DNA of 60,533 bases from an uncultured bacterium (GTDB lineage: Bacteria; Bacillota_I; Bacilli_A; RF39; UBA660): positions 1 through 60,533 of the forward strand of contig CAMPCD010000004.1 in the NCBI GenBank assembly GCA_946643435.1, read 5' to 3'. The notes under the pieces are model-generated. The model searched no databases and was not told the origin of the DNA. It worked only from the letters and a program-made list of their open reading frames with translations. The translations under genes and the position numbers were made by a program. Of the stretch, positions 1 through 60,533 are shown piece after piece; within the stretch, counting starts at the first letter, position 1, and each line of letters opens with the position of its first letter.

Positions 1-193
1 TAATACACTTCTTAAAGATAAATATTCTAAATTATATATTTTCTTTAAGAATAAAGAAAATAATTTATATAAAGGTATACCTACTATTATAGTTATTATA
101 TTTAGTAAGAATTGATAATTAAATAGATTAATATAGTTCTTATATTTTTTCATAATCTTTTTACACCTACTATAATAGTATATAGGTTTTTAT

Positions 194-226
194 AAAAAAA
201 GAAAAGTGATTATTTTGAATCACTTT
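194..226 (-). terminator. Rho-independent terminator of the 517-aa orphan gene
   Basis: 9-bp stem AAAGTGATT/AATCACTTT (203-211 / 218-226) overlaps the stop codon. A T-run follows on the minus strand (plus-strand A7 at 194-200). Confidence 0.6.
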
Positions 227-1763
227 GTCTTCTTGCTCCCCTAGTCTTGATATCTTCACTAGAAACTGTTTTAGAAAATACCATAGTTTCAAGTGTTGGT
301 TTTCTAGATGCTAATACTTTATGTAAATTATCAGCCCAGTTTTCAGTATGATATTTTCTTATTATATCTGGATTATCTGTATTTCTAATATAATCTATTA
401 TTTCCGGTCTATCCTTTTGAATAAATTCAACAAAATTATCTTTAGTCATGATATATGTTGCAGCTGGTTTAGCAGGAGTACCATCTAATTCATAGAATTT
501 TTCAAATGCTACATATCCATTTTCATAAATAAAACCAACATATCCCTCAAATTTATCTTTACCTATCATTTGACATACATAATTAGTTTCTTCAAATACC
601 AATTTTCTTTTAATAACTTGATTAGGATCTATTTCTTTTTTATTACTATTTTTACGTCTAGTTGTTTTTCCTTGTTTAGCATCTCTTTCAACTGTTCCTT
701 TTGGAAGTATTTCAAATTCAGTTTCAATTATTTTTTGTTGTTCTTCACTTAATACTCTTACAAGTTTTTCATAATTATCATGATTACGTTCTAATCCTAA
801 TTCTTTTAAGTCATCTACTGGTATTGCACTACCTTTTTCAATATCATCAGGACATTTAGCACAATATTTTTTATAGTCCTTAGTTAAATCTTTAAAAGTA
901 TAATTTACTATTTTTCTTGAGTTTTTATCATACACTTTAATAGATGGATTGTAATTCTTTATTCCACATTGAGCTAAAGCAGTCATGACTTGAGAAATTA
1001 ATACAAATGAAGTATCTAGTTGACCTTTTGTTCTTATTGTATGTGGTTGGTTATCAATTATAGCCTTACAATACATTAAAATAAACTTATCAGGATCATA
1101 ACAAGATCTAAATTCTCTTTCAGATACTTTAACTCCATTCTTAGTTAAATCTGTTATACATAAACAAATATATTTAATTTTAGATATAGAATCTATATAT
1201 CTTTTTAAGTTATCATCAGTCATTTCTCTATTAAAAGAATCGAATCTAAACTTAATATCATCATAATATGGAGATTCTTCTTTATTCTTTAATACATCTC
1301 TTAATTTAGTTCTTAATTCTTTATAATAATTTAAACACATATTTGCAAAATCATCTTCACTCTTATCTACTCCATTTGCAAATATAGATTTATCTTCCAT
1401 TATATTATAAATAGTCGCTAATAAAGAAAACTCTAGATGTCTTCCGTCTCCTTCTTTATTCATCATATTTACTAATAATGGATTAATAAATTTATTAATA
1501 TAAGGAGCATACTCAGGAGCATGAAAATTAAATAATAGTTTTCTATCTATTAAAGATTGATACTTATTATTACCTTTTTCATCAACTAGAGAATTTAATA
1601 CTAACATATCATGAGCACTATTATACTCAAAATCCTTAAATGAATTATCTCCAAATATATAATCTCCATCAAATGTAATTAAAGGATTAATTATATTATA
1701 ATGGTCTAAAATAAATTCTCTAAAGTCTTCTAAATTGTTCTCAAAACCCTCTTGTCTTTTCAT
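210..1763 (-). CDS. Hypothetical cytoplasmic protein (517 aa), no family assignable
   Basis: Long ORF with SD AAGGGGTG about 6 nt before the ATG. No signal peptide or TM segment. Own terminator. Diverges from the tRNA-Met promoter region. Confidence 0.7.
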   Translation of the reverse strand: MKRQEGFENNLEDFREFILDHYNIINPLITFDGDYIFGDNSFKDFEYNSAHDMLVLNSLVDEKGNNKYQSLIDRKLLFNFHAPEYAPYINKFINPLLVNMMNKEGDGRHLEFSLLATIYNIMEDKSIFANGVDKSEDDFANMCLNYYKELRTKLRDVLKNKEESPYYDDIKFRFDSFNREMTDDNLKRYIDSISKIKYICLCITDLTKNGVKVSEREFRSCYDPDKFILMYCKAIIDNQPHTIRTKGQLDTSFVLISQVMTALAQCGIKNYNPSIKVYDKNSRKIVNYTFKDLTKDYKKYCAKCPDDIEKGSAIPVDDLKELGLERNHDNYEKLVRVLSEEQQKIIETEFEILPKGTVERDAKQGKTTRRKNSNKKEIDPNQVIKRKLVFEETNYVCQMIGKDKFEGYVGFIYENGYVAFEKFYELDGTPAKPAATYIMTKDNFVEFIQKDRPEIIDYIRNTDNPDIIRKYHTENWADNLHKVLASRKPTLETMVFSKTVSSEDIKTRGARRQSDSK

Positions 1764-1824
1764 TCTTTACACCCCTTAAATCGTTATATAGCATAACATA
1801 TTTGCTATAAAAAAGCAAAATCTA

Positions 1825-1853
1825 TTGATTTATGATAATTAATATGATATTAT
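1825..1853 (+). promoter_or_regulatory. Sigma-A type promoter of tRNA-Met
   Basis: TTGATT (1825-1830), 17-nt spacer, TATTAT (1848-1853) with TG at the extended -10 position. The tRNA starts 14 nt downstream. Confidence 0.55.
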
Positions 1854-1866
1854 TTAACATGTACAT

Positions 1867-1943
1867 GGCGATGTAGCTCAGTTGGCTAGAGCACCCGGTT
1901 CATACCCGGTAGGTCGTGAGTTCGAATCTCTCCGTCGCTACCA
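1867..1943 (+). tRNA. tRNA-Met (anticodon CAT; an Ile2/lysidine type cannot be excluded)
   Basis: Cloverleaf folded by hand: acceptor GGCGATG/CGTCGCT, D-arm GCTC..GAGC, anticodon loop TTCATAC, T-loop TTCGAAT, encoded CCA. Closely resembles the Bacillus elongator tRNA-Met as I recall it. Confidence 0.85.
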
Positions 1944-1954
1944 TTTGAAATTAT

Positions 1955-1979
1955 CTAACTAGAAATAGTTAGTTTTTTT
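1955..1979 (+). terminator. Terminator after tRNA-Met
   Basis: CTAACTA-GAAA-TAGTTAG hairpin followed by T7. Confidence 0.7.
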
Positions 1980-2077
1980 GTATTTAAATATATGACGTTA
2001 TAATAAAAAACTAATTTGATTACCATTATTTGTTGTGTTATTATATTATCAGTTTCTTACAAAGGGGTATTAAAAAA

Positions 2078-3277
2078 ATGAAAAAGCAAGATGATAAATC
2101 AACATTCAAAGAACTATTTTTGCGACAAAGAACAAAAAAAGAAATAATTGATGCAACAATTATAGCTACAATTTATAATATATTTACGTTTGCTTTTTTA
2201 TCACCAGGTATAGAAACAGTTGATTATCCAAAAATAGCATATGATGATGCATATGAATTAACTATAGATGATATTAAAAACGTATTTGATAACAACCAAT
2301 TCTTATCTGATGAAGAAAAAGCATATTTATATAATGAAGATTATTTTAATTACTTATTAGAATATATTAATCAAGACAAAAATATTAGAAGAATTCTATT
2401 TGATGAATTATCTTATTTAGATATAGAAGAAGATAATTCTCATGGTAACTTAGGTGGTTACGTTATCGGTGGTAATAAATCAAATATATATATTAATAAT
2501 TTATTATACAATCAAAGTACATATGAATTAGATAAAACATTAGGTCATGAATTTGTTCATGTTACTCAATATGCAACTAAAAGAACAAGATTAATTGAAG
2601 CAGCAGCTGAAATATTGAATCAAGAATTCTATATTACAAAAAATAGAACATACGAAGAAGAAACTAGCGCAACTAGAATACTTATGGAAATAATTGGTCC
2701 AGATCCTATTGCAAATTATATTTATTTAAATGATGAAAGCGATATAATCAAAAGTGTTCAACCATATTTAAATAAAGAAGAATATAGAGTATTTTATAAA
2801 TACTTTTTAGGTGAATTCGATGATAAAGATCACATGTCTTTTGATGAAATATACGAAGTATTATCACTTCTATATAAGAACAAATATAATGCTGATATAA
2901 ATGATAATCTTATGATTAACGCATTAAGAGTTGACAATAACTATTATTACTCAAGACATTATTTCTATGAAGATAAAATGGATGAAGATTATTATACAAC
3001 TGACGAAAAAGAAAATAATTATTGTGATTTAGAAACAGGATTAGTCTTGGGTGATATATTGGAATTAACTTATTTAGAAGGAGATAAAGAAATAAAAATA
3101 CATACACGTGATGAATACTTATCTTATCCAAATAGAGATAATCCTGTATCTGCAAGTTTTGAATTTTCAGATATGTTCCTTGAAGGTAACAAATACGCAT
3201 ATCCTTGGTATAAAAAATTCAATATTGAACCAATAAATAAGAAATTTGAAGAACAATTTACAAAAAAGAAAAAGTAG
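2078..3277 (+). CDS. Membrane-anchored protein with HExxH zinc-metalloprotease-like motif
   Basis: ATG at 2078 preceded by AAAGGGG SD; the ORF-track TTG start at 2030 is probably too long. N-terminal TM segment IIDATIIATIYNIFTFAFL. LGHEFVHVTQY contains HExxH. No further family call. Confidence 0.55.
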   Translation: MKKQDDKSTFKELFLRQRTKKEIIDATIIATIYNIFTFAFLSPGIETVDYPKIAYDDAYELTIDDIKNVFDNNQFLSDEEKAYLYNEDYFNYLLEYINQDKNIRRILFDELSYLDIEEDNSHGNLGGYVIGGNKSNIYINNLLYNQSTYELDKTLGHEFVHVTQYATKRTRLIEAAAEILNQEFYITKNRTYEEETSATRILMEIIGPDPIANYIYLNDESDIIKSVQPYLNKEEYRVFYKYFLGEFDDKDHMSFDEIYEVLSLLYKNKYNADINDNLMINALRVDNNYYYSRHYFYEDKMDEDYYTTDEKENNYCDLETGLVLGDILELTYLEGDKEIKIHTRDEYLSYPNRDNPVSASFEFSDMFLEGNKYAYPWYKKFNIEPINKKFEEQFTKKKK

Positions 3278-3300
3278 GATAATATCCTACTTTATTTTTT
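3266..3300. terminator. Bidirectional terminator between convergent genes
   Basis: AAAGTAGGAT-AAT-ATCCTACTTT hairpin flanked by an A-run and a T-run. Confidence 0.7.
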
Positions 3301-4240
3301 ATGTTAATGCATAACCGTATATTCTAGCTTCACCTAAAGCATATGATCTAGCAGCTACCTTATCATTAGGTATTGGACCAGTGTTACCTTCTATAGTATA
3401 TACTCTACCATTAGATACATAATCAACTAATCCTACATGGTCATTTGAACCATTTCTATCAAAATCAATAAAGATTAAATCACCTTTACTAGGTATATAG
3501 TCTCTTCCTTGCCATCTACCATTCTTTTTAAAGAAGTTAGCTCCAACTCCTACACCTGCAAATTTAGGTATATGTGGATTATTTAATACTTCAGCTTGGT
3601 TAGATACCCAACTTACAAATATAGCACACCATTCTACTCTTCCACCAAAACCATACCAACTCCAATAAGGATCACCATGATATGTTCCTATTTGAGATCT
3701 TGCTATATCTAGCATTCTAGTTTTAGTTTCACTAGAAATAGGTTGATAATTGTAATTATAATTAGGATTTACATAAGGAGCAACTACTCTTACAGTAGCT
3801 CTATGAGTACTTACATTATTACTATTATCTTTAGCTATATATTTAACCTCATAAGCGCCTAATGTGTTAGGATCATATGTTCCTTCTACTGTTATAGATG
3901 GATTCTTATCTCTATTATCTCTAACAGTTGCATAGTTTAATAGATTAACTTGTCTACCAACAGTAACAACTATAGTTCCTCTACTATCAATAGTAGGAGG
4001 CGTTGTATCCTCTGGTAGATATTCATCCATATCATAATCACACATTCTAATAGTATCATCAATTTCCATTGAAACATCAAATAATGATTGTGAATATGAT
4101 ATTAAATCACTTTTATATGAACTTTTTAAGTCATTTAATTCTAAACTCTTTATAGAATCACTTGGTAATTCAAATTTAAATAATAATGAACATGAAATTA
4201 AAACTAAGAGCATCGTTAAATACGCATCTAGCCTTTTCAT
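3299..4240 (-). CDS. Secreted (probable lipoprotein) CHAP/NlpC-P60-type peptidoglycan hydrolase with Ig-like DUF5011-type domain
   Basis: Start at 4240 behind GGGGTGAG SD. Signal peptide with lipobox-like LISC. Ig-like module TPPTIDSRG...GAYEVKYIAKDNSNNVSTHRATVRV. C-terminal CHAP signature WCAIFVSW (Cys), DHVGLV (His), TIEGNT. Confidence 0.7.
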   Translation of the reverse strand: MKRLDAYLTMLLVLISCSLLFKFELPSDSIKSLELNDLKSSYKSDLISYSQSLFDVSMEIDDTIRMCDYDMDEYLPEDTTPPTIDSRGTIVVTVGRQVNLLNYATVRDNRDKNPSITVEGTYDPNTLGAYEVKYIAKDNSNNVSTHRATVRVVAPYVNPNYNYNYQPISSETKTRMLDIARSQIGTYHGDPYWSWYGFGGRVEWCAIFVSWVSNQAEVLNNPHIPKFAGVGVGANFFKKNGRWQGRDYIPSKGDLIFIDFDRNGSNDHVGLVDYVSNGRVYTIEGNTGPIPNDKVAARSYALGEARIYGYALT

Positions 4241-4359
4241 ATATCTCACCCCTTTTGTACACAAATATTTTTTTTGTCTACAAAATATAACAATATTTTA
4301 CTTTATTTTTACACAAAAAGCAAATTAGGAAGATATAAAAAAAAATAAGCATGAAATGC

Positions 4360-4902
4360 TTATTTAGTCTTTTCTTTATCAAATGATAAAAGAAAATCTA
4401 GTAATTCATTAAATGATATACCTACAGGTATTTCATCTATTTGATATGTCTTAAAGCACTCAGGATGATTCTTCATGCTATCTATAGCACTTAAAGCTTC
4501 ATCTATACTAGAGTATTCATATATACCTCTCATTTTAGAATTAGCATGTTCAAAGTATATACATTTATCATCTTTAGTTCCTAAGACAAAAGTATGTAAT
4601 CTTATATCACCAGGTTGATTCTCTGGAAATAATCTATTAACTTCTCTAAATATACGAGTATAGTAATATGGAACATATCCTAGTCTTTTAAATGTATCAC
4701 TTATAACTAAAGCTTGTTCTACACATGTTCCTAGTCCATTATTGATAGTTTCCTCTACACTTCTAGTAACATAATATTCTTTTAAACCTTTTAGGGTTTT
4801 AACATTTCTATCACCATTTGTATCAACGAAACCATATTCAATATGTTCATTCATATAGTCCATTAATTCTTGTAAACTAGTTATTTTATTATATTCTTCC
4901 AT
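4360..4902 (-). CDS. Hypothetical cytoplasmic protein (180 aa), possibly transglutaminase/papain-like Cys-His fold
   Basis: No signal peptide. GTCVEQA and LHTFVL loosely resemble the Cys and His motifs of transglutaminase-like proteins. Weak call. Confidence 0.3.
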   Translation of the reverse strand: MEEYNKITSLQELMDYMNEHIEYGFVDTNGDRNVKTLKGLKEYYVTRSVEETINNGLGTCVEQALVISDTFKRLGYVPYYYTRIFREVNRLFPENQPGDIRLHTFVLGTKDDKCIYFEHANSKMRGIYEYSSIDEALSAIDSMKNHPECFKTYQIDEIPVGISFNELLDFLLSFDKEKTK

Positions 4903-4905
4903 ATA

Positions 4906-5652
4906 TTATCCTTTAATTTGTGAGAAATCTTTTACTTTTGAGTCTGATGGTGGAAATTTAAATATAACTCTTTGTTTAACAGATGCACTCTTACCTTTTT
5001 TATCTGTAACAGTCCATTTAACCCAATATTGAGGCCCTGGTCTATCAGTTGGTTCTCTTTCAATAAATACTTCAAATGTAACTTTTTTACCTTCTTGATC
5101 ATCCCAAGCTATTACATCATCAGTATTAATATCATCAATACTTTCTACTTCATAGTCTTTAGTACAATCATAATCCTTACATGCTATAGTCGGAGCAGAA
5201 TAATCAAATTCAATACCATATGGTTCTACATATTTAGTTTTAGAAGATCTTGGTTGAGCAATATATCCTTCTTGATATTTATCTTTCCAATTCTTTTGAT
5301 AAACTATTCTAAACCATACATAGTTTTCATCTGTTTCTTCAACTTCTACTACTTTATATATTTCATCTTTTTTAGCCTTACCTAACTCTTTTGATGCTTG
5401 TGTAGGAGCTTCTCTTACAGTTAATTCTATTTTCTTACATTCTTCATTTTGAACATTACTATCCTGATTAGATAATTGGAATCTAGTCTTACATTCAGTA
5501 GTATCTTCATATACTATTTTTATGTACATTCCTTCTTTAATCTTATCTAGTCTAGCTTGTTCTCTATTCTTATCCCTTATACCTTTAATAGGAAAATATA
5601 CAGCACATCCTATTATAGCAATTACTAGTAAAAATTTAATAAGTTTCTTCAT
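4906..5652 (-). CDS. Membrane-anchored/secreted protein with SH3b-like and Ig-like (DUF5011-type) modules
   Basis: N-terminal TM/signal segment. Middle region TVREAPTQASKELGKAKKDEIYKVVEVE..WFRIVY is SH3b-like. C-terminal region APTIACKD...VTFEVF...KWTVTDKKGKSASVKQRVIF is Ig-like. Confidence 0.5.
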   Translation of the reverse strand: MKKLIKFLLVIAIIGCAVYFPIKGIRDKNREQARLDKIKEGMYIKIVYEDTTECKTRFQLSNQDSNVQNEECKKIELTVREAPTQASKELGKAKKDEIYKVVEVEETDENYVWFRIVYQKNWKDKYQEGYIAQPRSSKTKYVEPYGIEFDYSAPTIACKDYDCTKDYEVESIDDINTDDVIAWDDQEGKKVTFEVFIEREPTDRPGPQYWVKWTVTDKKGKSASVKQRVIFKFPPSDSKVKDFSQIKG

Positions 5653-5704
5653 ATTATCACCCTTTAACTATATAAGATTATATCATTAATAATAAAGAGA
5701 ATAA

Positions 5705-5734
5705 ATAAAAAAGGATTAGTTTTATCTAATCCTT
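5705..5734 (-). terminator. rpoC terminator
   Basis: AAGGATTAG-TTTTAT-CTAATCCTT hairpin overlaps the stop codon, with a T-run on the minus strand. Confidence 0.7.
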
Positions 5735-8700
5735 ATTTATTATCATTTAATCCAAGTGTTTCTTCTCTATCAGCTAAGAATTCATTTTCTAGCATTTCAG
5801 AAGGATCATCAGACATATATTCATTTTCTAATTTAATATCTAAATTAGTATAATCTCTATGTCCAGTACCAGCAGGAATTAATTTACCAATGATAACATT
5901 TTCTTTTAATCCCTTTAACATATCAACTTTACCACTTATAGCAGCATCAGTTAATACAGCTGTTGTTTCTTGGAATGATGCAGCAGATAAGAATGATGAA
6001 GTATGTAATGCAGTCTTAGCAATACCTTCGATAACTGGAGCACCTTTAGCTGGAACACCACCAGTTAATAATACATCTTTATTCTTATCATTGAATTCTT
6101 CCATAGATACTGTTAAACCAGCAACTAATGAAGAATCACCAGAATCAAGAACTTTCATCTTATTAATCATACGAGATACGATAACTTCGATATGTTTATC
6201 TGAGATATCAACACCTTGTGATTTATAAACTTTTTGAACTTCTTTTAAGATATAATTTTGAGTTGTAATTGGATCAGTTACAGCTAATAATTCTTTAGGA
6301 TAAATAGCTCCTTCAGTTAATATATCACCAGCTTTAACCTCTTGTCCTTCTTCAACAGCAAGTTTAGCATTATATCTAGTTAAGTGTTCTCTAGATTCAG
6401 CATCATTTGTAATAACAATCTTCCATTTTTCATTAACATTTTCGATTGATGTAATCTTACCAGCAATTTCAGCAATAGTTGCTTTACCTTTTGGATTACG
6501 AACTTCGAATAATTCTTCAACTCTTGGAAGACCTTGAGTGATATCTTCACCACCAGCAACACCACCTGAGTGGAATGTTTGCATTGTTAATTGGGTACCT
6601 GGTTCACCAATTGATTGAGCAGACATAACACCAATAGCTTCACCTGTTTCAACTATATTACCAGTTGCAGGATTTAAACCATAACATTTTTGACATACTC
6701 CATCACTTGACTTACAAGTAATAGCAGATCTGATTTCTACTGATTTAACACCAGCTTTTGTAATCTTTCTAGCTATGTTTTCAGTAATATATTGATTTGC
6801 ATCAATTATTACATCTTTAGTTTCAGGATTTACAACTTTCTTAGAAGTAAATCTTCCAACAATTCTATCATATAATGATTCAATGATTGAACCATCTTTT
6901 TCATTTATTAAGTCAGATACAACAATACCAGTGATGCATCCACAATCTTCTTGTTTTACAACAATATCTTGTGCAACATCAACTAAACGTCTTGTTAAGT
7001 ATCCTGATGATGCAGTCTTTAAGGCTTTATCGGCTTGTGCTTTACGAGTTCCGTGTGTATTTAAGAAGTATTCGTTAACTGTATGACCTTCTAGTAATGA
7101 AGTTGTGATTGGAATCTCAACCATTGAACCATCTGTCTTAGCGAATAATCCACGCATACCAGCCATTTGTCCGAATTGTCCTTTTGAACCACGGGCACCA
7201 GAGTTCATCATCATGAAGATTGGATTGTAAATATCAACTTTAGATTTAGCTCCAAGTTCATCCCAAACTTCATCTTTAACTTTTAACCAAACATCACAGA
7301 CATTTTGATATCTTTCTTGTTCAGTTATTAAACCACGTCTATATTGTTTATTAATTGTATCAACTTTTTCTTGTCCTTCAGCTATAAACTCTTGTTTATG
7401 ATCTGATTGAACAACATCATGAACAGAGAATGTTAAACCACCGATTGTAGAATATTTGAAACCAATATCCTTTAACTTATCAAGCATAATACTTGTTTCA
7501 GTAGTCTTATATCTCTTGAATACTTCAGCAATGATATTCTTTAAGTCTTTCTTACCGAAAGGATTAGCGAATTTCATCTTAGCTATTTCAAGAGGAATAT
7601 TCTTACCTTGTTCAATGAAGAATCTATCATTAGCAACACCTTCGATGTTGTCTGATGATGGATCAGCTAAATATTGGAAAGTATCAGGTAATATTGTATT
7701 GAATATTATCTTACCAGCTGTAGTAACAAGATATTTATCTTGAACATCATCTGGGAATACTTTATATTTAAATGTCTTAACTGGAATAGCTACTCTTGTT
7801 TGAATATCTATTTCTTTTCTTTCATAAGCCATTAATAATTCTGAATCATTCTTATAAACTTTACCTTCAGAAGTACCAGGAACTTTCTTAACATGACCAT
7901 AATCATCAAATGAATTAAGTTCTAAATCCTTAATAGCTTCTTCTTTATCTTTATCATTTTCACATACGATAACTTTACCAGTTAAATACTTAGTATCATC
8001 ATCGAAGTTAATAATGAATTCATAAGTACCAGCCTTTTTAGTATCTACATTAGATGTATCAACTTTTAAGTAGTCCTTAATAAAGTCTATAGTAGCGTCA
8101 TCTTCTTGATATTTAATATATTCAATAGCATCTTTAGGAAGTTTTTCACCTTTAGTAATAATAATTGTTCTAGGATCTCTTCCTCTTTCCATAGTGATGT
8201 AATAGTTACCTAAAACCATATCTTGTCCAGGAGTAACTACTGGTTTACCATCAGAAGGTTTTAAGATGTTATTTGAAGATAACATTAAGATTCTAGCTTC
8301 AGCTTTAGCTTCTTCTGATAATGGAATGTGTATTGCCATTTGGTCACCATCGAAGTCAGCGTTGAAACCTGTACAAACTAATGGGTGAAGTCTTATAGCT
8401 TTACCACCAATTAATACTGGTTCGAATGCTTGAATACCTAATCTGTGTAGAGTTGGTGCTCTATTTAACATAACTGGATATTCAACCATAACTGATTCTA
8501 CGATATCCCAAATAGATTCATCTCTAGTATCAATTAATTTCTTAGCTCCCTTAATATTATGAGCAAGTCCTTTAGATACTAATCCATGTATTACATGTGG
8601 TTTCCATAATTCTAGAGCCATTTCTTTAGGTACACCACATTGATACATCTTTAATGATGGACCAACAACGATAACTGAACGTCCTGAGTAGTCAACACGT

Positions 8701-9701
8701 TTACCTAAAAGGTTCATACGGAAACGACCTTGTTTACCTTTTAACATACTTGATAATGATTTTAATGGTCTACCTGAAGCATTATTAACACTTCTTGATC
8801 TTCTACCATTATCAAATAATGTATCTACTGCTTCTTGAAGCATTCTCTTTTCATTTTGAACAATGATTGAAGGAGCTCCAAGTTCAAGTAATTTCTTTAA
8901 TCTGTTATTTCTATTAATGATTCTTCTATATAAATCATTTAAATCAGATGTAGCAAATCTACCACCATCTAATTGAATCATTGGTCTTAAATCTGGTGGA
9001 ATAACTGGAATTGCATCAAGTATCATCCATTCAGGTCTATTACCTGATTCTTTAAATGCAACTAAGCAATCTAATCTCTTAACTAATCTAGTTCTCTTTT
9101 GACCAGTTGCATCAGCTGTTTCTTTATTTAATTCTTCTATTTCTTTATCTAAATCTACTTCAGCTAATAACTCTTTAATAGCTTCAGCACCCATTCCAAC
9201 TCTGAATGTATCGCCATATTTTTCATAATAAGCTCTATATTCTTTATCAGATAATGTTTGCTTTTTAACTAATGGAGCATTACCTGGATCGATTACTACA
9301 TAAGATACGAAATATAAAACTTCTTCTAGGTCTCTTGGAGACATATCAAGGATAAGACCCATCTTTGATGGAACACCCTTAAAGAACCAAATATGTGAGC
9401 AAGGAGAGGCTAGCTCGATATGACCCATTCTCTCTCTTCTTACCTTTGATGATGTTACTTCAACACCACATCTATCACATATTACATTTTTATATCTTAA
9501 TCTTTTGTATTTTCCACAAGAACATTCATAGTCTTTTGATGGACCAAAAATCTTCTCACAGAATAAACCATCTCTTTCTGGTTTTAGAGTACGATAATTG
9601 ATAGTTTCTGGTTTTGTTACTTCACCATAAGACCATTCTCTTATCTTCTCAGGAGATGCAATAGAAATTCTTATACCTTTAATATTATTTACATCTATCA
9701 T
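5733..9701 (-). CDS. rpoC: DNA-directed RNA polymerase subunit beta-prime (1322 aa, carries an extra insertion of about 105 aa)
   Basis: NADFDGDQM catalytic motif, N-terminal zinc-binding Cys cluster, and trigger-loop/bridge regions conserved throughout. Start overlaps the rpoB stop (TAATG). Confidence 0.97.
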
Positions 9702-12700
9702 TATTCTTCATCCCCTTCTATACCTGCTTCAATGTCTTCCAAATCTTCGAAATCTGGTTCTTCGTCTTCTTCATCACCAAATTCATCATCTTCTTCATCC
9801 ATTTCAGGTTCTTCTAATTCATGTTCAGGCATACTTTGTTTAATTTCACCTGTATTAGCATCTATTTCATCAATTGTAATATCATCACTTACATCTTCAG
9901 AAGATGCTTCTAATTCTCTTAAATCTCTATAGTTTCCATCTTGGTCAATTGCTTCAATATTTAATCCTAATGATTGGAATTCTTTTAACAATACTCTGAA
10001 TGCCTCAGGAATACCAACAGAATTAATATTTTCACCCTTAACTAAAGCTTCAAATACTTTAACTCTACCAATTACATCATCTGATTTAACAGTCATCATT
10101 TCTTGTAAGATGTGTGCAGCACCATATGCATATAATGCCCAAACTTCCATCTCACCAAATCTTTGACCACCAAATTGTGCTTTACCACCAAGTGGTTGTT
10201 GAGTAACTAATGAGTAAGGTCCAATTGAACGAGCATGTATCTTATCATCAACCATGTGGTCAAGTTTAATCATGTACATGATACCAACTGAAACTCTATT
10301 TTCGAATGGATCACCAGTTTTACCATCGTATAACCAAGTTTTACCATCATGGTCCATACCAGCTTCATCCATCATTTCATAAACTTCTTCTACAGATGCA
10401 CCATCGAATACTGGAGTTGATACGTATACTCCTAATTTCTTAGCAGCCATACCTAAGTGTAATTCAAGCACTTGTCCGATATTCATACGTGAAGGAACAC
10501 CTTGTGGATTTAAGATTACATCAACTGGTGTACCATCTGGTAAATATGGCATATCTTCTTCAGGTAATATTAATGAAACAACACCTTTATTACCATGACG
10601 ACCTGACATCTTGTCACCAATTTGAATCTTACGTTTTTGGATTATATATACTCTAATAGTCTTAGAAACACCAGCAGGTAATTCATCACTATTTTCTTTA
10701 GTATATACTTGAATATCATGAACGATACCACCAGCTCCATGTTGTACACGAAGTGATGTATCTCTTACTTCTCTAGTCTTTTCACCAAAGATTGCATGTA
10801 ATAACTTTTCTTCTGAAGTTAATTCTTGTACTCCTTTCGGAGTTACTTTACCAACTAAGATATCTCCATCTTTTACTTCAGTACCAATTCTTACGATACC
10901 TTCAGCATCAAGATTCTTTCTTGCTTCTTCAGAAACATTAGGAATATCTCTAGTAATTTCTTCAGGTCCAAGTTTTGTATCACGACAATCTATATCATAG
11001 TGAGCTATATGTAATGATGTAAATACATCATCTTTAACTAATCTTTCATTTAATACAACAGCATCCTCATAGTTATAACCATTTGCAGTCATGAAGGCTA
11101 CTATCATATTCTTACCTAATGCTAATTCTCCAGCATTAGTTGAAGGACCATCAGCAATAACTTGTCCTTTATGTACCTTATCTCCTTCTTTAACAATTGG
11201 AGAATGGTTGATACATGATTCAGCATTACTTCTTTCGAAGTTAGCCATGTAATATGTATCTGTATCTTTCTTAGTCTTAACTACTATTTTCTTAGCATCA
11301 GCGTATTCAACAACACCGTCTTCTTTACAAATAATAGTTGAACCAGAATCTCTTGCAGCAACATATTCAACACCAGTTCCAATGTATGGAGCTTCAGTTC
11401 TTAATAATGGTACTGCTTGTCTTTGCATGTTACATCCCATTAATGCACGAGTTGCGTCATCGTGATCTAGGAATGGAATTAATGAAGATGTAATAGATAC
11501 TATTTGTGATGGAGAAACATCAATAAAGTTTACTTTTTCAGTAGGAACGATAACTGTATCACCATTGTATCTACAAATAGTTTCATCTTCAGTAATCATA
11601 TTATTTTTATCTACTTTAATAGTAGCTTGTCCTAAATAATAATCTCTTTCATCATCAGCAGTTAAGTAAACTACTTCATCAGTAACTTTCTTATTAACTA
11701 CTTTTCTGTAAGGACTTGTAACAAAACCGTATTCATTAATCTTTGCATATGTAGATAATGAAGTAATTAAACCGATGTTTGGTCCTTCAGGAGTTTCAAT
11801 TGGACAAATTCTACCGTAGTGAGTTTCGTTAACGTCACGTACATCAATACCAGCTCTATCTCTAGATAAACCACCAGGTCCTAATGAACTTAAACGTCTC
11901 TTATCAGTTAACTCAGCTATTGGGTTAATTTGTTCCATGAATTTAGATAATTGAGATGAACCAAAGAATTCTTTCATAGCAGCAGTAACTGGTCTGATAT
12001 TAATTAAAGTCTTTGGAGTAATATTTTCGATTTCTTGAGTAGTCATTCTTTCTCTGATTACTCTTTCCATACGTGTAATACCAATCTTAAATTGGTTTTG
12101 GATTAATTCACCAACTTGTTTAACACGTCTATTACCTAATTGGTCTATTTCATCATAGTTACCAAATCCAGATAATAAATTTAAATAATAAGAACAAGAT
12201 GCATATACATCAGATATAGTTAATCTCTTAGAATCAATAGTTGGTTCATTACCAATTATAGTAATAACATTATTTTCATTCTTAGGATCAACTACCTTGA
12301 TAGTTTGAATCTTATTGTATTGATCTAAGTCTTCATTAATTCTTACATCCTTTAAGTTGTAACCATTTTCAAATAATGGTCTCATTTCTTCAAGCATGCT
12401 CTTATCAACTACTGAACCCTTAGCAGCTATAACTTTATTGCCATCTTTAATATCTTCAGCTAAAGTCATACCTAATACTCTATCTAATACATTTAACTTC
12501 TTATTAAATTTATATCTACCAACTTTTGCTAAGTCATATCTAAACTTATCGAAGAATCTTGTAATCATTTGGTTCTTAGCAGAATCTAATGTTGCAGGTT
12601 CTCCTGGTCTTAATTTTTCATAAATTTCAATTAAAGCTTCATCAGTATTTTTAGTTGAATCTTTTTCTAATGTATTCTTAATGTATTGATTATCTTCACC

Positions 12701-13333
12701 AAATAATTCAAGAATTTCTTCATCAGATGATAAACCTAATGCTCTTAATAAAGTAGTCATTGTTACTTTTCTTGTTCTATCTATTCTTACATAGATAACA
12801 TCTTTTGCATCAAGTTCATATTCTAACCAAGTACCTCTATTAGGTATTATTTGACCAGATACTACATTACGACCATTCTTATCAATTTCTTTTGTGAAAT
12901 AGATAGATGGTGATCTAACTAATTGTGAAACAATAACTCTTTCTACACCATTAACTATGAATGTACCAGCTTCAGTCATCATAGGCATGTCACCTAAGAA
13001 GATTTCTTGTTCTTTAACTTCACCAGTTTCGTTAATGAACACTCTTGCTTGTACTTTTAATGGAGCAGCATAAGTTACCATACGTTCCTTAGATTCTTTT
13101 ACAGAATATCTTGGATTGTCAAAAGAATATGAATCAAAAGCTAATGATACTTTTCCTGTAAAAGATTCAACAGGGAAGATATCTTTAAATACTTCGTCAA
13201 TTCCTTCCTTTAAAAACCATTCAAATGATTTTTTTTGAATTTCTAGCAAATCAGTTAACTCATAACTATTTGCAGTTTTAGAGAAATCGCGTCTTTCTCT
13301 TATGTCTCCGAATTTATGTACTTTGTAAGACAT
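9701..13333 (-). CDS. rpoB: DNA-directed RNA polymerase subunit beta
   Basis: Conserved beta motifs, e.g. [15 protein letters not shown] and [29 protein letters not shown]. Acidic C-terminal tail. Confidence 0.97.
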
Positions 13334-13403
13334 TCTTTCACCCCAATACTATAGATTTTTTTAAACAAATACACACGAAAAAAAGTATTTGCCACCAATT
13401 TAA

Positions 13404-13432
13404 AAGTTTACCAAAGAAATAATGATTCGTCA
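13404..13432 (-). promoter_or_regulatory. Sigma-A type promoter upstream of rpoB
   Basis: On the minus strand: TTGACG (13432-13427), 17 nt, TAAACT (13409-13404). It lies about 70 nt upstream of the rpoB ATG. Confidence 0.5.
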
Positions 13433-13495
13433 AGACAGTTTTACTCAAATGTTACGAATATCTTTAATTTCTTTAATAAAGGTCTTTAAATAGTC

Positions 13496-13524
13496 AAAAA
13501 AGTAAGTATTATCTAATACTTACT
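13496..13524 (-). terminator. Terminator (near-identical copy of the greA terminator)
   Basis: AGTAAGTA (13501-13508) / TACTTACT (13517-13524) stem, with a T-run on the minus strand. Confidence 0.6.
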
Positions 13525-13652
13525 ATCTCACTATCATCTGTTGTTGCTTGGCTACTTGGAAATTGGTATACCATAAATAGCATCAATATCAACATGATTG
13601 ATAAAATTAATAATTTAACCATTTTATTTTGTTCAAATATTTCTGTCATCAT
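13509..13652 (-). CDS. Candidate small hydrophobic protein (47 aa), not in the ORF track
   Basis: Hand translation gives MMTEIFEQNKMVKLLILSIMLILMLFMVYQFPSSQATTDDSEIVSIR. One TM-like core. TATAAT box 12 nt upstream of the ATG, no clear SD. Ends inside the terminator hairpin. Confidence 0.3.
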   Translation of the reverse strand: MMTEIFEQNKMVKLLILSIMLILMLFMVYQFPSSQATTDDSEIVSIR

Positions 13653-13724
13653 AATCACAATAACATTATATAATATACAATTTCAATTGTATATAGGTAA
13701 CTTGTTTATTTTTATATTATTTAC

Positions 13725-13754
13725 AAAAAAAGTAAGTATTACTTAATACTTACT
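13725..13754 (-). terminator. greA terminator
   Basis: AGTAAGTA (13731-13738) / TACTTACT (13747-13754) stem overlaps the last greA codons, followed by a T-run. Confidence 0.65.
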
Positions 13755-14203
13755 ACTTTTACTTTATAAGTTCCATTTGGAGATTCAACTTCGCAAGTGT
13801 CACCCTTCTTATGTCCACATATAGCTTTTCCTATAGGTGATTCATTAGATATCTTATTTTCTGCAACATTTACTTCAGTTGATCCAACAATCTTATATAC
13901 TTCTTTTTCATTGTCATCTACATATTGAATTTCAACAGTAGCACCAATTCCAATTACATCTTTTAATACTTCTACGATATTGTGGTTATCAACCATATAT
14001 TCTAATTCTTGAATTCTACCTTCAACTTTAGCTTGATCAGCTCTAGCTGCATCATAATCAGCATTTTCAGATAAGTCTCCTTGAGCTCTTGCATCTTTTA
14101 ATGCTTGAATGATTCTAGGTCTTTCTTCATTTCTTAATTTATCTAATTCTTCAATTATCTTATCTAACCCTTCTTGAGTTAAATCAATTTTCTTTTTATT
14201 CAT
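13739..14203 (-). CDS. greA: Transcription elongation factor GreA
   Basis: 154 aa. N-terminal coiled coil with the acidic tip motif DLSENADYDAA, and a C-terminal FKBP-like domain. Confidence 0.9.
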   Translation of the reverse strand: MNKKKIDLTQEGLDKIIEELDKLRNEERPRIIQALKDARAQGDLSENADYDAARADQAKVEGRIQELEYMVDNHNIVEVLKDVIGIGATVEIQYVDDNEKEVYKIVGSTEVNVAENKISNESPIGKAICGHKKGDTCEVESPNGTYKVKVVSIK

Positions 14204-14283
14204 TCTAATCAGTCCTTTTCAAAACTTACTTTTTTAATGATATAACTTTTTTTTATAGGTGTCAATGTTTTTTTGTTATACCC

Positions 14284-15471
14284 TTATATCTTGACTCTCA
14301 TCATTGAATAGCGTGGAATTTCTCTTCCTAAGTCTAAATATAATATTTCTTTTGGATGAATAGCTTTTTCTATTTCATTCATATCTTTATCATATATCTT
14401 ATTTATAGTACATGAGAATGTTTCAAATGAAGGTCCAAAGAATTCTACAACATCCCCTACCTTAAAAGTATTTCTTTCTTCTATTTCTACATATCCATCT
14501 TTATTTCCTAATACTAATCCTAAGAAATCTTGATTAGACGCTTCATCTCTACCTAAGTAATATTGTTCATTTACTCCAGGTAATTTATCATAGAATTGAG
14601 GAGATGATTCTCTATTAGCGACTCTATTTAATACTTTTAAAGCATAATCTTTGTATTCATCTGTTAAAGTATTATTTATTATCTTATCTAATATTCTTCT
14701 ATATATAAGAATAACTGTAGATACATAATAAATAGAACGCATTCTTCCTTCTATCTTAAATGAATTAACTCCATTCTTAAGCATATCTTCAATATATGAA
14801 ATCATATTTAAATCTTTAGGTGTCATGCTAAATGGTTTATCAGTTAGCTTTTCATTATCTTTTAGATAATCAAAAGTCCATCTACATATTTGTACACATC
14901 CACCACGATTTGAATCTCTATTAGTAGCATAGTTAGACATAACACATCTACCACTTATAGATGTACACATAGCTCCATGAGCAAAACATTCTAAGTCTAA
15001 TCCTGTTTTTTCTTTAATATCAATTATATCTTTTCTATTTGCTTCTCTTGCTAATACTATTCTTTTAGCACCTAATTCTTTATAGAATAATGCTGCTCCA
15101 CTATTTAAAGTAGATGCTTGAGTAGAAATATGTAATTCCATATGAAGACCTAATTCTTTATATAGATTCATAACTGATACATCACTTGCAAGGATTGCAT
15201 CAACATGAATACTATCTAAGAATAATAAGTAATCTTTTAGATTTTCTAAATCTTCATTATGAAATACTATATTAACTGTTACATAACACTTCTTACCTAT
15301 TGAATGTGCATATTCAACAGTTTCTTTCATTTCTTCTCTAGTGAAGTTCTTAGCATTTGCTCTTAAGCCAAATTCTTGTCCAGCAAAATAAATTGCATCA
15401 GCTCCATATAGGAAAGCAAATTCCATTTTTTCTTTTGAACCTGCAGGTGCAAGTAATTCTATTAATCCCAT
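14284..15471 (-). CDS. Peptidase U32 family protein (YrrO/TrhP-like)
   Basis: N-terminus ELLAPAGS..GADAIYFAG is typical of U32. Conserved position after yrrM/yrrN and before greA, as in B. subtilis. Confidence 0.75.
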   Translation of the reverse strand: MGLIELLAPAGSKEKMEFAFLYGADAIYFAGQEFGLRANAKNFTREEMKETVEYAHSIGKKCYVTVNIVFHNEDLENLKDYLLFLDSIHVDAILASDVSVMNLYKELGLHMELHISTQASTLNSGAALFYKELGAKRIVLAREANRKDIIDIKEKTGLDLECFAHGAMCTSISGRCVMSNYATNRDSNRGGCVQICRWTFDYLKDNEKLTDKPFSMTPKDLNMISYIEDMLKNGVNSFKIEGRMRSIYYVSTVILIYRRILDKIINNTLTDEYKDYALKVLNRVANRESSPQFYDKLPGVNEQYYLGRDEASNQDFLGLVLGNKDGYVEIEERNTFKVGDVVEFFGPSFETFSCTINKIYDKDMNEIEKAIHPKEILYLDLGREIPRYSMMRVKI

Positions 15472-16271
15472 TACTTATCACCTCTTCTATCATCATATTC
15501 TTTCATCTTATATGTTGTTTTCTTAAATAAGAAACCATCATTACCAAATTCTTCACCATCGATAATAGATATTATCTTACTTGGTTCTAAATCCAAATTA
15601 TATACAAGATAATATAGAATATTATTATCATCAACATCTAATTTATTAATATAGTTAAAATAAGTATTATTAAATACTGCTGTACCATACTTATTCTCTT
15701 TTAAATAGAAATTAGTATTAGTTTTCTTATCTTCAATGTTAACTCCATTAACATTATCTATATTACTGTATTTATTAAAGTTAGATACTAATGTTCTTCT
15801 TGAATACATGACCATATTTTTACCTAATACATTAAGAATAACTTTCTTATCAGACTTCTTAACTATTTCTTCTATTTCTTCTTTAGTTATTTCATTAGAT
15901 ATAACTGCAGAAGTACAACCATGGTTTAAATAATAATTAATAGAAGCATAATTAGTTACAAAGTGTGCTTGATTCCAAATAAGTTCTATATCTTTATCTT
16001 TAAGATAATATAATACACTTAAATCTTCAAAAACTACTCCTTTAAATCTATCTAGCTTATCTATTATAGATTTAAATAATTCTAGAGTTTCAGTATCAAA
16101 TACTCTATTAATCAAAAGATAAGAATTATCAGGTATAGAATCTAATTCATATTCTTGGTATCCCATAGATAGATCTTTAACTGGAAAAAGAAAATTGGAT
16201 ATGCCAACTTTCTTGTATTCATCTATCTCACTTAAATTATTAACATTAATTAATACCTTCGATTTTTCCAT
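15471..16271 (-). CDS. Peptidase U32-related protein (YrrN-like)
   Basis: Divergent U32-like N-terminus. Position between the O-methyltransferase and the larger U32 gene matches B. subtilis yrrN. Overlaps both neighbours. Confidence 0.5.
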   Translation of the reverse strand: MEKSKVLINVNNLSEIDEYKKVGISNFLFPVKDLSMGYQEYELDSIPDNSYLLINRVFDTETLELFKSIIDKLDRFKGVVFEDLSVLYYLKDKDIELIWNQAHFVTNYASINYYLNHGCTSAVISNEITKEEIEEIVKKSDKKVILNVLGKNMVMYSRRTLVSNFNKYSNIDNVNGVNIEDKKTNTNFYLKENKYGTAVFNNTYFNYINKLDVDDNNILYYLVYNLDLEPSKIISIIDGEEFGNDGFLFKKTTYKMKEYDDRRGDK

Positions 16272-16857
16272 TGTTAGCCTTATAAGTTACTGATAAACCA
16301 TCACCTATATCATAGAATTTAGTAACATATTCATCATTATCCTTTAAATATTCTATATATTGTTCAATCTTATTAACGATACCTTGAACATTTTTAGATT
16401 CTATTCTATCTTTATTTTCTACTAAACCATGAAACTTTAAATTATCAGTTATGATAACACCACGGTCTGATAAATAATATTTGAACTTATCAAAATATTT
16501 AATATATTGACCTTTAGCTGCATCGATAAATATTAAATCAAACTTGTATCCTGCTAAACTTACTTCTAATGCATCATTGAAGACTACATTAATTCTTTCA
16601 TCTAAACCACAAGTCTTAATATTCTTAATTGCTTCTTTATATCTTTTTTCATCTTTTTCAATTGTAGTTATTTCAAGATCAGCTTTATCTTTAGCCATCA
16701 TTATTGCTGAATAACCAATAGCACTACCAATCTCTAATACACTTTTAACATCATTTAATTGAATATATTTATTAATGAATTCAATTGATTCTTTCTCTAA
16801 TATAGGTACGTTATTAGCTTCTGCATAACGTTCCATATCCATAATACACTCGTTCAT
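16246..16857 (-). CDS. trmR: SAM-dependent O-methyltransferase, YrrM/TrmR-like
   Basis: Class I methyltransferase motif VLEIGSAIGYS and IDAAKGQY, typical of O-methyltransferase family 3. Synteny with yrrM. Confidence 0.6.
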   Translation of the reverse strand: MNECIMDMERYAEANNVPILEKESIEFINKYIQLNDVKSVLEIGSAIGYSAIMMAKDKADLEITTIEKDEKRYKEAIKNIKTCGLDERINVVFNDALEVSLAGYKFDLIFIDAAKGQYIKYFDKFKYYLSDRGVIITDNLKFHGLVENKDRIESKNVQGIVNKIEQYIEYLKDNDEYVTKFYDIGDGLSVTYKANNGKIEGIN

Positions 16858-16878
16858 TATAATTGATACCTCTTCTTT

Positions 16879-18036
16879 TTACCATAAATCATGTTGATCT
16901 AAATAATTAATTATTTCTACATGTCCATTATAATCTTTTGCAGCATATAATTTTCCGTTCTTATCTGCTACGAAATAATAATATTCAGTTGTAGCAGGAT
17001 TTAATGTTGCAGCTATAGATGATAAACTAGGTGAACAAATAGGTCCAATTGGTACTTTAACACAATTAGCTTGTTCTCTAGTATTATATCCATGACATAT
17101 AGTTAATACATCATCAATACTCTCTTGTAATGATCTTTTAGCATCATAATAAGTAGTTACATCACTACCTAATGGTATATCTTTGCTTAATCTGTTATTA
17201 AATACAGATGAAACAACTTCTCTTTCACTAGCAGTATTTCCATCACTTAATGCAAATTCGCCAGTTCCAGCTTCTAATTCTACCATACTAGCTAAAGTAA
17301 GTAAAGAATGAATTGATTTACCACTTGTTTCAATATCATCTTTATATACTGCTAATTTGTTTCCTAATTCAGTTAATAAAACATCAAATATTTCTTCAAT
17401 AGTAGCATTTTTTCTTATGTTATAAGTATCTGGGAATAGATATCCTTCTAATGGATAATATAACTTATCATTTAAGATATCATCTGTAATAAACCAATAC
17501 TTATTTACTAGCTTTTGAAGATATTCTTTATCTTTACCTTTATTGATTATATCTTCTGTACTTATATTATCAAATACTTTATGTATATCATCTGCATAAT
17601 CAACAAATCTTTTACCTTCAATTAATTTTAAAGAAACAGTTGCATTCTCTTTTGATTTATTTGAAGATATTAGATCAAATATTTCATCTACACTCATAGA
17701 TGGAGATATAGGATATGTTCCTTCTTTAATACCATCTCTAGGATTAATCTTTAAGTATAATTTAACTAGTTTTGCATTCTTTATTAAATGTTGTTCATAT
17801 AACTTATCTACAACAGTAGATGAACCCCATCCACTTTCAACTTTAAAATCTACAGTTGAAGTATCTTCTCTATTATAAGGTAATAAAGCATTAGCTAATA
17901 CTAAACTACCAATTACAACTACAAATATTACAACAATAAATATAGCTGCAACTATTTTCATAGCTTTTTTCTCTACAACCTTAGTATCAGGTATTTTCTT
18001 TATAAAATCATTATTCCCATCCATATTACTCACCAT
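16879..18036 (-). CDS. mltG: Endolytic murein transglycosylase MltG (YceG-like)
   Basis: N-terminal TM segment. Conserved LASMVELEA (catalytic Glu region), GYNT and PICSPS motifs. Synteny with B. subtilis yrrL. Confidence 0.85.
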   Translation of the reverse strand: MVSNMDGNNDFIKKIPDTKVVEKKAMKIVAAIFIVVIFVVVIGSLVLANALLPYNREDTSTVDFKVESGWGSSTVVDKLYEQHLIKNAKLVKLYLKINPRDGIKEGTYPISPSMSVDEIFDLISSNKSKENATVSLKLIEGKRFVDYADDIHKVFDNISTEDIINKGKDKEYLQKLVNKYWFITDDILNDKLYYPLEGYLFPDTYNIRKNATIEEIFDVLLTELGNKLAVYKDDIETSGKSIHSLLTLASMVELEAGTGEFALSDGNTASEREVVSSVFNNRLSKDIPLGSDVTTYYDAKRSLQESIDDVLTICHGYNTREQANCVKVPIGPICSPSLSSIAATLNPATTEYYYFVADKNGKLYAAKDYNGHVEIINYLDQHDLW

Positions 18037-18316
18037 CTACACTCTTTAATATTTCTTGTAATGTTGTTTGAATAATAGCCCATTCTTTATCAGTCTTGAT
18101 AGCTTTAATAATATTACTTTCTCCTGTAGGATCATAAGTTCCTGCATATACATATACATTTCCTTGTTCATCTTTTAAGTTATCAGTATAACAAATATAA
18201 CTTAATTTAGTTTCATCTGAATCAAATGTAAATAGTTTTTCACATTCATGTATATTACCTTCATGATCTTTTAAAACCATTCTATTATCATTTTCTTTTA
18301 CTATTTCTACATCCAT
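18026..18316 (-). CDS. DUF1292 family protein (YrzB-like)
   Basis: Small acidic 96-aa protein between ruvX and mltG, as yrzB is in B. subtilis. Confidence 0.6.
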   Translation of the reverse strand: MDVEIVKENDNRMVLKDHEGNIHECEKLFTFDSDETKLSYICYTDNLKDEQGNVYVYAGTYDPTGESNIIKAIKTDKEWAIIQTTLQEILKSVDGE

Positions 18317-18317
18317 G

Positions 18318-18734
18318 TTAATTCTCCTTTTTCATTCTTAGATAAGTATCAAGAATAATAGAAGCAGCTACTGCATCAATTATTTCTTTTCTCTTTTCTC
18401 TTCTCATATCTTCACCAATTAAATAATTTTCAGCTTCTACAGTCGAAAGTCTTTCATCGATAAGATTTATTTCCATATCTACTTTTTCTTCAAGTAGTTC
18501 TTTAAAGTGCATAGTACGGTTAACAGCTTCACCTAATGAATTATTCATATTCTTAGGATAACCTAAAACAAGAACTTCTATTTTTAGTTCTTTAATTATA
18601 TTAACTACTTCATCAACTAGTTTATTAACATCTTCATATCTTAATACCTTATAAGGACTAGATATAATACCTAGTTTATCAGATGTAGCTAATCCTAAAG
18701 TTTTAGTACCTAAATCCATACCTAAACACTTCAT
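18318..18734 (-). CDS. ruvX: Putative pre-16S rRNA nuclease / Holliday junction resolvase-like YqgF
   Basis: N-terminal GMDLGTKTLGLATSD motif. 138 aa. Confidence 0.85.
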   Translation of the reverse strand: MKCLGMDLGTKTLGLATSDKLGIISSPYKVLRYEDVNKLVDEVVNIIKELKIEVLVLGYPKNMNNSLGEAVNRTMHFKELLEEKVDMEINLIDERLSTVEAENYLIGEDMRREKRKEIIDAVAASIILDTYLRMKKEN

Positions 18735-18790
18735 ATATTCACCCCTAAGTTAACAATATTATAATATAAAAAGTAAGATATTAAAATACC

Positions 18791-19513
18791 TTACTCTTTA
18801 TTATATTTATTAATTAATTCGTCTATTCCTTCAAAACTTAATTTGTTTTTAAGTTTAAGTTTCTTAACACTTTCAGATGTTATTATATCTCTTTTCATCA
18901 TAGCATCTAGTGCTTCATAGTCTCCTCTAGACTTATCATCTACTTTATCATATTTAAGACAAATATCATATATTTCATTGAATGTAGAATATAATTCACT
19001 TGTTACATTTGATAAAGCAGGTGTTTTATCTACTATATTATGAGTAACTTCTGATTCATTAAAATACTTAGCAGTAAATGGTATTTGCATGAATATGAAT
19101 AATACAAAATAAATAATTATGTAATATTGTAATGCACCAAGTACTAAACCTATTAATTTACTAGGTAAAGCAAGTATTAAAGTCATATTAACTAACTTAT
19201 CTAAGATATGTGTTACCTTAATTAATAGAGATATTATTATAATTAATATTATCATAGCTATAACAAATGCGATAGCTTCATAGAATAATATATTTAATGA
19301 AGATATTCCTGAGAACATACCACCAAATTTAATAAATGGTAAGTTTTCATATAATAATATAGATATTGGATTTTTTAAGTAATAAGCTACTATAAATACT
19401 ATAATTGTACCGATTAATGATACAGCAGCACTTATTCCACCATATTTCCAACCTCTCCATGCACCAAATAAAATAGCTGCAATTATTACGATATCAATCA
19501 TTGCATTCATCAT
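18791..19513 (-). CDS. cvpA: CvpA family membrane protein
   Basis: Polytopic membrane protein with a CvpA-like N-terminus IDIVIIAAILFGAWRGWKYG. Confidence 0.6.
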   Translation of the reverse strand: MMNAMIDIVIIAAILFGAWRGWKYGGISAAVSLIGTIIVFIVAYYLKNPISILLYENLPFIKFGGMFSGISSLNILFYEAIAFVIAMIILIIIISLLIKVTHILDKLVNMTLILALPSKLIGLVLGALQYYIIIYFVLFIFMQIPFTAKYFNESEVTHNIVDKTPALSNVTSELYSTFNEIYDICLKYDKVDDKSRGDYEALDAMMKRDIITSESVKKLKLKNKLSFEGIDELINKYNKE

Positions 19514-19592
19514 ATCAACTCCTTAGTATAATTATATATATTTAACTATAAAAATACAATAAAATATGGTATTATTAACGTAAGGTGATAGC

Positions 19593-20549
19593 ATGAAAAA
19601 CCAAACTATAGTATTTAAAATATCTGATAATTTGAAGGATCAAGTTATAGATTTTTATAAAGATAGAACAATAGATAATAATCCACCTTACTCAATATTT
19701 CAAGTAAGAGATTATGATTGTACTATTACATTATATGAATCCGGCAAATTAATGTTTCAAGGTATTGGTGCTGATATAGAAGCATCTTACTGGACTGAAC
19801 AAGAAAGAGTATTAAATAATCGTGATATAAACAAAGAATTAAAAGATAAAGAAAAGAAAAAAGACGATAAGAAGAATGATGAAGATCATACTAACTATAA
19901 CAAATTCGATACTATTGGATCTGATGAAGTTGGTACAGGTGATTACTTTGGACCAATTGTCGTAACTGCATCATTTGTAGATAAATCTTCACAAAGCCTA
20001 CTTATAGATTTAGGTGTTAGAGATTCAAAAAAACTAACAGATGAAAAAATTATTCAAATAGCTCCAACTATTATTAAAAATATTCCTCATGTAACTTTTA
20101 CTTTTACACCAAAGGAATATAATAAGTTTGGAATAACAAACATGAATAAGATTAAAGCTATATTACATAATAAAGCATTATATCAATTAAAGAGTAAGAA
20201 TTTACCTTATCAAAAAATAGTAGTAGATCAATTCTGCCCACCTAATAAATTCTATGAACATATTTATAATGTTCCTAATAAGGTAACAAATATAACCTTC
20301 ACTACTCATGCTGAAGATAAATGTTTATCAGTAGCTGCTGCATCTATTATTTCTAGATATATATTCTTAAAGGAAATGAAAGCATTAAATCAAGAACTTA
20401 ATGAATTAGTTCCATTAGGAGCAGGAGTTAACGTAGATAACTTTGGTAAGATGATAGTAGAAAAATATGGGATTAATAAACTTAATGATATAGCTAAAAT
20501 TAATTTCAAAAATACAGACAAAATAAAAGAATCCTTAAATACTAAGTAA
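19593..20549 (+). CDS. rnhC: Ribonuclease HIII
   Basis: N-terminal RNase HIII-specific domain followed by an RNase HII-fold with the GSDEVGTGDYFGP active-site motif. Lys/Asp-rich linker. Confidence 0.85.
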   Translation: MKNQTIVFKISDNLKDQVIDFYKDRTIDNNPPYSIFQVRDYDCTITLYESGKLMFQGIGADIEASYWTEQERVLNNRDINKELKDKEKKKDDKKNDEDHTNYNKFDTIGSDEVGTGDYFGPIVVTASFVDKSSQSLLIDLGVRDSKKLTDEKIIQIAPTIIKNIPHVTFTFTPKEYNKFGITNMNKIKAILHNKALYQLKSKNLPYQKIVVDQFCPPNKFYEHIYNVPNKVTNITFTTHAEDKCLSVAAASIISRYIFLKEMKALNQELNELVPLGAGVNVDNFGKMIVEKYGINKLNDIAKINFKNTDKIKESLNTK

Positions 20550-21476
20550 GAATTCTTTAAGCATATAAACTGGATTACTTCCAGTTTTTATTTTTTTATC
20601 TAATTCTGAAAGATTAATAATAATCTCTTCTAATTCATCTATTGTATATAAACCAGCATCTTTTTTGGCATAATATAATCTACCTGTAGAATACTCTTTT
20701 GATCCTGTAGTAAGCATTTGTCTTATTTCATCTTCTGATACATTATTACGTAAACAATCTTTAACAAAATATAGTTCTCTATATTTACTAGCTAATATTC
20801 CAATTATAGCAGGTACTTCCATACCATTAGATAATAATATATCTAAGTTATCAAAACCTTTACTAAAGTTTTTGGATACTATACTACCTACAAAATCAAA
20901 TGTTACATCCGTATTTCTATAAGATGAATACTTATTTATTTCATCAATAGTTATTGTTTTTGTAATAATAGATATCTTATTAACTTCATTAATAAATAAG
21001 TCTATATTACCTTCTACTCTATTAAGAAATTCAGTAATTACTTTATCATCCATCTTTATATTATTATTTTTAAGATATGAATTAATATGTTCTTTTAATT
21101 CAGCTTCTTTTAAATTATCTAAATTATGAATAGTAGCTCCTAAAGATATTACTTTTTTAGTTATATCTTTATCTTTAGCTAATTCATTACAAATGAATAT
21201 AACAATTATATTATCATCTAAGTTTGATAAGAAATTATATAATAGTTCACATTCTTCTTCATATAAGAATCTACCACCAAAATATTTAGTATTACTTATT
21301 ATGACTGCTTTCTTATCATTAAATAATCCATAGTAAGAGGCATCATTAATAACATCATTAAGTTCAACTATATCTAAATCAAACTTATTAATGTCAGTAT
21401 AACCTTCAGTTAATTCATTAATTAAATTATCAGCTAAGTTAAAAGAATTAGATTTAATTAAATGAATATTTTTCAT
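20535..21476 (-). CDS. holA: DNA polymerase III delta subunit
   Basis: 313 aa with general delta-subunit (YqeN-like) organisation. Motif-level support only. Confidence 0.55.
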   Translation of the reverse strand: MKNIHLIKSNSFNLADNLINELTEGYTDINKFDLDIVELNDVINDASYYGLFNDKKAVIISNTKYFGGRFLYEEECELLYNFLSNLDDNIIVIFICNELAKDKDITKKVISLGATIHNLDNLKEAELKEHINSYLKNNNIKMDDKVITEFLNRVEGNIDLFINEVNKISIITKTITIDEINKYSSYRNTDVTFDFVGSIVSKNFSKGFDNLDILLSNGMEVPAIIGILASKYRELYFVKDCLRNNVSEDEIRQMLTTGSKEYSTGRLYYAKKDAGLYTIDELEEIIINLSELDKKIKTGSNPVYMLKEFLLSI

Positions 21477-21480
21477 ATTA

Positions 21481-21975
21481 TCACTTCCTTGTAATGTTAC
21501 AAGTATAACCTTCTTCAGTTAGTTTATCATTTATTTGATTAATCTTAGTTGTTGATGTAAAACCTTTACTAGCAAAGTATTGATTAAAAATTGAAGGATA
21601 AACAGATACTCCTATATAAGTTTTAATTAATACTGAATCTTCACTCTCATTAATCTCATATTTAAAATTATCATCAATATGTTCTTTAACAGATTCATAT
21701 TGATTTTTAAATTGACTTATATTTTCATTTATTTCTTGTTCAGTCATATCATGTAATGATTCTTCTCTATAGAATCCATATAAATCATCATTGATATCAT
21801 ATCTAAACTTTAATATTTCATGATATTTATCAGTTAAATCTTTATTACAAACTAACCAAGAATATGTATATGTTGAATTACTGATTAGAATAGATACTAT
21901 AGCTATAAATACAGCAACTACAACAATAATAATACTTAAATCTATTTTCTTCTTTAATTGTTTCTTTTTATTCAT
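21481..21975 (-). CDS. Hypothetical single-pass membrane protein
   Basis: Start moved to the ATG at 21975 (GGTGA SD). Lys-rich N-terminus, one TM segment, extracytoplasmic domain. Confidence 0.5.
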   Translation of the reverse strand: MNKKKQLKKKIDLSIIIVVVAVFIAIVSILISNSTYTYSWLVCNKDLTDKYHEILKFRYDINDDLYGFYREESLHDMTEQEINENISQFKNQYESVKEHIDDNFKYEINESEDSVLIKTYIGVSVYPSIFNQYFASKGFTSTTKINQINDKLTEEGYTCNITRK

Positions 21976-22360
21976 TCTTATCACCATAATTCCAAATACC
22001 TAGTTTACCAGGTACATCAATATATTTATCATACATTTTAATATTAGATAACACCCATGCATATAAACCTACTCTTGAATGTCTTCCATATATCTTATTA
22101 TCTATATTATATAATTTATTATTAAAGTCTTCGTCAATTAATATACAATCAATTAACTCACATTCACCTATTATTTGTTTAGTAGGATAACTATTTATAT
22201 TCAAGTAAGAAAAATAATCCATATCATTCTTATCTATATTAGATGATGCATGAATTAATAGTTTACCACGGTAGTTAGTTTTCCATGTTCTAAACTCATA
22301 TTTCTTATACCCATTTACTATCATAGAAGCATACGGTTGTTTAATTGTTAGAGCTTTCAT
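21968..22360 (-). CDS. ASCH (PUA-like) domain protein
   Basis: MKALTIKQPYASMIVNGYKKYEFRTW is a typical ASCH N-terminus. Start at 22360 behind GGTGGT SD. Confidence 0.65.
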   Translation of the reverse strand: MKALTIKQPYASMIVNGYKKYEFRTWKTNYRGKLLIHASSNIDKNDMDYFSYLNINSYPTKQIIGECELIDCILIDEDFNNKLYNIDNKIYGRHSRVGLYAWVLSNIKMYDKYIDVPGKLGIWNYGDKNE

Positions 22361-22393
22361 GTATACCACCAACAATATTTTATCATATTATAC

Positions 22394-22422
22394 TTGCAAA
22401 ATATATTAATATTTGTTATTAT
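22394..22422 (+). promoter_or_regulatory. Sigma-A type promoter of tRNA-His
   Basis: TTGCAA, 17 nt, TATTAT with upstream TG. The leader is almost identical to that of tRNA-Met. Confidence 0.55.
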
Positions 22423-22435
22423 TTAATACGTACAT

Positions 22436-22512
22436 GGCGGTGTTGGTGAAGTGGTTAACACGCCGGATTGTGGCTCCGGTATGCAAGGGTTCGATCCCCT
22501 TATACCGCCCCA
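22436..22512 (+). tRNA. tRNA-His (anticodon GTG)
   Basis: Extra 5-prime G(-1) pairs with C73. Anticodon loop TTGTGGC, T-loop TTCGATC, encoded CCA. Confidence 0.9.
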
Positions 22513-22525
22513 TGTATGATTATTA

Positions 22526-22554
22526 AGTCAAGTTTATACTTGGCTTTTTATTTT
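22526..22554 (+). terminator. Terminator after tRNA-His
   Basis: AGTCAAGT-TTAT-ACTTGGCT hairpin followed by a T-run. Confidence 0.6.
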
Positions 22555-22588
22555 ATAAAAAAATAAAAGTAGATTAATATCTACTTTT
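22555..22588 (-). terminator. Terminator of the two-gene orphan operon
   Basis: AAAAGTAGAT-TAAT-ATCTACTTTT hairpin directly after the stop at 22589-22591, with a T-run on the minus strand. Confidence 0.65.
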
Positions 22589-23497
22589 TTAATGTCTATT
22601 TTTACCATCAATTTTTTTACCTTTAAAGTAATCTTGTAAAACTGTATGAAGATAGAAATTAACGTTATCTGAACTGTCATCAAATCTAAATGTTGCACAT
22701 TCAGAAGAACTATTCATTAATCGAAGCGCTTCTAAAAAACGATCCATAGCTACAGCTAATCTTTCAGCTACTGCATCTACTATTTTATCATCATGCTTAA
22801 TTCCATAATCAATAGTTTCTACAGAATCTTTAATTAATTTATTTAGTTTTTTTTGTACCTTTTTATTAAGTTTAGTAAAATCTTTTCCATTAGTATAATA
22901 TGGTATACTTCTTCTAATTGCATCTTCAGCTATTTCTGCATCTTTATTATATTTTTCAATAATCTTTTTTATAGATTCCTTATAGTCTTGATTAGGTACA
23001 ATGGTATACATTAAATGATGTTTTACATATGGAACTGGAAGCATTGTAGGTAATGCTACATAAAAGTCATCATTATATTTATGCAATAATACTTCTCCAT
23101 AATGCATATAATCAATAAAATCATTACCAACTCTTAATCTTATAGATGTTATTGGAGTGAATTCATAACATAATCCATCCTCTTCTTCTACTGGATCTTG
23201 ATAATCGAATACTACTGAATTACCATTTTCATATGATACAGTTATTTTTGGTAAACAATCACCATCACAGATACTCTTTTTTACTGTACCATAGGATTCA
23301 TGTATAGTTTCTTCTAATATTGGTTTTCCATCGTCTGTTTTATTAATAGTTCTTTCAAATATTTTTTTATTATATCTTAATAATTCAATATCATCATCAC
23401 GTTTTATTAATTTCAATTCATTATATTCATATATACCATCTGGTAACATAGATAAATATAAACAAGACATTGAATCTAATACTATAGTTCCCATCAT
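22589..23497 (-). CDS. Hypothetical cytoplasmic protein (302 aa), orphan
   Basis: ATG at 23497 lies 6 nt after AGGTGA; the track's GTG start sits inside the SD. No TM segment or signal peptide. No recognisable motif. Confidence 0.7.
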   Translation of the reverse strand: MMGTIVLDSMSCLYLSMLPDGIYEYNELKLIKRDDDIELLRYNKKIFERTINKTDDGKPILEETIHESYGTVKKSICDGDCLPKITVSYENGNSVVFDYQDPVEEEDGLCYEFTPITSIRLRVGNDFIDYMHYGEVLLHKYNDDFYVALPTMLPVPYVKHHLMYTIVPNQDYKESIKKIIEKYNKDAEIAEDAIRRSIPYYTNGKDFTKLNKKVQKKLNKLIKDSVETIDYGIKHDDKIVDAVAERLAVAMDRFLEALRLMNSSSECATFRFDDSSDNVNFYLHTVLQDYFKGKKIDGKNRH

Positions 23498-23509
23498 ATT
23501 TATCACCTA

Positions 23510-24433
23510 CTATGATTCATAGTCATCAAGTAGATCTTTAACTCTACCTTTTCTTACTTTTGATACACCTTGGTTATTACCTAATAAATCATCAATAGTC
23601 ATTTGATGATATTGTTGATTAGCTAATTCCATTTGTCTTAGTTCTTCTTCTTTTTGCATTTGTTTAACTTGTGCATCTATTTTCTTTAATTCTTTTCTTA
23701 TTGTTGCTTCACTCTTTAATACATATGCTCTAATGTTTGCATCAATTACTTCTTCAGGCATATGCTTTTGGTTACTAATATCTTTACTACAATCATCTAA
23801 TTTTGATCTAATTGAACCAGATTGTCTAAGAACAACTTGAAGATACATAGTAGTTAAATTTCTAAGATAATGATAACTAGATAATAAACTTCTAAATATT
23901 CTTTGATGTCTATCAAAGTATTGACTACCCGAATATATTTCACCATCATTATGCATTACCCATAATAAATTTATTAAAGGTTGAGGTAATAAGCCATCAG
24001 TATTATAGAATATTTCTTTTTCTATATCACTTAATCTATAAATATTATCTAATAAGTATTTAATATAATTATCTAATTTATAACAATTAGATAAGGTTTT
24101 GCCTTCAAAGTTATTTATTCTTTCAGTTCTTTCTTCAGCAAAAACATGAAATCTATCTAATAATTCTTTTGATGCATCATTATCAATATTTAAACAATAA
24201 CGATTCAAGCTCTTTTTATATCTGGCATTAGTATCTAATATACGATATGCTCCATCAAGATTATATTCAGGGTTATATTCTCTTATTATTTCATCAAAGT
24301 TTTTTCCTAATTCTAGACAAGCTAAATCAAGCATTGATATATCATCGAATGCTCTTTTAACTCCTTCTTTTGTTGGAACATTTAATGCAACAGGATTGTT
24401 TTTATCTTCATTGACTAAAAATACTCCACTCAT
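23510..24433 (-). CDS. Hypothetical cytoplasmic protein (307 aa) with C-terminal coiled-coil-like tail, orphan
   Basis: SD AAAGGGG. Stop lies 12 nt before the next start. C-terminal KELKKIDAQVKQMQKEEELRQMELANQQ. No recognisable motif. Confidence 0.7.
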   Translation of the reverse strand: MSGVFLVNEDKNNPVALNVPTKEGVKRAFDDISMLDLACLELGKNFDEIIREYNPEYNLDGAYRILDTNARYKKSLNRYCLNIDNDASKELLDRFHVFAEERTERINNFEGKTLSNCYKLDNYIKYLLDNIYRLSDIEKEIFYNTDGLLPQPLINLLWVMHNDGEIYSGSQYFDRHQRIFRSLLSSYHYLRNLTTMYLQVVLRQSGSIRSKLDDCSKDISNQKHMPEEVIDANIRAYVLKSEATIRKELKKIDAQVKQMQKEEELRQMELANQQYHQMTIDDLLGNNQGVSKVRKGRVKDLLDDYES

Positions 24434-24459
24434 ACTTATAACCCCTTTAATTGCGTATT

Positions 24460-24488
24460 ATTATAGCAAAATCACCTTTTTTATGCAA
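24460..24488 (-). promoter_or_regulatory. Sigma-A type promoter of the two-gene orphan operon
   Basis: Minus strand: TTGCAT (24488-24483), 17 nt, TATAAT (24465-24460). Confidence 0.55.
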
Positions 24489-24490
24489 AT

Positions 24491-24511
24491 TAAAAGAAGG
24501 CATTGCCTTCT
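24491..24511 (-). terminator. Terminator of the hydrolase gene
   Basis: AGAAGGC-ATT-GCCTTCT hairpin overlaps the stop codon, with a T-rich tail. Confidence 0.5.
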
Positions 24512-25439
24512 ATTTATATGTATTAAAGAAATATTCTAATTTATTATGATATTTAATAGGATCTTTAAATATACTTTCTGCATGGTCTGCACCACTTATC
24601 CAACATACTTCTTTTGGTGATTTAGTAGCTGTATAATTTATTCTTGTATTCTCAGGAATAACGAATTTATCAGCATCACCATGAATAAATAGTATTGGTA
24701 TTTCATTATCCTTTAAAGCTGCAACTACATTTGTATCATCAGGATTAAATCCAGCAAATAATTTACAATACATTTTAACGATATTTACGAATGGGAACGC
24801 AGGTAAATGATACCATTCTTTACATAAATATTTTATTTCATATTCCATAGAAGTATATCCACAGTCAGCTATAACACCTTTTACTTGGAAAGGTAACTTA
24901 TCTTTTAAAGATAATAAACATGTAGATGAGCCCATTGATATACCATATAGATAAACAGGATTTTTAACATCTACTTTAGTAAGTATATAATTTATCCATA
25001 ACTTTAAGTCTTCAGATTCTTTAGCACCAAATGTAATATAATCACCTTGTGATTCTCCGTGTCCTCTTTGTTCAATTAATAATATATTAGAATGATTTCC
25101 ATGGAAATACTTAATAATTGCTGAGAAATCTGTTTCATAAGAACCACGATATCCATGTACACATATTATAGTTCTATATGCATTAGGAGCAGCTAAGAAT
25201 ATACCATGTAATTTAAGACCATCATTAGATTTAATATAAAAATCTTTATAATCTTGTTCCTTTAACCACTCAACATTAGCAGATACTACTCTATCATCAT
25301 AGCTCATATTTTTCTTTTCATATGATTTATAAATTGATTGATCTACTACCTTACATGCACTTTTATAAAACTTATATGAAATTAAAAAAACTGCAATTAT
25401 TGTTACTATTAATACTAAAAATATTATTAAAAATACCAT
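24510..25439 (-). CDS. Membrane-anchored alpha/beta hydrolase
   Basis: N-terminal TM segment. Nucleophile elbow GISMGS. HGDADKFV (Asp) and GADHAES (His) complete a Ser-Asp-His triad. Confidence 0.7.
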   Translation of the reverse strand: MVFLIIFLVLIVTIIAVFLISYKFYKSACKVVDQSIYKSYEKKNMSYDDRVVSANVEWLKEQDYKDFYIKSNDGLKLHGIFLAAPNAYRTIICVHGYRGSYETDFSAIIKYFHGNHSNILLIEQRGHGESQGDYITFGAKESEDLKLWINYILTKVDVKNPVYLYGISMGSSTCLLSLKDKLPFQVKGVIADCGYTSMEYEIKYLCKEWYHLPAFPFVNIVKMYCKLFAGFNPDDTNVVAALKDNEIPILFIHGDADKFVIPENTRINYTATKSPKEVCWISGADHAESIFKDPIKYHNKLEYFFNTYK

Positions 25440-25475
25440 ACTTATACCTTCTTCACTAGATAATTATAACACATA

Positions 25476-26726
25476 TTATTCTTCTATTTTTAAATTTTTA
25501 AACCTATTTGTCATATATTCGTCGGTATAGTATTTATCACATATCTCTTCGATTGGATTTGAAGGTGGTTCATGTTTTCTTCTTTCAGAAAATCTTATAC
25601 CTGCTTCAATACTAATTAGTATATCAAATATTAATAATATAACTACAATTGTAACAACTGTCTTACCAATCTTTTCCGGTATTTTCTCAATCATTTTATC
25701 TAACCATCCACATATAAATTTAATATATATCAAGGAAGCAAATCCCCAGATAAATGCAAAGTTCAATTGAACTCTACCATTTATATTGAATGGTAAATGT
25801 TTATATGACCAGAAGGAATAACCATAAAAGTATTCACAAAATGATCCACATAAATATTCAAATGATGTACCTAAGATAAAACCATATACAAATATGAATA
25901 TAGGATTCTTTTTCTTATGCATATATAAGAATGTAGTAAATATAGCTAAAGCTATACCCCATACTAAAGATATTTCACCATATAGTAATGAACTTCTACT
26001 CATCCATCTATGCATAGTAAATCTACAGAATACCATTTCACATAGACAACCAATTACTCCACCTATAACTAGATAGATTAAGAACTTATAAATGTTAAAT
26101 GTATCTTTACTAAAAGTCTTTTTATTCTTATTAATAATTGGATAAGCATCAATTACTCTATTATATATTTCATTAGATAATCCTTTTTTACTTTTACTAT
26201 CTATTATTTTAGTATTCTTATCTTTTGTTAAAGATAAATAAGAAATAATAAAATCTACAACCATACCCATTAGAATAGATATGATTACAATCTTTAATAT
26301 TTTATAATCTATCATATAAAACAATTTAACTAATAAAGGATTTAAATATAAGTAAGTAATAGAACCTAATAATCCCCATAAGATTGATGTAGGTAAAGAA
26401 ATATATCCATCAAGATTAAGTTTAAATCTTGAATAATCCCACCATTTACTATGGTTAAATGCTTCTAGCACTTTACCAGCAGATAACTCCAAGAATGAAG
26501 CATATATCATAGAGCCTAAAAATACATATAAGAAATTATTTGTATCAAAGAAAGCAATATTGATTAATACAGCACCTAATCCATAAACAATAACAAATGG
26601 CAAATTAAGCATACCTCTATTAATTAGCTTCTTTGTTTTAATAGCCATTCTAGTAGATTCAATAACCCAACCTAAGAAAGAATATATAATAAATATAAAA
26701 GATAAAAACACTATTTTATGTTCCAT
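25476..26726 (-). CDS. Polytopic membrane protein, possibly duplicated DUF1113 (putative ABC-transporter type IV) family
   Basis: Start at 26726 behind AGGAGA. About 10 TM segments in two similar halves. FLGWVIE-type motif near the N-terminus. Confidence 0.4.
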   Translation of the reverse strand: MEHKIVFLSFIFIIYSFLGWVIESTRMAIKTKKLINRGMLNLPFVIVYGLGAVLINIAFFDTNNFLYVFLGSMIYASFLELSAGKVLEAFNHSKWWDYSRFKLNLDGYISLPTSILWGLLGSITYLYLNPLLVKLFYMIDYKILKIVIISILMGMVVDFIISYLSLTKDKNTKIIDSKSKKGLSNEIYNRVIDAYPIINKNKKTFSKDTFNIYKFLIYLVIGGVIGCLCEMVFCRFTMHRWMSRSSLLYGEISLVWGIALAIFTTFLYMHKKKNPIFIFVYGFILGTSFEYLCGSFCEYFYGYSFWSYKHLPFNINGRVQLNFAFIWGFASLIYIKFICGWLDKMIEKIPEKIGKTVVTIVVILLIFDILISIEAGIRFSERRKHEPPSNPIEEICDKYYTDEYMTNRFKNLKIEE

Positions 26727-26759
26727 ATAAACTTCTCCTATTATAATTATATTATACAA

Positions 26760-26791
26760 AACAATAAAAGGAAAGTAACAACTTTCCTTTT
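26760..26791 (-). terminator. Rho-independent terminator
   Basis: AAAAGGAAAGT-AACA-ACTTTCCTTTT hairpin (26766-26791). Confidence 0.6.
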
Positions 26792-26900
26792 ATCTTAAGA
26801 GATTATATCAAAAACCGACATATCTTGAAAAATTATTAGTATCAAACCAATCCCCTTCAAGACAAGTCATAATATAACACCAATTAATATGGTTGTCAAA

Positions 26901-27425
26901 TCAGGAAATACTAATGCTATTAACTAATCTTGCAAGATATACTATTTGTTTATCATTAGTACCTTTTTTACAAGTTATTAATATAAGATTATTCTTAGAA
27001 TCATCAATATTAATACTTATCTTACCTGTTTTATCTACTATTTCAGATTTATATATTTCATATTCATATTTATTACCTTGATAATAAATATATGCAAGAT
27101 CATTATTATCTAATACTTCTAATCTTTTAAAGAATGATACTTTAGTATTACCATTATGAGAAGCTAATATAACATTACCTCTTCCTGGCATAGATGATGA
27201 TGGTAATATTTTAATATTTTTATCTACATCATTATATTCACTATTAATATCATATATTTCCTTTTTTAGTTTTATTTTAGGTATTTCTAATATCATGAAA
27301 TAATTATTATTACTTACTTCTATATTAGATTCTTTATATGAATTAATATTTACTTTATTAAACAAACTAATAATTATAAGTAATATTAATATCCTAATAG
27401 ATTTTCTTAACAATAAACACTCCAA
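26901..27425 (-). CDS. Sortase (small, dedicated to the upstream adhesin)
   Basis: N-terminal TM segment. Catalytic His in LASHNG, Cys in LITCKK (TLxTC-like), Arg in YLARL. Start uncertain (TTG at 27425 or 27413). Overlaps the end of the adhesin gene. Confidence 0.8.
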   Translation of the reverse strand: MECLLLRKSIRILILLIIISLFNKVNINSYKESNIEVSNNNYFMILEIPKIKLKKEIYDINSEYNDVDKNIKILPSSSMPGRGNVILASHNGNTKVSFFKRLEVLDNNDLAYIYYQGNKYEYEIYKSEIVDKTGKISINIDDSKNNLILITCKKGTNDKQIVYLARLVNSISIS

Positions 27426-28608
27426 TTATTAATACAAATAGATAAGAATAATCATATTTATTTGTATTAGGTACATCTTCTATTATTAAATTATATGTAT
27501 TATCATCTATTTCTTCTATATCATTCAATAATGTTTCATCCATAGTTATTTCTTCATTAATAGAATTATTTATCTTTTCATCAAATAATAAGATATTGTA
27601 ATAACTATTGTCATCATCAAATGCAATTGTATAAATTGTATCATCTAACAAATATCCATCCGGTGAAACTAATTCCTGTAAATAATATGTTCCTATAGGT
27701 AAATCATTTATATAAGTGCTTTCTTTATCACTAATAGGCACTTCTTTTATAAGTTCATGATTACTATCATATATTCCATATATAGAGCCATCTAGTTTTT
27801 CATTTGTTTCTTTATCTAATTTAGACAAATATAAGTCACAGCCAAATATATTTATTTCATCATCACCTAATAATCTATCTAAGTTACCTCTTATTAATAA
27901 ATCTTGTCCATCATCGCTTTTATAAATAGCATATTTATCTAAATGATCATATCCTAAATAATACTTTAATGAATATCTACCTATTTTATCAAAATTACTT
28001 ACTTTAATACCTGTATCTGTTCTTTCAATATTAAACATATCATCATATTCTATTTTCATGCCATTAAAGTATAAAGATGGCTCAATAATAAGTTTATTAT
28101 TACTACCTAATAATACTTTTGCAGATAGTTGTTCACTCACTCCATACTTATAATTATCAATGGTATTTTCTATCTCATATATATATTTATCAATATTTAA
28201 GATACTTCCTTTACCAAATGGTTCTGTCGAAATAATTATATCTTTATCATTTAATAATTCTTTCCATATTAATACTTGAGTAGCCATATAATATTCTTCT
28301 TCATAATGATTATCAAATTGATAACCAAAGAACATTAAGTCTTCTATTCTTTCTTTATTAATTAAACTAGTTGTATCATCTGATAGATAATAATTAGTCC
28401 CCATTCTTACACCTGGTTCAATACAATAAGCTATACTTTTATTAGCATATACATACATATAGAATGTATCAGAGAAATTTCTTCCTTTATTATTTTTAAA
28501 AGTAAAATAATAATATAGTTTATTCTTTGTTATTTCACTTGCTTTAACATTGTAGAAAGAAAATGATAGTATTGTAATAATTATTAAAATAAGAATACCT
28601 TTCTTCAT
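27394..28608 (-). CDS. Surface adhesin with thioester (TED/TQxA-type) domain, CnaB-like domain and VPNTN cell-wall sorting signal
   Basis: Signal peptide. AYCIEPG (Cys62) plus ATQVLIW (Gln111) match the Cys-Gln thioester-domain signature. CnaB-like segment LSKLDKETNEKLDGSIYGIY...YYLQELVSPDGY. The C-terminus has VPNTN (27460-27474), a hydrophobic stretch and KK. Confidence 0.7.
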   Translation of the reverse strand: MKKGILILIIITILSFSFYNVKASEITKNKLYYYFTFKNNKGRNFSDTFYMYVYANKSIAYCIEPGVRMGTNYYLSDDTTSLINKERIEDLMFFGYQFDNHYEEEYYMATQVLIWKELLNDKDIIISTEPFGKGSILNIDKYIYEIENTIDNYKYGVSEQLSAKVLLGSNNKLIIEPSLYFNGMKIEYDDMFNIERTDTGIKVSNFDKIGRYSLKYYLGYDHLDKYAIYKSDDGQDLLIRGNLDRLLGDDEINIFGCDLYLSKLDKETNEKLDGSIYGIYDSNHELIKEVPISDKESTYINDLPIGTYYLQELVSPDGYLLDDTIYTIAFDDDNSYYNILLFDEKINNSINEEITMDETLLNDIEEIDDNTYNLIIEDVPNTNKYDYSYLFVLIIGVFIVKKIY

Positions 28609-28673
28609 TTATCATACCTCCTTTGTATTACTCCCTCTAATATATATATACAAGATTGATATGATATTTCTCG

Positions 28674-28701
28674 ACAAAAAAAGTAGATTTTCATCTACTT
28701 T
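28674..28701 (-). terminator. Terminator after the arylsulfotransferase-like gene
   Basis: AAAGTAGAT-TTTC-ATCTACTTT hairpin with a T-run on the minus strand. Confidence 0.65.
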
Positions 28702-28702
28702 C

Positions 28703-30724
28703 TTATTTTACTGTTACATATTGTAATGTATCGTATTTATAACCATTTATTACAACAAATACTCTATATTTACCTTTAGGTAGTCCATAGTAATATATTT
28801 GTTTATCAACCATAGAACCAACTTCTCTAGCATTAGCGATATATGCTTCAGAACTAGGTGAAATAAATACTACATCAATTTTATGTGTATCATTTAATGC
28901 AACATTCATACCTAAATAACCATTATTAGCATATACTGGGAATAACATATCTTCTGCTTCTTGATATGATAATGCATCTTCTCTAGATAATTTAGTAAAT
29001 GCATTACTTCTTGTATCAGTAGATACAGCATATCCAGGATTATAGTTCTTTAGTTCATTTAATTTATTAGGTTTAACAGACATATTACCTAAATTATAAA
29101 TATCTGCTTTAACTACTTCGAATTTAGATTCAAGTAAATGTAATTTATGTAATACTTTATCATTTTCATCTAATTCAATAATATAAGTATCATATTTATC
29201 ATTACTGAATTGAGTACATTCAGGATCATCATAATCTACATCTTCAGTGAAATGCCATCCAGATGTAATTAATTTATGTCCTTCAGCTGTATAATTAAAG
29301 CTTGATAAAGCATATGAGAATATTTCATTTCCACCATACTTCCAAACTAATTCAGCTGTCTTATTATTTGCATCTATCTTATATACTTTTGCATATGATT
29401 CATTGTTTCTTATAGTAGAACATTTTTTAGCATCTTCTCTATAAGCATCATATCCATTATCAAATACAGATAAATAACCATCAACTAGTCTTACTGAATG
29501 TTGTCCATGAGTATATGAGAAATTAGCTCCTACACCCTTTAAGAAGTATTCATCAAACTTACTTGACCAATATTTCTTGTCTCCTAAAATCCAATTAATC
29601 TTTTTAGTATCATAATCAATAGATACAATACTATTACAATTTCTTAAACTTAAGATAAAATCATTATTAGCTTCATCATAATAGATTGAATTAATCCATC
29701 CCCAAGTAATATATGTACTTGCTATTTTAGGATCTATTTCATCTACTATATTTCTAACAGACCAATCTTTAACAACATTACCAGATGATCTATCTATTTC
29801 AACAATATAATCTGCCATTGAATCAGATTTCATATCTGATGTTAAGATAACTAAGTTGCCATTAGGCATTTCATAACCATCGTGATGATATCCACCTTCA
29901 ATGTTATATTCATGTACTACTCTACCAAACATGTCGATTTCTACAACACCACCAGTAGAAGTAACATCAGGTCCTAAAGAATATGATGATAATAACATAT
30001 TACCATTAGCAAGCATTGTCATACCTTTAGAGTATCCAACATCTTTTAAATACCATCTAACTTCACCATAGTTATCAAATGCTATAGTTGGAGCACCAAG
30101 TGATGATGTACCAAAATAGAATTGACCATCTATAGTTTTTTCTTCATTTGTTTCAACAACATCATATACATGACCTTCTTGATCAAATCCTTCAACATTA
30201 TATTCGTCTACATTAATAGTAAATGTTTTAGAATCTCCACTTTCAGTAGTAATAACTACTTTATTTTCATATAAACCATATAATCCCCATATAGGAATAA
30301 AATGGTCTTTTGATGATTCAAAAGTTTTAACTATATCATCATCATGTTTACCTTTAATAGTTAAAGTAACTTTTTCATTATTTTTAGTACCAAACATTAA
30401 TATAGCTGTTTGAGGACTAATACCATATGGGTCTTTAACCAATATAGCTTTATCTAAGTTTGGTTTTTCTTTTTTATATCTAGCTAATAACTCATTCCAT
30501 ACTTTATCTTGAGATTCATATATATCATAGTTATCAACTGTGCTTGGAGCATCTTTTAATACCCAAGCAAATTGAGGATCTACCTTTTCACTTGCAGTGA
30601 TCTTTGTTTTATCATTTATAAATATAAAATATATTATAACCACTATTATAGCTACTGCTATTAAAGCAATAGCTATAATATATGGATTAACTTTTGTTGT
30701 TGTCTTTTTATTCTTAGCCATCAT
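28703..30724 (-). CDS. Membrane-anchored arylsulfotransferase (ASST)-like beta-propeller protein
   Basis: N-terminal TM segment. HHDGYEMPNGNLV, DYIVEIDRSSGNVVKDW, WINSIYYDEANNDFILSLRNCNSIVSIDYDTKKINWILG and HGQHSVRL..FDNG follow the ASST family pattern as I recall it. Confidence 0.65.
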   Translation of the reverse strand: MMAKNKKTTTKVNPYIIAIALIAVAIIVVIIYFIFINDKTKITASEKVDPQFAWVLKDAPSTVDNYDIYESQDKVWNELLARYKKEKPNLDKAILVKDPYGISPQTAILMFGTKNNEKVTLTIKGKHDDDIVKTFESSKDHFIPIWGLYGLYENKVVITTESGDSKTFTINVDEYNVEGFDQEGHVYDVVETNEEKTIDGQFYFGTSSLGAPTIAFDNYGEVRWYLKDVGYSKGMTMLANGNMLLSSYSLGPDVTSTGGVVEIDMFGRVVHEYNIEGGYHHDGYEMPNGNLVILTSDMKSDSMADYIVEIDRSSGNVVKDWSVRNIVDEIDPKIASTYITWGWINSIYYDEANNDFILSLRNCNSIVSIDYDTKKINWILGDKKYWSSKFDEYFLKGVGANFSYTHGQHSVRLVDGYLSVFDNGYDAYREDAKKCSTIRNNESYAKVYKIDANNKTAELVWKYGGNEIFSYALSSFNYTAEGHKLITSGWHFTEDVDYDDPECTQFSNDKYDTYIIELDENDKVLHKLHLLESKFEVVKADIYNLGNMSVKPNKLNELKNYNPGYAVSTDTRSNAFTKLSREDALSYQEAEDMLFPVYANNGYLGMNVALNDTHKIDVVFISPSSEAYIANAREVGSMVDKQIYYYGLPKGKYRVFVVINGYKYDTLQYVTVK

Positions 30725-30732
30725 GTCACCTC

Positions 30733-33012
30733 TTAATTACAGTTAGATGCAATTCTATATGGATTAGCATCACTACCATCACCAGAACATACTCTAGCAC
30801 TATTCTTATTCATTAAATGCATAGTTCTGAAAGGATAAGATGCACCAGTATAAATTGCTTTCTTAGTTATTGTTCCATTAGCACCATAACCAGTAACTAC
30901 ATAATAGTAATAGTTGTATCTAGTAGTTGACCATGAAGGACCATGAACTGAAATAGTAAATCCAGAAGATCCAGATTGAGAAATCCAATATGATGGAGTT
31001 AAAGCATTTAAGAATAACTTAGCATCTGTTTCAGTAGGTATTGCTGAATATCCAGTATAATTACCTTGGTTATCTGAAGCAAATGTTGCTCTACCAAACA
31101 TATTATCTGATGAACATGTATCTATATCAGAATCTACATTAGCTATACCAGTCTTAAATGAATTCCATACAGTAGATGAATATGTATAACTTGTAGAATA
31201 ATATCCATCACATGTTTGAGTTCCCCAAGAACCTGTTCTAGTAACAACTGTACCAGATAAGTTATATGATTTTGATTTATCAGTTAATACTGTAGCACCA
31301 CTTGTTCTACCTAATACAGTAAATGTTTTATCTCTATAAGCTACTGTTTTTACTTTATTACAATAATAACAATTCATTGAACCTAGGGCTTTAGAATTTC
31401 CACCAGCTTTACAACTTGTATTACAATCTGTACCTACATTTGTACCAATTATTGAATATAAGTTATTAGTTATATTAACGTTAACAGCTACCCAAGGGCC
31501 TGCAAAACCTTCTGCATTAACAGGTCTAATATATGCTGTTTGCTTATCATTAGCTACATTTGCACAATTTGAAACAGGAGTTTCACTTATTGCACTAAAT
31601 GTTTTACTTGTTACACCAGATGGGTTTCTAGGAAGATCAGTATATGAAGCTTGATCATAACTTGTTTGATATCTAACTACACCTATTGGCGAATAAGTAT
31701 CACCAATAGTTATTGTTCTTTTTAAATCAATATCACCTGCACCAGTAGAACTACCACTTATTTTACAATTAGGTATTACTAAGTCTTGAGCAATTAATAC
31801 ATTTGCTTCACTATTTAATTGATAGTTTGTAATGTAATGTCCTCTAGCAGTCATCTTAATGTTATACATGTTGCTACCATCTCTTACGTAATAAATCTTA
31901 CTGAAATCATTACTATTAGTAGCAAGATTCTCTGTAACAGGATTATTAGCTATATAATTAGTTGATCCATATTTAGATCTTGTTATAGTATAAGTTGAAT
32001 TAGATGAATCTGCACCAACTAATGTAGGTCTAAATGCCAATACTTTATAATTAGTACAATCTGATGTAGTTGGTTCATATTGATGATACATAGTAGTATG
32101 AGTATCCATAGAACCTGTTCCATATGTATTTGTATATTTATTACCATTATTAAATGCAGTTGATGAAATTTCTGGTCTTGCTTGATTTAATGGATTAGCA
32201 GCAACAGTTACTTCTCTAACCTCTAAATCAGGAGCAAATGTATCTAATACTACTATATTTCTTGTAAATTCTTTTGGAGTACCAGATGAAGATATAAATG
32301 AATAAGTAATTCTATATGTACCTGCTTCATCCATATATTTCATTTTACCTTTTGATGTAGTTGTTCCACCTTCACCAATGTAAGAAATATTTCTAATTAA
32401 ATTAGAACCACCATGATTCTTAGACCAATCATTAACATCGTTCCATTCTTTCCAACCTGGTGCATATTTACAAGTAAAATGATATTTATTTATTAATTCA
32501 TCACGATTTGTAACTATATTACCATTTTCATCACTTATACTTAACTTGTAAGTACCAATACCATTCATACAGTCATATGGTTCACCAAATACTACATAGT
32601 CATCTAATGCTACTAAGTATTGTTCTTTATCACTGCTTTCAGCAGGATATTCAAATTTTAAAGCACCTGATGATGTATCTAGTATTGCTTTAATTAATTC
32701 AGTCTTACTGATTATTTCTCCAGTATATGGATTAGTAAGTTTTTCATCTAAATAACCACCAGCAATAACATCACCTGTAGTTATATACATATATGCTTTA
32801 TCAACATACAAGTTTGAAAATACATCACTATTTTGAGAAGCATAAGCATTTGCTGCACTCAAAACACTCTCTCTAAATTGTTGATATTCTCTATCCTTAG
32901 AATTTTTAGAGATATTTGTCATATTAATAATTATTATTGTTGCTACTATACCTAAAAGGATAATAGTAACTAACAATTCTGTTAAAGTAAAACCTTTTGA
33001 ATTTCTTTTCAT
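30733..33012 (-). CDS. Large modular type IV pilin/pseudopilin-like protein (759 aa)
   Basis: Class III signal MKRNSKG|FTLTELLVTIILLGIV with Glu at +5. A pilin-like globular head of about 125 aa is followed by about 630 aa rich in Ser/Thr/Asn/Tyr/Gly and Cys. Confidence 0.75.
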   Translation of the reverse strand: MKRNSKGFTLTELLVTIILLGIVATIIIINMTNISKNSKDREYQQFRESVLSAANAYASQNSDVFSNLYVDKAYMYITTGDVIAGGYLDEKLTNPYTGEIISKTELIKAILDTSSGALKFEYPAESSDKEQYLVALDDYVVFGEPYDCMNGIGTYKLSISDENGNIVTNRDELINKYHFTCKYAPGWKEWNDVNDWSKNHGGSNLIRNISYIGEGGTTTSKGKMKYMDEAGTYRITYSFISSSGTPKEFTRNIVVLDTFAPDLEVREVTVAANPLNQARPEISSTAFNNGNKYTNTYGTGSMDTHTTMYHQYEPTTSDCTNYKVLAFRPTLVGADSSNSTYTITRSKYGSTNYIANNPVTENLATNSNDFSKIYYVRDGSNMYNIKMTARGHYITNYQLNSEANVLIAQDLVIPNCKISGSSTGAGDIDLKRTITIGDTYSPIGVVRYQTSYDQASYTDLPRNPSGVTSKTFSAISETPVSNCANVANDKQTAYIRPVNAEGFAGPWVAVNVNITNNLYSIIGTNVGTDCNTSCKAGGNSKALGSMNCYYCNKVKTVAYRDKTFTVLGRTSGATVLTDKSKSYNLSGTVVTRTGSWGTQTCDGYYSTSYTYSSTVWNSFKTGIANVDSDIDTCSSDNMFGRATFASDNQGNYTGYSAIPTETDAKLFLNALTPSYWISQSGSSGFTISVHGPSWSTTRYNYYYYVVTGYGANGTITKKAIYTGASYPFRTMHLMNKNSARVCSGDGSDANPYRIASNCN

Positions 33013-33080
33013 CTAAATCCTCTCCTATTATCTATAAGTTATCATAAATCGACCTTTTTGTAAATGAATATTAAGCAATA

Positions 33081-33821
33081 TTAAGTGCCATATGTAGGAT
33101 TAATACAAGCAGTATTATGTCCCTTATATCCTAAACAAATAGAATAGTCATTTGTATTTGTTTCATATAATACTATTACCCTTTTTTCACTATTAGGTAA
33201 TATATCTTCTCCATCATATATATCTACAGTATTAATTCTAAAGATATTTTCATCTATATTAATATAATCATTACCAGTATCAGTATAATAAAATACACTA
33301 TTTAATACAGGGCTAACTTTTATATTATCTTTAATAGATACACTATATTCTATTCCTTCATATCTAAATCCTGCATCTAATGGATAATCTATACCTTTTT
33401 CTGATAATAAAGTTGAGACTTCATTACTATCTATTAATCTAATACCTTTTACATAAGCATCATAATAGTTATTATTATATTTAATAGATCCTAAAGTAAG
33501 ATTACCTAATCCTGTAGGCATGATAGGATTAGTTTTAGTATAATCAGTATTTATTATCTCTTTAGTAGTTGTTACATTTTCATAAACCACAAGATCTGGT
33601 TTCTTATATTTATTTATTAAATTAAACAATAACAGTCCTATAATTGGTATACCTATAATAATTACACATATATAGAATATATTTAATCTTTTTTGTATAA
33701 TATCTATATTCTTTTTATTTTCAAGTTCTGTAGGAATAGTACTAAAATCATAGTTACAATAAGGACAAATATCAAAATTAATGCTTTCCTGATTGCACTT
33801 TGGACATATCACTTGTACCAC
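33081..33821 (-). CDS. Zinc-ribbon / single-pass membrane protein with extracytoplasmic domain
   Basis: CPKC..CPYC zinc ribbon, one TM segment, beta-rich C-terminal domain. Start ambiguous (GTG at 33821 or 33812). Confidence 0.55.
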   Translation of the reverse strand: MVQVICPKCNQESINFDICPYCNYDFSTIPTELENKKNIDIIQKRLNIFYICVIIIGIPIIGLLLFNLINKYKKPDLVVYENVTTTKEIINTDYTKTNPIMPTGLGNLTLGSIKYNNNYYDAYVKGIRLIDSNEVSTLLSEKGIDYPLDAGFRYEGIEYSVSIKDNIKVSPVLNSVFYYTDTGNDYINIDENIFRINTVDIYDGEDILPNSEKRVIVLYETNTNDYSICLGYKGHNTACINPTYGT

Positions 33822-33914
33822 CTACTTTATTCTTATATAAGAATATCACTTATTATAGTAATTGTAAATAATCCTAAAGGCTAAAAAATACTTAATTATT
33901 TTTTTAAATATTAC

Positions 33915-33942
33915 TTGACTAAACGTATAAATATGATATAAT
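33915..33942 (+). promoter_or_regulatory. Sigma-A type promoter of the tRNA Lys-Ile-Glu cluster
   Basis: TTGACT, 16 nt, TATAAT with an extended -10 TG. Confidence 0.6.
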
Positions 33943-33965
33943 GGACTAGTACTCAAAGAAAAGAC

Positions 33966-34041
33966 GTCTTCTTAGCTCAGCTGGTAGAGCAACTGACTCT
34001 TAATCAGTGGGTCTAGGGTTCGAATCCCTAAGGGGACACCA
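33966..34041 (+). tRNA. tRNA-Lys (anticodon CTT)
   Basis: Cloverleaf by hand. Anticodon loop CTCTTAA, T-loop TTCGAAT, encoded CCA. Confidence 0.85.
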
Positions 34042-34048
34042 TTTAAAT

Positions 34049-34125
<77 letters not shown>

Positions 34126-34134
34126 TTGATTTAT

Positions 34135-34210
34135 GGCCCGTTGGTGAAGCGGTTAACACATATGCCTTTCACGCATACATTCATGGGTTCAAATCCCGTA
34201 CGGGTCACCA
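34135..34210 (+). tRNA. tRNA-Glu (anticodon TTC)
   Basis: GGCCCGTTGGTGAAGCGGTTAACAC..., anticodon loop CTTTCAC, encoded CCA. Confidence 0.9.
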
Positions 34211-34219
34211 TTTGATAAT

Positions 34220-34250
34220 AACTAGGATTTATCCTAGTTTTATTTTTTTA
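34220..34250 (+). terminator. Terminator after the tRNA cluster
   Basis: AACTAGGAT-TT-ATCCTAGTT hairpin followed by a T-run. Confidence 0.7.
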
Positions 34251-34268
34251 TAAAATAAAAGGATATAT

Positions 34269-34937
34269 TTAACATATATCCTTTTTATAATAGTCTAATT
34301 TATTTGAATCTAACACTTCTATTGAATAAAAACTAGAAGAATCATAATCATAGTAATACATTATATTCTTATATGAATCAATATTATTTTTATATTCACA
34401 TACATCATATACTTTATTATCCTTATATAGTTTACCATTTACTACATTAGTTAAATGAATATTAATTCCAGCATCTGTTACATCCACTGATTCTATATCA
34501 ATAATAAACATATTATCTACTTCTTTAATAATATCGAATTCATTTTTAGTAGTATTATATACAATTATATTATCTGTACCTAGAATATTACTCTTAGCAA
34601 ATAAAACCATATTATCTTTATAAAATGCTATGTAAGATATAATTGATACATGATCAATTATATATGTATCGTTTATATATAATGTTTCATCATTAAAATT
34701 TATATGATTGTCATTCAAGTTTATATTTATATGATTAAGTGTATCAGCATTCAATGAATATAGTTTAAACCTATCTGTATCACCTATTAATTCATACTGT
34801 TCTTTAACTTCTATTTCTTTCTTATCTTCTTCCTCATTATGAAGCAATACAACTATCAAATATATACTTAAAACTAATAAAAATATAATTATTAAAATAA
34901 TTATATTTCTATCTTCTTTATCTAAAGTTTTATTCAA
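34269..34937 (-). CDS. Hypothetical single-pass membrane protein
   Basis: N-terminal TM segment and an Asn/Asp/Ile-rich extracytoplasmic domain. Overlaps the upstream gene by 8 nt. Confidence 0.55.
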   Translation of the reverse strand: MNKTLDKEDRNIIILIIIFLLVLSIYLIVVLLHNEEEDKKEIEVKEQYELIGDTDRFKLYSLNADTLNHININLNDNHINFNDETLYINDTYIIDHVSIISYIAFYKDNMVLFAKSNILGTDNIIVYNTTKNEFDIIKEVDNMFIIDIESVDVTDAGINIHLTNVVNGKLYKDNKVYDVCEYKNNIDSYKNIMYYYDYDSSSFYSIEVLDSNKLDYYKKDIC

Positions 34938-35892
34938 CTGTCATACTATAGAAGTTTTTATCTTTAGTAAATCTAAATGTTACAACAGTTAATCTATTAG
35001 CATATTTAACAATATCATTATTGTATTCACCTATTTGTCTATTATTAATAATATTAAATACTTTATTGTTATCAATCTTTGCTACATATGCTTTAACTAT
35101 AATATAATTATCATCTTCACTTGCATCAAATGCATGATATGCTACATCTTCTGTATTAGGCACAGACACGATAGCAATATATTCATTCTTATTTGGTGAA
35201 TAAATAAAATTAATATTATATATATTGAATGAAGTTGGTTCATAATCATCTTTACCAAATAATTCAATATAAGCACTTCTTAATGTAGATGATTTAATAG
35301 TTAATATAGAACCATCTGTTTCAATATCAGATTCTTTTAATTTAGAATAAGCCATTTGTAATTTAGTAATCATACTTAAGTCATCTACTTTAGGATTATT
35401 CTTATATAAATTATAATCATATACTTTAAATGTATTAACTAAATTACCATATAAAGCTAAGTAATCAACTTTTTCTTCTTCCTTCTTAGGAGCAGTTGTA
35501 GTTACTTCTTTAGTTTCTTCTGGTTTAGTATATGTATAATTAATAATATCTAAATTATCAGTCTTATATAATCTATAAGCTACATATATAATGATTGATA
35601 ATAATACAATAATATATACAGATAATCTAAATATCTTAAATGATTTACCTCTACTGATTTTCTTTTCTTCTTTAACTATTTGATTTTTAACTTCTTCTTT
35701 TACATCAGTAGTTACTTCATCTATTATTTGATCTTTAAACTCTTTATTAAACTTAGTTCTAACTTCAGCAGTTACTTTATTAGAGAACTCTTTAACTAAT
35801 TGATCTTTATAATTGTTTTCAAAGTCATCAGTTATTTGCTTTCTATATCTATCTAATGTTTTTCTATCTAATATGTTTCTTTTATCAGCCAT
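34930..35892 (-). CDS. Hypothetical single-pass membrane protein with repetitive helical cytoplasmic N-terminus
   Basis: Start at 35892 behind GGTAGGTG. Repetitive (K/E)(E/D)F..(Q/K)I-type helical segment, one TM segment, extracytoplasmic domain. Confidence 0.55.
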   Translation of the reverse strand: MADKRNILDRKTLDRYRKQITDDFENNYKDQLVKEFSNKVTAEVRTKFNKEFKDQIIDEVTTDVKEEVKNQIVKEEKKISRGKSFKIFRLSVYIIVLLSIIIYVAYRLYKTDNLDIINYTYTKPEETKEVTTTAPKKEEEKVDYLALYGNLVNTFKVYDYNLYKNNPKVDDLSMITKLQMAYSKLKESDIETDGSILTIKSSTLRSAYIELFGKDDYEPTSFNIYNINFIYSPNKNEYIAIVSVPNTEDVAYHAFDASEDDNYIIVKAYVAKIDNNKVFNIINNRQIGEYNNDIVKYANRLTVVTFRFTKDKNFYSMTVE

Positions 35893-35991
35893 ATTAAACA
35901 CCTACCTTATAACTATATTATAAGTTATTTACTGTTAATTAACAATTAATTTGCACTTTATATATGACAAGTAAATATATAACTGTAAATA

Positions 35992-37395
35992 TTATCTATA
36001 AGCTTTAAAATGTACTGGAGATGTATTAGCATCAATTGCTCTAAAAGTATATCCATTATTTAAAGCATATTTAATCATTTCTTCTAATCCAGCTGCAGTA
36101 TAAGATTTAATATCATGTAATAATACTATATTACTTCTTTTTGAACTAATGCCTGATTTAAATTTACTTACAACACATGCTCTCTTATCACTTGCACTTA
36201 CACAGCTACCAGCATCTTCAACACATACATTCCAATCGAAATATTCATATCCACGACTAGTAACAGCTGCTGCTACTTCAGACATAGCTACTTTAGATAC
36301 TCTATTAGATGTTCCACCTGGGAATCTAACATATTTTGATTCAGTTCCTGTTATTCTTTTTACTCTATCAGATACTTGTTGTAAATCATTTAAATAAGCA
36401 TCTAGGGAAGCGTACATAACTTTGTAGTTATGTGTTGCTGTATGAAGAGCTACTGTATGTCCTTCATCAAATTCTCTTTTAATAATGGCATCACTACCAC
36501 CTAGAGTAACAAAGAATGTAGCTTTAATATTGTACTTCTTTAATACATCTAATATTTGTGAAGTATATCCACCTGGACCATCATCAAATGTTAAATATAT
36601 TACTCCATCAGTTGCTTTCTTTTCATATACATTAACAGTTCTTACTGCCTTTAATTCTTTATTATCTTTAGCAGTATATGTAATATCATATTTTCCTACT
36701 TTAGTAGTATCAACTGATCCTTTAATTTCTACTTCACCTTCAAGTTTATTACCACATCCATCACTTATATAAGCACCTGGTTCTTCATATGTAGTATTTA
36801 CCACTACATTCATATAACTTTTACCATTTAAAGTGATTTTATCAGCAGGTTTTTCACTTTGAATTTTTCTTAACTCTTTTGTTGTAGTATTACCATTTGA
36901 ATCAGTTACAGATAATATGAATTTATCATCTTTTTCTTCTTTTACTACTTTAGTAGTAATATCTCCATCATAGTCATCTACAGCTTTATAATCTAAATTA
37001 TCTACAGCTTTAGAATCACAATAACCAATTGTTACTTCATTTACATTAGTTGTAATTTGAGGAGCTGTATAATCTACTACTTCTACTTTTCTTACAAGAT
37101 TATAATCTACTCCTTCATACTTAAAATTATACTTAATTTCATAAATACCTACATTAGATAAATCCACATTAGATATAACATCATATGAATCCATATCATC
37201 AAGACTTAATTCTTTATCTCCACGTTTTATAAAAACACCTTCATCATTATATTCAGATCCAAATCCAATCTTAACATAATCATTACCTCTTAAAGATACT
37301 TTTACTTTATTAGTTTGTTTAGTTACATAAAAAATACAAAAACCATTTATAAAAATAAACAGAATAATTACTAAAAGCATAATTGACTTTTTCAT
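35992..37395 (-). CDS. Polysaccharide (peptidoglycan) deacetylase with three N-terminal Ig-like DUF5011-type modules
   Basis: Start at 37395 behind TAGGTGA. TM anchor. NodB-homology motifs IYLTFDDGPG, HTVALHTATH and LLHD. Ig-like repeats ending ...GKYDITYTAKDNKELKAVRTVNV. Confidence 0.8.
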   Translation of the reverse strand: MKKSIMLLVIILFIFINGFCIFYVTKQTNKVKVSLRGNDYVKIGFGSEYNDEGVFIKRGDKELSLDDMDSYDVISNVDLSNVGIYEIKYNFKYEGVDYNLVRKVEVVDYTAPQITTNVNEVTIGYCDSKAVDNLDYKAVDDYDGDITTKVVKEEKDDKFILSVTDSNGNTTTKELRKIQSEKPADKITLNGKSYMNVVVNTTYEEPGAYISDGCGNKLEGEVEIKGSVDTTKVGKYDITYTAKDNKELKAVRTVNVYEKKATDGVIYLTFDDGPGGYTSQILDVLKKYNIKATFFVTLGGSDAIIKREFDEGHTVALHTATHNYKVMYASLDAYLNDLQQVSDRVKRITGTESKYVRFPGGTSNRVSKVAMSEVAAAVTSRGYEYFDWNVCVEDAGSCVSASDKRACVVSKFKSGISSKRSNIVLLHDIKSYTAAGLEEMIKYALNNGYTFRAIDANTSPVHFKAYR

Positions 37396-37447
37396 ATAAT
37401 CACCTAACTTCATTATACAACAAAAAATAGATAATATTAATAATTAT

Positions 37448-37987
37448 CTATTCATTTACCTTAAATAATTGGATTGGTTCTTCTATATGAATATCATACT
37501 CACTAGCACCTTTAGTTTGGGCATTAATGATTAAATAAAGGTTCTTCATATTTCTTTGAATATCTTTAGATAAGTAAGTACCTTTTCCATTAGTTAATCC
37601 TGCTACTTTAAACTTAGAATATAAAGTTATAACTTCACCTAGGTCAGCTGGTTCTTCAAATTCTTTAGTTATATCTTCAATTAATAATAAGTTATTATTA
37701 GATTTAACATAATAACCAATATTAAGTTTTGTTACCTTTTTAGCTTCTCCTAAATATGCAGCTTGATTTGCAAAGAAATAAGTTGCTACAGGACTACTGT
37801 AATAATGTATTTCATCTACTGCTATTTCTTTAGTAGATAATTCCCCAGAATAAAATTTATATTTATTACTTACTCTAAATAACATAAAAGTAAGAAGTAC
37901 TAATATTACTATTAAAGTAATAATAAGTACTCTAGGACTATTTATGATATCAATTTTACTCTTATTATTAGTTTTCTTTTTTGTCAT
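37448..37987 (-). CDS. Hypothetical single-pass membrane protein, translationally overlapping pbp2B
   Basis: Lys-rich N-terminus, one TM segment, extracytoplasmic domain. 20-nt overlap with the PBP gene. Confidence 0.55.
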   Translation of the reverse strand: MTKKKTNNKSKIDIINSPRVLIITLIVILVLLTFMLFRVSNKYKFYSGELSTKEIAVDEIHYYSSPVATYFFANQAAYLGEAKKVTKLNIGYYVKSNNNLLLIEDITKEFEEPADLGEVITLYSKFKVAGLTNGKGTYLSKDIQRNMKNLYLIINAQTKGASEYDIHIEEPIQLFKVNE

Positions 37988-40172
37988 CTTGTTTTACCTC
38001 CACATCAGCTAAACTTTCAGGATTAATATTCTTCAAATTAATAGATATAGTATCACCTTTAGTTACTTGAGTACCAGTAGGTATAGATGTTGACTCAACA
38101 TATCCATATCCATTTAATGTATATTTTAAACCTAATAAATTACATAGTTGAATAATATCTTTTGAAGAATAACCTTTTACTTCAGGGAAAGTAAATGTAT
38201 CACCATTAGTAAGTAAGAATACTTTAGAATTTAATGATGTAGTAGTATTCTTACTAGGATATTGTTTAATGACATTAGAACCATTACCTAATACTACTGG
38301 ATTAATACCTATTTTATTTAAATCAGCTACTGTAGTAAGAATAGGTTTACTTTGGAAGTTTTTAATAGTTACTATCTTTGTAGAATCCTTATCAGATACT
38401 CTTTCTTCTAAGTTCTTATATTTAGCTACTGATTCTACAAGTTTTTTAATTATTCCACCCATTTCTTTAGCGCCACCATTAAAGTCTTTAGTTGCTACAT
38501 AAATAATGTATTCAGGATTATCTTTAGGGAATATACCTGCGAAACTTCTTACAACATATCTATCACCTTTAACATACTCTCCTGTTTTAGGATCCGTATA
38601 GTTAGCAGTACCAGTTTTACCTATTAATCTAACATTAGATGAAGCATATCTTTTACCTGTTGCAACAGGATCATCAGAGTTAACTGTTGCATCCATTAAT
38701 TCAACTATCTTAGTTGTTGTCTTAGATGAGAACACCTTTTTAACTTCTGTACGTTTACTTTGATATTCTACTTCACCAGTATTAGGATTAACTATTTTAT
38801 CAATTATATATGGTTTTAATACAACACCATCATTTGTAATTGATGTTAATGCTTGAATCATTTGAATTGGTGTAACTGTCATACCTTGACCATATGAAGC
38901 AGATGCTAATTCTGATTCATATTGGAAGTCTATAGTACCTGAAGATTCGTTAGCTAGTTCTATTCCTGTTTGAGTACCAAATCCAAGCTTTTTATAATAA
39001 TCTTTTAAAGTATTTCTACCTAACTTTTGAGCTAGGTTAACAGCTGCAACATTTGATGAATAAGTAAAACCTACATCATATGTGATTTTACCCCAACCAT
39101 GTTTATTCCAATCGCTTATCTTATATTCATCAACTTGTACACTACCAGTTTGATAAAGATCATCACCTTTGTATTTATCTTCTTCCATAGCAGACATAAA
39201 TGAGAATATCTTCATAGTTGAACCAGGTTCATATGTATATGAAGTCATCGGATTTAAATAATTTTCTATATCAAGTTTATTAGGATCAAATGATGGATAA
39301 GTACTTGATGCAATAATAGCACCTGTATTAGCATTAGCAATTGTTATACTTGTCCATTCAGGTTCATAGTTGGTAAATTCATCAACTGCATTATCTACAA
39401 ACATTTGAACTTGTTTATCTAAAGTTAAATAAATATCATATCCATCTTCTGCATCTACACCATAAGATGGTCTATCAGCTAATTGATATCCTTGTGCATC
39501 TTTCTCATATGTTAAATAACCATCTTTACCCTTTAAATAACGATCACAGTAACCTTCTATACCTAATTCACCTACTAGGTATTCATTACCTTCTTCATCA
39601 GTTTTTTTAACAGCATAACCTATTAAATAAGATGCAAAATCACCATTTTGATAATATCTTTTAAAAGTCTTAGTAAATTCTATACCAGGAAGATCTAGTT
39701 TTTCTATCTTATTCTTCATAGTTTCTGATATATTTTTACCACCAGCACCAAATTCTACTTGGTATGCACCTTTAGAATTTAATCTTTTTAATATATAATC
39801 ATAAGTCATTGGTGAATTAGGATCAGCATCTAAAAATACCTTAGATAAAGCTTCTGCTGTCTTCATATAATCTACTACATGCTTAGGATTATCTGGATTA
39901 GTTGTTCTTTGAGAAGATAATATAGCTATTAAAGTATATGAGTTAACATTCTCTGCTACAGCTTCTCCTTGATTATCATATATAGTTCCTCTTGTAGAAT
40001 ATATTGTTTTAGTAGTAATTATTCTTGAATCAGCTAATTCTCTTATATTTACTCCTTCTACTACATTATTAGTTGCTACATAAGTTATTTTCCATATAAT
40101 AACGCAAAATAAAAGAACAATAGCTATAATAAATAAAACATTTATTCTTATAGTATTGCCCTTTATTTTCAT
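37968..40172 (-). CDS. Class B penicillin-binding protein (PBP2B/2x-like) with two PASTA domains
   Basis: N-terminal TM segment. Transpeptidase motifs STMK, SSN and KTGTA. Two C-terminal PASTA-like repeats. Confidence 0.9.
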   Translation of the reverse strand: MKIKGNTIRINVLFIIAIVLLFCVIIWKITYVATNNVVEGVNIRELADSRIITTKTIYSTRGTIYDNQGEAVAENVNSYTLIAILSSQRTTNPDNPKHVVDYMKTAEALSKVFLDADPNSPMTYDYILKRLNSKGAYQVEFGAGGKNISETMKNKIEKLDLPGIEFTKTFKRYYQNGDFASYLIGYAVKKTDEEGNEYLVGELGIEGYCDRYLKGKDGYLTYEKDAQGYQLADRPSYGVDAEDGYDIYLTLDKQVQMFVDNAVDEFTNYEPEWTSITIANANTGAIIASSTYPSFDPNKLDIENYLNPMTSYTYEPGSTMKIFSFMSAMEEDKYKGDDLYQTGSVQVDEYKISDWNKHGWGKITYDVGFTYSSNVAAVNLAQKLGRNTLKDYYKKLGFGTQTGIELANESSGTIDFQYESELASASYGQGMTVTPIQMIQALTSITNDGVVLKPYIIDKIVNPNTGEVEYQSKRTEVKKVFSSKTTTKIVELMDATVNSDDPVATGKRYASSNVRLIGKTGTANYTDPKTGEYVKGDRYVVRSFAGIFPKDNPEYIIYVATKDFNGGAKEMGGIIKKLVESVAKYKNLEERVSDKDSTKIVTIKNFQSKPILTTVADLNKIGINPVVLGNGSNVIKQYPSKNTTTSLNSKVFLLTNGDTFTFPEVKGYSSKDIIQLCNLLGLKYTLNGYGYVESTSIPTGTQVTKGDTISINLKNINPESLADVEVKQDDKKEN

Positions 40173-40186
40173 TTTATATCACTTCT

Positions 40187-40480
40187 TTATTTTATAACGA
40201 TTATATTATCATTATTATAACTTAATCCATAAGTCTTTGCAACATTTTGAATAGTAGATAAACTTGCTAATTCATCTACTTGCATAGATAAAGCTGAATT
40301 AACATTTTCTTGTTGAGAAATTTCTTCTTTCATTCTTTCTACTTCAATATTAGATGTAGATAATAATGATCTTGTATATACAACAGTAATTAATGCTGCT
40401 ACCATAAAAACGCCTATTATAGCTATCATTACTTTTTCTATATTATGAAATTTAACACCTAACTTAGTATTCTTTCTCAT
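40187..40480 (-). CDS. ftsL: Cell division protein FtsL
   Basis: Small bitopic protein with a coiled coil, between rsmH and pbp. ATG at 40480; the track's TTG start is 9 nt upstream. Confidence 0.7.
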   Translation of the reverse strand: MRKNTKLGVKFHNIEKVMIAIIGVFMVAALITVVYTRSLLSTSNIEVERMKEEISQQENVNSALSMQVDELASLSTIQNVAKTYGLSYNNDNIIVIK

Positions 40481-40485
40481 GTTAA

Positions 40486-41406
40486 TCAAACCCTTTCAAC
40501 TATTCTTAATTTTGCACTTTTTGATCTACTATTTTCTTCTAATTCTTTTTCACTTGCCACAATTGGCTTCTTATTAATAAGTTTAAGTTTAGGTTTGAAC
40601 TCATCGGGTATTTCATCCTCCTTCAAACCTCTTACAAGCGAATTAACCTCACTATTCTTTTTAAACTCTTGTTTAACTATTCTATCCTCTAGGGAATGGA
40701 ATGTTATAACACATATTCTTCCACCAGGATTTAACATATTAATTGCATCTGGTAGAACACCCTGAAGTACATCTAACTCACTATTAACTTCAATTCTTAT
40801 TGCTTGAAATATTTCTCTTTCAGGATGATTTGTTAAGTAATACTTCATTGGTACTGATCTCTTAATAACATTTACTAATTCCAATGTAGTATTAATTGGA
40901 CGGTTATCAACAATACCTTTAGCTATGCTTTTAGAAAACTTTTCTTCAGCATATTTATAAAAGATATTTGATAACTCTTCTATTTTATACTTGTTAACTA
41001 CATCATAAGCAGAAAATTTATCATCTTGATTCATACGCATATCTAATGGCGCATCTTTCATAAATGAAAATCCTCGACTAGCATCATCTATTTGTGGGGA
41101 AGAAAATCCTAAGTCAAATAATATTCCATCTACTTTAGTAACACCTAATTCGTTAAGTCTTTCTTTTAATGATAAGAAATTAGATTTGATTATTGTAAAA
41201 TTGTGGGGGTTAATCTTCTCTAATTTATCAAACGAATACTTAACTGCTTTCTCATCTTGATCAAAAGCGTATAAATGTCCAGTAGTTAACTTCTCTAATA
41301 TCTTACTTGAATGACCTGCATAACCTAGAGTCGCGTCTACATATATGCCATCTGGTTTAATATTTAAGCCTTCAATTGATTCATTTAAAAGAACACTATA
41401 ATGCAT
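40486..41406 (-). CDS. rsmH: 16S rRNA (cytosine1402-N4)-methyltransferase
   Basis: MHYSVLLNESI start at 41406. DATLGYAGHS SAM motif. The track's 20-aa N-terminal extension was rejected. Confidence 0.9.
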   Translation of the reverse strand: MHYSVLLNESIEGLNIKPDGIYVDATLGYAGHSSKILEKLTTGHLYAFDQDEKAVKYSFDKLEKINPHNFTIIKSNFLSLKERLNELGVTKVDGILFDLGFSSPQIDDASRGFSFMKDAPLDMRMNQDDKFSAYDVVNKYKIEELSNIFYKYAEEKFSKSIAKGIVDNRPINTTLELVNVIKRSVPMKYYLTNHPEREIFQAIRIEVNSELDVLQGVLPDAINMLNPGGRICVITFHSLEDRIVKQEFKKNSEVNSLVRGLKEDEIPDEFKPKLKLINKKPIVASEKELEENSRSKSAKLRIVERV

Positions 41407-41839
41407 TGTAATCACCTTCAGTAAATAAATTCTCGGCAATATCACTGAAATTATCAATGTTGTCATCCATAAATGAATCCCATGATTCTTTAGACCAAAT
41501 CTCTAGTCGATCGTTTGCGCCGATTATTACACACTCTTTTGTAACATCGGCGTATTCGATCAATGGGGAGGTAATTGAAATTCGACCACTTTGGTCAAAT
41601 TCGCAGACAGTAGCACCAGAAAGGAAAAATCTAGTGAAGTTCCTTGCATCCTTACGAGTGAAAGGAAGGTTTTTAAGTTTATCGACAATTTTATTCCACT
41701 CAGCTTTAGAATATATAAATAAACATTTATCTAAGCCTCGTGTTAAAACAACTTCATCACCAAGTTCAGAACGGAATTTACTTGGTATAACCAATCTTTT
41801 CTTGTCATCTATATTATGACGATATTCACCCATCAGCAT
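41396..41839 (-). CDS. mraZ: Transcriptional regulator MraZ
   Basis: MLMGEYRHNIDDKKRLVIPSKFR start at 41839 behind GGGGA. A second half carries DQSGRISI. The track's 8-aa extension covers the operator and RBS. Confidence 0.9.
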   Translation of the reverse strand: MLMGEYRHNIDDKKRLVIPSKFRSELGDEVVLTRGLDKCLFIYSKAEWNKIVDKLKNLPFTRKDARNFTRFFLSGATVCEFDQSGRISITSPLIEYADVTKECVIIGANDRLEIWSKESWDSFMDDNIDNFSDIAENLFTEGDYNAL

Positions 41840-41849
41840 TTGGAATTCC

Positions 41850-41905
41850 CCACTTTCTTCCACTTTTTACCACTGTGTAATTATAATATACACCTATCTC
41901 CCACT
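41850..41905 (-). promoter_or_regulatory. mraZ promoter region with MraZ-box direct repeats
   Basis: Minus strand reads AGTGG TAAAA AGTGG AAGAA AGTGG GGAAT. The three AGTGG boxes repeat every 10 nt exactly (plus-strand CCACT at 41850, 41860, 41870). A fourth box lies at 41901-41905 inside the TTGATA-17-TATATT promoter. Confidence 0.6.
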
Positions 41906-41950
41906 TATATCAATAGAATGTAAGTAATTTGTATACAAAAATGTAAAGCA

Positions 41951-41979
41951 AAATAAAAAAGACTATTTATTAGTCTTTT
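41951..41979 (-). terminator. Terminator of the 140-aa gene
   Basis: AAAAGACTA-TTTAT-TAGTCTTTT hairpin overlaps the stop codon. Confidence 0.65.
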
Positions 41980-42385
41980 GTTTTCCTAAATATCTTTCTT
42001 TTAATCTATTTAGAGCTCTTTGATTATTCTCTAATTCTTCTAATATTTTTTGATAAGTATCATTAGATGCAGCTTCTTCACTTAACTTTTCAATCTTTCT
42101 TTCATAGTCAGTGCTTTCACTTGCAATATTTATTGCTATTGCAATATCATCAAATTCATCAATAATACTCATATTATTTATTAACCATTCTGCTGCAACA
42201 AACTTTTGCCATAAGATAGCTAACATTAATAATGATCCTTTATTTCCTGTGGGTAATCTGAAATCTCTATGAGATAATACGAATAAGTAATGATTCTTAT
42301 CGCTATCGCCTACTTGTAAACTGTTAATTAAACTAAATGCTGTATTAAGATCGTTGAATTCAACTAAACCTTCTAAATATTTCAT
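41963..42385 (-). CDS. Hypothetical cytoplasmic protein (140 aa)
   Basis: Monocistronic, with its own TTGACA-type promoter, GGAGGGA SD and terminator. Helical C-terminus. Confidence 0.6.
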   Translation of the reverse strand: MKYLEGLVEFNDLNTAFSLINSLQVGDSDKNHYLFVLSHRDFRLPTGNKGSLLMLAILWQKFVAAEWLINNMSIIDEFDDIAIAINIASESTDYERKIEKLSEEAASNDTYQKILEELENNQRALNRLKERYLGKQKTNK

Positions 42386-42437
42386 AATTTTCCCTCCGAC
42401 TGATGCTTATTATATATAAATATTTTAATTTGTCAAA

Positions 42438-42467
42438 TTAAAAAAAGGGTTAGTTCATAACCCTTTT
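42438..42467 (-). terminator. mutL terminator
   Basis: AAAAGGGTTA-GTTCA-TAACCCTTTT hairpin overlaps the stop codon. Confidence 0.7.
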
Positions 42468-44219
42468 AAACATACGTTCTAATTCATAATTTGAATAATG
42501 AATAATTGTTGGTCTACCATGCGCACAGTTATATGGATTATCACATAAAACTAAGTCTTTTAATATTTGATCAGCTTGTTCTAAAGATATTTCTTCATTA
42601 GCTCTAACTGATGATTTACAAGCTATTGTAGATATTAATCTATCATTAAACTTAATATCATCAAAATCTTTTTCGTTTATGATTAATTCTATTATCTTAT
42701 TAATAGTTTCATCTTCATATCCAGCTCTTAACCATGTTGGATGTTCTTTTACAACAATTGTATTTAAACCGAACTCTTCAATAGTAAAACCAAACTTATC
42801 AAAGACATCTAATCTTTCTTTTATTTTAATAAAATCAGATGAAGATAGTTCTAGAGTTAAAGGAATTAACATAGATGTTCTATTAATCTTTCTTTCTTCA
42901 AACTCTTTCTTTACTCTTTCATAGTTTATTCTTTCATGTGCTGCATGTTGGTCTATTATATAATAACCATCATCACTTTCAGCTATTATATATGTTTTAT
43001 GAATTATTGTAAGAGGTCTTAAAACAAGACTTCTTATTTCTTCATTCTTAGTTTCTTTCTTTTCTGATGAAGTATTAACTTTCACTTCTACTTCTTTATA
43101 ATCTTTTTTATCTACTACTTCTTCTATTAAAGATAATTGAGTAGAATTATCTTTTAATTCTTCTTGTTTCTCTTGTTCTTTTAATTCAATTCTATTAACT
43201 ATAGTAGGTATTCTTTCTTCTACTTCTTTAACTAGTAAAGTATTAGTTAAAGCATCATTTATAGTTTTAGTTATTAATTCAGCTAAATAATCTATTTTAG
43301 AGAATTTAATATCATTTTTAGAAGGATGTATATTAACATCTATTAAAGTAGGATCTGTATCTATCTTTAATACTACTACAGGATATTTTATATCAGGTTT
43401 AAACTTAAAATATCCTTCATTTATAGCTTTATTAACTTGATTATTAGATACTACTCTTCCATTTACTATAACATTCATATGTGATTTAGTAGATTTCAAT
43501 ATAGTAGGCTTACAAATATAACCTGATACATCATAGTCATCGTTAGATGCATCTACTCTTATCATATTAGATGAAACTGAATAACCATATATTTCATGTA
43601 TTACTTTAAGTAAATCACCTGAACCTGATGTATATACTATCTTGTTATCATTATTAGTTAAAGTAAATGATATATCTTCATGAGATAAAGATAACTTCTC
43701 TATAAAAGCAGTTACATTAGCTAATTCTGTTTGTAAACTCTTTAAGTATTTTAATCTTGCAGGAGTATTATAGAATAAATCACTTACTTCTATAGTAGTA
43801 CCTTTTCTTGCATCACTTTCTTCATTGGTTAATACTCTTCCACCTTCAATATAAATATGTGTTCCTACACTACCTTGAGATGTCTTCATATCAACTTTAG
43901 ATACAGAAGCAATTGATGCTAAAGCTTCACCACGGAACCCTAATGTGTTTATAAAGAATAAGTCATCTTCTTTTTTTATCTTAGATGTTGCATGTCTTTG
44001 GAAAGATAAAAGAGCATCCTCTTTATCCATACCTGCTCCATCATCTATAACTTTAATAGATTTAGTTCCTGAATCTATTAAATTAACAATTATATTTTTT
44101 GATCCTGCATCTATAGAATTTTCTACTAATTCTTTTACTACAGATGCAATTCTTTCAACTACTTCACCAGCTGCTATTTTATTAGCTAGTATATCAGACA
44201 TTATATGTATTTTACTCAT
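42450..44219 (-). CDS. mutL: DNA mismatch repair endonuclease MutL
   Basis: GHKL ATPase motifs (AAGEVVERIASVVKELVENSIDA, DDGAGM, LGFRGEAL) and the C-terminal DQHAAHERI endonuclease motif. ATG at 44219 behind GGAGGA. Confidence 0.92.
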   Translation of the reverse strand: MSKIHIMSDILANKIAAGEVVERIASVVKELVENSIDAGSKNIIVNLIDSGTKSIKVIDDGAGMDKEDALLSFQRHATSKIKKEDDLFFINTLGFRGEALASIASVSKVDMKTSQGSVGTHIYIEGGRVLTNEESDARKGTTIEVSDLFYNTPARLKYLKSLQTELANVTAFIEKLSLSHEDISFTLTNNDNKIVYTSGSGDLLKVIHEIYGYSVSSNMIRVDASNDDYDVSGYICKPTILKSTKSHMNVIVNGRVVSNNQVNKAINEGYFKFKPDIKYPVVVLKIDTDPTLIDVNIHPSKNDIKFSKIDYLAELITKTINDALTNTLLVKEVEERIPTIVNRIELKEQEKQEELKDNSTQLSLIEEVVDKKDYKEVEVKVNTSSEKKETKNEEIRSLVLRPLTIIHKTYIIAESDDGYYIIDQHAAHERINYERVKKEFEERKINRTSMLIPLTLELSSSDFIKIKERLDVFDKFGFTIEEFGLNTIVVKEHPTWLRAGYEDETINKIIELIINEKDFDDIKFNDRLISTIACKSSVRANEEISLEQADQILKDLVLCDNPYNCAHGRPTIIHYSNYELERMFKRVMN

Positions 44220-45186
44220 AATATCCTCCAAATATAGAATCTCTTATTTCTATTGATTCAGTTGGTATATTAGTAGTTATTTTAGTTTTATTCTTAAATC
44301 TAATAATACCTATACCTAAGATTATTAAATCTTGATTATCATCTATATTTAATTCATTAGATAATTTGATTTCTTTATAATACTTCTTAATTAAATTATT
44401 ATCATTTAAACTAGTATAAAATGTTATAGGTGTACCATTTTCAATCTTAATATGATATTTATTATTTAATAATTGAATAACTTCATTATCTTTTAAGTTA
44501 TAAGATAACATTTTTATATCTTTATTAGTTACATCATTATTTAAGCTATTAGGAATAATAAACCCTGGACTATCTATTAATGTTAATTGATTATTTAATT
44601 TAACTCTCATAAAATCTAATGTTGTATTAGCATGAGAATTAACATTAATCTTATTAATCTTACTTCCTAAGATAGTTGCCATATCATTAATGAATGTTGA
44701 TTTACCAGAATTAGATATGCCTAGTAGATAGGCTTCATGTATATTATTATCCATCAAATATTTATAGATAGATTTAACACCATGATTAGCTGTTCCACCT
44801 TTTACTTTAATATCAGAGTAAATACTGTATTTATCTTGTACAAAGTTTCTTACCATATTATATGTAATATTATCAGGTAATAATTCACCCTTATTAATTA
44901 CTAATACTTTATTATTCTTAATAGATTTAAATAAATCCATTACATAAGTATTAATATTCAAATAATCACATAAGAAGATAACAAACTTATTATCTTTATT
45001 TACTTTTCTAATTATTTCTTTAGCATCTTTAGGAGTATCCATGACTTTTTGTTCTCCATAATGCATCATTCTAAAGCAACGCATACAATAAGATGCATCA
45101 TCTATTTTATTCTTAGGAATATATCCTTTAGCATTTTGATCATCTGATTGTAATTGAGCTCCACATCCAAAACAAATCTTAGTCAT
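44212..45186 (-). CDS. yqeH: Ribosome biogenesis GTPase YqeH
   Basis: N-terminal CxxC..CxRC zinc finger. Circularly permuted GTPase with NKGE, then GISNSGKST, then DSPG. Confidence 0.8.
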   Translation of the reverse strand: MTKICFGCGAQLQSDDQNAKGYIPKNKIDDASYCMRCFRMMHYGEQKVMDTPKDAKEIIRKVNKDNKFVIFLCDYLNINTYVMDLFKSIKNNKVLVINKGELLPDNITYNMVRNFVQDKYSIYSDIKVKGGTANHGVKSIYKYLMDNNIHEAYLLGISNSGKSTFINDMATILGSKINKINVNSHANTTLDFMRVKLNNQLTLIDSPGFIIPNSLNNDVTNKDIKMLSYNLKDNEVIQLLNNKYHIKIENGTPITFYTSLNDNNLIKKYYKEIKLSNELNIDDNQDLIILGIGIIRFKNKTKITTNIPTESIEIRDSIFGGYYE

Positions 45187-45703
45187 AGTATCTACCTCTT
45201 TTAAATAAGTTCTTTTCAGTTAAATTATTAACTACTATATTTTCAAGCTTTCTATTTAACTTTGTAACTGCATATTCATCAATAGATACAGGATTAACTA
45301 ATATAGAAGTATAATTCATTCTATTAGCTCCTAATATATCAAATAAGAAATTAGAACCAATACAAGCTACTTCATAGTATTTATAATTAAATATCTTAGC
45401 TATCTTTTTATATTTATATTTTAATGGTTTGAAAGATAAATATGATGAATCTACACATAGTCCTTCTTTAAAAGGAGTAACTACCTTTTTAGAACTATTA
45501 GACATGATTATTATTTCTAAATCTAAATCTTTAATATATTCCATTAAATCTTTAAGTTTTTTATCAGGCATATTAACACCTTCAGGTACTAAAGTATTAC
45601 TTAAACCAAATATAACACACTTAATACCAGTCTTTTTTAAAGCTTTATAATCTATGTCATATATACTCTTATAATATTTATCAGGTATAAATTTTTCAAA
45701 CAT
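45179..45703 (-). CDS. yqeG: YqeG-family HAD-IIIA phosphatase
   Basis: Size, HAD-like pattern and position immediately upstream of yqeH. ATG at 45703 behind GGTGGT. Confidence 0.65.
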   Translation of the reverse strand: MFEKFIPDKYYKSIYDIDYKALKKTGIKCVIFGLSNTLVPEGVNMPDKKLKDLMEYIKDLDLEIIIMSNSSKKVVTPFKEGLCVDSSYLSFKPLKYKYKKIAKIFNYKYYEVACIGSNFLFDILGANRMNYTSILVNPVSIDEYAVTKLNRKLENIVVNNLTEKNLFKRGRYYD

Positions 45704-45751
45704 ATTTACCACCAAAGTTATTATACAATAAAAAAAAAGTTCTATAAAGAA

Positions 45752-46399
45752 CTAATTAACCTTAATCTTTATAGCACTTGTTGTATCTGTAACACTTACT
45801 GTATTACCATTGTTATTATTACTAACATTAACATTGTTTTTATTGTTTCGTTCATTAACATTTACTTTGTTTTCTTTATCAAGTTCATCTGCACTAACTG
45901 ATCTAGTGTGATTTGTTGGATTTGTACCAACATCTATAGTAGTAGTTATTGATGTTATACCAACTATTTTTTCATTATCTAATTGATTATAATCAACACT
46001 CTTAGAATCATCAGTATCTGGTGCTGAAGCATCTATTTCATGTGCTTCTAATTCACAATGACCAGATTCATCCCATACATTCATTATTTGCATCATTTGA
46101 TCTACTATAACTGGAACAGCAAATAATACTACAGCAGCACCAACTCTTCTTACAAACTTATTAAAGAACTTTTTACCTTCAGCTTCTACTCCACCTTTAG
46201 TTAAAGCAACAATACCTTCATATATTGTATAACCAATTACTAGAATAGGAGCAACTATTTTAATTATTCTTAAAATACCTGCTAAGTCTTTAGTAACATT
46301 AACTCCTAATGGACAAGAACTAGTTGTCGCTAATACTGTAGAAGGAATTAATACAATACCGAATAATACTATATATAAATATACTTTATAATTTTTCAT
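45752..46399 (-). CDS. Secreted two-TM hairpin protein with Asn-rich tail (topology reminiscent of TrbC/VirB2-type pilins)
   Basis: Signal peptide, two hydrophobic helices separated by a short charged loop (KGGVEAEGKKFFNKFVRR), then a polar tail of about 100 aa. Topology argument only. Confidence 0.3.
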   Translation of the reverse strand: MKNYKVYLYIVLFGIVLIPSTVLATTSSCPLGVNVTKDLAGILRIIKIVAPILVIGYTIYEGIVALTKGGVEAEGKKFFNKFVRRVGAAVVLFAVPVIVDQMMQIMNVWDESGHCELEAHEIDASAPDTDDSKSVDYNQLDNEKIVGITSITTTIDVGTNPTNHTRSVSADELDKENKVNVNERNNKNNVNVSNNNNGNTVSVTDTTSAIKIKVN

Positions 46400-46454
46400 T
46401 AAAATCACCTAATTCACTTATATTATAACATAATTAAAGTATATATCTATGTAA

Positions 46455-47075
46455 TTATTTTTTCTTTACAATTTTATTATATACACTTAAGTATATGGGT
46501 GTAATTAATAATAATATATTAAAACCTAAATATACATAATATATGTCTTTAACCATACCATTTATTATTGTTCCATAATTCATAGTATATAGAATAATAA
46601 ATGATATTATTATACCTATTATAGATGTAATCAATCCAATAGTTTTAATGTTATGTTTCTTCTTAGTTTTATTTAATATAGTACCTGTTATAATTAACAT
46701 AACAATAGTTGCTACATCAAATATATCTTTTATCATTCTCACATTTTTATAAGGACCTATTACTTTAATATTTCTATTATATATCTCATCATATTTAGAA
46801 GGTATTACATCTTCATTAATTATTATTTTATTTGTAAAAGATCTATCATTAAAATAACCATTAATATAACTATTAACATCATTCTTTAACAAAGAATCAT
46901 CTATTGTATATTTTACATCTACCTCTTTATTTATATTAGCTTTAATCATTTGATAATAATCATGTTTAGTAAATTCATGAATAATAAATCTAGTATTAAA
47001 TAAAGTAAAACTTAATACTACCATGATTATACAAATAGATAATAATATACTTTCTAAAATATTAATTAATTTCAT
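46455..47075 (-). CDS. Hypothetical polytopic membrane protein
   Basis: One N-terminal TM segment, an extracytoplasmic loop of about 90 aa, three C-terminal TM segments. ATG at 47075 behind GGAGGA. Confidence 0.5.
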   Translation of the reverse strand: MKLINILESILLSICIIMVVLSFTLFNTRFIIHEFTKHDYYQMIKANINKEVDVKYTIDDSLLKNDVNSYINGYFNDRSFTNKIIINEDVIPSKYDEIYNRNIKVIGPYKNVRMIKDIFDVATIVMLIITGTILNKTKKKHNIKTIGLITSIIGIIISFIILYTMNYGTIINGMVKDIYYVYLGFNILLLITPIYLSVYNKIVKKK

Positions 47076-47104
47076 AGTATCCTCCATAAGTAAAAAGAGT
47101 ATTT

Positions 47105-47989
47105 CTACTCTTTATTAGTTAAATATGTAATAGTACCATCATTTAAGATAGCACGTGCAGCAAATCCAATTACATAATGGTATTTATTATATACAGCTAT
47201 TATTTCAGCTGATGTAACAGTTTTACCTATATCTTTATCATCTAAATAATCATTGTAATTACTATTCATAAAATCATAGTAATATTGCCATCTATAGTTT
47301 TCTTCATCATCAGGGTTAAATGCACCTGAGAAAGTTATTACATATTTTTTGTTCCAATCACCATAGTCTGGCTCAGTATAACTTGGTTCCATATCTTTAG
47401 TTTTAGTTTGTACTAAAGAAGCACCTTCCTTAACAATTAACTTAGCAGTTGTTTTAGCTATATTATTACTTGTATCTTTAGCTTTAATATTAACTGTATA
47501 TGTTCCTTCTTTTGATGTATCTACACTACCATCAAATTCATATGTACAAGGATAAGAATAATCTTCACACTTAGCTATGAAATCATCTGGTTTTATTTCT
47601 TCATTTAATCCAACAGTTAATTCATTAGTTGATACTGTAGGTGCAGTAGTATCTTTAACTACTACCTTACCTTCTTTAATGATATCATTTAATACTACTC
47701 TATAAGTATATTCACCAACTACATTCAATACTTTATCATTAGTAAAACTTACTGAATCCAAATTTAATTTATAATCTTTCGGATTTAAAGGTTTATTAGT
47801 TAAATAATCTAATACATCAGTAGATATTGTATCTCCTACTTCATATACTATAGTCTTTTTAACACCAAAGTTTATACTTTTAAATAATATAATAATACCA
47901 CCTATTATTACTGCAAATATTACTACAAATAATACTGCTTTAACTTTTGTTGGAAGTTTACTTTCTTCATATATTATTTCGTCTTCCAT
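47105..47989 (-). CDS. Single-pass membrane protein with Ig-like DUF5011-type modules
   Basis: TM anchor. DTTAPTVSTNELTV...GSVDTSKEGTYTVNIKAKDTSNNIAKTTAKLIV. The start abuts the upstream stop (TAGATG). Confidence 0.6.
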   Translation of the reverse strand: MEDEIIYEESKLPTKVKAVLFVVIFAVIIGGIIILFKSINFGVKKTIVYEVGDTISTDVLDYLTNKPLNPKDYKLNLDSVSFTNDKVLNVVGEYTYRVVLNDIIKEGKVVVKDTTAPTVSTNELTVGLNEEIKPDDFIAKCEDYSYPCTYEFDGSVDTSKEGTYTVNIKAKDTSNNIAKTTAKLIVKEGASLVQTKTKDMEPSYTEPDYGDWNKKYVITFSGAFNPDDEENYRWQYYYDFMNSNYNDYLDDKDIGKTVTSAEIIAVYNKYHYVIGFAARAILNDGTITYLTNKE

Positions 47990-48346
47990 CTATATCCACC
48001 TAGAAAAATAAATATTCCTTGTATAGCCAACCTCATAATTATCAAATACTTTAATTATCCAATTAACTATAGCAGTTAATTTATCTTCATCCTTTCTTAT
48101 TCTTATTTGTTTCATTTCACTTCTAAGTTCTTTTCTGAAGAAATAGTCATCTATATATTTATTTAATACTAGATCTAATTCCTCCAATTTATTTACTTGA
48201 ACTCTATTATTTATATCAACCTTAAAAACATAATCATGATAAACTCTAATTAACCTTTCAGATAATTCATCATCTTCTAAATATTCAAAATTAATAATCT
48301 TATAGAAATTTGGACAATGCTTTAATATTGCTTTATTCTTATTCAT
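47990..48346 (-). CDS. Hypothetical cytoplasmic protein (about 118 aa)
   Basis: ORF 47990..48364. The ATG at 48346 has the better SD spacing (GAAGGT). No motif recognised. Confidence 0.5.
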   Translation of the reverse strand: MNKNKAILKHCPNFYKIINFEYLEDDELSERLIRVYHDYVFKVDINNRVQVNKLEELDLVLNKYIDDYFFRKELRSEMKQIRIRKDEDKLTAIVNWIIKVFDNYEVGYTRNIYFSRWI

Positions 48347-48403
48347 GATTATCTTACCTTCCATATCAAAATTATACTATTTTTAGACAATAAAATAAAG
48401 ACT

Positions 48404-49333
48404 TTAAATATGCTTTAAAGTCTTTAAGTCTTTTTTAGAATTATCTAAATTAATATTATATGCATTTAGCATCGATTCAAGTGTTAATTCATAAGAGAAT
48501 ATTGCTTGAATATATTGTAACATTTCATCTTTATCTATTTCAGCAGCTTTAGTAAATGTATCTAATAAATTAAATGCTTGTAATATAGATGTAACATATT
48601 GATAATCATCTAATAATTTATCTACTTTAGTAGAATCTAAATTAGTCTTATGTCCATCTTTAACTGGTCTATAGTATAGATTAATACTCATTAAACGTTC
48701 ACCTAATTCATTAAGCATATGATTTCTTACTAAACGATATGATTCTCTACCTCTACCATTAGCAGTTAATAATGCAAAGAACATAGGTAATATATCTTTA
48801 TTTAATGGATCACTTACAACACCTTTTTCATCAACTTGTGTATGAGTTATTTGATAATTATATTGTGCTTCAGCTAATTCTTTATTTCTACTATCTACAT
48901 TAATTAATGTATATGCAGTTCCTATTTCACCTGTTTTAGCATCTTTATAATCAACTGATTCTAAAGTAGATGTAATAACTGGTCTACCATTTACCTTTAA
49001 ATCATCATTATGTGTAGCAAGAATTATTCTTGAAGGATGATTCTTAACAACATCATCATAGCTACTAAAAGAATCACTTAACATATCTGATTTAACTATA
49101 TTAACATCTCTTAGATCTAATCCATAATCAAAGAATAATTTAATAGCACTTTTAGGATTATTACTTTTACCAAATTCCTTTAATGCAGTTAAAAAACTTT
49201 TATTCTTTATTAATGAATCTGCTGAATATATTTCTCTATCTTGCATTATTGCATTGTATAAATACCAATAATAATCAGTTATAAGAAATAATGTTGATTC
49301 ATTCATTACTTTATCTCTATCAATTTTATTCAT
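48404..49333 (-). CDS. Hypothetical cytoplasmic protein (309 aa)
   Basis: Extended -10 promoter (TGTATAAT) and AAGGGG SD directly after the rpmF terminator. No motif recognised. Confidence 0.6.
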   Translation of the reverse strand: MNKIDRDKVMNESTLFLITDYYWYLYNAIMQDREIYSADSLIKNKSFLTALKEFGKSNNPKSAIKLFFDYGLDLRDVNIVKSDMLSDSFSSYDDVVKNHPSRIILATHNDDLKVNGRPVITSTLESVDYKDAKTGEIGTAYTLINVDSRNKELAEAQYNYQITHTQVDEKGVVSDPLNKDILPMFFALLTANGRGRESYRLVRNHMLNELGERLMSINLYYRPVKDGHKTNLDSTKVDKLLDDYQYVTSILQAFNLLDTFTKAAEIDKDEMLQYIQAIFSYELTLESMLNAYNINLDNSKKDLKTLKHI

Positions 49334-49362
49334 AATAAAACCCCTTTGTTAGCGCATATTAT

Positions 49363-49395
49363 ACAAAAAAAATATACATTAATCAAATGTATATT
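49363..49395 (-). terminator. rpmF terminator
   Basis: AATATACATT-AATCA-AATGTATATT hairpin followed by T8 on the minus strand. Confidence 0.7.
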
Positions 49396-49398
49396 TAA

Positions 49399-49590
49399 TT
49401 ATTCTTCAGTTTTTGTAGTTTTAATAACTTCTTTACCTTTATAATTTCCACATTCAGGACATGCTCTGTGAGACTTAATTGCAGCTCCGCACTTAGGACA
49501 AGTAGTTGTTCCTGGCATATCTAACTTCATGTGAGTTCTTCTTAATCTTTTTCTAGTTTTAGAAATTCTTCTGAATGGTAGTGCTCCCAT
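49399..49590 (-). CDS. rpmF: 50S ribosomal protein L32 (zinc-ribbon form)
   Basis: [19 protein letters not shown] plus CPKCG..CPECG. Confidence 0.92.
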
Positions 49591-49612
49591 ATAAATACTC
49601 CTTTCTTCTAGT

Positions 49613-50017
49613 CTACTCTAGACTCCAGCCATCCCCTTTTAGATCTGGCATCTTTTCACTCTTAGTACACCTAATTGGTACTTCCGAGACAATATTTTCC
49701 CATAAAAATGGTAAAATATCAAGTGTATTTTTATTTTTACTATAAAAATCTTCATATTTACCAATATTTTCATCTATATTTATGGAAAATGGATATTCTA
49801 TTGGTTCTAGTGTATAAGCATCAGGTAATATCATAATTCCATCAAGAATTGCTTCTAAAAATACATCATCTTCATAGTCTATAGATATCTCACCATCTAC
49901 ATATACATCTTTTAATTCAATTATATCCATAGTACCAATCATTTCTTGTGGTACTATTACTTCACCTTTAACAGGTGCAGAACCTAAATTGTTTAACTTA
50001 AATAAATCTATTTTCAT
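49613..50017 (-). CDS. yceD: YceD/DUF177 family protein
   Basis: Acidic 134-aa protein immediately upstream of rpmF, the conserved pairing. Confidence 0.6.
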
Positions 50018-50018
50018 A

Positions 50019-50231
50019 TTACTTATTATATCTATTCATTTGTTGCATAACTTGTTTAACTTGCTTACTATTTGGTTTTCTTCCCATAGAAGTCATTAAA
50101 GCAGTTATCATTTGTTCATTAATAGGTGGATTCTTTTGCATATATTTCTTGATGAATAATCTAGCACCAAAGAAACCTATAATAACTCCAACTATTAATC
50201 CTATTACGATTAATAATATATCATGTAACAT
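50019..50231 (-). CDS. yneF: UPF0154 (YneF-like) small membrane protein
   Basis: 70 aa with one N-terminal TM segment, then KKYMQKNPPINEQMITALMTSMGRKPNSKQVKQVM, typical of YneF. Confidence 0.7.
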   Translation of the reverse strand: MLHDILLIVIGLIVGVIIGFFGARLFIKKYMQKNPPINEQMITALMTSMGRKPNSKQVKQVMQQMNRYNK

Positions 50232-50283
50232 AATATCACTCCTTGCATATAAATTATACTAAATATTAGTACTTAATACAATA

Positions 50284-52284
50284 TTATTCATATATTATAA
50301 GTTCATGTTGAGCTCTAGTAACAGCTACATAATATAGATATTTATCTTTATCAAAATTATTAACTATAATACATGCATCAAATTCTAATCCTTTAGCTGA
50401 ATAAGCTGGTGTAACAACTAATTCAGTATAATATTTCTTTGTATTTGCATCTATTACAGATATCTTTTTATATTTATCTTTAAATGATTTATATATTAAA
50501 TTAGCTTCATCTATAGACTTTGTAATAATAGCAACAGATCTATATTTATCTTTAAGATATTTAATATCTTTACCTATATGTTGTAAGTCTTTTATATCAT
50601 GTTTTAAGACTGGTAAATGCATAGTTCTTCTAATAGCAGATACATGATCTAATCCTAATATAGAATTAGCATATTCTATTATTTCAGGAGATGATCTGTA
50701 AGTCTTCTTTAATTCAACATATTCTGCATTCTTAAATATATTAGTTAAGATATTTAAATTATCATATTTATAGAATGGATTAACTGTTTGATTAACATCA
50801 CCTAATATAGTAAAATTAGCATTCTTAAATATCTTATTAATAATGAAATATTGTAAGTAAGTATAATCTTGAGCTTCATCTATTACTACTTGTCTCATAG
50901 CAACTTGATAAGGATATCCTTCAAGTAAACACTTCATATATATGAATGGTGTTGAATCTTCATAAGGCATTGTATCTTTAGATAAATTATTTAATACTTC
51001 TTTTAAATCAAAAGCTTTACCATATGTTCTTTGGAATAATACAGATTTAAATAAAGCTTTATAACATGCTTTATAATCTCTTTTTATATTAGTCATCTTA
51101 AATAATCTACTTCTTATTCCATTGAAGTCTTTATCTTTACCTTGGAAATATGTATTATTTATTTTTTCAGCTATTAAATCAAATCTATCAAATAAAGGTC
51201 TATCTTCATATCTTTCATGTAATAGTTTATTTAATTCACTCTTTAATATAAATTTATTTTTATAATCAAAGTCTTCATTAAATTCACATGCCTTAGAAAA
51301 TACCTTAACAAAGTCTTCAATTAATTTTTTCATCTTATCAGATAATTTAAACTTAATTAAATCATTATCTTGTTTGAATCCTTTATAATATCTTTCAACA
51401 AATGTAGAATATGGTTCTACTCCTTCATATTCAGGTATAAAAGTTCTAGCAAATGCATGGAATGTTGTTTGCATGGTATTATCTTCACCTAAATCAGGTA
51501 ATACATTAGAAATATATTCAGTAAATACATTATTTGGTGAGAATATAAGAACATTACCTGATGATAAGTATTCTAATTTATAAAGCAAGAAGGCTATTCT
51601 ATGTAAGGCTACAGATGTTTTACCTGATCCTGCAATACCTTGAACTATAACATTAGTATTAGTATTATTTCTAATAACTTGGTTTTGTTCTTGTTGAATA
51701 GTATTAACTATATTCTTCATCTTATCTGATGAATTAGTTGCTAATACATCTTGTAACATATCATCATCAATATTTAAGTTTGTATCAAATACATGTTTAA
51801 GTTTAGCATCTTCAATTGTATATTGTCTTTTTTGAGTTATTTCACCTTTTTCTTCTCCATCTGGTGTTTTATAAAATGCTTTACCAACGCCAAAGTCATA
51901 GAACATAGATGAAATAGGTGCTCTCCAGTCACATACTAGATAATCTAAATCATGCTTAACTGATGTAATACCTACATATATCTTTTCATCATTAAAAGTG
52001 AAAGAACCAAAGTAAGGAGAATTTCTTACTTTCTTTAACTTTCTAAACTTAGCTGTTTTATTATCTATTAATTGTACTTTAAGATCATTGTCATATAATA
52101 ATTGATTTAATTCTTCTTCATCAAAATCTGTTTTATTTCCCCAAATATATTCTTGGAAATCTTTTAAGTTATCTTGATCTTTAAAAATATCTGCACCAGC
52201 ATGTTCAATTTGGTAATCTATCTCTTTAATAGTTTCTTTAAGTTTTTGTTGTTCTTGTTTTAAGTCTTCTTTTGTAAGTTCCAT
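50284..52284 (-). CDS. helD: UvrD-like helicase, HelD (helicase IV)-type
   Basis: Walker A GIAGSGKTSVALHRIAFLLY, DEAQD box, C-terminal UvrD-like domain (GLEFD, VAVTRA). ATG at 52284 behind TAGGAGTG. Confidence 0.7.
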   Translation of the reverse strand: MELTKEDLKQEQQKLKETIKEIDYQIEHAGADIFKDQDNLKDFQEYIWGNKTDFDEEELNQLLYDNDLKVQLIDNKTAKFRKLKKVRNSPYFGSFTFNDEKIYVGITSVKHDLDYLVCDWRAPISSMFYDFGVGKAFYKTPDGEEKGEITQKRQYTIEDAKLKHVFDTNLNIDDDMLQDVLATNSSDKMKNIVNTIQQEQNQVIRNNTNTNVIVQGIAGSGKTSVALHRIAFLLYKLEYLSSGNVLIFSPNNVFTEYISNVLPDLGEDNTMQTTFHAFARTFIPEYEGVEPYSTFVERYYKGFKQDNDLIKFKLSDKMKKLIEDFVKVFSKACEFNEDFDYKNKFILKSELNKLLHERYEDRPLFDRFDLIAEKINNTYFQGKDKDFNGIRSRLFKMTNIKRDYKACYKALFKSVLFQRTYGKAFDLKEVLNNLSKDTMPYEDSTPFIYMKCLLEGYPYQVAMRQVVIDEAQDYTYLQYFIINKIFKNANFTILGDVNQTVNPFYKYDNLNILTNIFKNAEYVELKKTYRSSPEIIEYANSILGLDHVSAIRRTMHLPVLKHDIKDLQHIGKDIKYLKDKYRSVAIITKSIDEANLIYKSFKDKYKKISVIDANTKKYYTELVVTPAYSAKGLEFDACIIVNNFDKDKYLYYVAVTRAQHELIIYE

Positions 52285-52336
52285 AAGTAACACTCCTAAA
52301 CATATAAATTATATCTTATTTATTAGTTTTTAGACA

Positions 52337-52366
52337 GCAAAAAAGAGATATATGTACATCTCTTTT
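52337..52366 (-). terminator. obg terminator
   Basis: AAAAGAGAT-loop-ATCTCTTTT hairpin 9 nt after the stop. Confidence 0.65.
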
Positions 52367-52374
52367 ACCTTATA

Positions 52375-53652
52375 CTAGTTCTTAAATTCAAATACATAGT
52401 CTTCTATTCTTACGTCATCACCACGAGAAGCTCCTGCTTCTTCTAAGGCTTTTTCAATTCCCATACCTCTAAGTTTTCTAGCAAATCTTTCAACACCTTC
52501 AGGTTCAGAGAATCTAGTCATATGGAATAGTCTTTCAACTTCTTTACCATGTATTACCCATATACCATTTTCATTTTCAATAGTAAATGGTTCTTCTTTT
52601 TTATACTTATATAAAACATGTGATTCTTTTATATCATCATCAGTATATAATTTAACTTCCTCTAAGGAATCAACCATATCTTGTAATCTAATTATTAAAT
52701 TATCTAATCCTTCATCTAAAGGAGCAATTACAGGATATACTTCTTCATTAGGAAATTCCTTCTTAAATGCTTTTAAATTATCTTCTGCAGCATCTAAATC
52801 CATCTTAGTAGCTATTACTATATGTGGTTTCTTAATTAGTTTTTCATCATATAAAGATAATTCATTCAACATCTTTTGATAATCTTCAATAGGATTTCTT
52901 CCTTCTTCAGCACCCATATCAATAACATGTGCTATTACTTTAGTTCTTAAAGCATGCTTTAAGAATTTATCTCCTAAACCAATACCTTGAGAAGCACCTT
53001 CAATTAAACCAGGTAAATCAGCCATGATAAATGATCTACCATCTTTTAATTTAACAAATCCTAAGTTTGGATTTAATGTAGTAAAATGATATGCTCCTAC
53101 TTTAGCATTAGCATTAGATATAGAATTAATTAATGTTGATTTACCAACAGATGGCATACCAACTAAGCCTACATCAGCTAATACTTTTAATTCACATTTA
53201 ACAACAAGTTTTTCACCAGGTTCACCTAATTCAGAAAACTCAGGTGCAGTATTTTCATGAGTAGCAAATGCATGATTACCCATTCCACCACGTCCACCGT
53301 GAGCAACAATAAATTCTTCATCTTTGTGAACTAAGTCAGCTAATACATCACCAGTTTCAACATCAGTAATAGTTGTCCCACATGGTATCTTAATTACTAC
53401 ATCTTTAGCATCAGCACCATGTCTATCAGAACCTTTACCATTTGCACCTTTATCACCTTTAATATGTTTCATCATCTTTAAATCTATTAAAGTTTTAAGA
53501 CCTTCATCTGTTTTAAAGATAACATTAGCTCCATGTCCTCCGTTACCTCCATTAGGTCCACCCATAGGTACATATTTTTCTCTTCTAAATGATGTACAAC
53601 CATCTCCACCATCTCCAGCTTCAATTTTGATAGTTACTTCATCTACAAACAT
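52375..53652 (-). CDS. obg: GTPase Obg/CgtA
   Basis: Gly-rich Obg fold (GGDGGDGCTSFRREKYVPMGGPNGGNGGHG), G1 GMPSVGKST, G3 DLPG, C-terminal OCT-type domain. Confidence 0.95.
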   Translation of the reverse strand: MFVDEVTIKIEAGDGGDGCTSFRREKYVPMGGPNGGNGGHGANVIFKTDEGLKTLIDLKMMKHIKGDKGANGKGSDRHGADAKDVVIKIPCGTTITDVETGDVLADLVHKDEEFIVAHGGRGGMGNHAFATHENTAPEFSELGEPGEKLVVKCELKVLADVGLVGMPSVGKSTLINSISNANAKVGAYHFTTLNPNLGFVKLKDGRSFIMADLPGLIEGASQGIGLGDKFLKHALRTKVIAHVIDMGAEEGRNPIEDYQKMLNELSLYDEKLIKKPHIVIATKMDLDAAEDNLKAFKKEFPNEEVYPVIAPLDEGLDNLIIRLQDMVDSLEEVKLYTDDDIKESHVLYKYKKEEPFTIENENGIWVIHGKEVERLFHMTRFSEPEGVERFARKLRGMGIEKALEEAGASRGDDVRIEDYVFEFKN

Positions 53653-53667
53653 CTGAGTTCACCTCCT

Positions 53668-53922
53668 TTAATTCAATTCAATTATTGTACAACCTACATT
53701 GAAAACATGCAAGTAATATTTCTTAACCTTTTTATTGTGTCTTAACTCTTTATGTATTTTATTTTTTAATATATGTTGACCATTCCCATGAATAACGACT
53801 ATTTTATCTTTTCTTAATTTATAATTATCATTTATAAAATCATTAACCACAGTCATGACGGTATCCTCGGTATAACCATGGACATCTAACTGTGGCAATA
53901 TATTAATAAAAGGATCGTGCAT
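53668..53922 (-). CDS. Stand-alone Smr domain protein
   Basis: LDVHGYT...VVIHGNGQHILK matches the Smr LDLHG/HGxG pattern. Start overlaps the upstream stop (TAATG). Confidence 0.65.
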   Translation of the reverse strand: MHDPFINILPQLDVHGYTEDTVMTVVNDFINDNYKLRKDKIVVIHGNGQHILKNKIHKELRHNKKVKKYYLHVFNVGCTIIELN

Positions 53923-55073
53923 TATCCAAATATATTAGTATCTTCATGAGTTGGTGGTGCTTGAACTGGTTCTTGAGAAACTGAAACAGGAGCCTCTACT
54001 GCAGTAGGAGCTGGTTGTTCAGCAACTGGAGGAGCTTGTACAGTTTCATCACCAATTGGTTTTTGGTCAAATGCAGCTAATGGTTGTTCTCCTTGTTGAA
54101 CAGGAGCTTGCTCTACTACTTGTTGTTGAGGTACCTCTACTTTTTGTTCAGGTTGATAAGATTTAAACTTGTCTTTTAATCCTGAATTAGTAATAACTTC
54201 TTCTAAAGTTGGTATAGCAGGTTCTTCCCCTATTTTGGAAATTGATATAGCTGCTGCTGTATTAGCAAATTTAATAGAATCATCTAATGATATATCATGC
54301 ATCATTGCAAAAGCAAATGCACCAGTAAATACTGAATCAAATGATGATACATCAGCATGATTAATCTTCATTTCAGGTAACATTTTTACTTTATTATCTT
54401 CTGCATATAATATCTTCTTATTATTTAATAAAACTACATAGTTACTACTTCCAACAGAGTCTACTAGTTTTTGATATGCATCAACTAGTTCTTCTGCAGG
54501 TGTATCTATTTCTATTTTAGTCTTTGTTAATCCTTCTAAGAATGCTTGAGTACATACTACATATTTGCATTTCTTAGCAAGTGTTAAAGTATTAGCATTA
54601 GCTACTCTAGCATAGAATACAATTTTTACACGATTATCATTATTGATTAATGCCATTGCACCAGCAGTATCAGATGCATCCATAATAGCCCAATCAGGTT
54701 GGAAATCATATTTAAACTTTTGTAATTCAACATTTGGATCATTATATAAAATTTTAGTAACAGCACCAGTCTTAAGATTTAAAACTAAATAGTTAGTTGA
54801 AGTTGGTTTCTCAAATGTAGTCTCTAAGAATTTAGAATTAACTTTATATTCAGAAAATACATTTCTTATTTTTTCAGCATAAGCATCATTACCTAATACA
54901 CCAGTAAAATGTGGTTTTACTCCCCATTTAGCTATTAAACATGCTGCAGTTGCAGGAACTCCTCCAACTGATTCGTTTTTACCTGTTATATGGAAAACAT
55001 CACCTTCCATAGGAAATTCTTGTAAAGGTAAATATACATTAACAGCAGGTTTTCCAATTACTAATACTTCCAT
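53922..55073 (-). CDS. PfkB/ribokinase-like protein with degenerate active-site motif and a 77-aa Pro/Gln/Ala/Val-rich C-terminal tail
   Basis: N-terminal PfkB pattern (VLVIGKP..VGGVPATAA). The canonical DTxGAGDxFxGAF motif reads DVSSFDSVFTGAF here. The tail is encoded at 53925-54155. Confidence 0.6.
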   Translation of the reverse strand: MEVLVIGKPAVNVYLPLQEFPMEGDVFHITGKNESVGGVPATAACLIAKWGVKPHFTGVLGNDAYAEKIRNVFSEYKVNSKFLETTFEKPTSTNYLVLNLKTGAVTKILYNDPNVELQKFKYDFQPDWAIMDASDTAGAMALINNDNRVKIVFYARVANANTLTLAKKCKYVVCTQAFLEGLTKTKIEIDTPAEELVDAYQKLVDSVGSSNYVVLLNNKKILYAEDNKVKMLPEMKINHADVSSFDSVFTGAFAFAMMHDISLDDSIKFANTAAAISISKIGEEPAIPTLEEVITNSGLKDKFKSYQPEQKVEVPQQQVVEQAPVQQGEQPLAAFDQKPIGDETVQAPPVAEQPAPTAVEAPVSVSQEPVQAPPTHEDTNIFG

Positions 55074-55132
55074 TTTATTATCACCCTATTCTATTAAACA
55101 TTATATAACAATATCAAATATTAATAAATAAT

Positions 55133-55158
55133 AAAAACTATAGAAACCTATAGTTTTT
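55133..55158 (-). terminator. Terminator after the PH-domain gene
   Basis: AAAAACTATAG-AAAC-CTATAGTTTTT hairpin. Confidence 0.65.
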
Positions 55159-55178
55159 AATTTGATATGTAAATTAAT

Positions 55179-55565
55179 CTATTTTGTATTAATTATATAT
55201 GAGAATAACTTTCTTAAATCAGTTTTACCTCTAGCATCTAAGTGAATAAATTTTAATTCCATTTGATATCCACTATCAAATGAGAATAATATAGATGCAC
55301 TAGATCTCTTATATAATATTGCACTACTTGATATAGATGAATAAGGTATAATATGTATCTTCTTACTTCCATCTAATGGATTAACATCAAATAATACCAT
55401 TCTTTCATTTGTAAATACACCTTTATCACGTGATGTTTGATAAGCTTGTATTACTTTTTCATCTTTCTTAAAATAATCTGTTACATAAGTTGGTAAATCT
55501 TCTTCATTGATTCTTTTGTTAAAATTAAAATATTTAGTTAGTTCTTTATATTTAATATATGCCAT
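55179..55565 (-). CDS. Bacterial PH (bPH/DUF1696-like) domain protein
   Basis: 128 aa. The pattern DKGVFTNERMVLFDV...IHIIPYSSISS resembles bacterial PH-domain proteins. Confidence 0.5.
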   Translation of the reverse strand: MAYIKYKELTKYFNFNKRINEEDLPTYVTDYFKKDEKVIQAYQTSRDKGVFTNERMVLFDVNPLDGSKKIHIIPYSSISSSAILYKRSSASILFSFDSGYQMELKFIHLDARGKTDLRKLFSYIINTK

Positions 55566-55599
55566 ATAACCTCACCTATTTTTAATTTACTATTTATAA

Positions 55600-55629
55600 T
55601 AGAAAAAATCAAGGATAACCTTGATTTTT
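55600..55629 (-). terminator. Terminator of the large surface protein gene
   Basis: AAAAATCAAGG-ATAA-CCTTGATTTTT hairpin. Confidence 0.7.
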
Positions 55630-55635
55630 ATATTA

Positions 55636-58600
55636 TTAGATACGATTTACTGAAACTAATTTTAAGTTTCCAGTTTTTTCATTGTATTGTACTAAGTATA
55701 ATTTATCGCCATAAATATATTCGATATAAATATATTGATTTAGCCATTCACCATTAGTCGCTCTAATAATAGCATGGTCAGTCTTAGATATTTCATATCT
55801 TAGTTTTCCATCTACAACACTGGAACTCTTTAATGTTATTGTATGAGTACTTATATTACCTTTTTTGTAGACTTTGTTAACAGTTGCCCCTGATGGTAAT
55901 TTATTGAATTCAATATAATATTTTCCATCTGGAACTGTAACTTTCATAGCTTTAATAGCTTTTACTCTTTCTGCTTCGGCTTCTGCTTCGATAGCTTCAT
56001 CTTCTTCTTCTTTAGAAGAATATTTGCTTACAGCATAATCGAATTTATCTGTAATATTGTTATTAGAATTTAAAACTACTGTTGCAGTTCTCTTAGTTGT
56101 AGCACTTGAAGTTTTAAAATTATCTAATCTATACTTATCAGATGACAATTCTTTAGTAGTATCATCTGTATAAGTAGCTGTTACAGTAATATCTTCTTTT
56201 TGATTTTTCCAATATGTAGGAACATGATTAACTACTTTAATAGATTCGATCTTATTAATAACTGTAGTATATTCGAATGTCTTAGATTGACCTTTATATG
56301 TAACTGTAGCTGTATGTTTACCTTCTGTCTTATCTAATGCAGTTACTTTGTAATCATCAGTTTTTTCATTCTTCTTACCATTGTTATCATCGTAAGTAAC
56401 AGTTATATCAAATTTAGTTGCATAATCATAGTATTTATCTTTGTTGACTTTAACATGTATGTCAGTTACTTTGATATCAACTAATTTGATGTCTTTTAAT
56501 TCATTAATTGATTCTTTAATTGCATTGATGTCAGTACCTTTGTAGTTGTCTTTAGCTTTAGAAATCTTGTTGTTTAAGTCTTCAACTGATTTATCAGTTT
56601 TGTTAGTAGTATCTAATTTCTTAGCTTTTTCAATTAATTCCTTTAATTCAGCTTTTGCTTTATCTAATTCTTCAGCATCTCTATCATATATTACTCTAGC
56701 ATCACAATGGAATCTATCACCTTGTAATTTTAATACGTAATATTGTAATTTTTTGTACTTATTGTTGTTAAATACATCTGGTTCACCTTTAAGTACTTCA
56801 CGTATTTTCTCATCATTATCTGAGTAAACGATAATATGTTTATTTCTATAATCATTAACTGCATCAACTATTTCTTTAGTTATAGTTAATTCGAAATATT
56901 TATCTTTTTCTACTTCAGGTTTATTATAAGGATGATTGAAATCATCGATATTTGTAGAATAATCATATCCTAAATCTTCTTTTAGAATTGAAATCTTAGT
57001 AGTTGCAGAAACAACATCATATTTTGCTTGTACTTCTAAGTTGCCTTTAACATGTTTTAATGCAGAATCTTTAACATCCCAATTTAAGAATTTTAGTTCG
57101 ATTGAACCATTCCATTCAGTAACAGTTCCACTTGTATCAGGTATATTAGCAGCAGTATTATATGTAACACTTTGTGTTGATAATACTTTACCCTTAATAC
57201 CATAGAATGTTACAGTGAACTTTTTGTTCTTAATAGCGTCATCGATAGCCTTTTTAGTATCTTTAACTGCTTTTTCTAAATCTTCTAAGTTGTTTATATT
57301 ATCTAAGTTGTTTTCAAAATCATTCTTGATTGTTGTAATTTCTTCGATGTATTGTTCATCATCAGTTCTATATTTTTTGATTTCATCAATAGCTGCATCT
57401 TTCTTATCGGCTAATTCAGCATCTTTATCATAATGAATTCTTCCGTCAACATGAACTCCATCACCAGTAACTTTTAATACATAGAATTCAATAGTCTTAT
57501 ACTTATTACCTTTGTATAAAGTAGGTAGCTCAGTTGAAACAATAGAACGGATAGTTGCATCATCAGTAGCTACTATAACTTCGTGACCTTTACTATATGT
57601 ATTAACAGCATTGATAATATCGTCAGTTAACTTAACTTCAATATTTTTTACGATTCTTTCGTAGTCATCAGTTGTTAATCTTTCTTTGTTGCTAGATTCT
57701 TCTTTAACTACATATACGCTTCCTGTTACATTAGTAACTTCATAGTTAGCATATACATCTAAATTAGTCTTTACTTCAGTGAAATCCTTATCCCAACCAA
57801 CAAACTTATTGATAACACGTCCATAGAAAGTTGTAACCTCTTTCTTTATTTCAGGAGTTTTAGCTGATTTTGTGTAATGAACTGTTTGTGTATCAAGTAA
57901 TTCATAATTAGAATTATGTGTGTTGATATGGTAGAAATTAACTGTGAAAGTTGTATTCTTGATTAAATCATCAATTTTATTTTTTGTTTCTTCTACAATG
58001 TTTTCAATTTCTTTAACATCATTAGAAGCTTCAACCTCTTTTAATCCTTCATCTTTAGTAGTATTAATATCTTTGATGTATTCTTGATCTTCTTGTTTAT
58101 ATTCATTGATATCTTTAAAAGCTTTTTCTTTAGCTTCTGCTACTTCGTTTGCTTTCATTTCATCTAATGCTTTCTTAGCATCAGATACTAACTTATCAAT
58201 TGCTTTCTTAGTTGTTGCATCATCAATCTTGTTGTTATATTCATTTAATAAGTCAGTGTAATCAGTGACTAGATTTAAACTTTCAGCATATTCTTTGATG
58301 TCTTTCTTAGCTGCTTCTTTATATGCAGTTAAATCTTCATTGATTACTTCATCAATTTTATTCTTACCTTCATCTAAGTTTTTATTGATGTCATCTAATG
58401 TTGTTGAATCATTAATCTTAGTTGTATAGTCATCAATAACCTTATTGTAGGCAGAATCATCAGTGAATTGATACTCATCTTTATACTTTTTCAATTCATC
58501 AATAGCATTAGCTTTGTCAATTGTAAGATCTAAAGTAGTAGTATTATCGACTCTAGCTATTACTCTTCGTGTATTATTTCTTGTTGCATTTCTTTGTGTA

Positions 58601-58785
58601 GTTTCATTGTTGTCTGGTTCTGGTAACACTTGTTCATTCTCAGTTGTGTCATTTGTTGTATTACCAGTAGCGGCTTGATTTGCATTATTTTCTTCACCAT
58701 TATCATTTAAAGGATTCGCGAAAGCAAACATAAACAATCCTAGAATAATGAATGTAATGATAGCAAATATACGCTTCTTATTCAT
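55636..58785 (-). CDS. Large repeat-rich secreted/surface protein (1049 aa), adhesin-like
   Basis: ATG at 58785 behind GGGAGG. Signal/anchor peptide. About five 55-60-aa helical modules, two Listeria-Bacteroides-repeat-like beta modules (FTVNFY.../FTVTFY...GW/NWD), two Ig-like modules, and a C-terminal beta domain. No LPxTG. Confidence 0.75.
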   Translation of the reverse strand: MNKKRIFAIITFIILGLFMFAFANPLNDNGEENNANQAATGNTTNDTTENEQVLPEPDNNETTQRNATRNNTRRVIARVDNTTTLDLTIDKANAIDELKKYKDEYQFTDDSAYNKVIDDYTTKINDSTTLDDINKNLDEGKNKIDEVINEDLTAYKEAAKKDIKEYAESLNLVTDYTDLLNEYNNKIDDATTKKAIDKLVSDAKKALDEMKANEVAEAKEKAFKDINEYKQEDQEYIKDINTTKDEGLKEVEASNDVKEIENIVEETKNKIDDLIKNTTFTVNFYHINTHNSNYELLDTQTVHYTKSAKTPEIKKEVTTFYGRVINKFVGWDKDFTEVKTNLDVYANYEVTNVTGSVYVVKEESSNKERLTTDDYERIVKNIEVKLTDDIINAVNTYSKGHEVIVATDDATIRSIVSTELPTLYKGNKYKTIEFYVLKVTGDGVHVDGRIHYDKDAELADKKDAAIDEIKKYRTDDEQYIEEITTIKNDFENNLDNINNLEDLEKAVKDTKKAIDDAIKNKKFTVTFYGIKGKVLSTQSVTYNTAANIPDTSGTVTEWNGSIELKFLNWDVKDSALKHVKGNLEVQAKYDVVSATTKISILKEDLGYDYSTNIDDFNHPYNKPEVEKDKYFELTITKEIVDAVNDYRNKHIIVYSDNDEKIREVLKGEPDVFNNNKYKKLQYYVLKLQGDRFHCDARVIYDRDAEELDKAKAELKELIEKAKKLDTTNKTDKSVEDLNNKISKAKDNYKGTDINAIKESINELKDIKLVDIKVTDIHVKVNKDKYYDYATKFDITVTYDDNNGKKNEKTDDYKVTALDKTEGKHTATVTYKGQSKTFEYTTVINKIESIKVVNHVPTYWKNQKEDITVTATYTDDTTKELSSDKYRLDNFKTSSATTKRTATVVLNSNNNITDKFDYAVSKYSSKEEEDEAIEAEAEAERVKAIKAMKVTVPDGKYYIEFNKLPSGATVNKVYKKGNISTHTITLKSSSVVDGKLRYEISKTDHAIIRATNGEWLNQYIYIEYIYGDKLYLVQYNEKTGNLKLVSVNRI
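56671..58140 (-). repeat. Tandem duplication of a roughly 240-aa composite module inside the surface protein (coordinates approximate)
   Basis: aa 218-458 and aa 460-707 align end to end. Each contains a helical module, an FTV(N/T)FY beta module, and a third domain ending YVLK(V/L)(T/Q)GD..H.D.R(I/V).YD(K/R)DAE. Confidence 0.7.
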
Positions 58786-58805
58786 ACACACCCTCCCTTT
58801 TTAAC

Positions 58806-58836
58806 AAAAAAAAGCACTTAAAAATGTATTAAGTGC
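58806..58836 (-). terminator. Intrinsic terminator acting as the riboswitch expression platform
   Basis: Minus strand GCACTTAA-TACATTT-TTAAGTGC followed by U8. It ends about 15 nt before the SD of the surface protein gene. Confidence 0.7.
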
Positions 58837-58915
58837 AGCTGACTACCATGATTTGCATTTTAGGTTCTGAAGCTTTGCGCCACTACTTTTCAATAGTTTT
58901 GCCATAGATTGTACA
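58833..58915 (-). promoter_or_regulatory. Candidate c-di-GMP-I (GEMM-I) riboswitch aptamer
   Basis: Minus strand: GGCAAAACUAUUGAAAAGUAGUGGCGCAAAGCUUCAGAACCUAAAAUGCAAAUCAUGGUAGUCAGCUGCAC. It contains GGCAAA, a 6-bp helix capped by GAAA, GCGCAAAGC, a CCUAAA receptor-like element and GGUAG..CAGC. This parallels the Vibrio Vc2 aptamer as I recall it. Confidence 0.6.
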
Positions 58916-58941
58916 TATTATGCCTCTTTGTTATGCCACCT

Positions 58942-58970
58942 ATTATAAAGTAAGATTTATAATTTTGCAA
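58942..58970 (-). promoter_or_regulatory. Sigma-A promoter driving the riboswitch leader
   Basis: Minus strand TTGCAA (58970-58965), 17 nt, TATAAT (58947-58942). Confidence 0.65.
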
Positions 58971-58981
58971 GTCATTTATAA

Positions 58982-59491
58982 TTATTTAATTGGCCATAAT
59001 CTAAACAGTTTTATTCCAATTATGTTTTTTCGTTCGATTAGACCGTAGTTTCTACTGTCTAAAGAATTTGTACGATTATCTCCTAAAACTAAATATTTAT
59101 TTTCAGGAATAACATCTACTCCTAAATCAGATAATTTAAAGTCATTTGTAATCACATCATCTTTTAAATATGACTCTTTATATTCTTGATCATTTATATA
59201 TAATTTGTTATCTTTGAATTCAATTTTATCGCCAGGTAATCCGATAACTCTTTTAATCATATATTTTTCAGATTGAGATATAACTATTACTTCTTCTCTT
59301 CTAGGTTCTCTAAATTTAGTAGATAGTTTATTAATCACTAAAATATCACCTTCATTAAAATTTGGAGACATTGAAGGTCCAATTACTTGTTGTAATCCAA
59401 TTACAAATATAAATAGTAATAATACTACAACAAATACTAATATATACTTAAAAGTATCTCTAAAAAATTCATTAATTTCTCTAAAATCCAT
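58982..59491 (-). CDS. lepB: Signal peptidase I
   Basis: TM anchor. GPSMSP (catalytic Ser), KRVIGLPGD (Lys), GDNRTNSLDSR. Confidence 0.9.
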   Translation of the reverse strand: MDFREINEFFRDTFKYILVFVVVLLLFIFVIGLQQVIGPSMSPNFNEGDILVINKLSTKFREPRREEVIVISQSEKYMIKRVIGLPGDKIEFKDNKLYINDQEYKESYLKDDVITNDFKLSDLGVDVIPENKYLVLGDNRTNSLDSRNYGLIERKNIIGIKLFRLWPIK

Positions 59492-59528
59492 ATAATCACC
59501 TAACTTTAATCTTATTATAACAAGAAAA

Positions 59529-59557
59529 TAAAAAAAAGGAATACTTATTCCTTTTTT
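59529..59557 (-). terminator. lysS terminator
   Basis: GGAAT-ACTT-ATTCC core hairpin within A/T runs. Confidence 0.55.
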
Positions 59558-59561
59558 ATTA

Positions 59562-60533
59562 TTATTTATTTTCAGGCTTCATCATAGGGAATAATACTAC
59601 ATCTCTAACACTTGCTGCATTATAAAGTAGCATCATTAATCTATCAATACCAACACCTAAACCACTTATAGGTGGCATACCTTGTTCCATAGCCTTTAAG
59701 TAATCTTCATCTAAATCCATAGTTTCATCATCACCTTGAGCCTTTTGCTTTAATTGTTCTTCAAAATTAGCTCTTTGTACTTCAGGATTAACTAACTCTG
59801 AATAAGCATTACAGATTTCAGCTCCAGCAATAATTACTTGGAATACATCAACTACTTTATCATTATCATCATTACGTCTAGCTAATGGCTTTAATACTGC
59901 AGGATAATTCCACATAATAGTTGGTTCAAATATATTAGCTCTAATTAATCTCTTATAGCAGAAATCAATTAATTGAGCTACAGAATTACATTCAGCTAAA
60001 TCGGAGGCACTAAACTTGCCTGATTCAATAATCTTAGTTCTTAATTCTTCTGGTTCTTCAATAGATAAGAAATCAAAACCTAAAGCTTCAGTTAAAGCTT
60101 CAACATAATTGATTCTCTTCCATTCTTTTCCTAAGTCTATAGTTTGTTCTCCAATAGTTAATTCAGTAGTACCCTTTAAATACAAAGATGTTTCTCTCAT
60201 GAATTCTTGGAAGAACTTAATATTATCTTCAAAATTCCAGAAAGATGCATACCATTCAATTTGAGTGAATTCTTGTAAGTGTTGAGGATCCATTCCTTCA
60301 TTTCTAAAACACTTAGCAACTTCATATACTCTTTCAAAACCAGCTGCATTACATTCCTTTAAATAACATTCAGGTGCAATTCTTAAATTACAATCAATGT
60401 CTAATGCATTATGATGTGTAAAGAATGGCTTAGCTGATGCACCAGATACAGCAGTTTGTACAATTGGTGTTTCAACTTCTAAGAAACCATGTTGATTCAT
60501 GAAATTTCTTAAGAAGAAATAGAACTTAGATCT
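59562..60533 (-). CDS. lysS: Lysine--tRNA ligase, class II (C-terminal part; the gene runs off the window edge)
   Basis: The reading frame stays open to 60533 (RSKFYFFLRNFMNQHGFLEVETP...). Class II motifs are present. Confidence 0.9.
   Translation of the reverse strand, partial: RSKFYFFLRNFMNQHGFLEVETPIVQTAVSGASAKPFFTHHNALDIDCNLRIAPECYLKECNAAGFERVYEVAKCFRNEGMDPQHLQEFTQIEWYASFWNFEDNIKFFQEFMRETSLYLKGTTELTIGEQTIDLGKEWKRINYVEALTEALGFDFLSIEEPEELRTKIIESGKFSASDLAECNSVAQLIDFCYKRLIRANIFEPTIMWNYPAVLKPLARRNDDNDKVVDVFQVIIAGAEICNAYSELVNPEVQRANFEEQLKQKAQGDDETMDLDEDYLKAMEQGMPPISGLGVGIDRLMMLLYNAASVRDVVLFPMMKPENK

Follow-up and report, generated by a model that had tools for sequence, protein, structure and literature searches.

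A Class II thioester-domain adhesin overlapped by a small sortase with glutamine at the canonical arginine position in an uncultured bacterium

Introduction

The TIE proteins BaTIE (B. anthracis BA5258; 6fwv), SaTIE (its TED, 6fx6) and EfmTIE86 (PMC6194298) are the closest described relatives of the adhesin considered here. They possess a signal peptide, a YC-Φ-ζ cysteine motif, a TQxxΦW helix, a CnaB-type stalk of three to five domains and a C-terminal LPATG sorting signal that is handled by the housekeeping sortase SrtA. In the Class II thioester domains (TEDs) solved in Miller 2018, the bond-forming glutamine lies on strand Q, ~170–205 residues past the cysteine; crystallography identified Gln467 of SaTIE as the bond partner, and TQxxΦW is an auxiliary motif (PMC6194298). 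TIEpLS20, the product of gene 34 of the B. subtilis plasmid pLS20, likewise has CnaB-type domains behind a Class II TED, lacks a sorting signal and is sortase-independent. This conjugation adhesin shows that adhesins of this kind can be directed at other bacteria instead of a host (PMC8092201).

All sortases are said to carry a His-Cys-Arg triad, and Arg-to-Ala mutants of the studied enzymes lose most of their activity (PMC13257024, a 2026 paper). The canonical comparators used here are B. anthracis SrtA (BaSrtA; 2kw8, 2rui), C. perfringens SrtD (4d70) and the class C pilus sortases 6ixz and 24rr. Two further systems bear on the sorting signal, both served by class B sortases with a normal Arg. 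S. aureus SrtB and its substrate IsdC, with NPQTN, provide a precedent for Asn at the fifth position, and S. pyogenes SrtC2 is a dedicated sortase encoded beside Cpa, a TED-bearing adhesin whose signal, VPPTG, starts with Val-Pro.

The window analyzed here is a 60,533-nucleotide stretch of DNA from an uncultured gut or rumen bacterium. It encodes a TED adhesin and an overlapping small sortase, and it is the His/Cys/Gln active site of the latter that makes the locus unusual. In the reading favored here, to which a probability of about 0.68 is assigned, the two genes form a self-contained surface-display unit in which a covalently binding adhesin is anchored to the wall by a dedicated, VPNT-reading Gln-type sortase.

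Results and Discussion

Locus organization

28676..28699, reverse strand: likely upstream terminator, hairpin AGTAGAT-GAAA-ATCTACT with T-run, read from the sequence
28617..28624, reverse strand: ribosome-binding site AAAGGAGG, spaced 8 nt from the adhesin ATG
27394..28608, reverse strand: Class II (TIE-type) TED adhesin gene, 404 aa, stop included; from the open reading frame, Pfam, profile and Foldseek
26901..27425, reverse strand: small His/Cys/Gln sortase gene, 174 aa from TTG 27425; from the open reading frame, Pfam, TIGR01076 and model
26763..26794, reverse strand: intrinsic terminator-like hairpin, ~105 nt past the sortase stop; one site in the scan vs 0.2 expected

The adhesin and sortase genes are real, overlapping and bicistronic, and lie between two terminators. 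An earlier, sequence-only reading of this DNA had placed open reading frames of 404 and 174 codons here with 32 nt in common, and these coordinates were confirmed. With a sortase start at TTG 27413 (170 aa), which is more likely than TTG 27425 (174 aa), the overlap shrinks to 20 nt; the downstream TTG stands 6 nt past a GGAG (27423–27420) and is also the start of a 170-aa database twin, P0094. Residue numbers below follow the 174-aa form.

The upstream hairpin, directly 3′ of the arylsulfotransferase-like gene that precedes the adhesin, is likely a terminator that insulates the unit on that side. It is absent from the consensus terminator scan, its stem having too few G-C pairs. The downstream hairpin closes the unit, which has no third gene past the sortase. 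The gene flanking the unit on its other side encodes a CmpB-family membrane protein, and the partner membrane protein seen in a related cassette (see below) has no homologue anywhere in the 60,533-nt window.

The adhesin head is a Class II thioester domain

28540..28608, reverse strand: Sec signal peptide, residues 1–23 (MKK, hydrophobic core, VKA|SE); sequence, and model helix 2–17
27844..28539, reverse strand: Class II TED, residues ~24–255, head lobe with inserted beta-sandwich; AlphaFold model, profile and fold
28423..28425, reverse strand: predicted thioester Cys62 (motif YCIE), invariant in 38/38 homologues
28264..28281, reverse strand: auxiliary TQxxΦW motif TQVLIW, residues 110–115, with Q111 and W115 invariant; role as in PMC6194298
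27904..27906, reverse strand: predicted thioester Gln235 (GQDLL), Gln in 37/38 homologues

The assignment as a TED/TIE-type adhesin, already proposed from the letters alone, held in a PF08341 search (28.1 bits, cut-off 22; 30.7 bits in the genome-wide search). A profile of adhesin homologues matches BaTIE (6fwv) with an E value of 2.8e-53 and SaTIE-TED (6fx6) with one of 2.5e-32, covering the whole SaTIE-TED. These two Class II structures are also the best Foldseek matches of the AlphaFold model, with a TM score of 0.67 on 6fx6. In that model, a helix at residues 140–156 precedes nine strands within 162–255, which would represent the beta-sandwich inserted after helix alpha3 in the slipknot fold of Class II domains. 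Signal peptidase would be expected to cut at VKA|SE.

Both motifs of the sequence-only reading were found where it had put them, AYCIEPG at residues 60–66 and ATQVLIW at 109–115. The bond it had drawn between Cys62 and Gln111 is not borne out, since Gln111 lies in the TQxxΦW helper motif, the glutamine of which is not the bond partner in solved Class II TEDs (PMC6194298). The predicted pair is instead Cys62–Gln235. Cys62, which is preceded by an equally invariant Tyr61, aligns with SaTIE Cys296 (chain residue 47), and in the profile alignment the Gln235 column corresponds to SaTIE Gln467 (chain residue 218). The two residues are 173 positions apart in the adhesin vs 171 in SaTIE. As in TIE proteins, the putative bond-forming Gln thus stands ~170 residues downstream, on a strand returning through the inserted beta-sandwich, and the head would be expected to form a thioester.

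The remaining features of TIE proteins listed above also recur in the adhesin. It differs from them in being much shorter, with one stalk domain, and shares 14–17% identity with them in fold alignments. Its signal is VPNTN in place of LPATG, and a private sortase encoded by an overlapping gene takes the place of housekeeping SrtA. Unlike TIEpLS20, it combines a sorting signal with a dedicated sortase, and no conjugation operon accompanies it.

Stalk, linker and sorting signal

27574..27840, reverse strand: CnaB/SpaA-type stalk domain, residues 257–345; Pfam SpaA 57.5 bits, pLDDT >90
27475..27573, reverse strand: acidic disordered linker, residues 346–378; sequence, and pLDDT <50 for 349–384
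27460..27474, reverse strand: sorting pentapeptide VPNTN, residues 379–383; column counts in homologues
27397..27459, reverse strand: spacer KYDYS, hydrophobic segment YLFVLIIGVFIV and basic KK, residues 384–404; sequence, and model helix 388–403

The CnaB-like stalk and the tripartite sorting signal (VPNTN at 27474–27460, five-residue spacer, hydrophobic stretch, KK) that the sequence-only reading had described are both present, the former on the SpaA match given above. The stalk probably carries an isopeptide between Lys263 and Asp343 whose formation would be catalyzed by Glu312. Among the 38 homologues, the lysine is conserved in 36 and the glutamate in 37; column 343 is Asn in 24 and Asp in 5. 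The acidic linker likely spans the wall.

The same homologues show which parts of the pentapeptide are under constraint. Position 1 is Val in 23, Met in 9 and Ile in 3; Pro is present in 36/38 and Thr in 35/38, and position 3 is Asn in 20. Position 5 varies among Ser, Lys, Gly, Asn, Tyr, His, Leu and Thr, with Arg, Glu and Ala found elsewhere among relatives. Because this residue varies freely, Asn383 is incidental and the conserved motif is [V/I]-P-x-T. The expected conservation of the C-terminal motif therefore extends to its Pro and Thr and stops short of the fifth residue. Cleavage is predicted between Thr382 and Asn383.

These counts also bear on the proposal of a private pair whose specificity is altered by the terminal Asn. 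The pairing itself stands, recurring in relatives and again within this genome; the Asn-based specificity does not, with Pro and Thr the only conserved positions and position 5 free. VPNTN recurs in a few relatives (P0001, P0003, L040 and L041), and the same-genus orthologue, L008, has Tyr at position 5. Nor did a search of the genome yield the further xPNTN substrates that had been suggested: the second TED protein ends in VPSTG, and the remaining sorting-signal proteins all carry NPxTG, alongside a true class B sortase (170 bits on TIGR03064). VPNTN is accordingly unique to this pair in the surveyed genome, which is ~80% complete, so that the survey of sortases and VPxT substrates may miss further members.

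A sortase with glutamine in place of arginine

27360..27413, reverse strand: N-terminal membrane anchor, residues 5–22; model helix 5–22 and hydrophobic sequence
27156..27158, reverse strand: catalytic His90 (LASHNGN), invariant in 53/53 and aligned with the BaSrtA His
26970..26972, reverse strand: catalytic Cys152 (LILITC) at the end of strand beta7, invariant in 53/53; model strand 146–152
26946..26948, reverse strand: Gln160 (KQIVY) at the canonical Arg position, start of beta8, invariant in 53/53; model strand 159–172

The small enzyme is a sortase by Pfam PF04203 (65.4 bits vs a cut-off of 26.6), by TIGR01076 (49.7 bits vs 39.35) and by its model, which has the sortase fold at pLDDT 89 and matches classes A, C, D, E and F in Foldseek at probability 1.0. 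It resembles the class A, C and D comparators in its eight strands, N-terminal anchor, His and TLxTC-type Cys, and BaSrtA in the short beta7/beta8 loop. It is unlike them in having Gln for Arg at the start of beta8, a V-P-x-T-x signal in place of LPXTG, and one enzyme per substrate encoded in overlapping genes.

Of the His/Cys/Arg triad claimed in the sequence-only reading, His90 and Cys152 proved invariant, and the arginine did not survive comparison. Arg166 (in LARLV), the sole candidate, is not conserved, and the canonical position is occupied by Gln160. Its aligned counterparts are the Arg of SKRYVV in BaSrtA (2kw8), the Arg of class C 6ixz and, without gaps, the Arg of a neighboring sortase, L030. 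In the profile alignment with C. perfringens SrtD, the Arg falls one residue before the Gln, so that exact equivalence is seen in three of the four alignments. Gln occupies the position in 150/150 cluster representatives (the best 150 of 1573). As judged from these alignments, the sortase is a His/Cys/Gln enzyme with no His/Cys/Arg triad.

It is thus very improbable that the locus encodes a canonical His/Cys/Arg sortase that needs Asn at the fifth position and serves an adhesin with a Cys62–Gln111 thioester. R166 and VPNTN do occur together in this one sequence, and VPNTN is shared with the four relatives named above; the fifth residue is nonetheless Tyr in the orthologue and Arg, His, Lys or Glu elsewhere, even among close relatives, and neither R166 nor the proposed bond withstands the comparisons given above.

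The loss of activity in Arg-to-Ala mutants (PMC13257024) suggests that an enzyme with Gln at this position might act slowly or in a different manner. Taken further, it raises an alternative in which the Arg-less protein is a weakened sortase or a pseudo-enzyme with the role of a processing or release protease or of a chaperone, the adhesin being held in the membrane by its C-terminal helix or shed. Several homologue tails in which the basic anchor or a good hydrophobic stretch is missing fit this picture, as does the description of Arg as part of the triad of all sortases. We consider it unlikely. In at least 150 clusters at 50% identity, His, Cys and the TLxTC-like motif do not vary. Nor does the Gln that stands in for Arg, and Pro and Thr of the substrate motif persist together with the sortase. 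The invariance of His, Cys and Gln points to selection on the active site rather than decay.

The enzyme is not readily placed in a described class. Searches with subfamily models reached the general family models, and none of the NCBIfam class cut-offs was attained: the scores were 61.2 bits for class C (cut-off 160), 51.4 for SrtD LPxTATN (140), 47 for class D (165), 23.8 for class E (160) and 22.2 for the GN model (158), the listed matches including neither a class A nor a class F model. The paralogue in the second cassette and the orthologue likewise fall below every class cut-off. Class B membership, for which NPQTN is a precedent, was dropped because the sortase has no class B match; in this, and in the lack of a pilus backbone at the locus, it differs from the SrtB and SrtC2 systems.

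That class C pilus sortases and class D give the best of these scores, all far below cut-off, lends something to another alternative, namely that an active Gln-type sortase joins Thr382 to an acceptor other than the wall, such as the lysine of a surface protein, in pilus-like fashion, or an envelope polymer. Encoding one sortase side by side with one substrate is also a habit of pilus sortases, and S. pyogenes Cpa, a TED tip adhesin with a dedicated sortase and VPPTG, offers a precedent. Such an outcome is nevertheless improbable here. No backbone pilin with a pilin motif, the mark of a sortase-assembled pilus locus, stands beside the sortase or nearby, the only SpaA-domain proteins of the genome are its two TED adhesins, no YPKN-type pilin motif was seen in the adhesin sequence, and the unit is enclosed by terminators.

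Distribution of Gln-type sortases

Gln-type sortases occur in 23/34 genomes of this bacterial family vs 1/266 elsewhere in the class, and TED adhesins in 145/199 genomes of this family of uncultured, small-genome gut and rumen Bacilli. Of 39 related loci, 36 have a sortase gene that overlaps the gene upstream of it, by 4–89 nt, and the upstream products whose tails were read end in [V/I]P-x-T-x followed by a hydrophobic stretch and basic tail residues. A Gln-type sortase therefore nearly always overlaps a gene with a VPxT-type signal. The second TED protein of the genome, with VPSTG, is overlapped by its own Gln-type sortase in a cassette at C2:73751-76741. This cassette shares with the window unit the Gln-type clade, the VPxT-type signal and the gene overlap, and differs in having three genes, the third encoding a membrane protein.

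Phylogenetically, the window sortase and its orthologue L008 fall outside the clade associated with this membrane-protein partner (support 98/92). At 170–174 aa, the window enzyme is among the shortest, compared with ~208–237 aa for the partner-associated ones. It belongs to a lineage, new here, without the membrane-protein third gene. Two Arg sortases encoded beside LPNTG-type TED proteins, L030 and L034, were considered as revertants inside the Gln clade; this was rejected because a very long branch places both of them beyond its limits.

In the open-access literature, no description was found of an Arg-less or His-Cys-Gln sortase group, nor did searches on VPNTN/VPNTG motifs and on sortase classification turn one up, an absence that is no proof of novelty.

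Proposed mechanism and significance

In the favored reading, that of a self-contained unit anchored to the wall, the first gene would yield a Sec-exported Class II TED adhesin whose head forms the Cys62–Gln235 thioester by itself; the TQ111xxΦW115 helix would pack onto this bond. Reaction of the thioester with an amine of the target would link the two covalently. The head would be carried on a single isopeptide-stabilized CnaB/SpaA domain and the acidic linker. Translation of the sortase is coupled to that of the adhesin through the 20–32 nt overlap, and the membrane-anchored enzyme would serve one substrate only, the adjoining adhesin. It is proposed to read V-P-N-T and to cut after Thr382 regardless of the next residue, forming an acyl-enzyme at Cys152 with the aid of His90.

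The adhesin would then be handed to a peptidoglycan precursor, the assumed acceptor, and so be fixed in the cell wall. Genes for penicillin-binding proteins and of MraY type (Glycos_transf_4) are present in the genome and support anchoring to peptidoglycan. The amide of Gln160 most likely takes over from Arg in hydrogen-bonding the substrate backbone or the oxyanion, and may in this way have a catalytic role. Earlier sortase mutagenesis reportedly pointed to hydrogen bonding by the Arg rather than to its charge.

Whether this extends to the whole group is, in our judgment, evenly poised: His/Cys/Gln enzymes may constitute a separate, hitherto undescribed class in which a Gln amide replaces the Arg, V-P-x-T is read with the next residue free, and each enzyme is co-translated with a single substrate. 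If so, the textbook triad would need revision, and the class would furnish an orthogonal ligation enzyme of naturally relaxed specificity. The large, conserved Gln-type clade also amounts to a natural experiment on what the sortase Arg does. The partner-less lineage of the window would, if the reading is right, be the minimal form, with one 170-aa enzyme and one substrate; an enzyme of this size that reads VPxT and tolerates any next residue could be a useful tool for orthogonal ligation. For the reduced bacteria that carry them, covalently binding adhesins are probably important for holding on to host, mucus or other cells.

A search for related loci with the single sortase protein returned two, both from metagenome-assembled genomes of uncultured Bacilli from rabbit.

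Gene layout and proposed function

The sortase of the window is a new variant and the interesting part of the locus. In the reading we favor (probability about 0.68), the adhesin would be exported, fold and form its own thioester and isopeptide bonds, and its C-terminal helix would retain it until the co-expressed sortase acts. The sortase would then cleave after Thr382 and transfer the adhesin to a peptidoglycan precursor, with Gln160 replacing Arg and supplying the hydrogen bonds that normally come from that residue. The locus comprises:

27394-28608, minus strand: adhesin ORF, 404 aa (ORF reading)
26901-27425, minus strand: sortase ORF, 174 aa (ORF reading)
28699-28676, minus strand: hairpin with T-run, 3' of the upstream gene (read from sequence)
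26794-26763, minus strand: terminator-like hairpin, 3' of the sortase gene (scan: 1 site found against 0.2 expected)

Because hairpins lie on both flanks, the adhesin and sortase genes form their own unit. Both ORFs and their 32-nt overlap, counting the 174-aa sortase form, agree with the sequence-only reading, as do the positions it gave for AYCIEPG, ATQVLIW and VPNTN (27474-27460). The adhesin ATG is preceded 8 nt ahead by AAAGGAGG, and a second sortase start candidate, TTG at 27413, has GGAG 6 nt ahead of it. The real overlap is probably 20 nt, because the database twin P0094 (170 aa, 99% identical) begins at the equivalent TTG.

Upstream (28703-33012, minus strand), set apart by the hairpin with T-run, lie two genes. 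One encodes a 673-aa protein of the arylsulfotransferase family that is anchored in the membrane, the other a protein of 759 aa whose N-terminus is that of a type IV prepilin. Two strong promoter-like sites, TTGACA-17-TATATT (11/12 matches) and TTTTCA-18-TATAAT, occur on the minus strand within 26802-26899, downstream of the sortase stop codon and ahead of the terminator.

A glutamine at the catalytic arginine position

His90, Cys152 and Gln160 are invariant among 53 aligned sortase relatives, and R166 of 'LARLV' is not conserved. A His/Cys/Arg triad had been assigned earlier, but it is Gln160 that aligns with the canonical Arg: that of 'SKRYVV' in B. anthracis SrtA 2kw8, where the family profile again places the Gln column, that of class C 6ixz and, without gaps ('ITCKKGTNDKQIV' against 'ITCHKVHKNKRVV'), that of L030, an Arg-bearing sortase adjoining a related TED (thioester domain) protein. 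Alignment to C. perfringens SrtD puts the Gln/Arg pair one residue out of register. When 1.84 billion cluster representatives were scanned in full with HMMER, 1573 sortase relatives emerged (722 at E ≤ 1e-10); in each of the best 150 of these, a Gln stands 5-10 residues past the Cys and leads into a hydrophobic strand.

The enzyme passes the Pfam Sortase (65.4 bits) and generic TIGR01076 cut-offs. It scores far under the cut-off of every class-specific NCBIfam model (class C 61/160, SrtD 51/140, class D 47/165, class E 24/160), and the class B model gives no match. Its structural model is confident (pLDDT 89), with an N-terminal helix (5-22) and a sortase barrel in which strand 146-152 ends in Cys152 and a six-residue loop leads to strand 159-172. 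In Foldseek, sortases of classes E, A, C, D and F all match to a similar degree, with 19-26% identity.

A 2026 paper places a His-Cys-Arg triad in all sortases regardless of class and finds that R200A cripples the enzyme studied (PMC13257024). No description of an arginine-less sortase was found in the open-access literature searched. Earlier work on S. aureus SrtA reportedly suggested that the Arg acts via hydrogen bonding rather than charge, which would make replacement by Gln plausible. Set beside the R200A effect, a weakened sortase, or one with a non-transpeptidase role, may be considered; set beside the invariant Gln160 it seems unlikely, and we favor a transpeptidase in which Gln160 would stand in for Arg.

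One member of the Gln clade, at L058 (G015:C6, sortase 1483-2070, minus strand), has Tyr at the Arg position, and its substrate reads VPNAY, with Ala where Thr is expected. VPNAG is likewise the ending of two homologues, P0020 and P0079, which lack a membrane segment; enzyme and signal may co-vary.

The adhesin and its sorting signal

As a Class II TIE protein, a TED adhesin type, the adhesin is new but ordinary. The proposed thioester domain and CnaB-like stalk are borne out by Pfam (TED, 28.1 bits against a cut-off of 22; SpaA, 57.5 bits), and almost all of 93 relatives from a search of 5.8 billion proteins combine TED and SpaA. Relatives are present in 145/199 genomes of the same family. 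The AlphaFold model (pLDDT 78.7) shows a head lobe, a helix spanning 140-156 and a run of nine strands within 162-255; it also shows a CnaB-like domain predicted with confidence (257-343) and an acidic linker that is disordered. Foldseek ranks two Class II TEDs described by Miller et al. 2018 (PMC6194298) highest: 6fwv, a TIE protein from B. anthracis, and 6fx6, the thioester domain of an S. aureus TIE protein (TM 0.67 on the latter target).

In an alignment of 38 of the 93 relatives, Y61, C62, Q111 and W115 are invariant, and T110, Q235, K263, E312, P380 and T382 almost so. In such domains the Gln that forms the bond sits on strand Q, within a weak ΦQζΦΦ motif and a long way downstream of the Cys (SaTIE Cys296 with Gln467; EfmTIE86 Cys88 with Gln292); TQxxΦW contributes a Gln and a Trp that only pack against this bond and are dispensable (PMC6194298). 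By profile alignment, the family Cys column meets 6fx6 chain residue 47 (Cys296) and the 'sQ' column, Gln235, meets residue 218 (Gln467). Because of this correspondence and the packing role of the TQxxΦW Gln, the predicted thioester is Cys62-Gln235, with Gln111 in the helper motif, in place of the Cys62-Gln111 bond first suggested. K263, E312 and D343 would fit a CnaB isopeptide triad; the D343 column holds N in 24 sequences and D in 5.

The tail reads VPNTN-KYDYS-YLFVLIIGVFIV-KKIY. Among homologues, position 1 is V, M or I, Pro is kept in 36/38 and Thr in 35/38, and position 3 is mostly N or D. The C-terminal motif is thus retained, except that its fifth residue is free. Judged from this alignment, the conserved signal is Φ-P-x-T and the emphasized Asn incidental, because position 5 may be S, K, G, N, Y, H, L or T and the same-genus orthologue L008 ends in VPNTY. 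The canonical version as a whole (His/Cys/Arg sortase, Asn-dependent signal, Cys62-Gln111 thioester) is therefore highly improbable, although its ORFs and domains stand. A subgroup of homologues (P0008-P0010, P0016-P0019; also locus L020) ends VPNT[HS]TNNYLLLEIIKLLLYPW, a very short hydrophobic stretch that no basic residues follow, in contrast to standard sorting signals.

Distribution and pairing

Gln-type sortases occur in 23/34 sampled genomes of the same family, versus 1/266 from the class's other families. The proposed dedicated pairing recurs: the sortase gene overlaps the upstream ORF by 4-89 nt in 36/39 related loci having one, and again in a second cassette of the genome, on contig C2. 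Upstream tails include VPNT[NYRHKESGA], VPDT[AGM], IPDTA, VPSTG/S, VPKTG, VPITG and similar. At L030 (G069) and L034 (G048), small Arg-keeping sortases overlap canonical LPNTG TED proteins, a natural contrast of Arg/LPxTG versus Gln/VPxT from one lineage only.

A polytopic membrane-protein gene (C2:76007-76741, plus strand) comes after the C2 cassette, and its homologues follow 19 related Gln-type sortases; none was found in the 60,533-nt window. What distinguishes the window locus is its minimal two-gene form.

Loci with the partner membrane protein: L037, L043-L045, L047-L050, L052-L057, L059, L064-L066

Among 42 sortases placed in a maximum-likelihood tree, whose root is arbitrary and several of whose branches are long, the partner-associated enzymes form one supported clade (98/92). 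The window sortase groups with L008 (95/81) among partner-less lineages, and L030 and L034 pair up outside the Gln clade (branch length 5, support 100/100).

Other sortases and substrates in the genome

The genome (1.13 Mb, about 80% complete) holds four sortase matches and two TED proteins. Two sortases retain Arg: a true class B enzyme (TIGR03064, 170 bits) and a class-B-like domain ending a 560-aa protein. The remaining two are Gln-type, each overlapping the 3' end of a TED gene.

C11:23836-24582: class B sortase
C2:73751-75391: second TED gene, VPSTG signal
C2:75354-75995: Gln-type sortase of the second TED cassette
C1:90008-91675, C5:42467-44335, C28:87-485, C28:502-1950, C40:3129-4124, C41:5487-5714: six NPxTG proteins

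A C-terminal sorting-signal scan of this ~80%-complete genome found, besides the NPxTG proteins, only the VPSTG of the C2 pair and the VPNTN of the window pair, and no LPXTG protein. Since NPxTG is the general signal and one sortase is truly class B, the 'housekeeping' system seems to belong to class B, not class A. The genome also carries genes for penicillin-binding proteins and genes of MraY type (Glycos_transf_4), so that a wall acceptor should be available; transfer to some other acceptor is improbable beside anchoring to a peptidoglycan precursor.

Directly after the second TED cassette, the unusually long, fused 560-aa sortase protein (C2:76774-78456, minus strand) is extended at its N-terminus by ~290 aa and has a single membrane segment, with the sortase domain at its C-terminus.

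Follow-up and report, generated by a model that had tools for sequence, protein, structure and literature searches.

The leader of a gene for a large secreted protein in an uncultured rumen bacterium contains an element that covariance-model matching, together with the comparison of orthologous leaders, confirms as a genuine class-I c-di-GMP riboswitch, i.e. as a member of a known RNA class. We consider it probable that this riboswitch controls transcription termination, the likeliest direction being ON. The element lies on the minus strand, in the 196-nt gap between the signal peptidase gene lepB and the gene of a 1049-aa protein, within a stretch of 60,533 nt that was analyzed as a whole (hereafter the window) and that is part of a 69-kb scaffold from a sheep-rumen metagenome. 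An earlier reading of the same DNA, made from the sequence without database searches (hereafter the sequence-only reading), had proposed a c-di-GMP-I aptamer and a terminator in this gap, and had named the Rfam families of both c-di-GMP classes, as well as covariation in homologous leaders, as the checks to be made.

Identification of the aptamer

When the whole window was scanned (cmscan) with the 4227 families of Rfam at their gathering thresholds, the only matches were five tRNAs and the c-di-GMP-I (GEMM-I) family RF01051, which matched positions 58913-58831 of the minus strand. The match extends over model positions 1-87 of 87; its score is 60.0 bits, compared to a gathering score of 35, and its E-value for the 60.5 kb of the window is 2.9e-9. 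Two lower-scoring matches to families of the same clan overlapped it, RF01051 being the best-scoring of the clan, and in a permissive scan of the region 58700-59050 at E <= 1 RF01051 was the sole family listed. The family of the class II riboswitches, RF01786 (c-di-GMP-II), was not matched at E <= 1 in this region, nor did it reach the gathering score anywhere in the window. The proposal of a GEMM-I aptamer was thus borne out, by a full-length match well above the gathering score and by the presence of the same aptamer in homologous leaders.

On inspection of the sequence, each of the elements that had been listed for the gap was found at its minus-strand position and in the order given: GGCAAA (58903-58898), the six-pair first hairpin ACUAUU-GAAA-AGUAGU (58897-58882) closed by a GNRA loop (58891-58888), GGCGCAAAGC (58881-58872), the CCUAAA of the receptor hairpin (58864-58859), and GGUAGUCAGCUGCAC in the 3' part of the aptamer (58847-58833). 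The alignment to RF01051 comprises the GC/GC junction pairs, the six-pair GAAA hairpin, the CGCAAAGC junction, and the receptor hairpin with its CCUAAA and GGUAG segments, in which all pairs of the model form except for one deleted position in P3. The one detail of the sequence-only reading that did not stand is the tip of P3, which had been drawn as the hairpin AUG-CAAAU-CAU; the covariance model instead pairs AU-GCAA-AU and leaves CAU bulged. The aptamer is also the stretch that had been perceived as richer in G and C than its surroundings, and indeed its G+C content is 39%, compared to about 27% for the window.

The ligand of the prototypical aptamer Vc2 is contacted by G20, A47 and C92, and in the cGAMP-sensing relatives G20 is replaced by A (PMC4744006, PMC6140456). 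According to our own reading of the RF01051 consensus, by which the Vc2 numbers were mapped to the columns of the model, these residues align with G 58903, A 58876 and C 58835, all of which are canonical and invariant in the 23 leaders that we aligned. Likewise, C 58879 and G 58843 occupy the unpaired consensus positions that correspond to the interhelical C44-G83 pair of Vc2; they are invariant too, and may form the same tertiary pair. Judging from this set of residues, the predicted aptamer would be expected to bind c-di-GMP. GEMM-I also includes members that sense cGAMP, as well as other variants, and the overlap of two further matches from the clan with that of RF01051 might be taken to point in that direction; however, the specificity position is G and not A in 23/23 leaders, the equivalents of A47 and C92 are canonical (PMC6140456), and RF01051 outscores the other families of the clan, which makes it very improbable that the aptamer senses another cyclic dinucleotide (3'3'-cGAMP, as GEMM-Ib does) or represents a variant class with an altered binding site.

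The helix P1a, which closes the canonical aptamer, is not part of the RF01051 model, and we searched for it separately, by comparing the 5' flank with the nucleotides 3' of the C92 equivalent. The AU-rich flanks yielded weak, non-conserved AU pairings alone, and the folds contained no conserved pairing at this place; the lack of an evident P1a counts against the riboswitch model proposed below.

Orthologous leaders and covariation

Twelve clear homologues of the 1049-aa protein (P0002-P0013), with 32-80% identity, were found among metagenome-derived proteins, one of them bearing the database name 'hypothetical protein [Bacilli bacterium]', whereas a look-up for entries identical to the 1049-aa protein gave no match. 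Nine contigs encoding homologues were examined, and a scan of a genome collection with the protein alignment gave three loci, of which one was additional, in a MAG titled 'uncultured Tenericutes bacterium'. In all ten further orthologous loci a full-length RF01051 match with 60-70 bits is located directly upstream of the homologue. Metagenome contigs were also scanned with a DNA pattern built on the invariant core of the aptamer, which provided 20 more contigs, and the leader alignment comprised 23 distinct sequences from rumen 'Bacilli'/'Tenericutes' MAGs and metagenomes.

Across these 23 leaders, 98.8% of the cells of the Rfam helices and of the terminator form standard pairs, and compensatory changes occur at eight pairs, namely at 6/6 pairs of the GNRA hairpin and at two pairs of the terminator (one of which is U-A in 13 leaders, C-G in six and U-G in four). 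None of the 500 column shuffles reached the observed values, and in a control, in which the partners were slid by 1-3 columns, the pairing fell to 20-51%. The check on homologous leaders thus came out in favor of both the GNRA hairpin and the terminator. P3, the receptor hairpin, is paired in 100% of the cells and shows no variation; with P3 and the junction invariant, they carry no covariation evidence either way, and this invariance was partly imposed by the DNA search pattern, although the leaders found by protein homology are invariant there as well.

The leader is flanked by candidate expression signals. A sigma-70-type promoter-like site (58942-58970, minus strand) consists of TTGCAA (58970-58965), a 17-nt spacer and TATAAT (58947-58942), and matches the consensus at 10/12 positions. 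A consensus scan found five such sites versus 5.1 expected, so a single site is not above chance in DNA as AT-rich as this; nevertheless, the TTGC of the -35 box and the -10 box are conserved across the orthologous leaders. At the other end of the gap are the Shine-Dalgarno sequence GGGAGGG (58797-58791) and the ATG start codon (58785-58783, both within 58783-58797 of the minus strand); a Shine-Dalgarno sequence and an ATG are conserved in all aligned leaders. A leader peptide that would start from an SD-like AAAGAGG and an AUG was considered and dropped, as its open reading frame is not conserved in the other leaders.

Apart from general caution, of the sort prompted by a promoter-like site without individual significance in AT-rich DNA, nothing could be said for a chance or decayed resemblance to GEMM-I that has no regulatory role. 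The E-value of 2.9e-9 for the window, the compensatory changes, and the fact that the riboswitch keeps its position among orthologues with only 32-53% protein identity and with different outer flanks effectively refute this explanation, to which we assign a negligible probability.

The terminator and its overlap with the ligand pocket

An intrinsic terminator is located at 58806-58836 of the minus strand, with an 8-bp stem formed by GCACUUAA and UUAAGUGC (58836-58814) and followed by U8 (58813-58806), as had been noticed in the sequence-only reading. The consensus scan found one terminator-like site versus 0.2 expected, i.e. above chance. The terminator starts with G 58836 and C 58835, and the latter is the equivalent of C92, a residue of the ligand pocket. 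In 23/23 leaders the 5' arm of the terminator begins with G-C directly after P3, and therefore the second nucleotide of the arm is always the C92 equivalent; the claimed overlap between the 3' end of the aptamer and the 5' arm of the terminator is real and includes the equivalent of a ligand contact in every leader. The terminator stems are AU-rich and have their sole G-C pairs at the base, adjoining the U-run. Removal of the two basal G-C pairs changes the mean dG of the hairpin from -8.6 to -2.7 kcal/mol for the 23 leaders, and from -8.1 to -2.1 kcal/mol for the hairpin of the window.

In Vc2, C92 pairs with a guanine of the ligand upon binding, and a helix of the nucleotides located just 3' of C92 is thereby completed (PMC11705072). 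In the leaders studied here the nucleotides just 3' of the C92 equivalent are those of the terminator arm. One would therefore expect the ligand-bound aptamer and the terminator to exclude each other, as in an ON switch, and the conservation of the overlap, including the C92 equivalent, makes an ON switch the most economical reading. The ON-switch interpretation, which had been put forward together with the overlap, is in addition supported by the experimental precedent of Bc2 (PMC4933901), and ON is the probable direction.

We propose the following mechanism. Transcription would start about 7 nt past TATAAT, or it would read in from lepB. At low c-di-GMP, GCACUUAA, situated directly after helix P3, would pair with UUAAGUGC and form, with the U8, the intrinsic terminator, so that the transcript would end at about 58806, ahead of the Shine-Dalgarno sequence. 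With c-di-GMP bound, C 58835 would base-pair with one of its guanines, while the junction would hold the neighboring nucleotides. The terminator would then be left without its only two basal G-C pairs, on the side of the U-tract, the remaining AU stem would be too weak, and the polymerase would read through into the large gene. Its product would be exported by the Sec pathway, cleaved by the signal peptidase I encoded next to it, and would function as an adhesin-like or matrix-like surface protein.

A conserved purine-rich element at the 5' end of the leader

The simple two-state model does not account for one conserved feature. Shortly after the -10 box, at 58920-58932 of the minus strand, the leader contains the purine-rich element AACAAAGAGGCAU, which is of the form C/U-R6-GCA and is conserved in 23/23 leaders. 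It is complementary to the 3' base of the terminator and the U-run (UGC-U6-9), and according to RNAalifold and RNAfold it pairs with the U-tract in most leaders, in a long-range helix that encloses the aptamer together with the terminator. In folds with the C92 equivalent blocked, the pairing of the 5' element extends onto the 3' arm of the terminator. The pairs between the element and the U-tract are A-U or G-U against invariant partners and amount to no true covariation; the purine tract is always six nucleotides long, whereas the U-run varies from 6 to 9. We considered also an extended antiterminator (a 'decoy arm'), in which the part of the 5' leader that follows the purine tract would pair with the 3' arm of the terminator, and rejected it: cognate combinations gave -3.94 kcal/mol and non-cognate ones -4.12 kcal/mol (permutation p ~0.77), a result that covers pairing beyond the invariant R6-GCA:UGC-U(n) complementarity. 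Possible roles of the 5' element are those of a distal antiterminator, of a clamp that joins the two ends and stabilizes the terminated RNA, or of a protein-binding site; it could also result from a constraint on the initially transcribed region.

These observations bear on the possibility that the aptamer is real and yet does not work as a simple ON switch. The hairpin could terminate or attenuate transcription constitutively, that of lepB included, while c-di-GMP would control how stable the RNA is or how it is processed (for instance, the terminated RNA could be closed by a pairing of the 5' purine-rich element with its 3' U-tail); alternatively, the leader could be an OFF switch that employs an unrecognized structure. 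The direction of switching is indeed not readable from the class alone, since OFF-type GEMM-I switches with terminators exist, as exemplified by Bc1 (PMC11218506). No terminator was found between lepB and the riboswitch, therefore the riboswitch terminator may also end the lepB transcripts; the C/U-R6-GCA element is universal among the leaders, and its helix with the UGC and the U-run coexists with the terminator in most minimum-free-energy folds. A role in the control of stability has moreover been proposed for Vc2 (bioRxiv 10.1101/617340). On the other hand, the aptamer and the terminator leave no space between them for a separate antiterminator, and the overlap at C92 is the classic geometry of an ON switch, whereas the long-range helix lacks true covariation, the comparison of cognate and non-cognate pairings was negative, and the purine tract keeps a fixed length against a U-run of variable length. 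We regard these departures from a simple ON switch, taken jointly, as unlikely, and retain the c-di-GMP-dependent ON switch at the terminator as the preferred reading.

The regulated protein

The regulated gene (55636-58785, minus strand) was characterized by translation, AlphaFold modeling and Foldseek searches, and encodes a secreted modular protein of 1049 aa. Its N-terminus is a Sec signal peptide that ends with AFA|NP and is followed by a disordered linker, and its sequence contains no lipobox cysteine and no LPXTG motif. Pfam and NCBIfam searches assigned it to no family and revealed no Cna_B or collagen-binding domains, and a whole-chain Foldseek search gave no family assignment either; its distant sequence matches carry Flg_new (PF09479). 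The AlphaFold model, based on an alignment of 11 sequences, has a mean pLDDT of 77.6 and comprises a disordered region (residues 1-85), helical bundles (88-277, 454-519 and 702-764), and repeated beta domains that are Flg_new-like and Ig-like. Foldseek comparison against the PDB returned surface proteins alone, with weak scores for the whole chain: the Ig-like domains of LigA, the helical domains of EbhA and BibA, SHIRT domains, Bacteroides cell-surface proteins, invasin, FdeC, and S-layer proteins. Given the signal peptide, the domains of the model and the matches to surface proteins, 'secreted, adhesin-like, modular' is a fair description, and the helical bundles and Ig-like domains of the model resemble those of bacterial surface adhesins. 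In the homologues P0002-P0013 the signal peptide and the first helical region are highly conserved, while the remainder diverges and the total length ranges from about 750 to 1314 aa; such divergence in length and sequence between close relatives is as expected for a diversifying surface protein.

The gene cassette and its surroundings

Upstream of the riboswitch lies lepB (58982-59491, minus strand; TIGR02227, 163 bits), which codes for signal peptidase I, and downstream of the large gene there is a gene for a protein with a bacterial PH domain, bPH_1 (55179-55565, minus strand; PF08000, 48 bits). A terminator-like hairpin, annotated on the minus strand at 55604-55629 (a perfect palindrome of 11 bp, flanked by A5/T5 and readable on both strands), directly follows the large gene, which implies that the regulated unit is probably mainly monocistronic. 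The order lepB, riboswitch, large protein with a signal peptide, bPH_1 is found wherever the flanks are present (55179-59491 of the window, minus strand, and loci L001-L012, L014-L015, L017-L024, L026 and L028), and the genes outside this block differ completely between the loci, which suggests that the conserved block is a functional cassette. The lepB of the cassette is possibly a dedicated signal peptidase for the large protein. The exception to this order is L016, in which the same subtype of riboswitch (5560-5757, plus strand), with a longer terminator hairpin, follows jag- and mnmE-like genes and not lepB; the contig ends 60 nt beyond the riboswitch. L016 may represent a second member of the regulon.

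It is tempting to go further and to consider lepB, the riboswitch, the hypervariable secreted protein and the bPH protein as a dedicated module for c-di-GMP-gated export and adhesion, in which the riboswitch terminator would double as the terminator of lepB, and the 5' element would replace P1a by pairing with the 3' base and the U-tract of the terminator, and would serve as distal antiterminator or as a clamp between the 5' and 3' ends that stabilizes the terminated aptamer RNA. We hold this extended scenario to be doubtful as a whole; if it were true, the leader would exhibit a design of the expression platform that has not been described for GEMM-I.

Regular-expression and Pfam searches for GGDEF, the domain of diguanylate cyclases, and for EAL, HD-GYP and PilZ found none of them in about 70 kb of this genome (the window and 10 kb beyond) and about 160 kb of related loci, a sample of roughly 230 kb that corresponds to a few percent of a genome and is uninformative for whole genomes.

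The window contains other genes for surface proteins. At 26901-28608 (minus strand) a sortase gene overlaps the gene of a 404-aa protein with thioester (TED) and SpaA prealbumin-like domains, a classic pair of a sortase and its thioester adhesin, which has no riboswitch upstream. A 759-aa protein encoded at 30733-33012 (minus strand) has an N-terminal prepilin-type methylation motif (N_methyl) and no other recognized domain, and may be a large pseudopilin or a protein associated with type IV pili. Two proteins with Bact_surface_Ig-like domains are encoded at 3299-4264 and 35992-37413 (both minus strand), one of them fused to CHAP and the other to a polysaccharide deacetylase. Many open reading frames of 180-517 aa (in 210-3277, 22589-24433, 33081-35901 and 45179-49333) have no Pfam family at E <= 1e-5, which is consistent with a poorly characterized lineage. 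The minus strand carries nearly all protein genes, and the GC skew is uniformly negative across the window; the five tRNA genes are on the plus strand, three of them in a cluster (33966-34207) and the others at 1867-1940 and 22437-22509.

Implications

The riboswitch described here belongs to a known class, and its target, a putative surface or adhesion protein, is of the customary kind; what is particular is that the family of the target is undescribed and that it comes from an uncultured rumen lineage. A literature search for such a riboswitch context in rumen bacteria gave nothing relevant. The knowledge of the riboswitch class itself is left unchanged by our results, and only the conservation of the lepB/bPH cassette and the as yet unexplained 5' element go beyond routine annotation. 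Nonetheless, the riboswitch provides a functional handle on a family of large secreted proteins from uncultured rumen bacteria that would otherwise be impossible to annotate. The predicted control by c-di-GMP suggests a role in attachment or in biofilms, e.g. on feed particles, and it implies c-di-GMP signaling in an AT-rich lineage of 'Tenericutes'/'Bacilli'.

Comparison with known systems

The ON switches of Clostridioides difficile are mostly of class II (RF01786), and from these the present leader differs in that RF01786 has no match in it. The general logic is nonetheless shared with the adhesin and pilus genes of this organism, where, as in other Firmicutes, c-di-GMP riboswitches with terminators raise the production of surface adhesins at high c-di-GMP (reviewed in PMC6366702).

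With respect to the aptamer, the closest reference is provided by Vc2 and Vc1 from Vibrio cholerae (PMC4744006, PMC11705072), with which the leader shares the GNRA hairpin, the receptor hairpin, contacts of the G20/A47/C92 type and the interhelical C-G pair. An adhesin gene, gbpA, is likewise under the control of Vc1. Unlike in Vc2 and Vc1, the nucleotides before the G20 equivalent are UAU or AUU, compared to an A-rich consensus, and P1a is not evident. Furthermore, Vc2 has been described as an OFF switch that acts on translation and RNA stability, whereas here there is a clear intrinsic terminator.

With respect to the expression platform, the best parallel is Bc2, located upstream of the gene for the collagen adhesion protein (cap/cbpA) in the Bacillus thuringiensis/cereus group (PMC4933901, PMC7423583), which is likewise a GEMM-I aptamer in a leader from Bacilli, with a terminator just before a large open reading frame for a surface protein. 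Experiments on Bc2 of Bacillus thuringiensis, whose terminator adjoins the adhesin gene cap, established that it is a c-di-GMP ON switch (PMC4933901). The target proteins are unrelated; the 1049-aa protein has neither Cna_B/collagen-binding domains nor LPXTG, and it resembles assorted surface proteins at the level of the fold alone. The system described here, as known from its sequence, is further set apart from Bc2 by its rumen lineage, by a terminator that directly overlaps the ligand pocket, by the 5' purine-rich element, and by the lepB/bPH cassette. Still, the regulatory logic that we propose is that of Bc2, in which transcription terminates by default at low c-di-GMP and high c-di-GMP leads to production of the surface adhesin.
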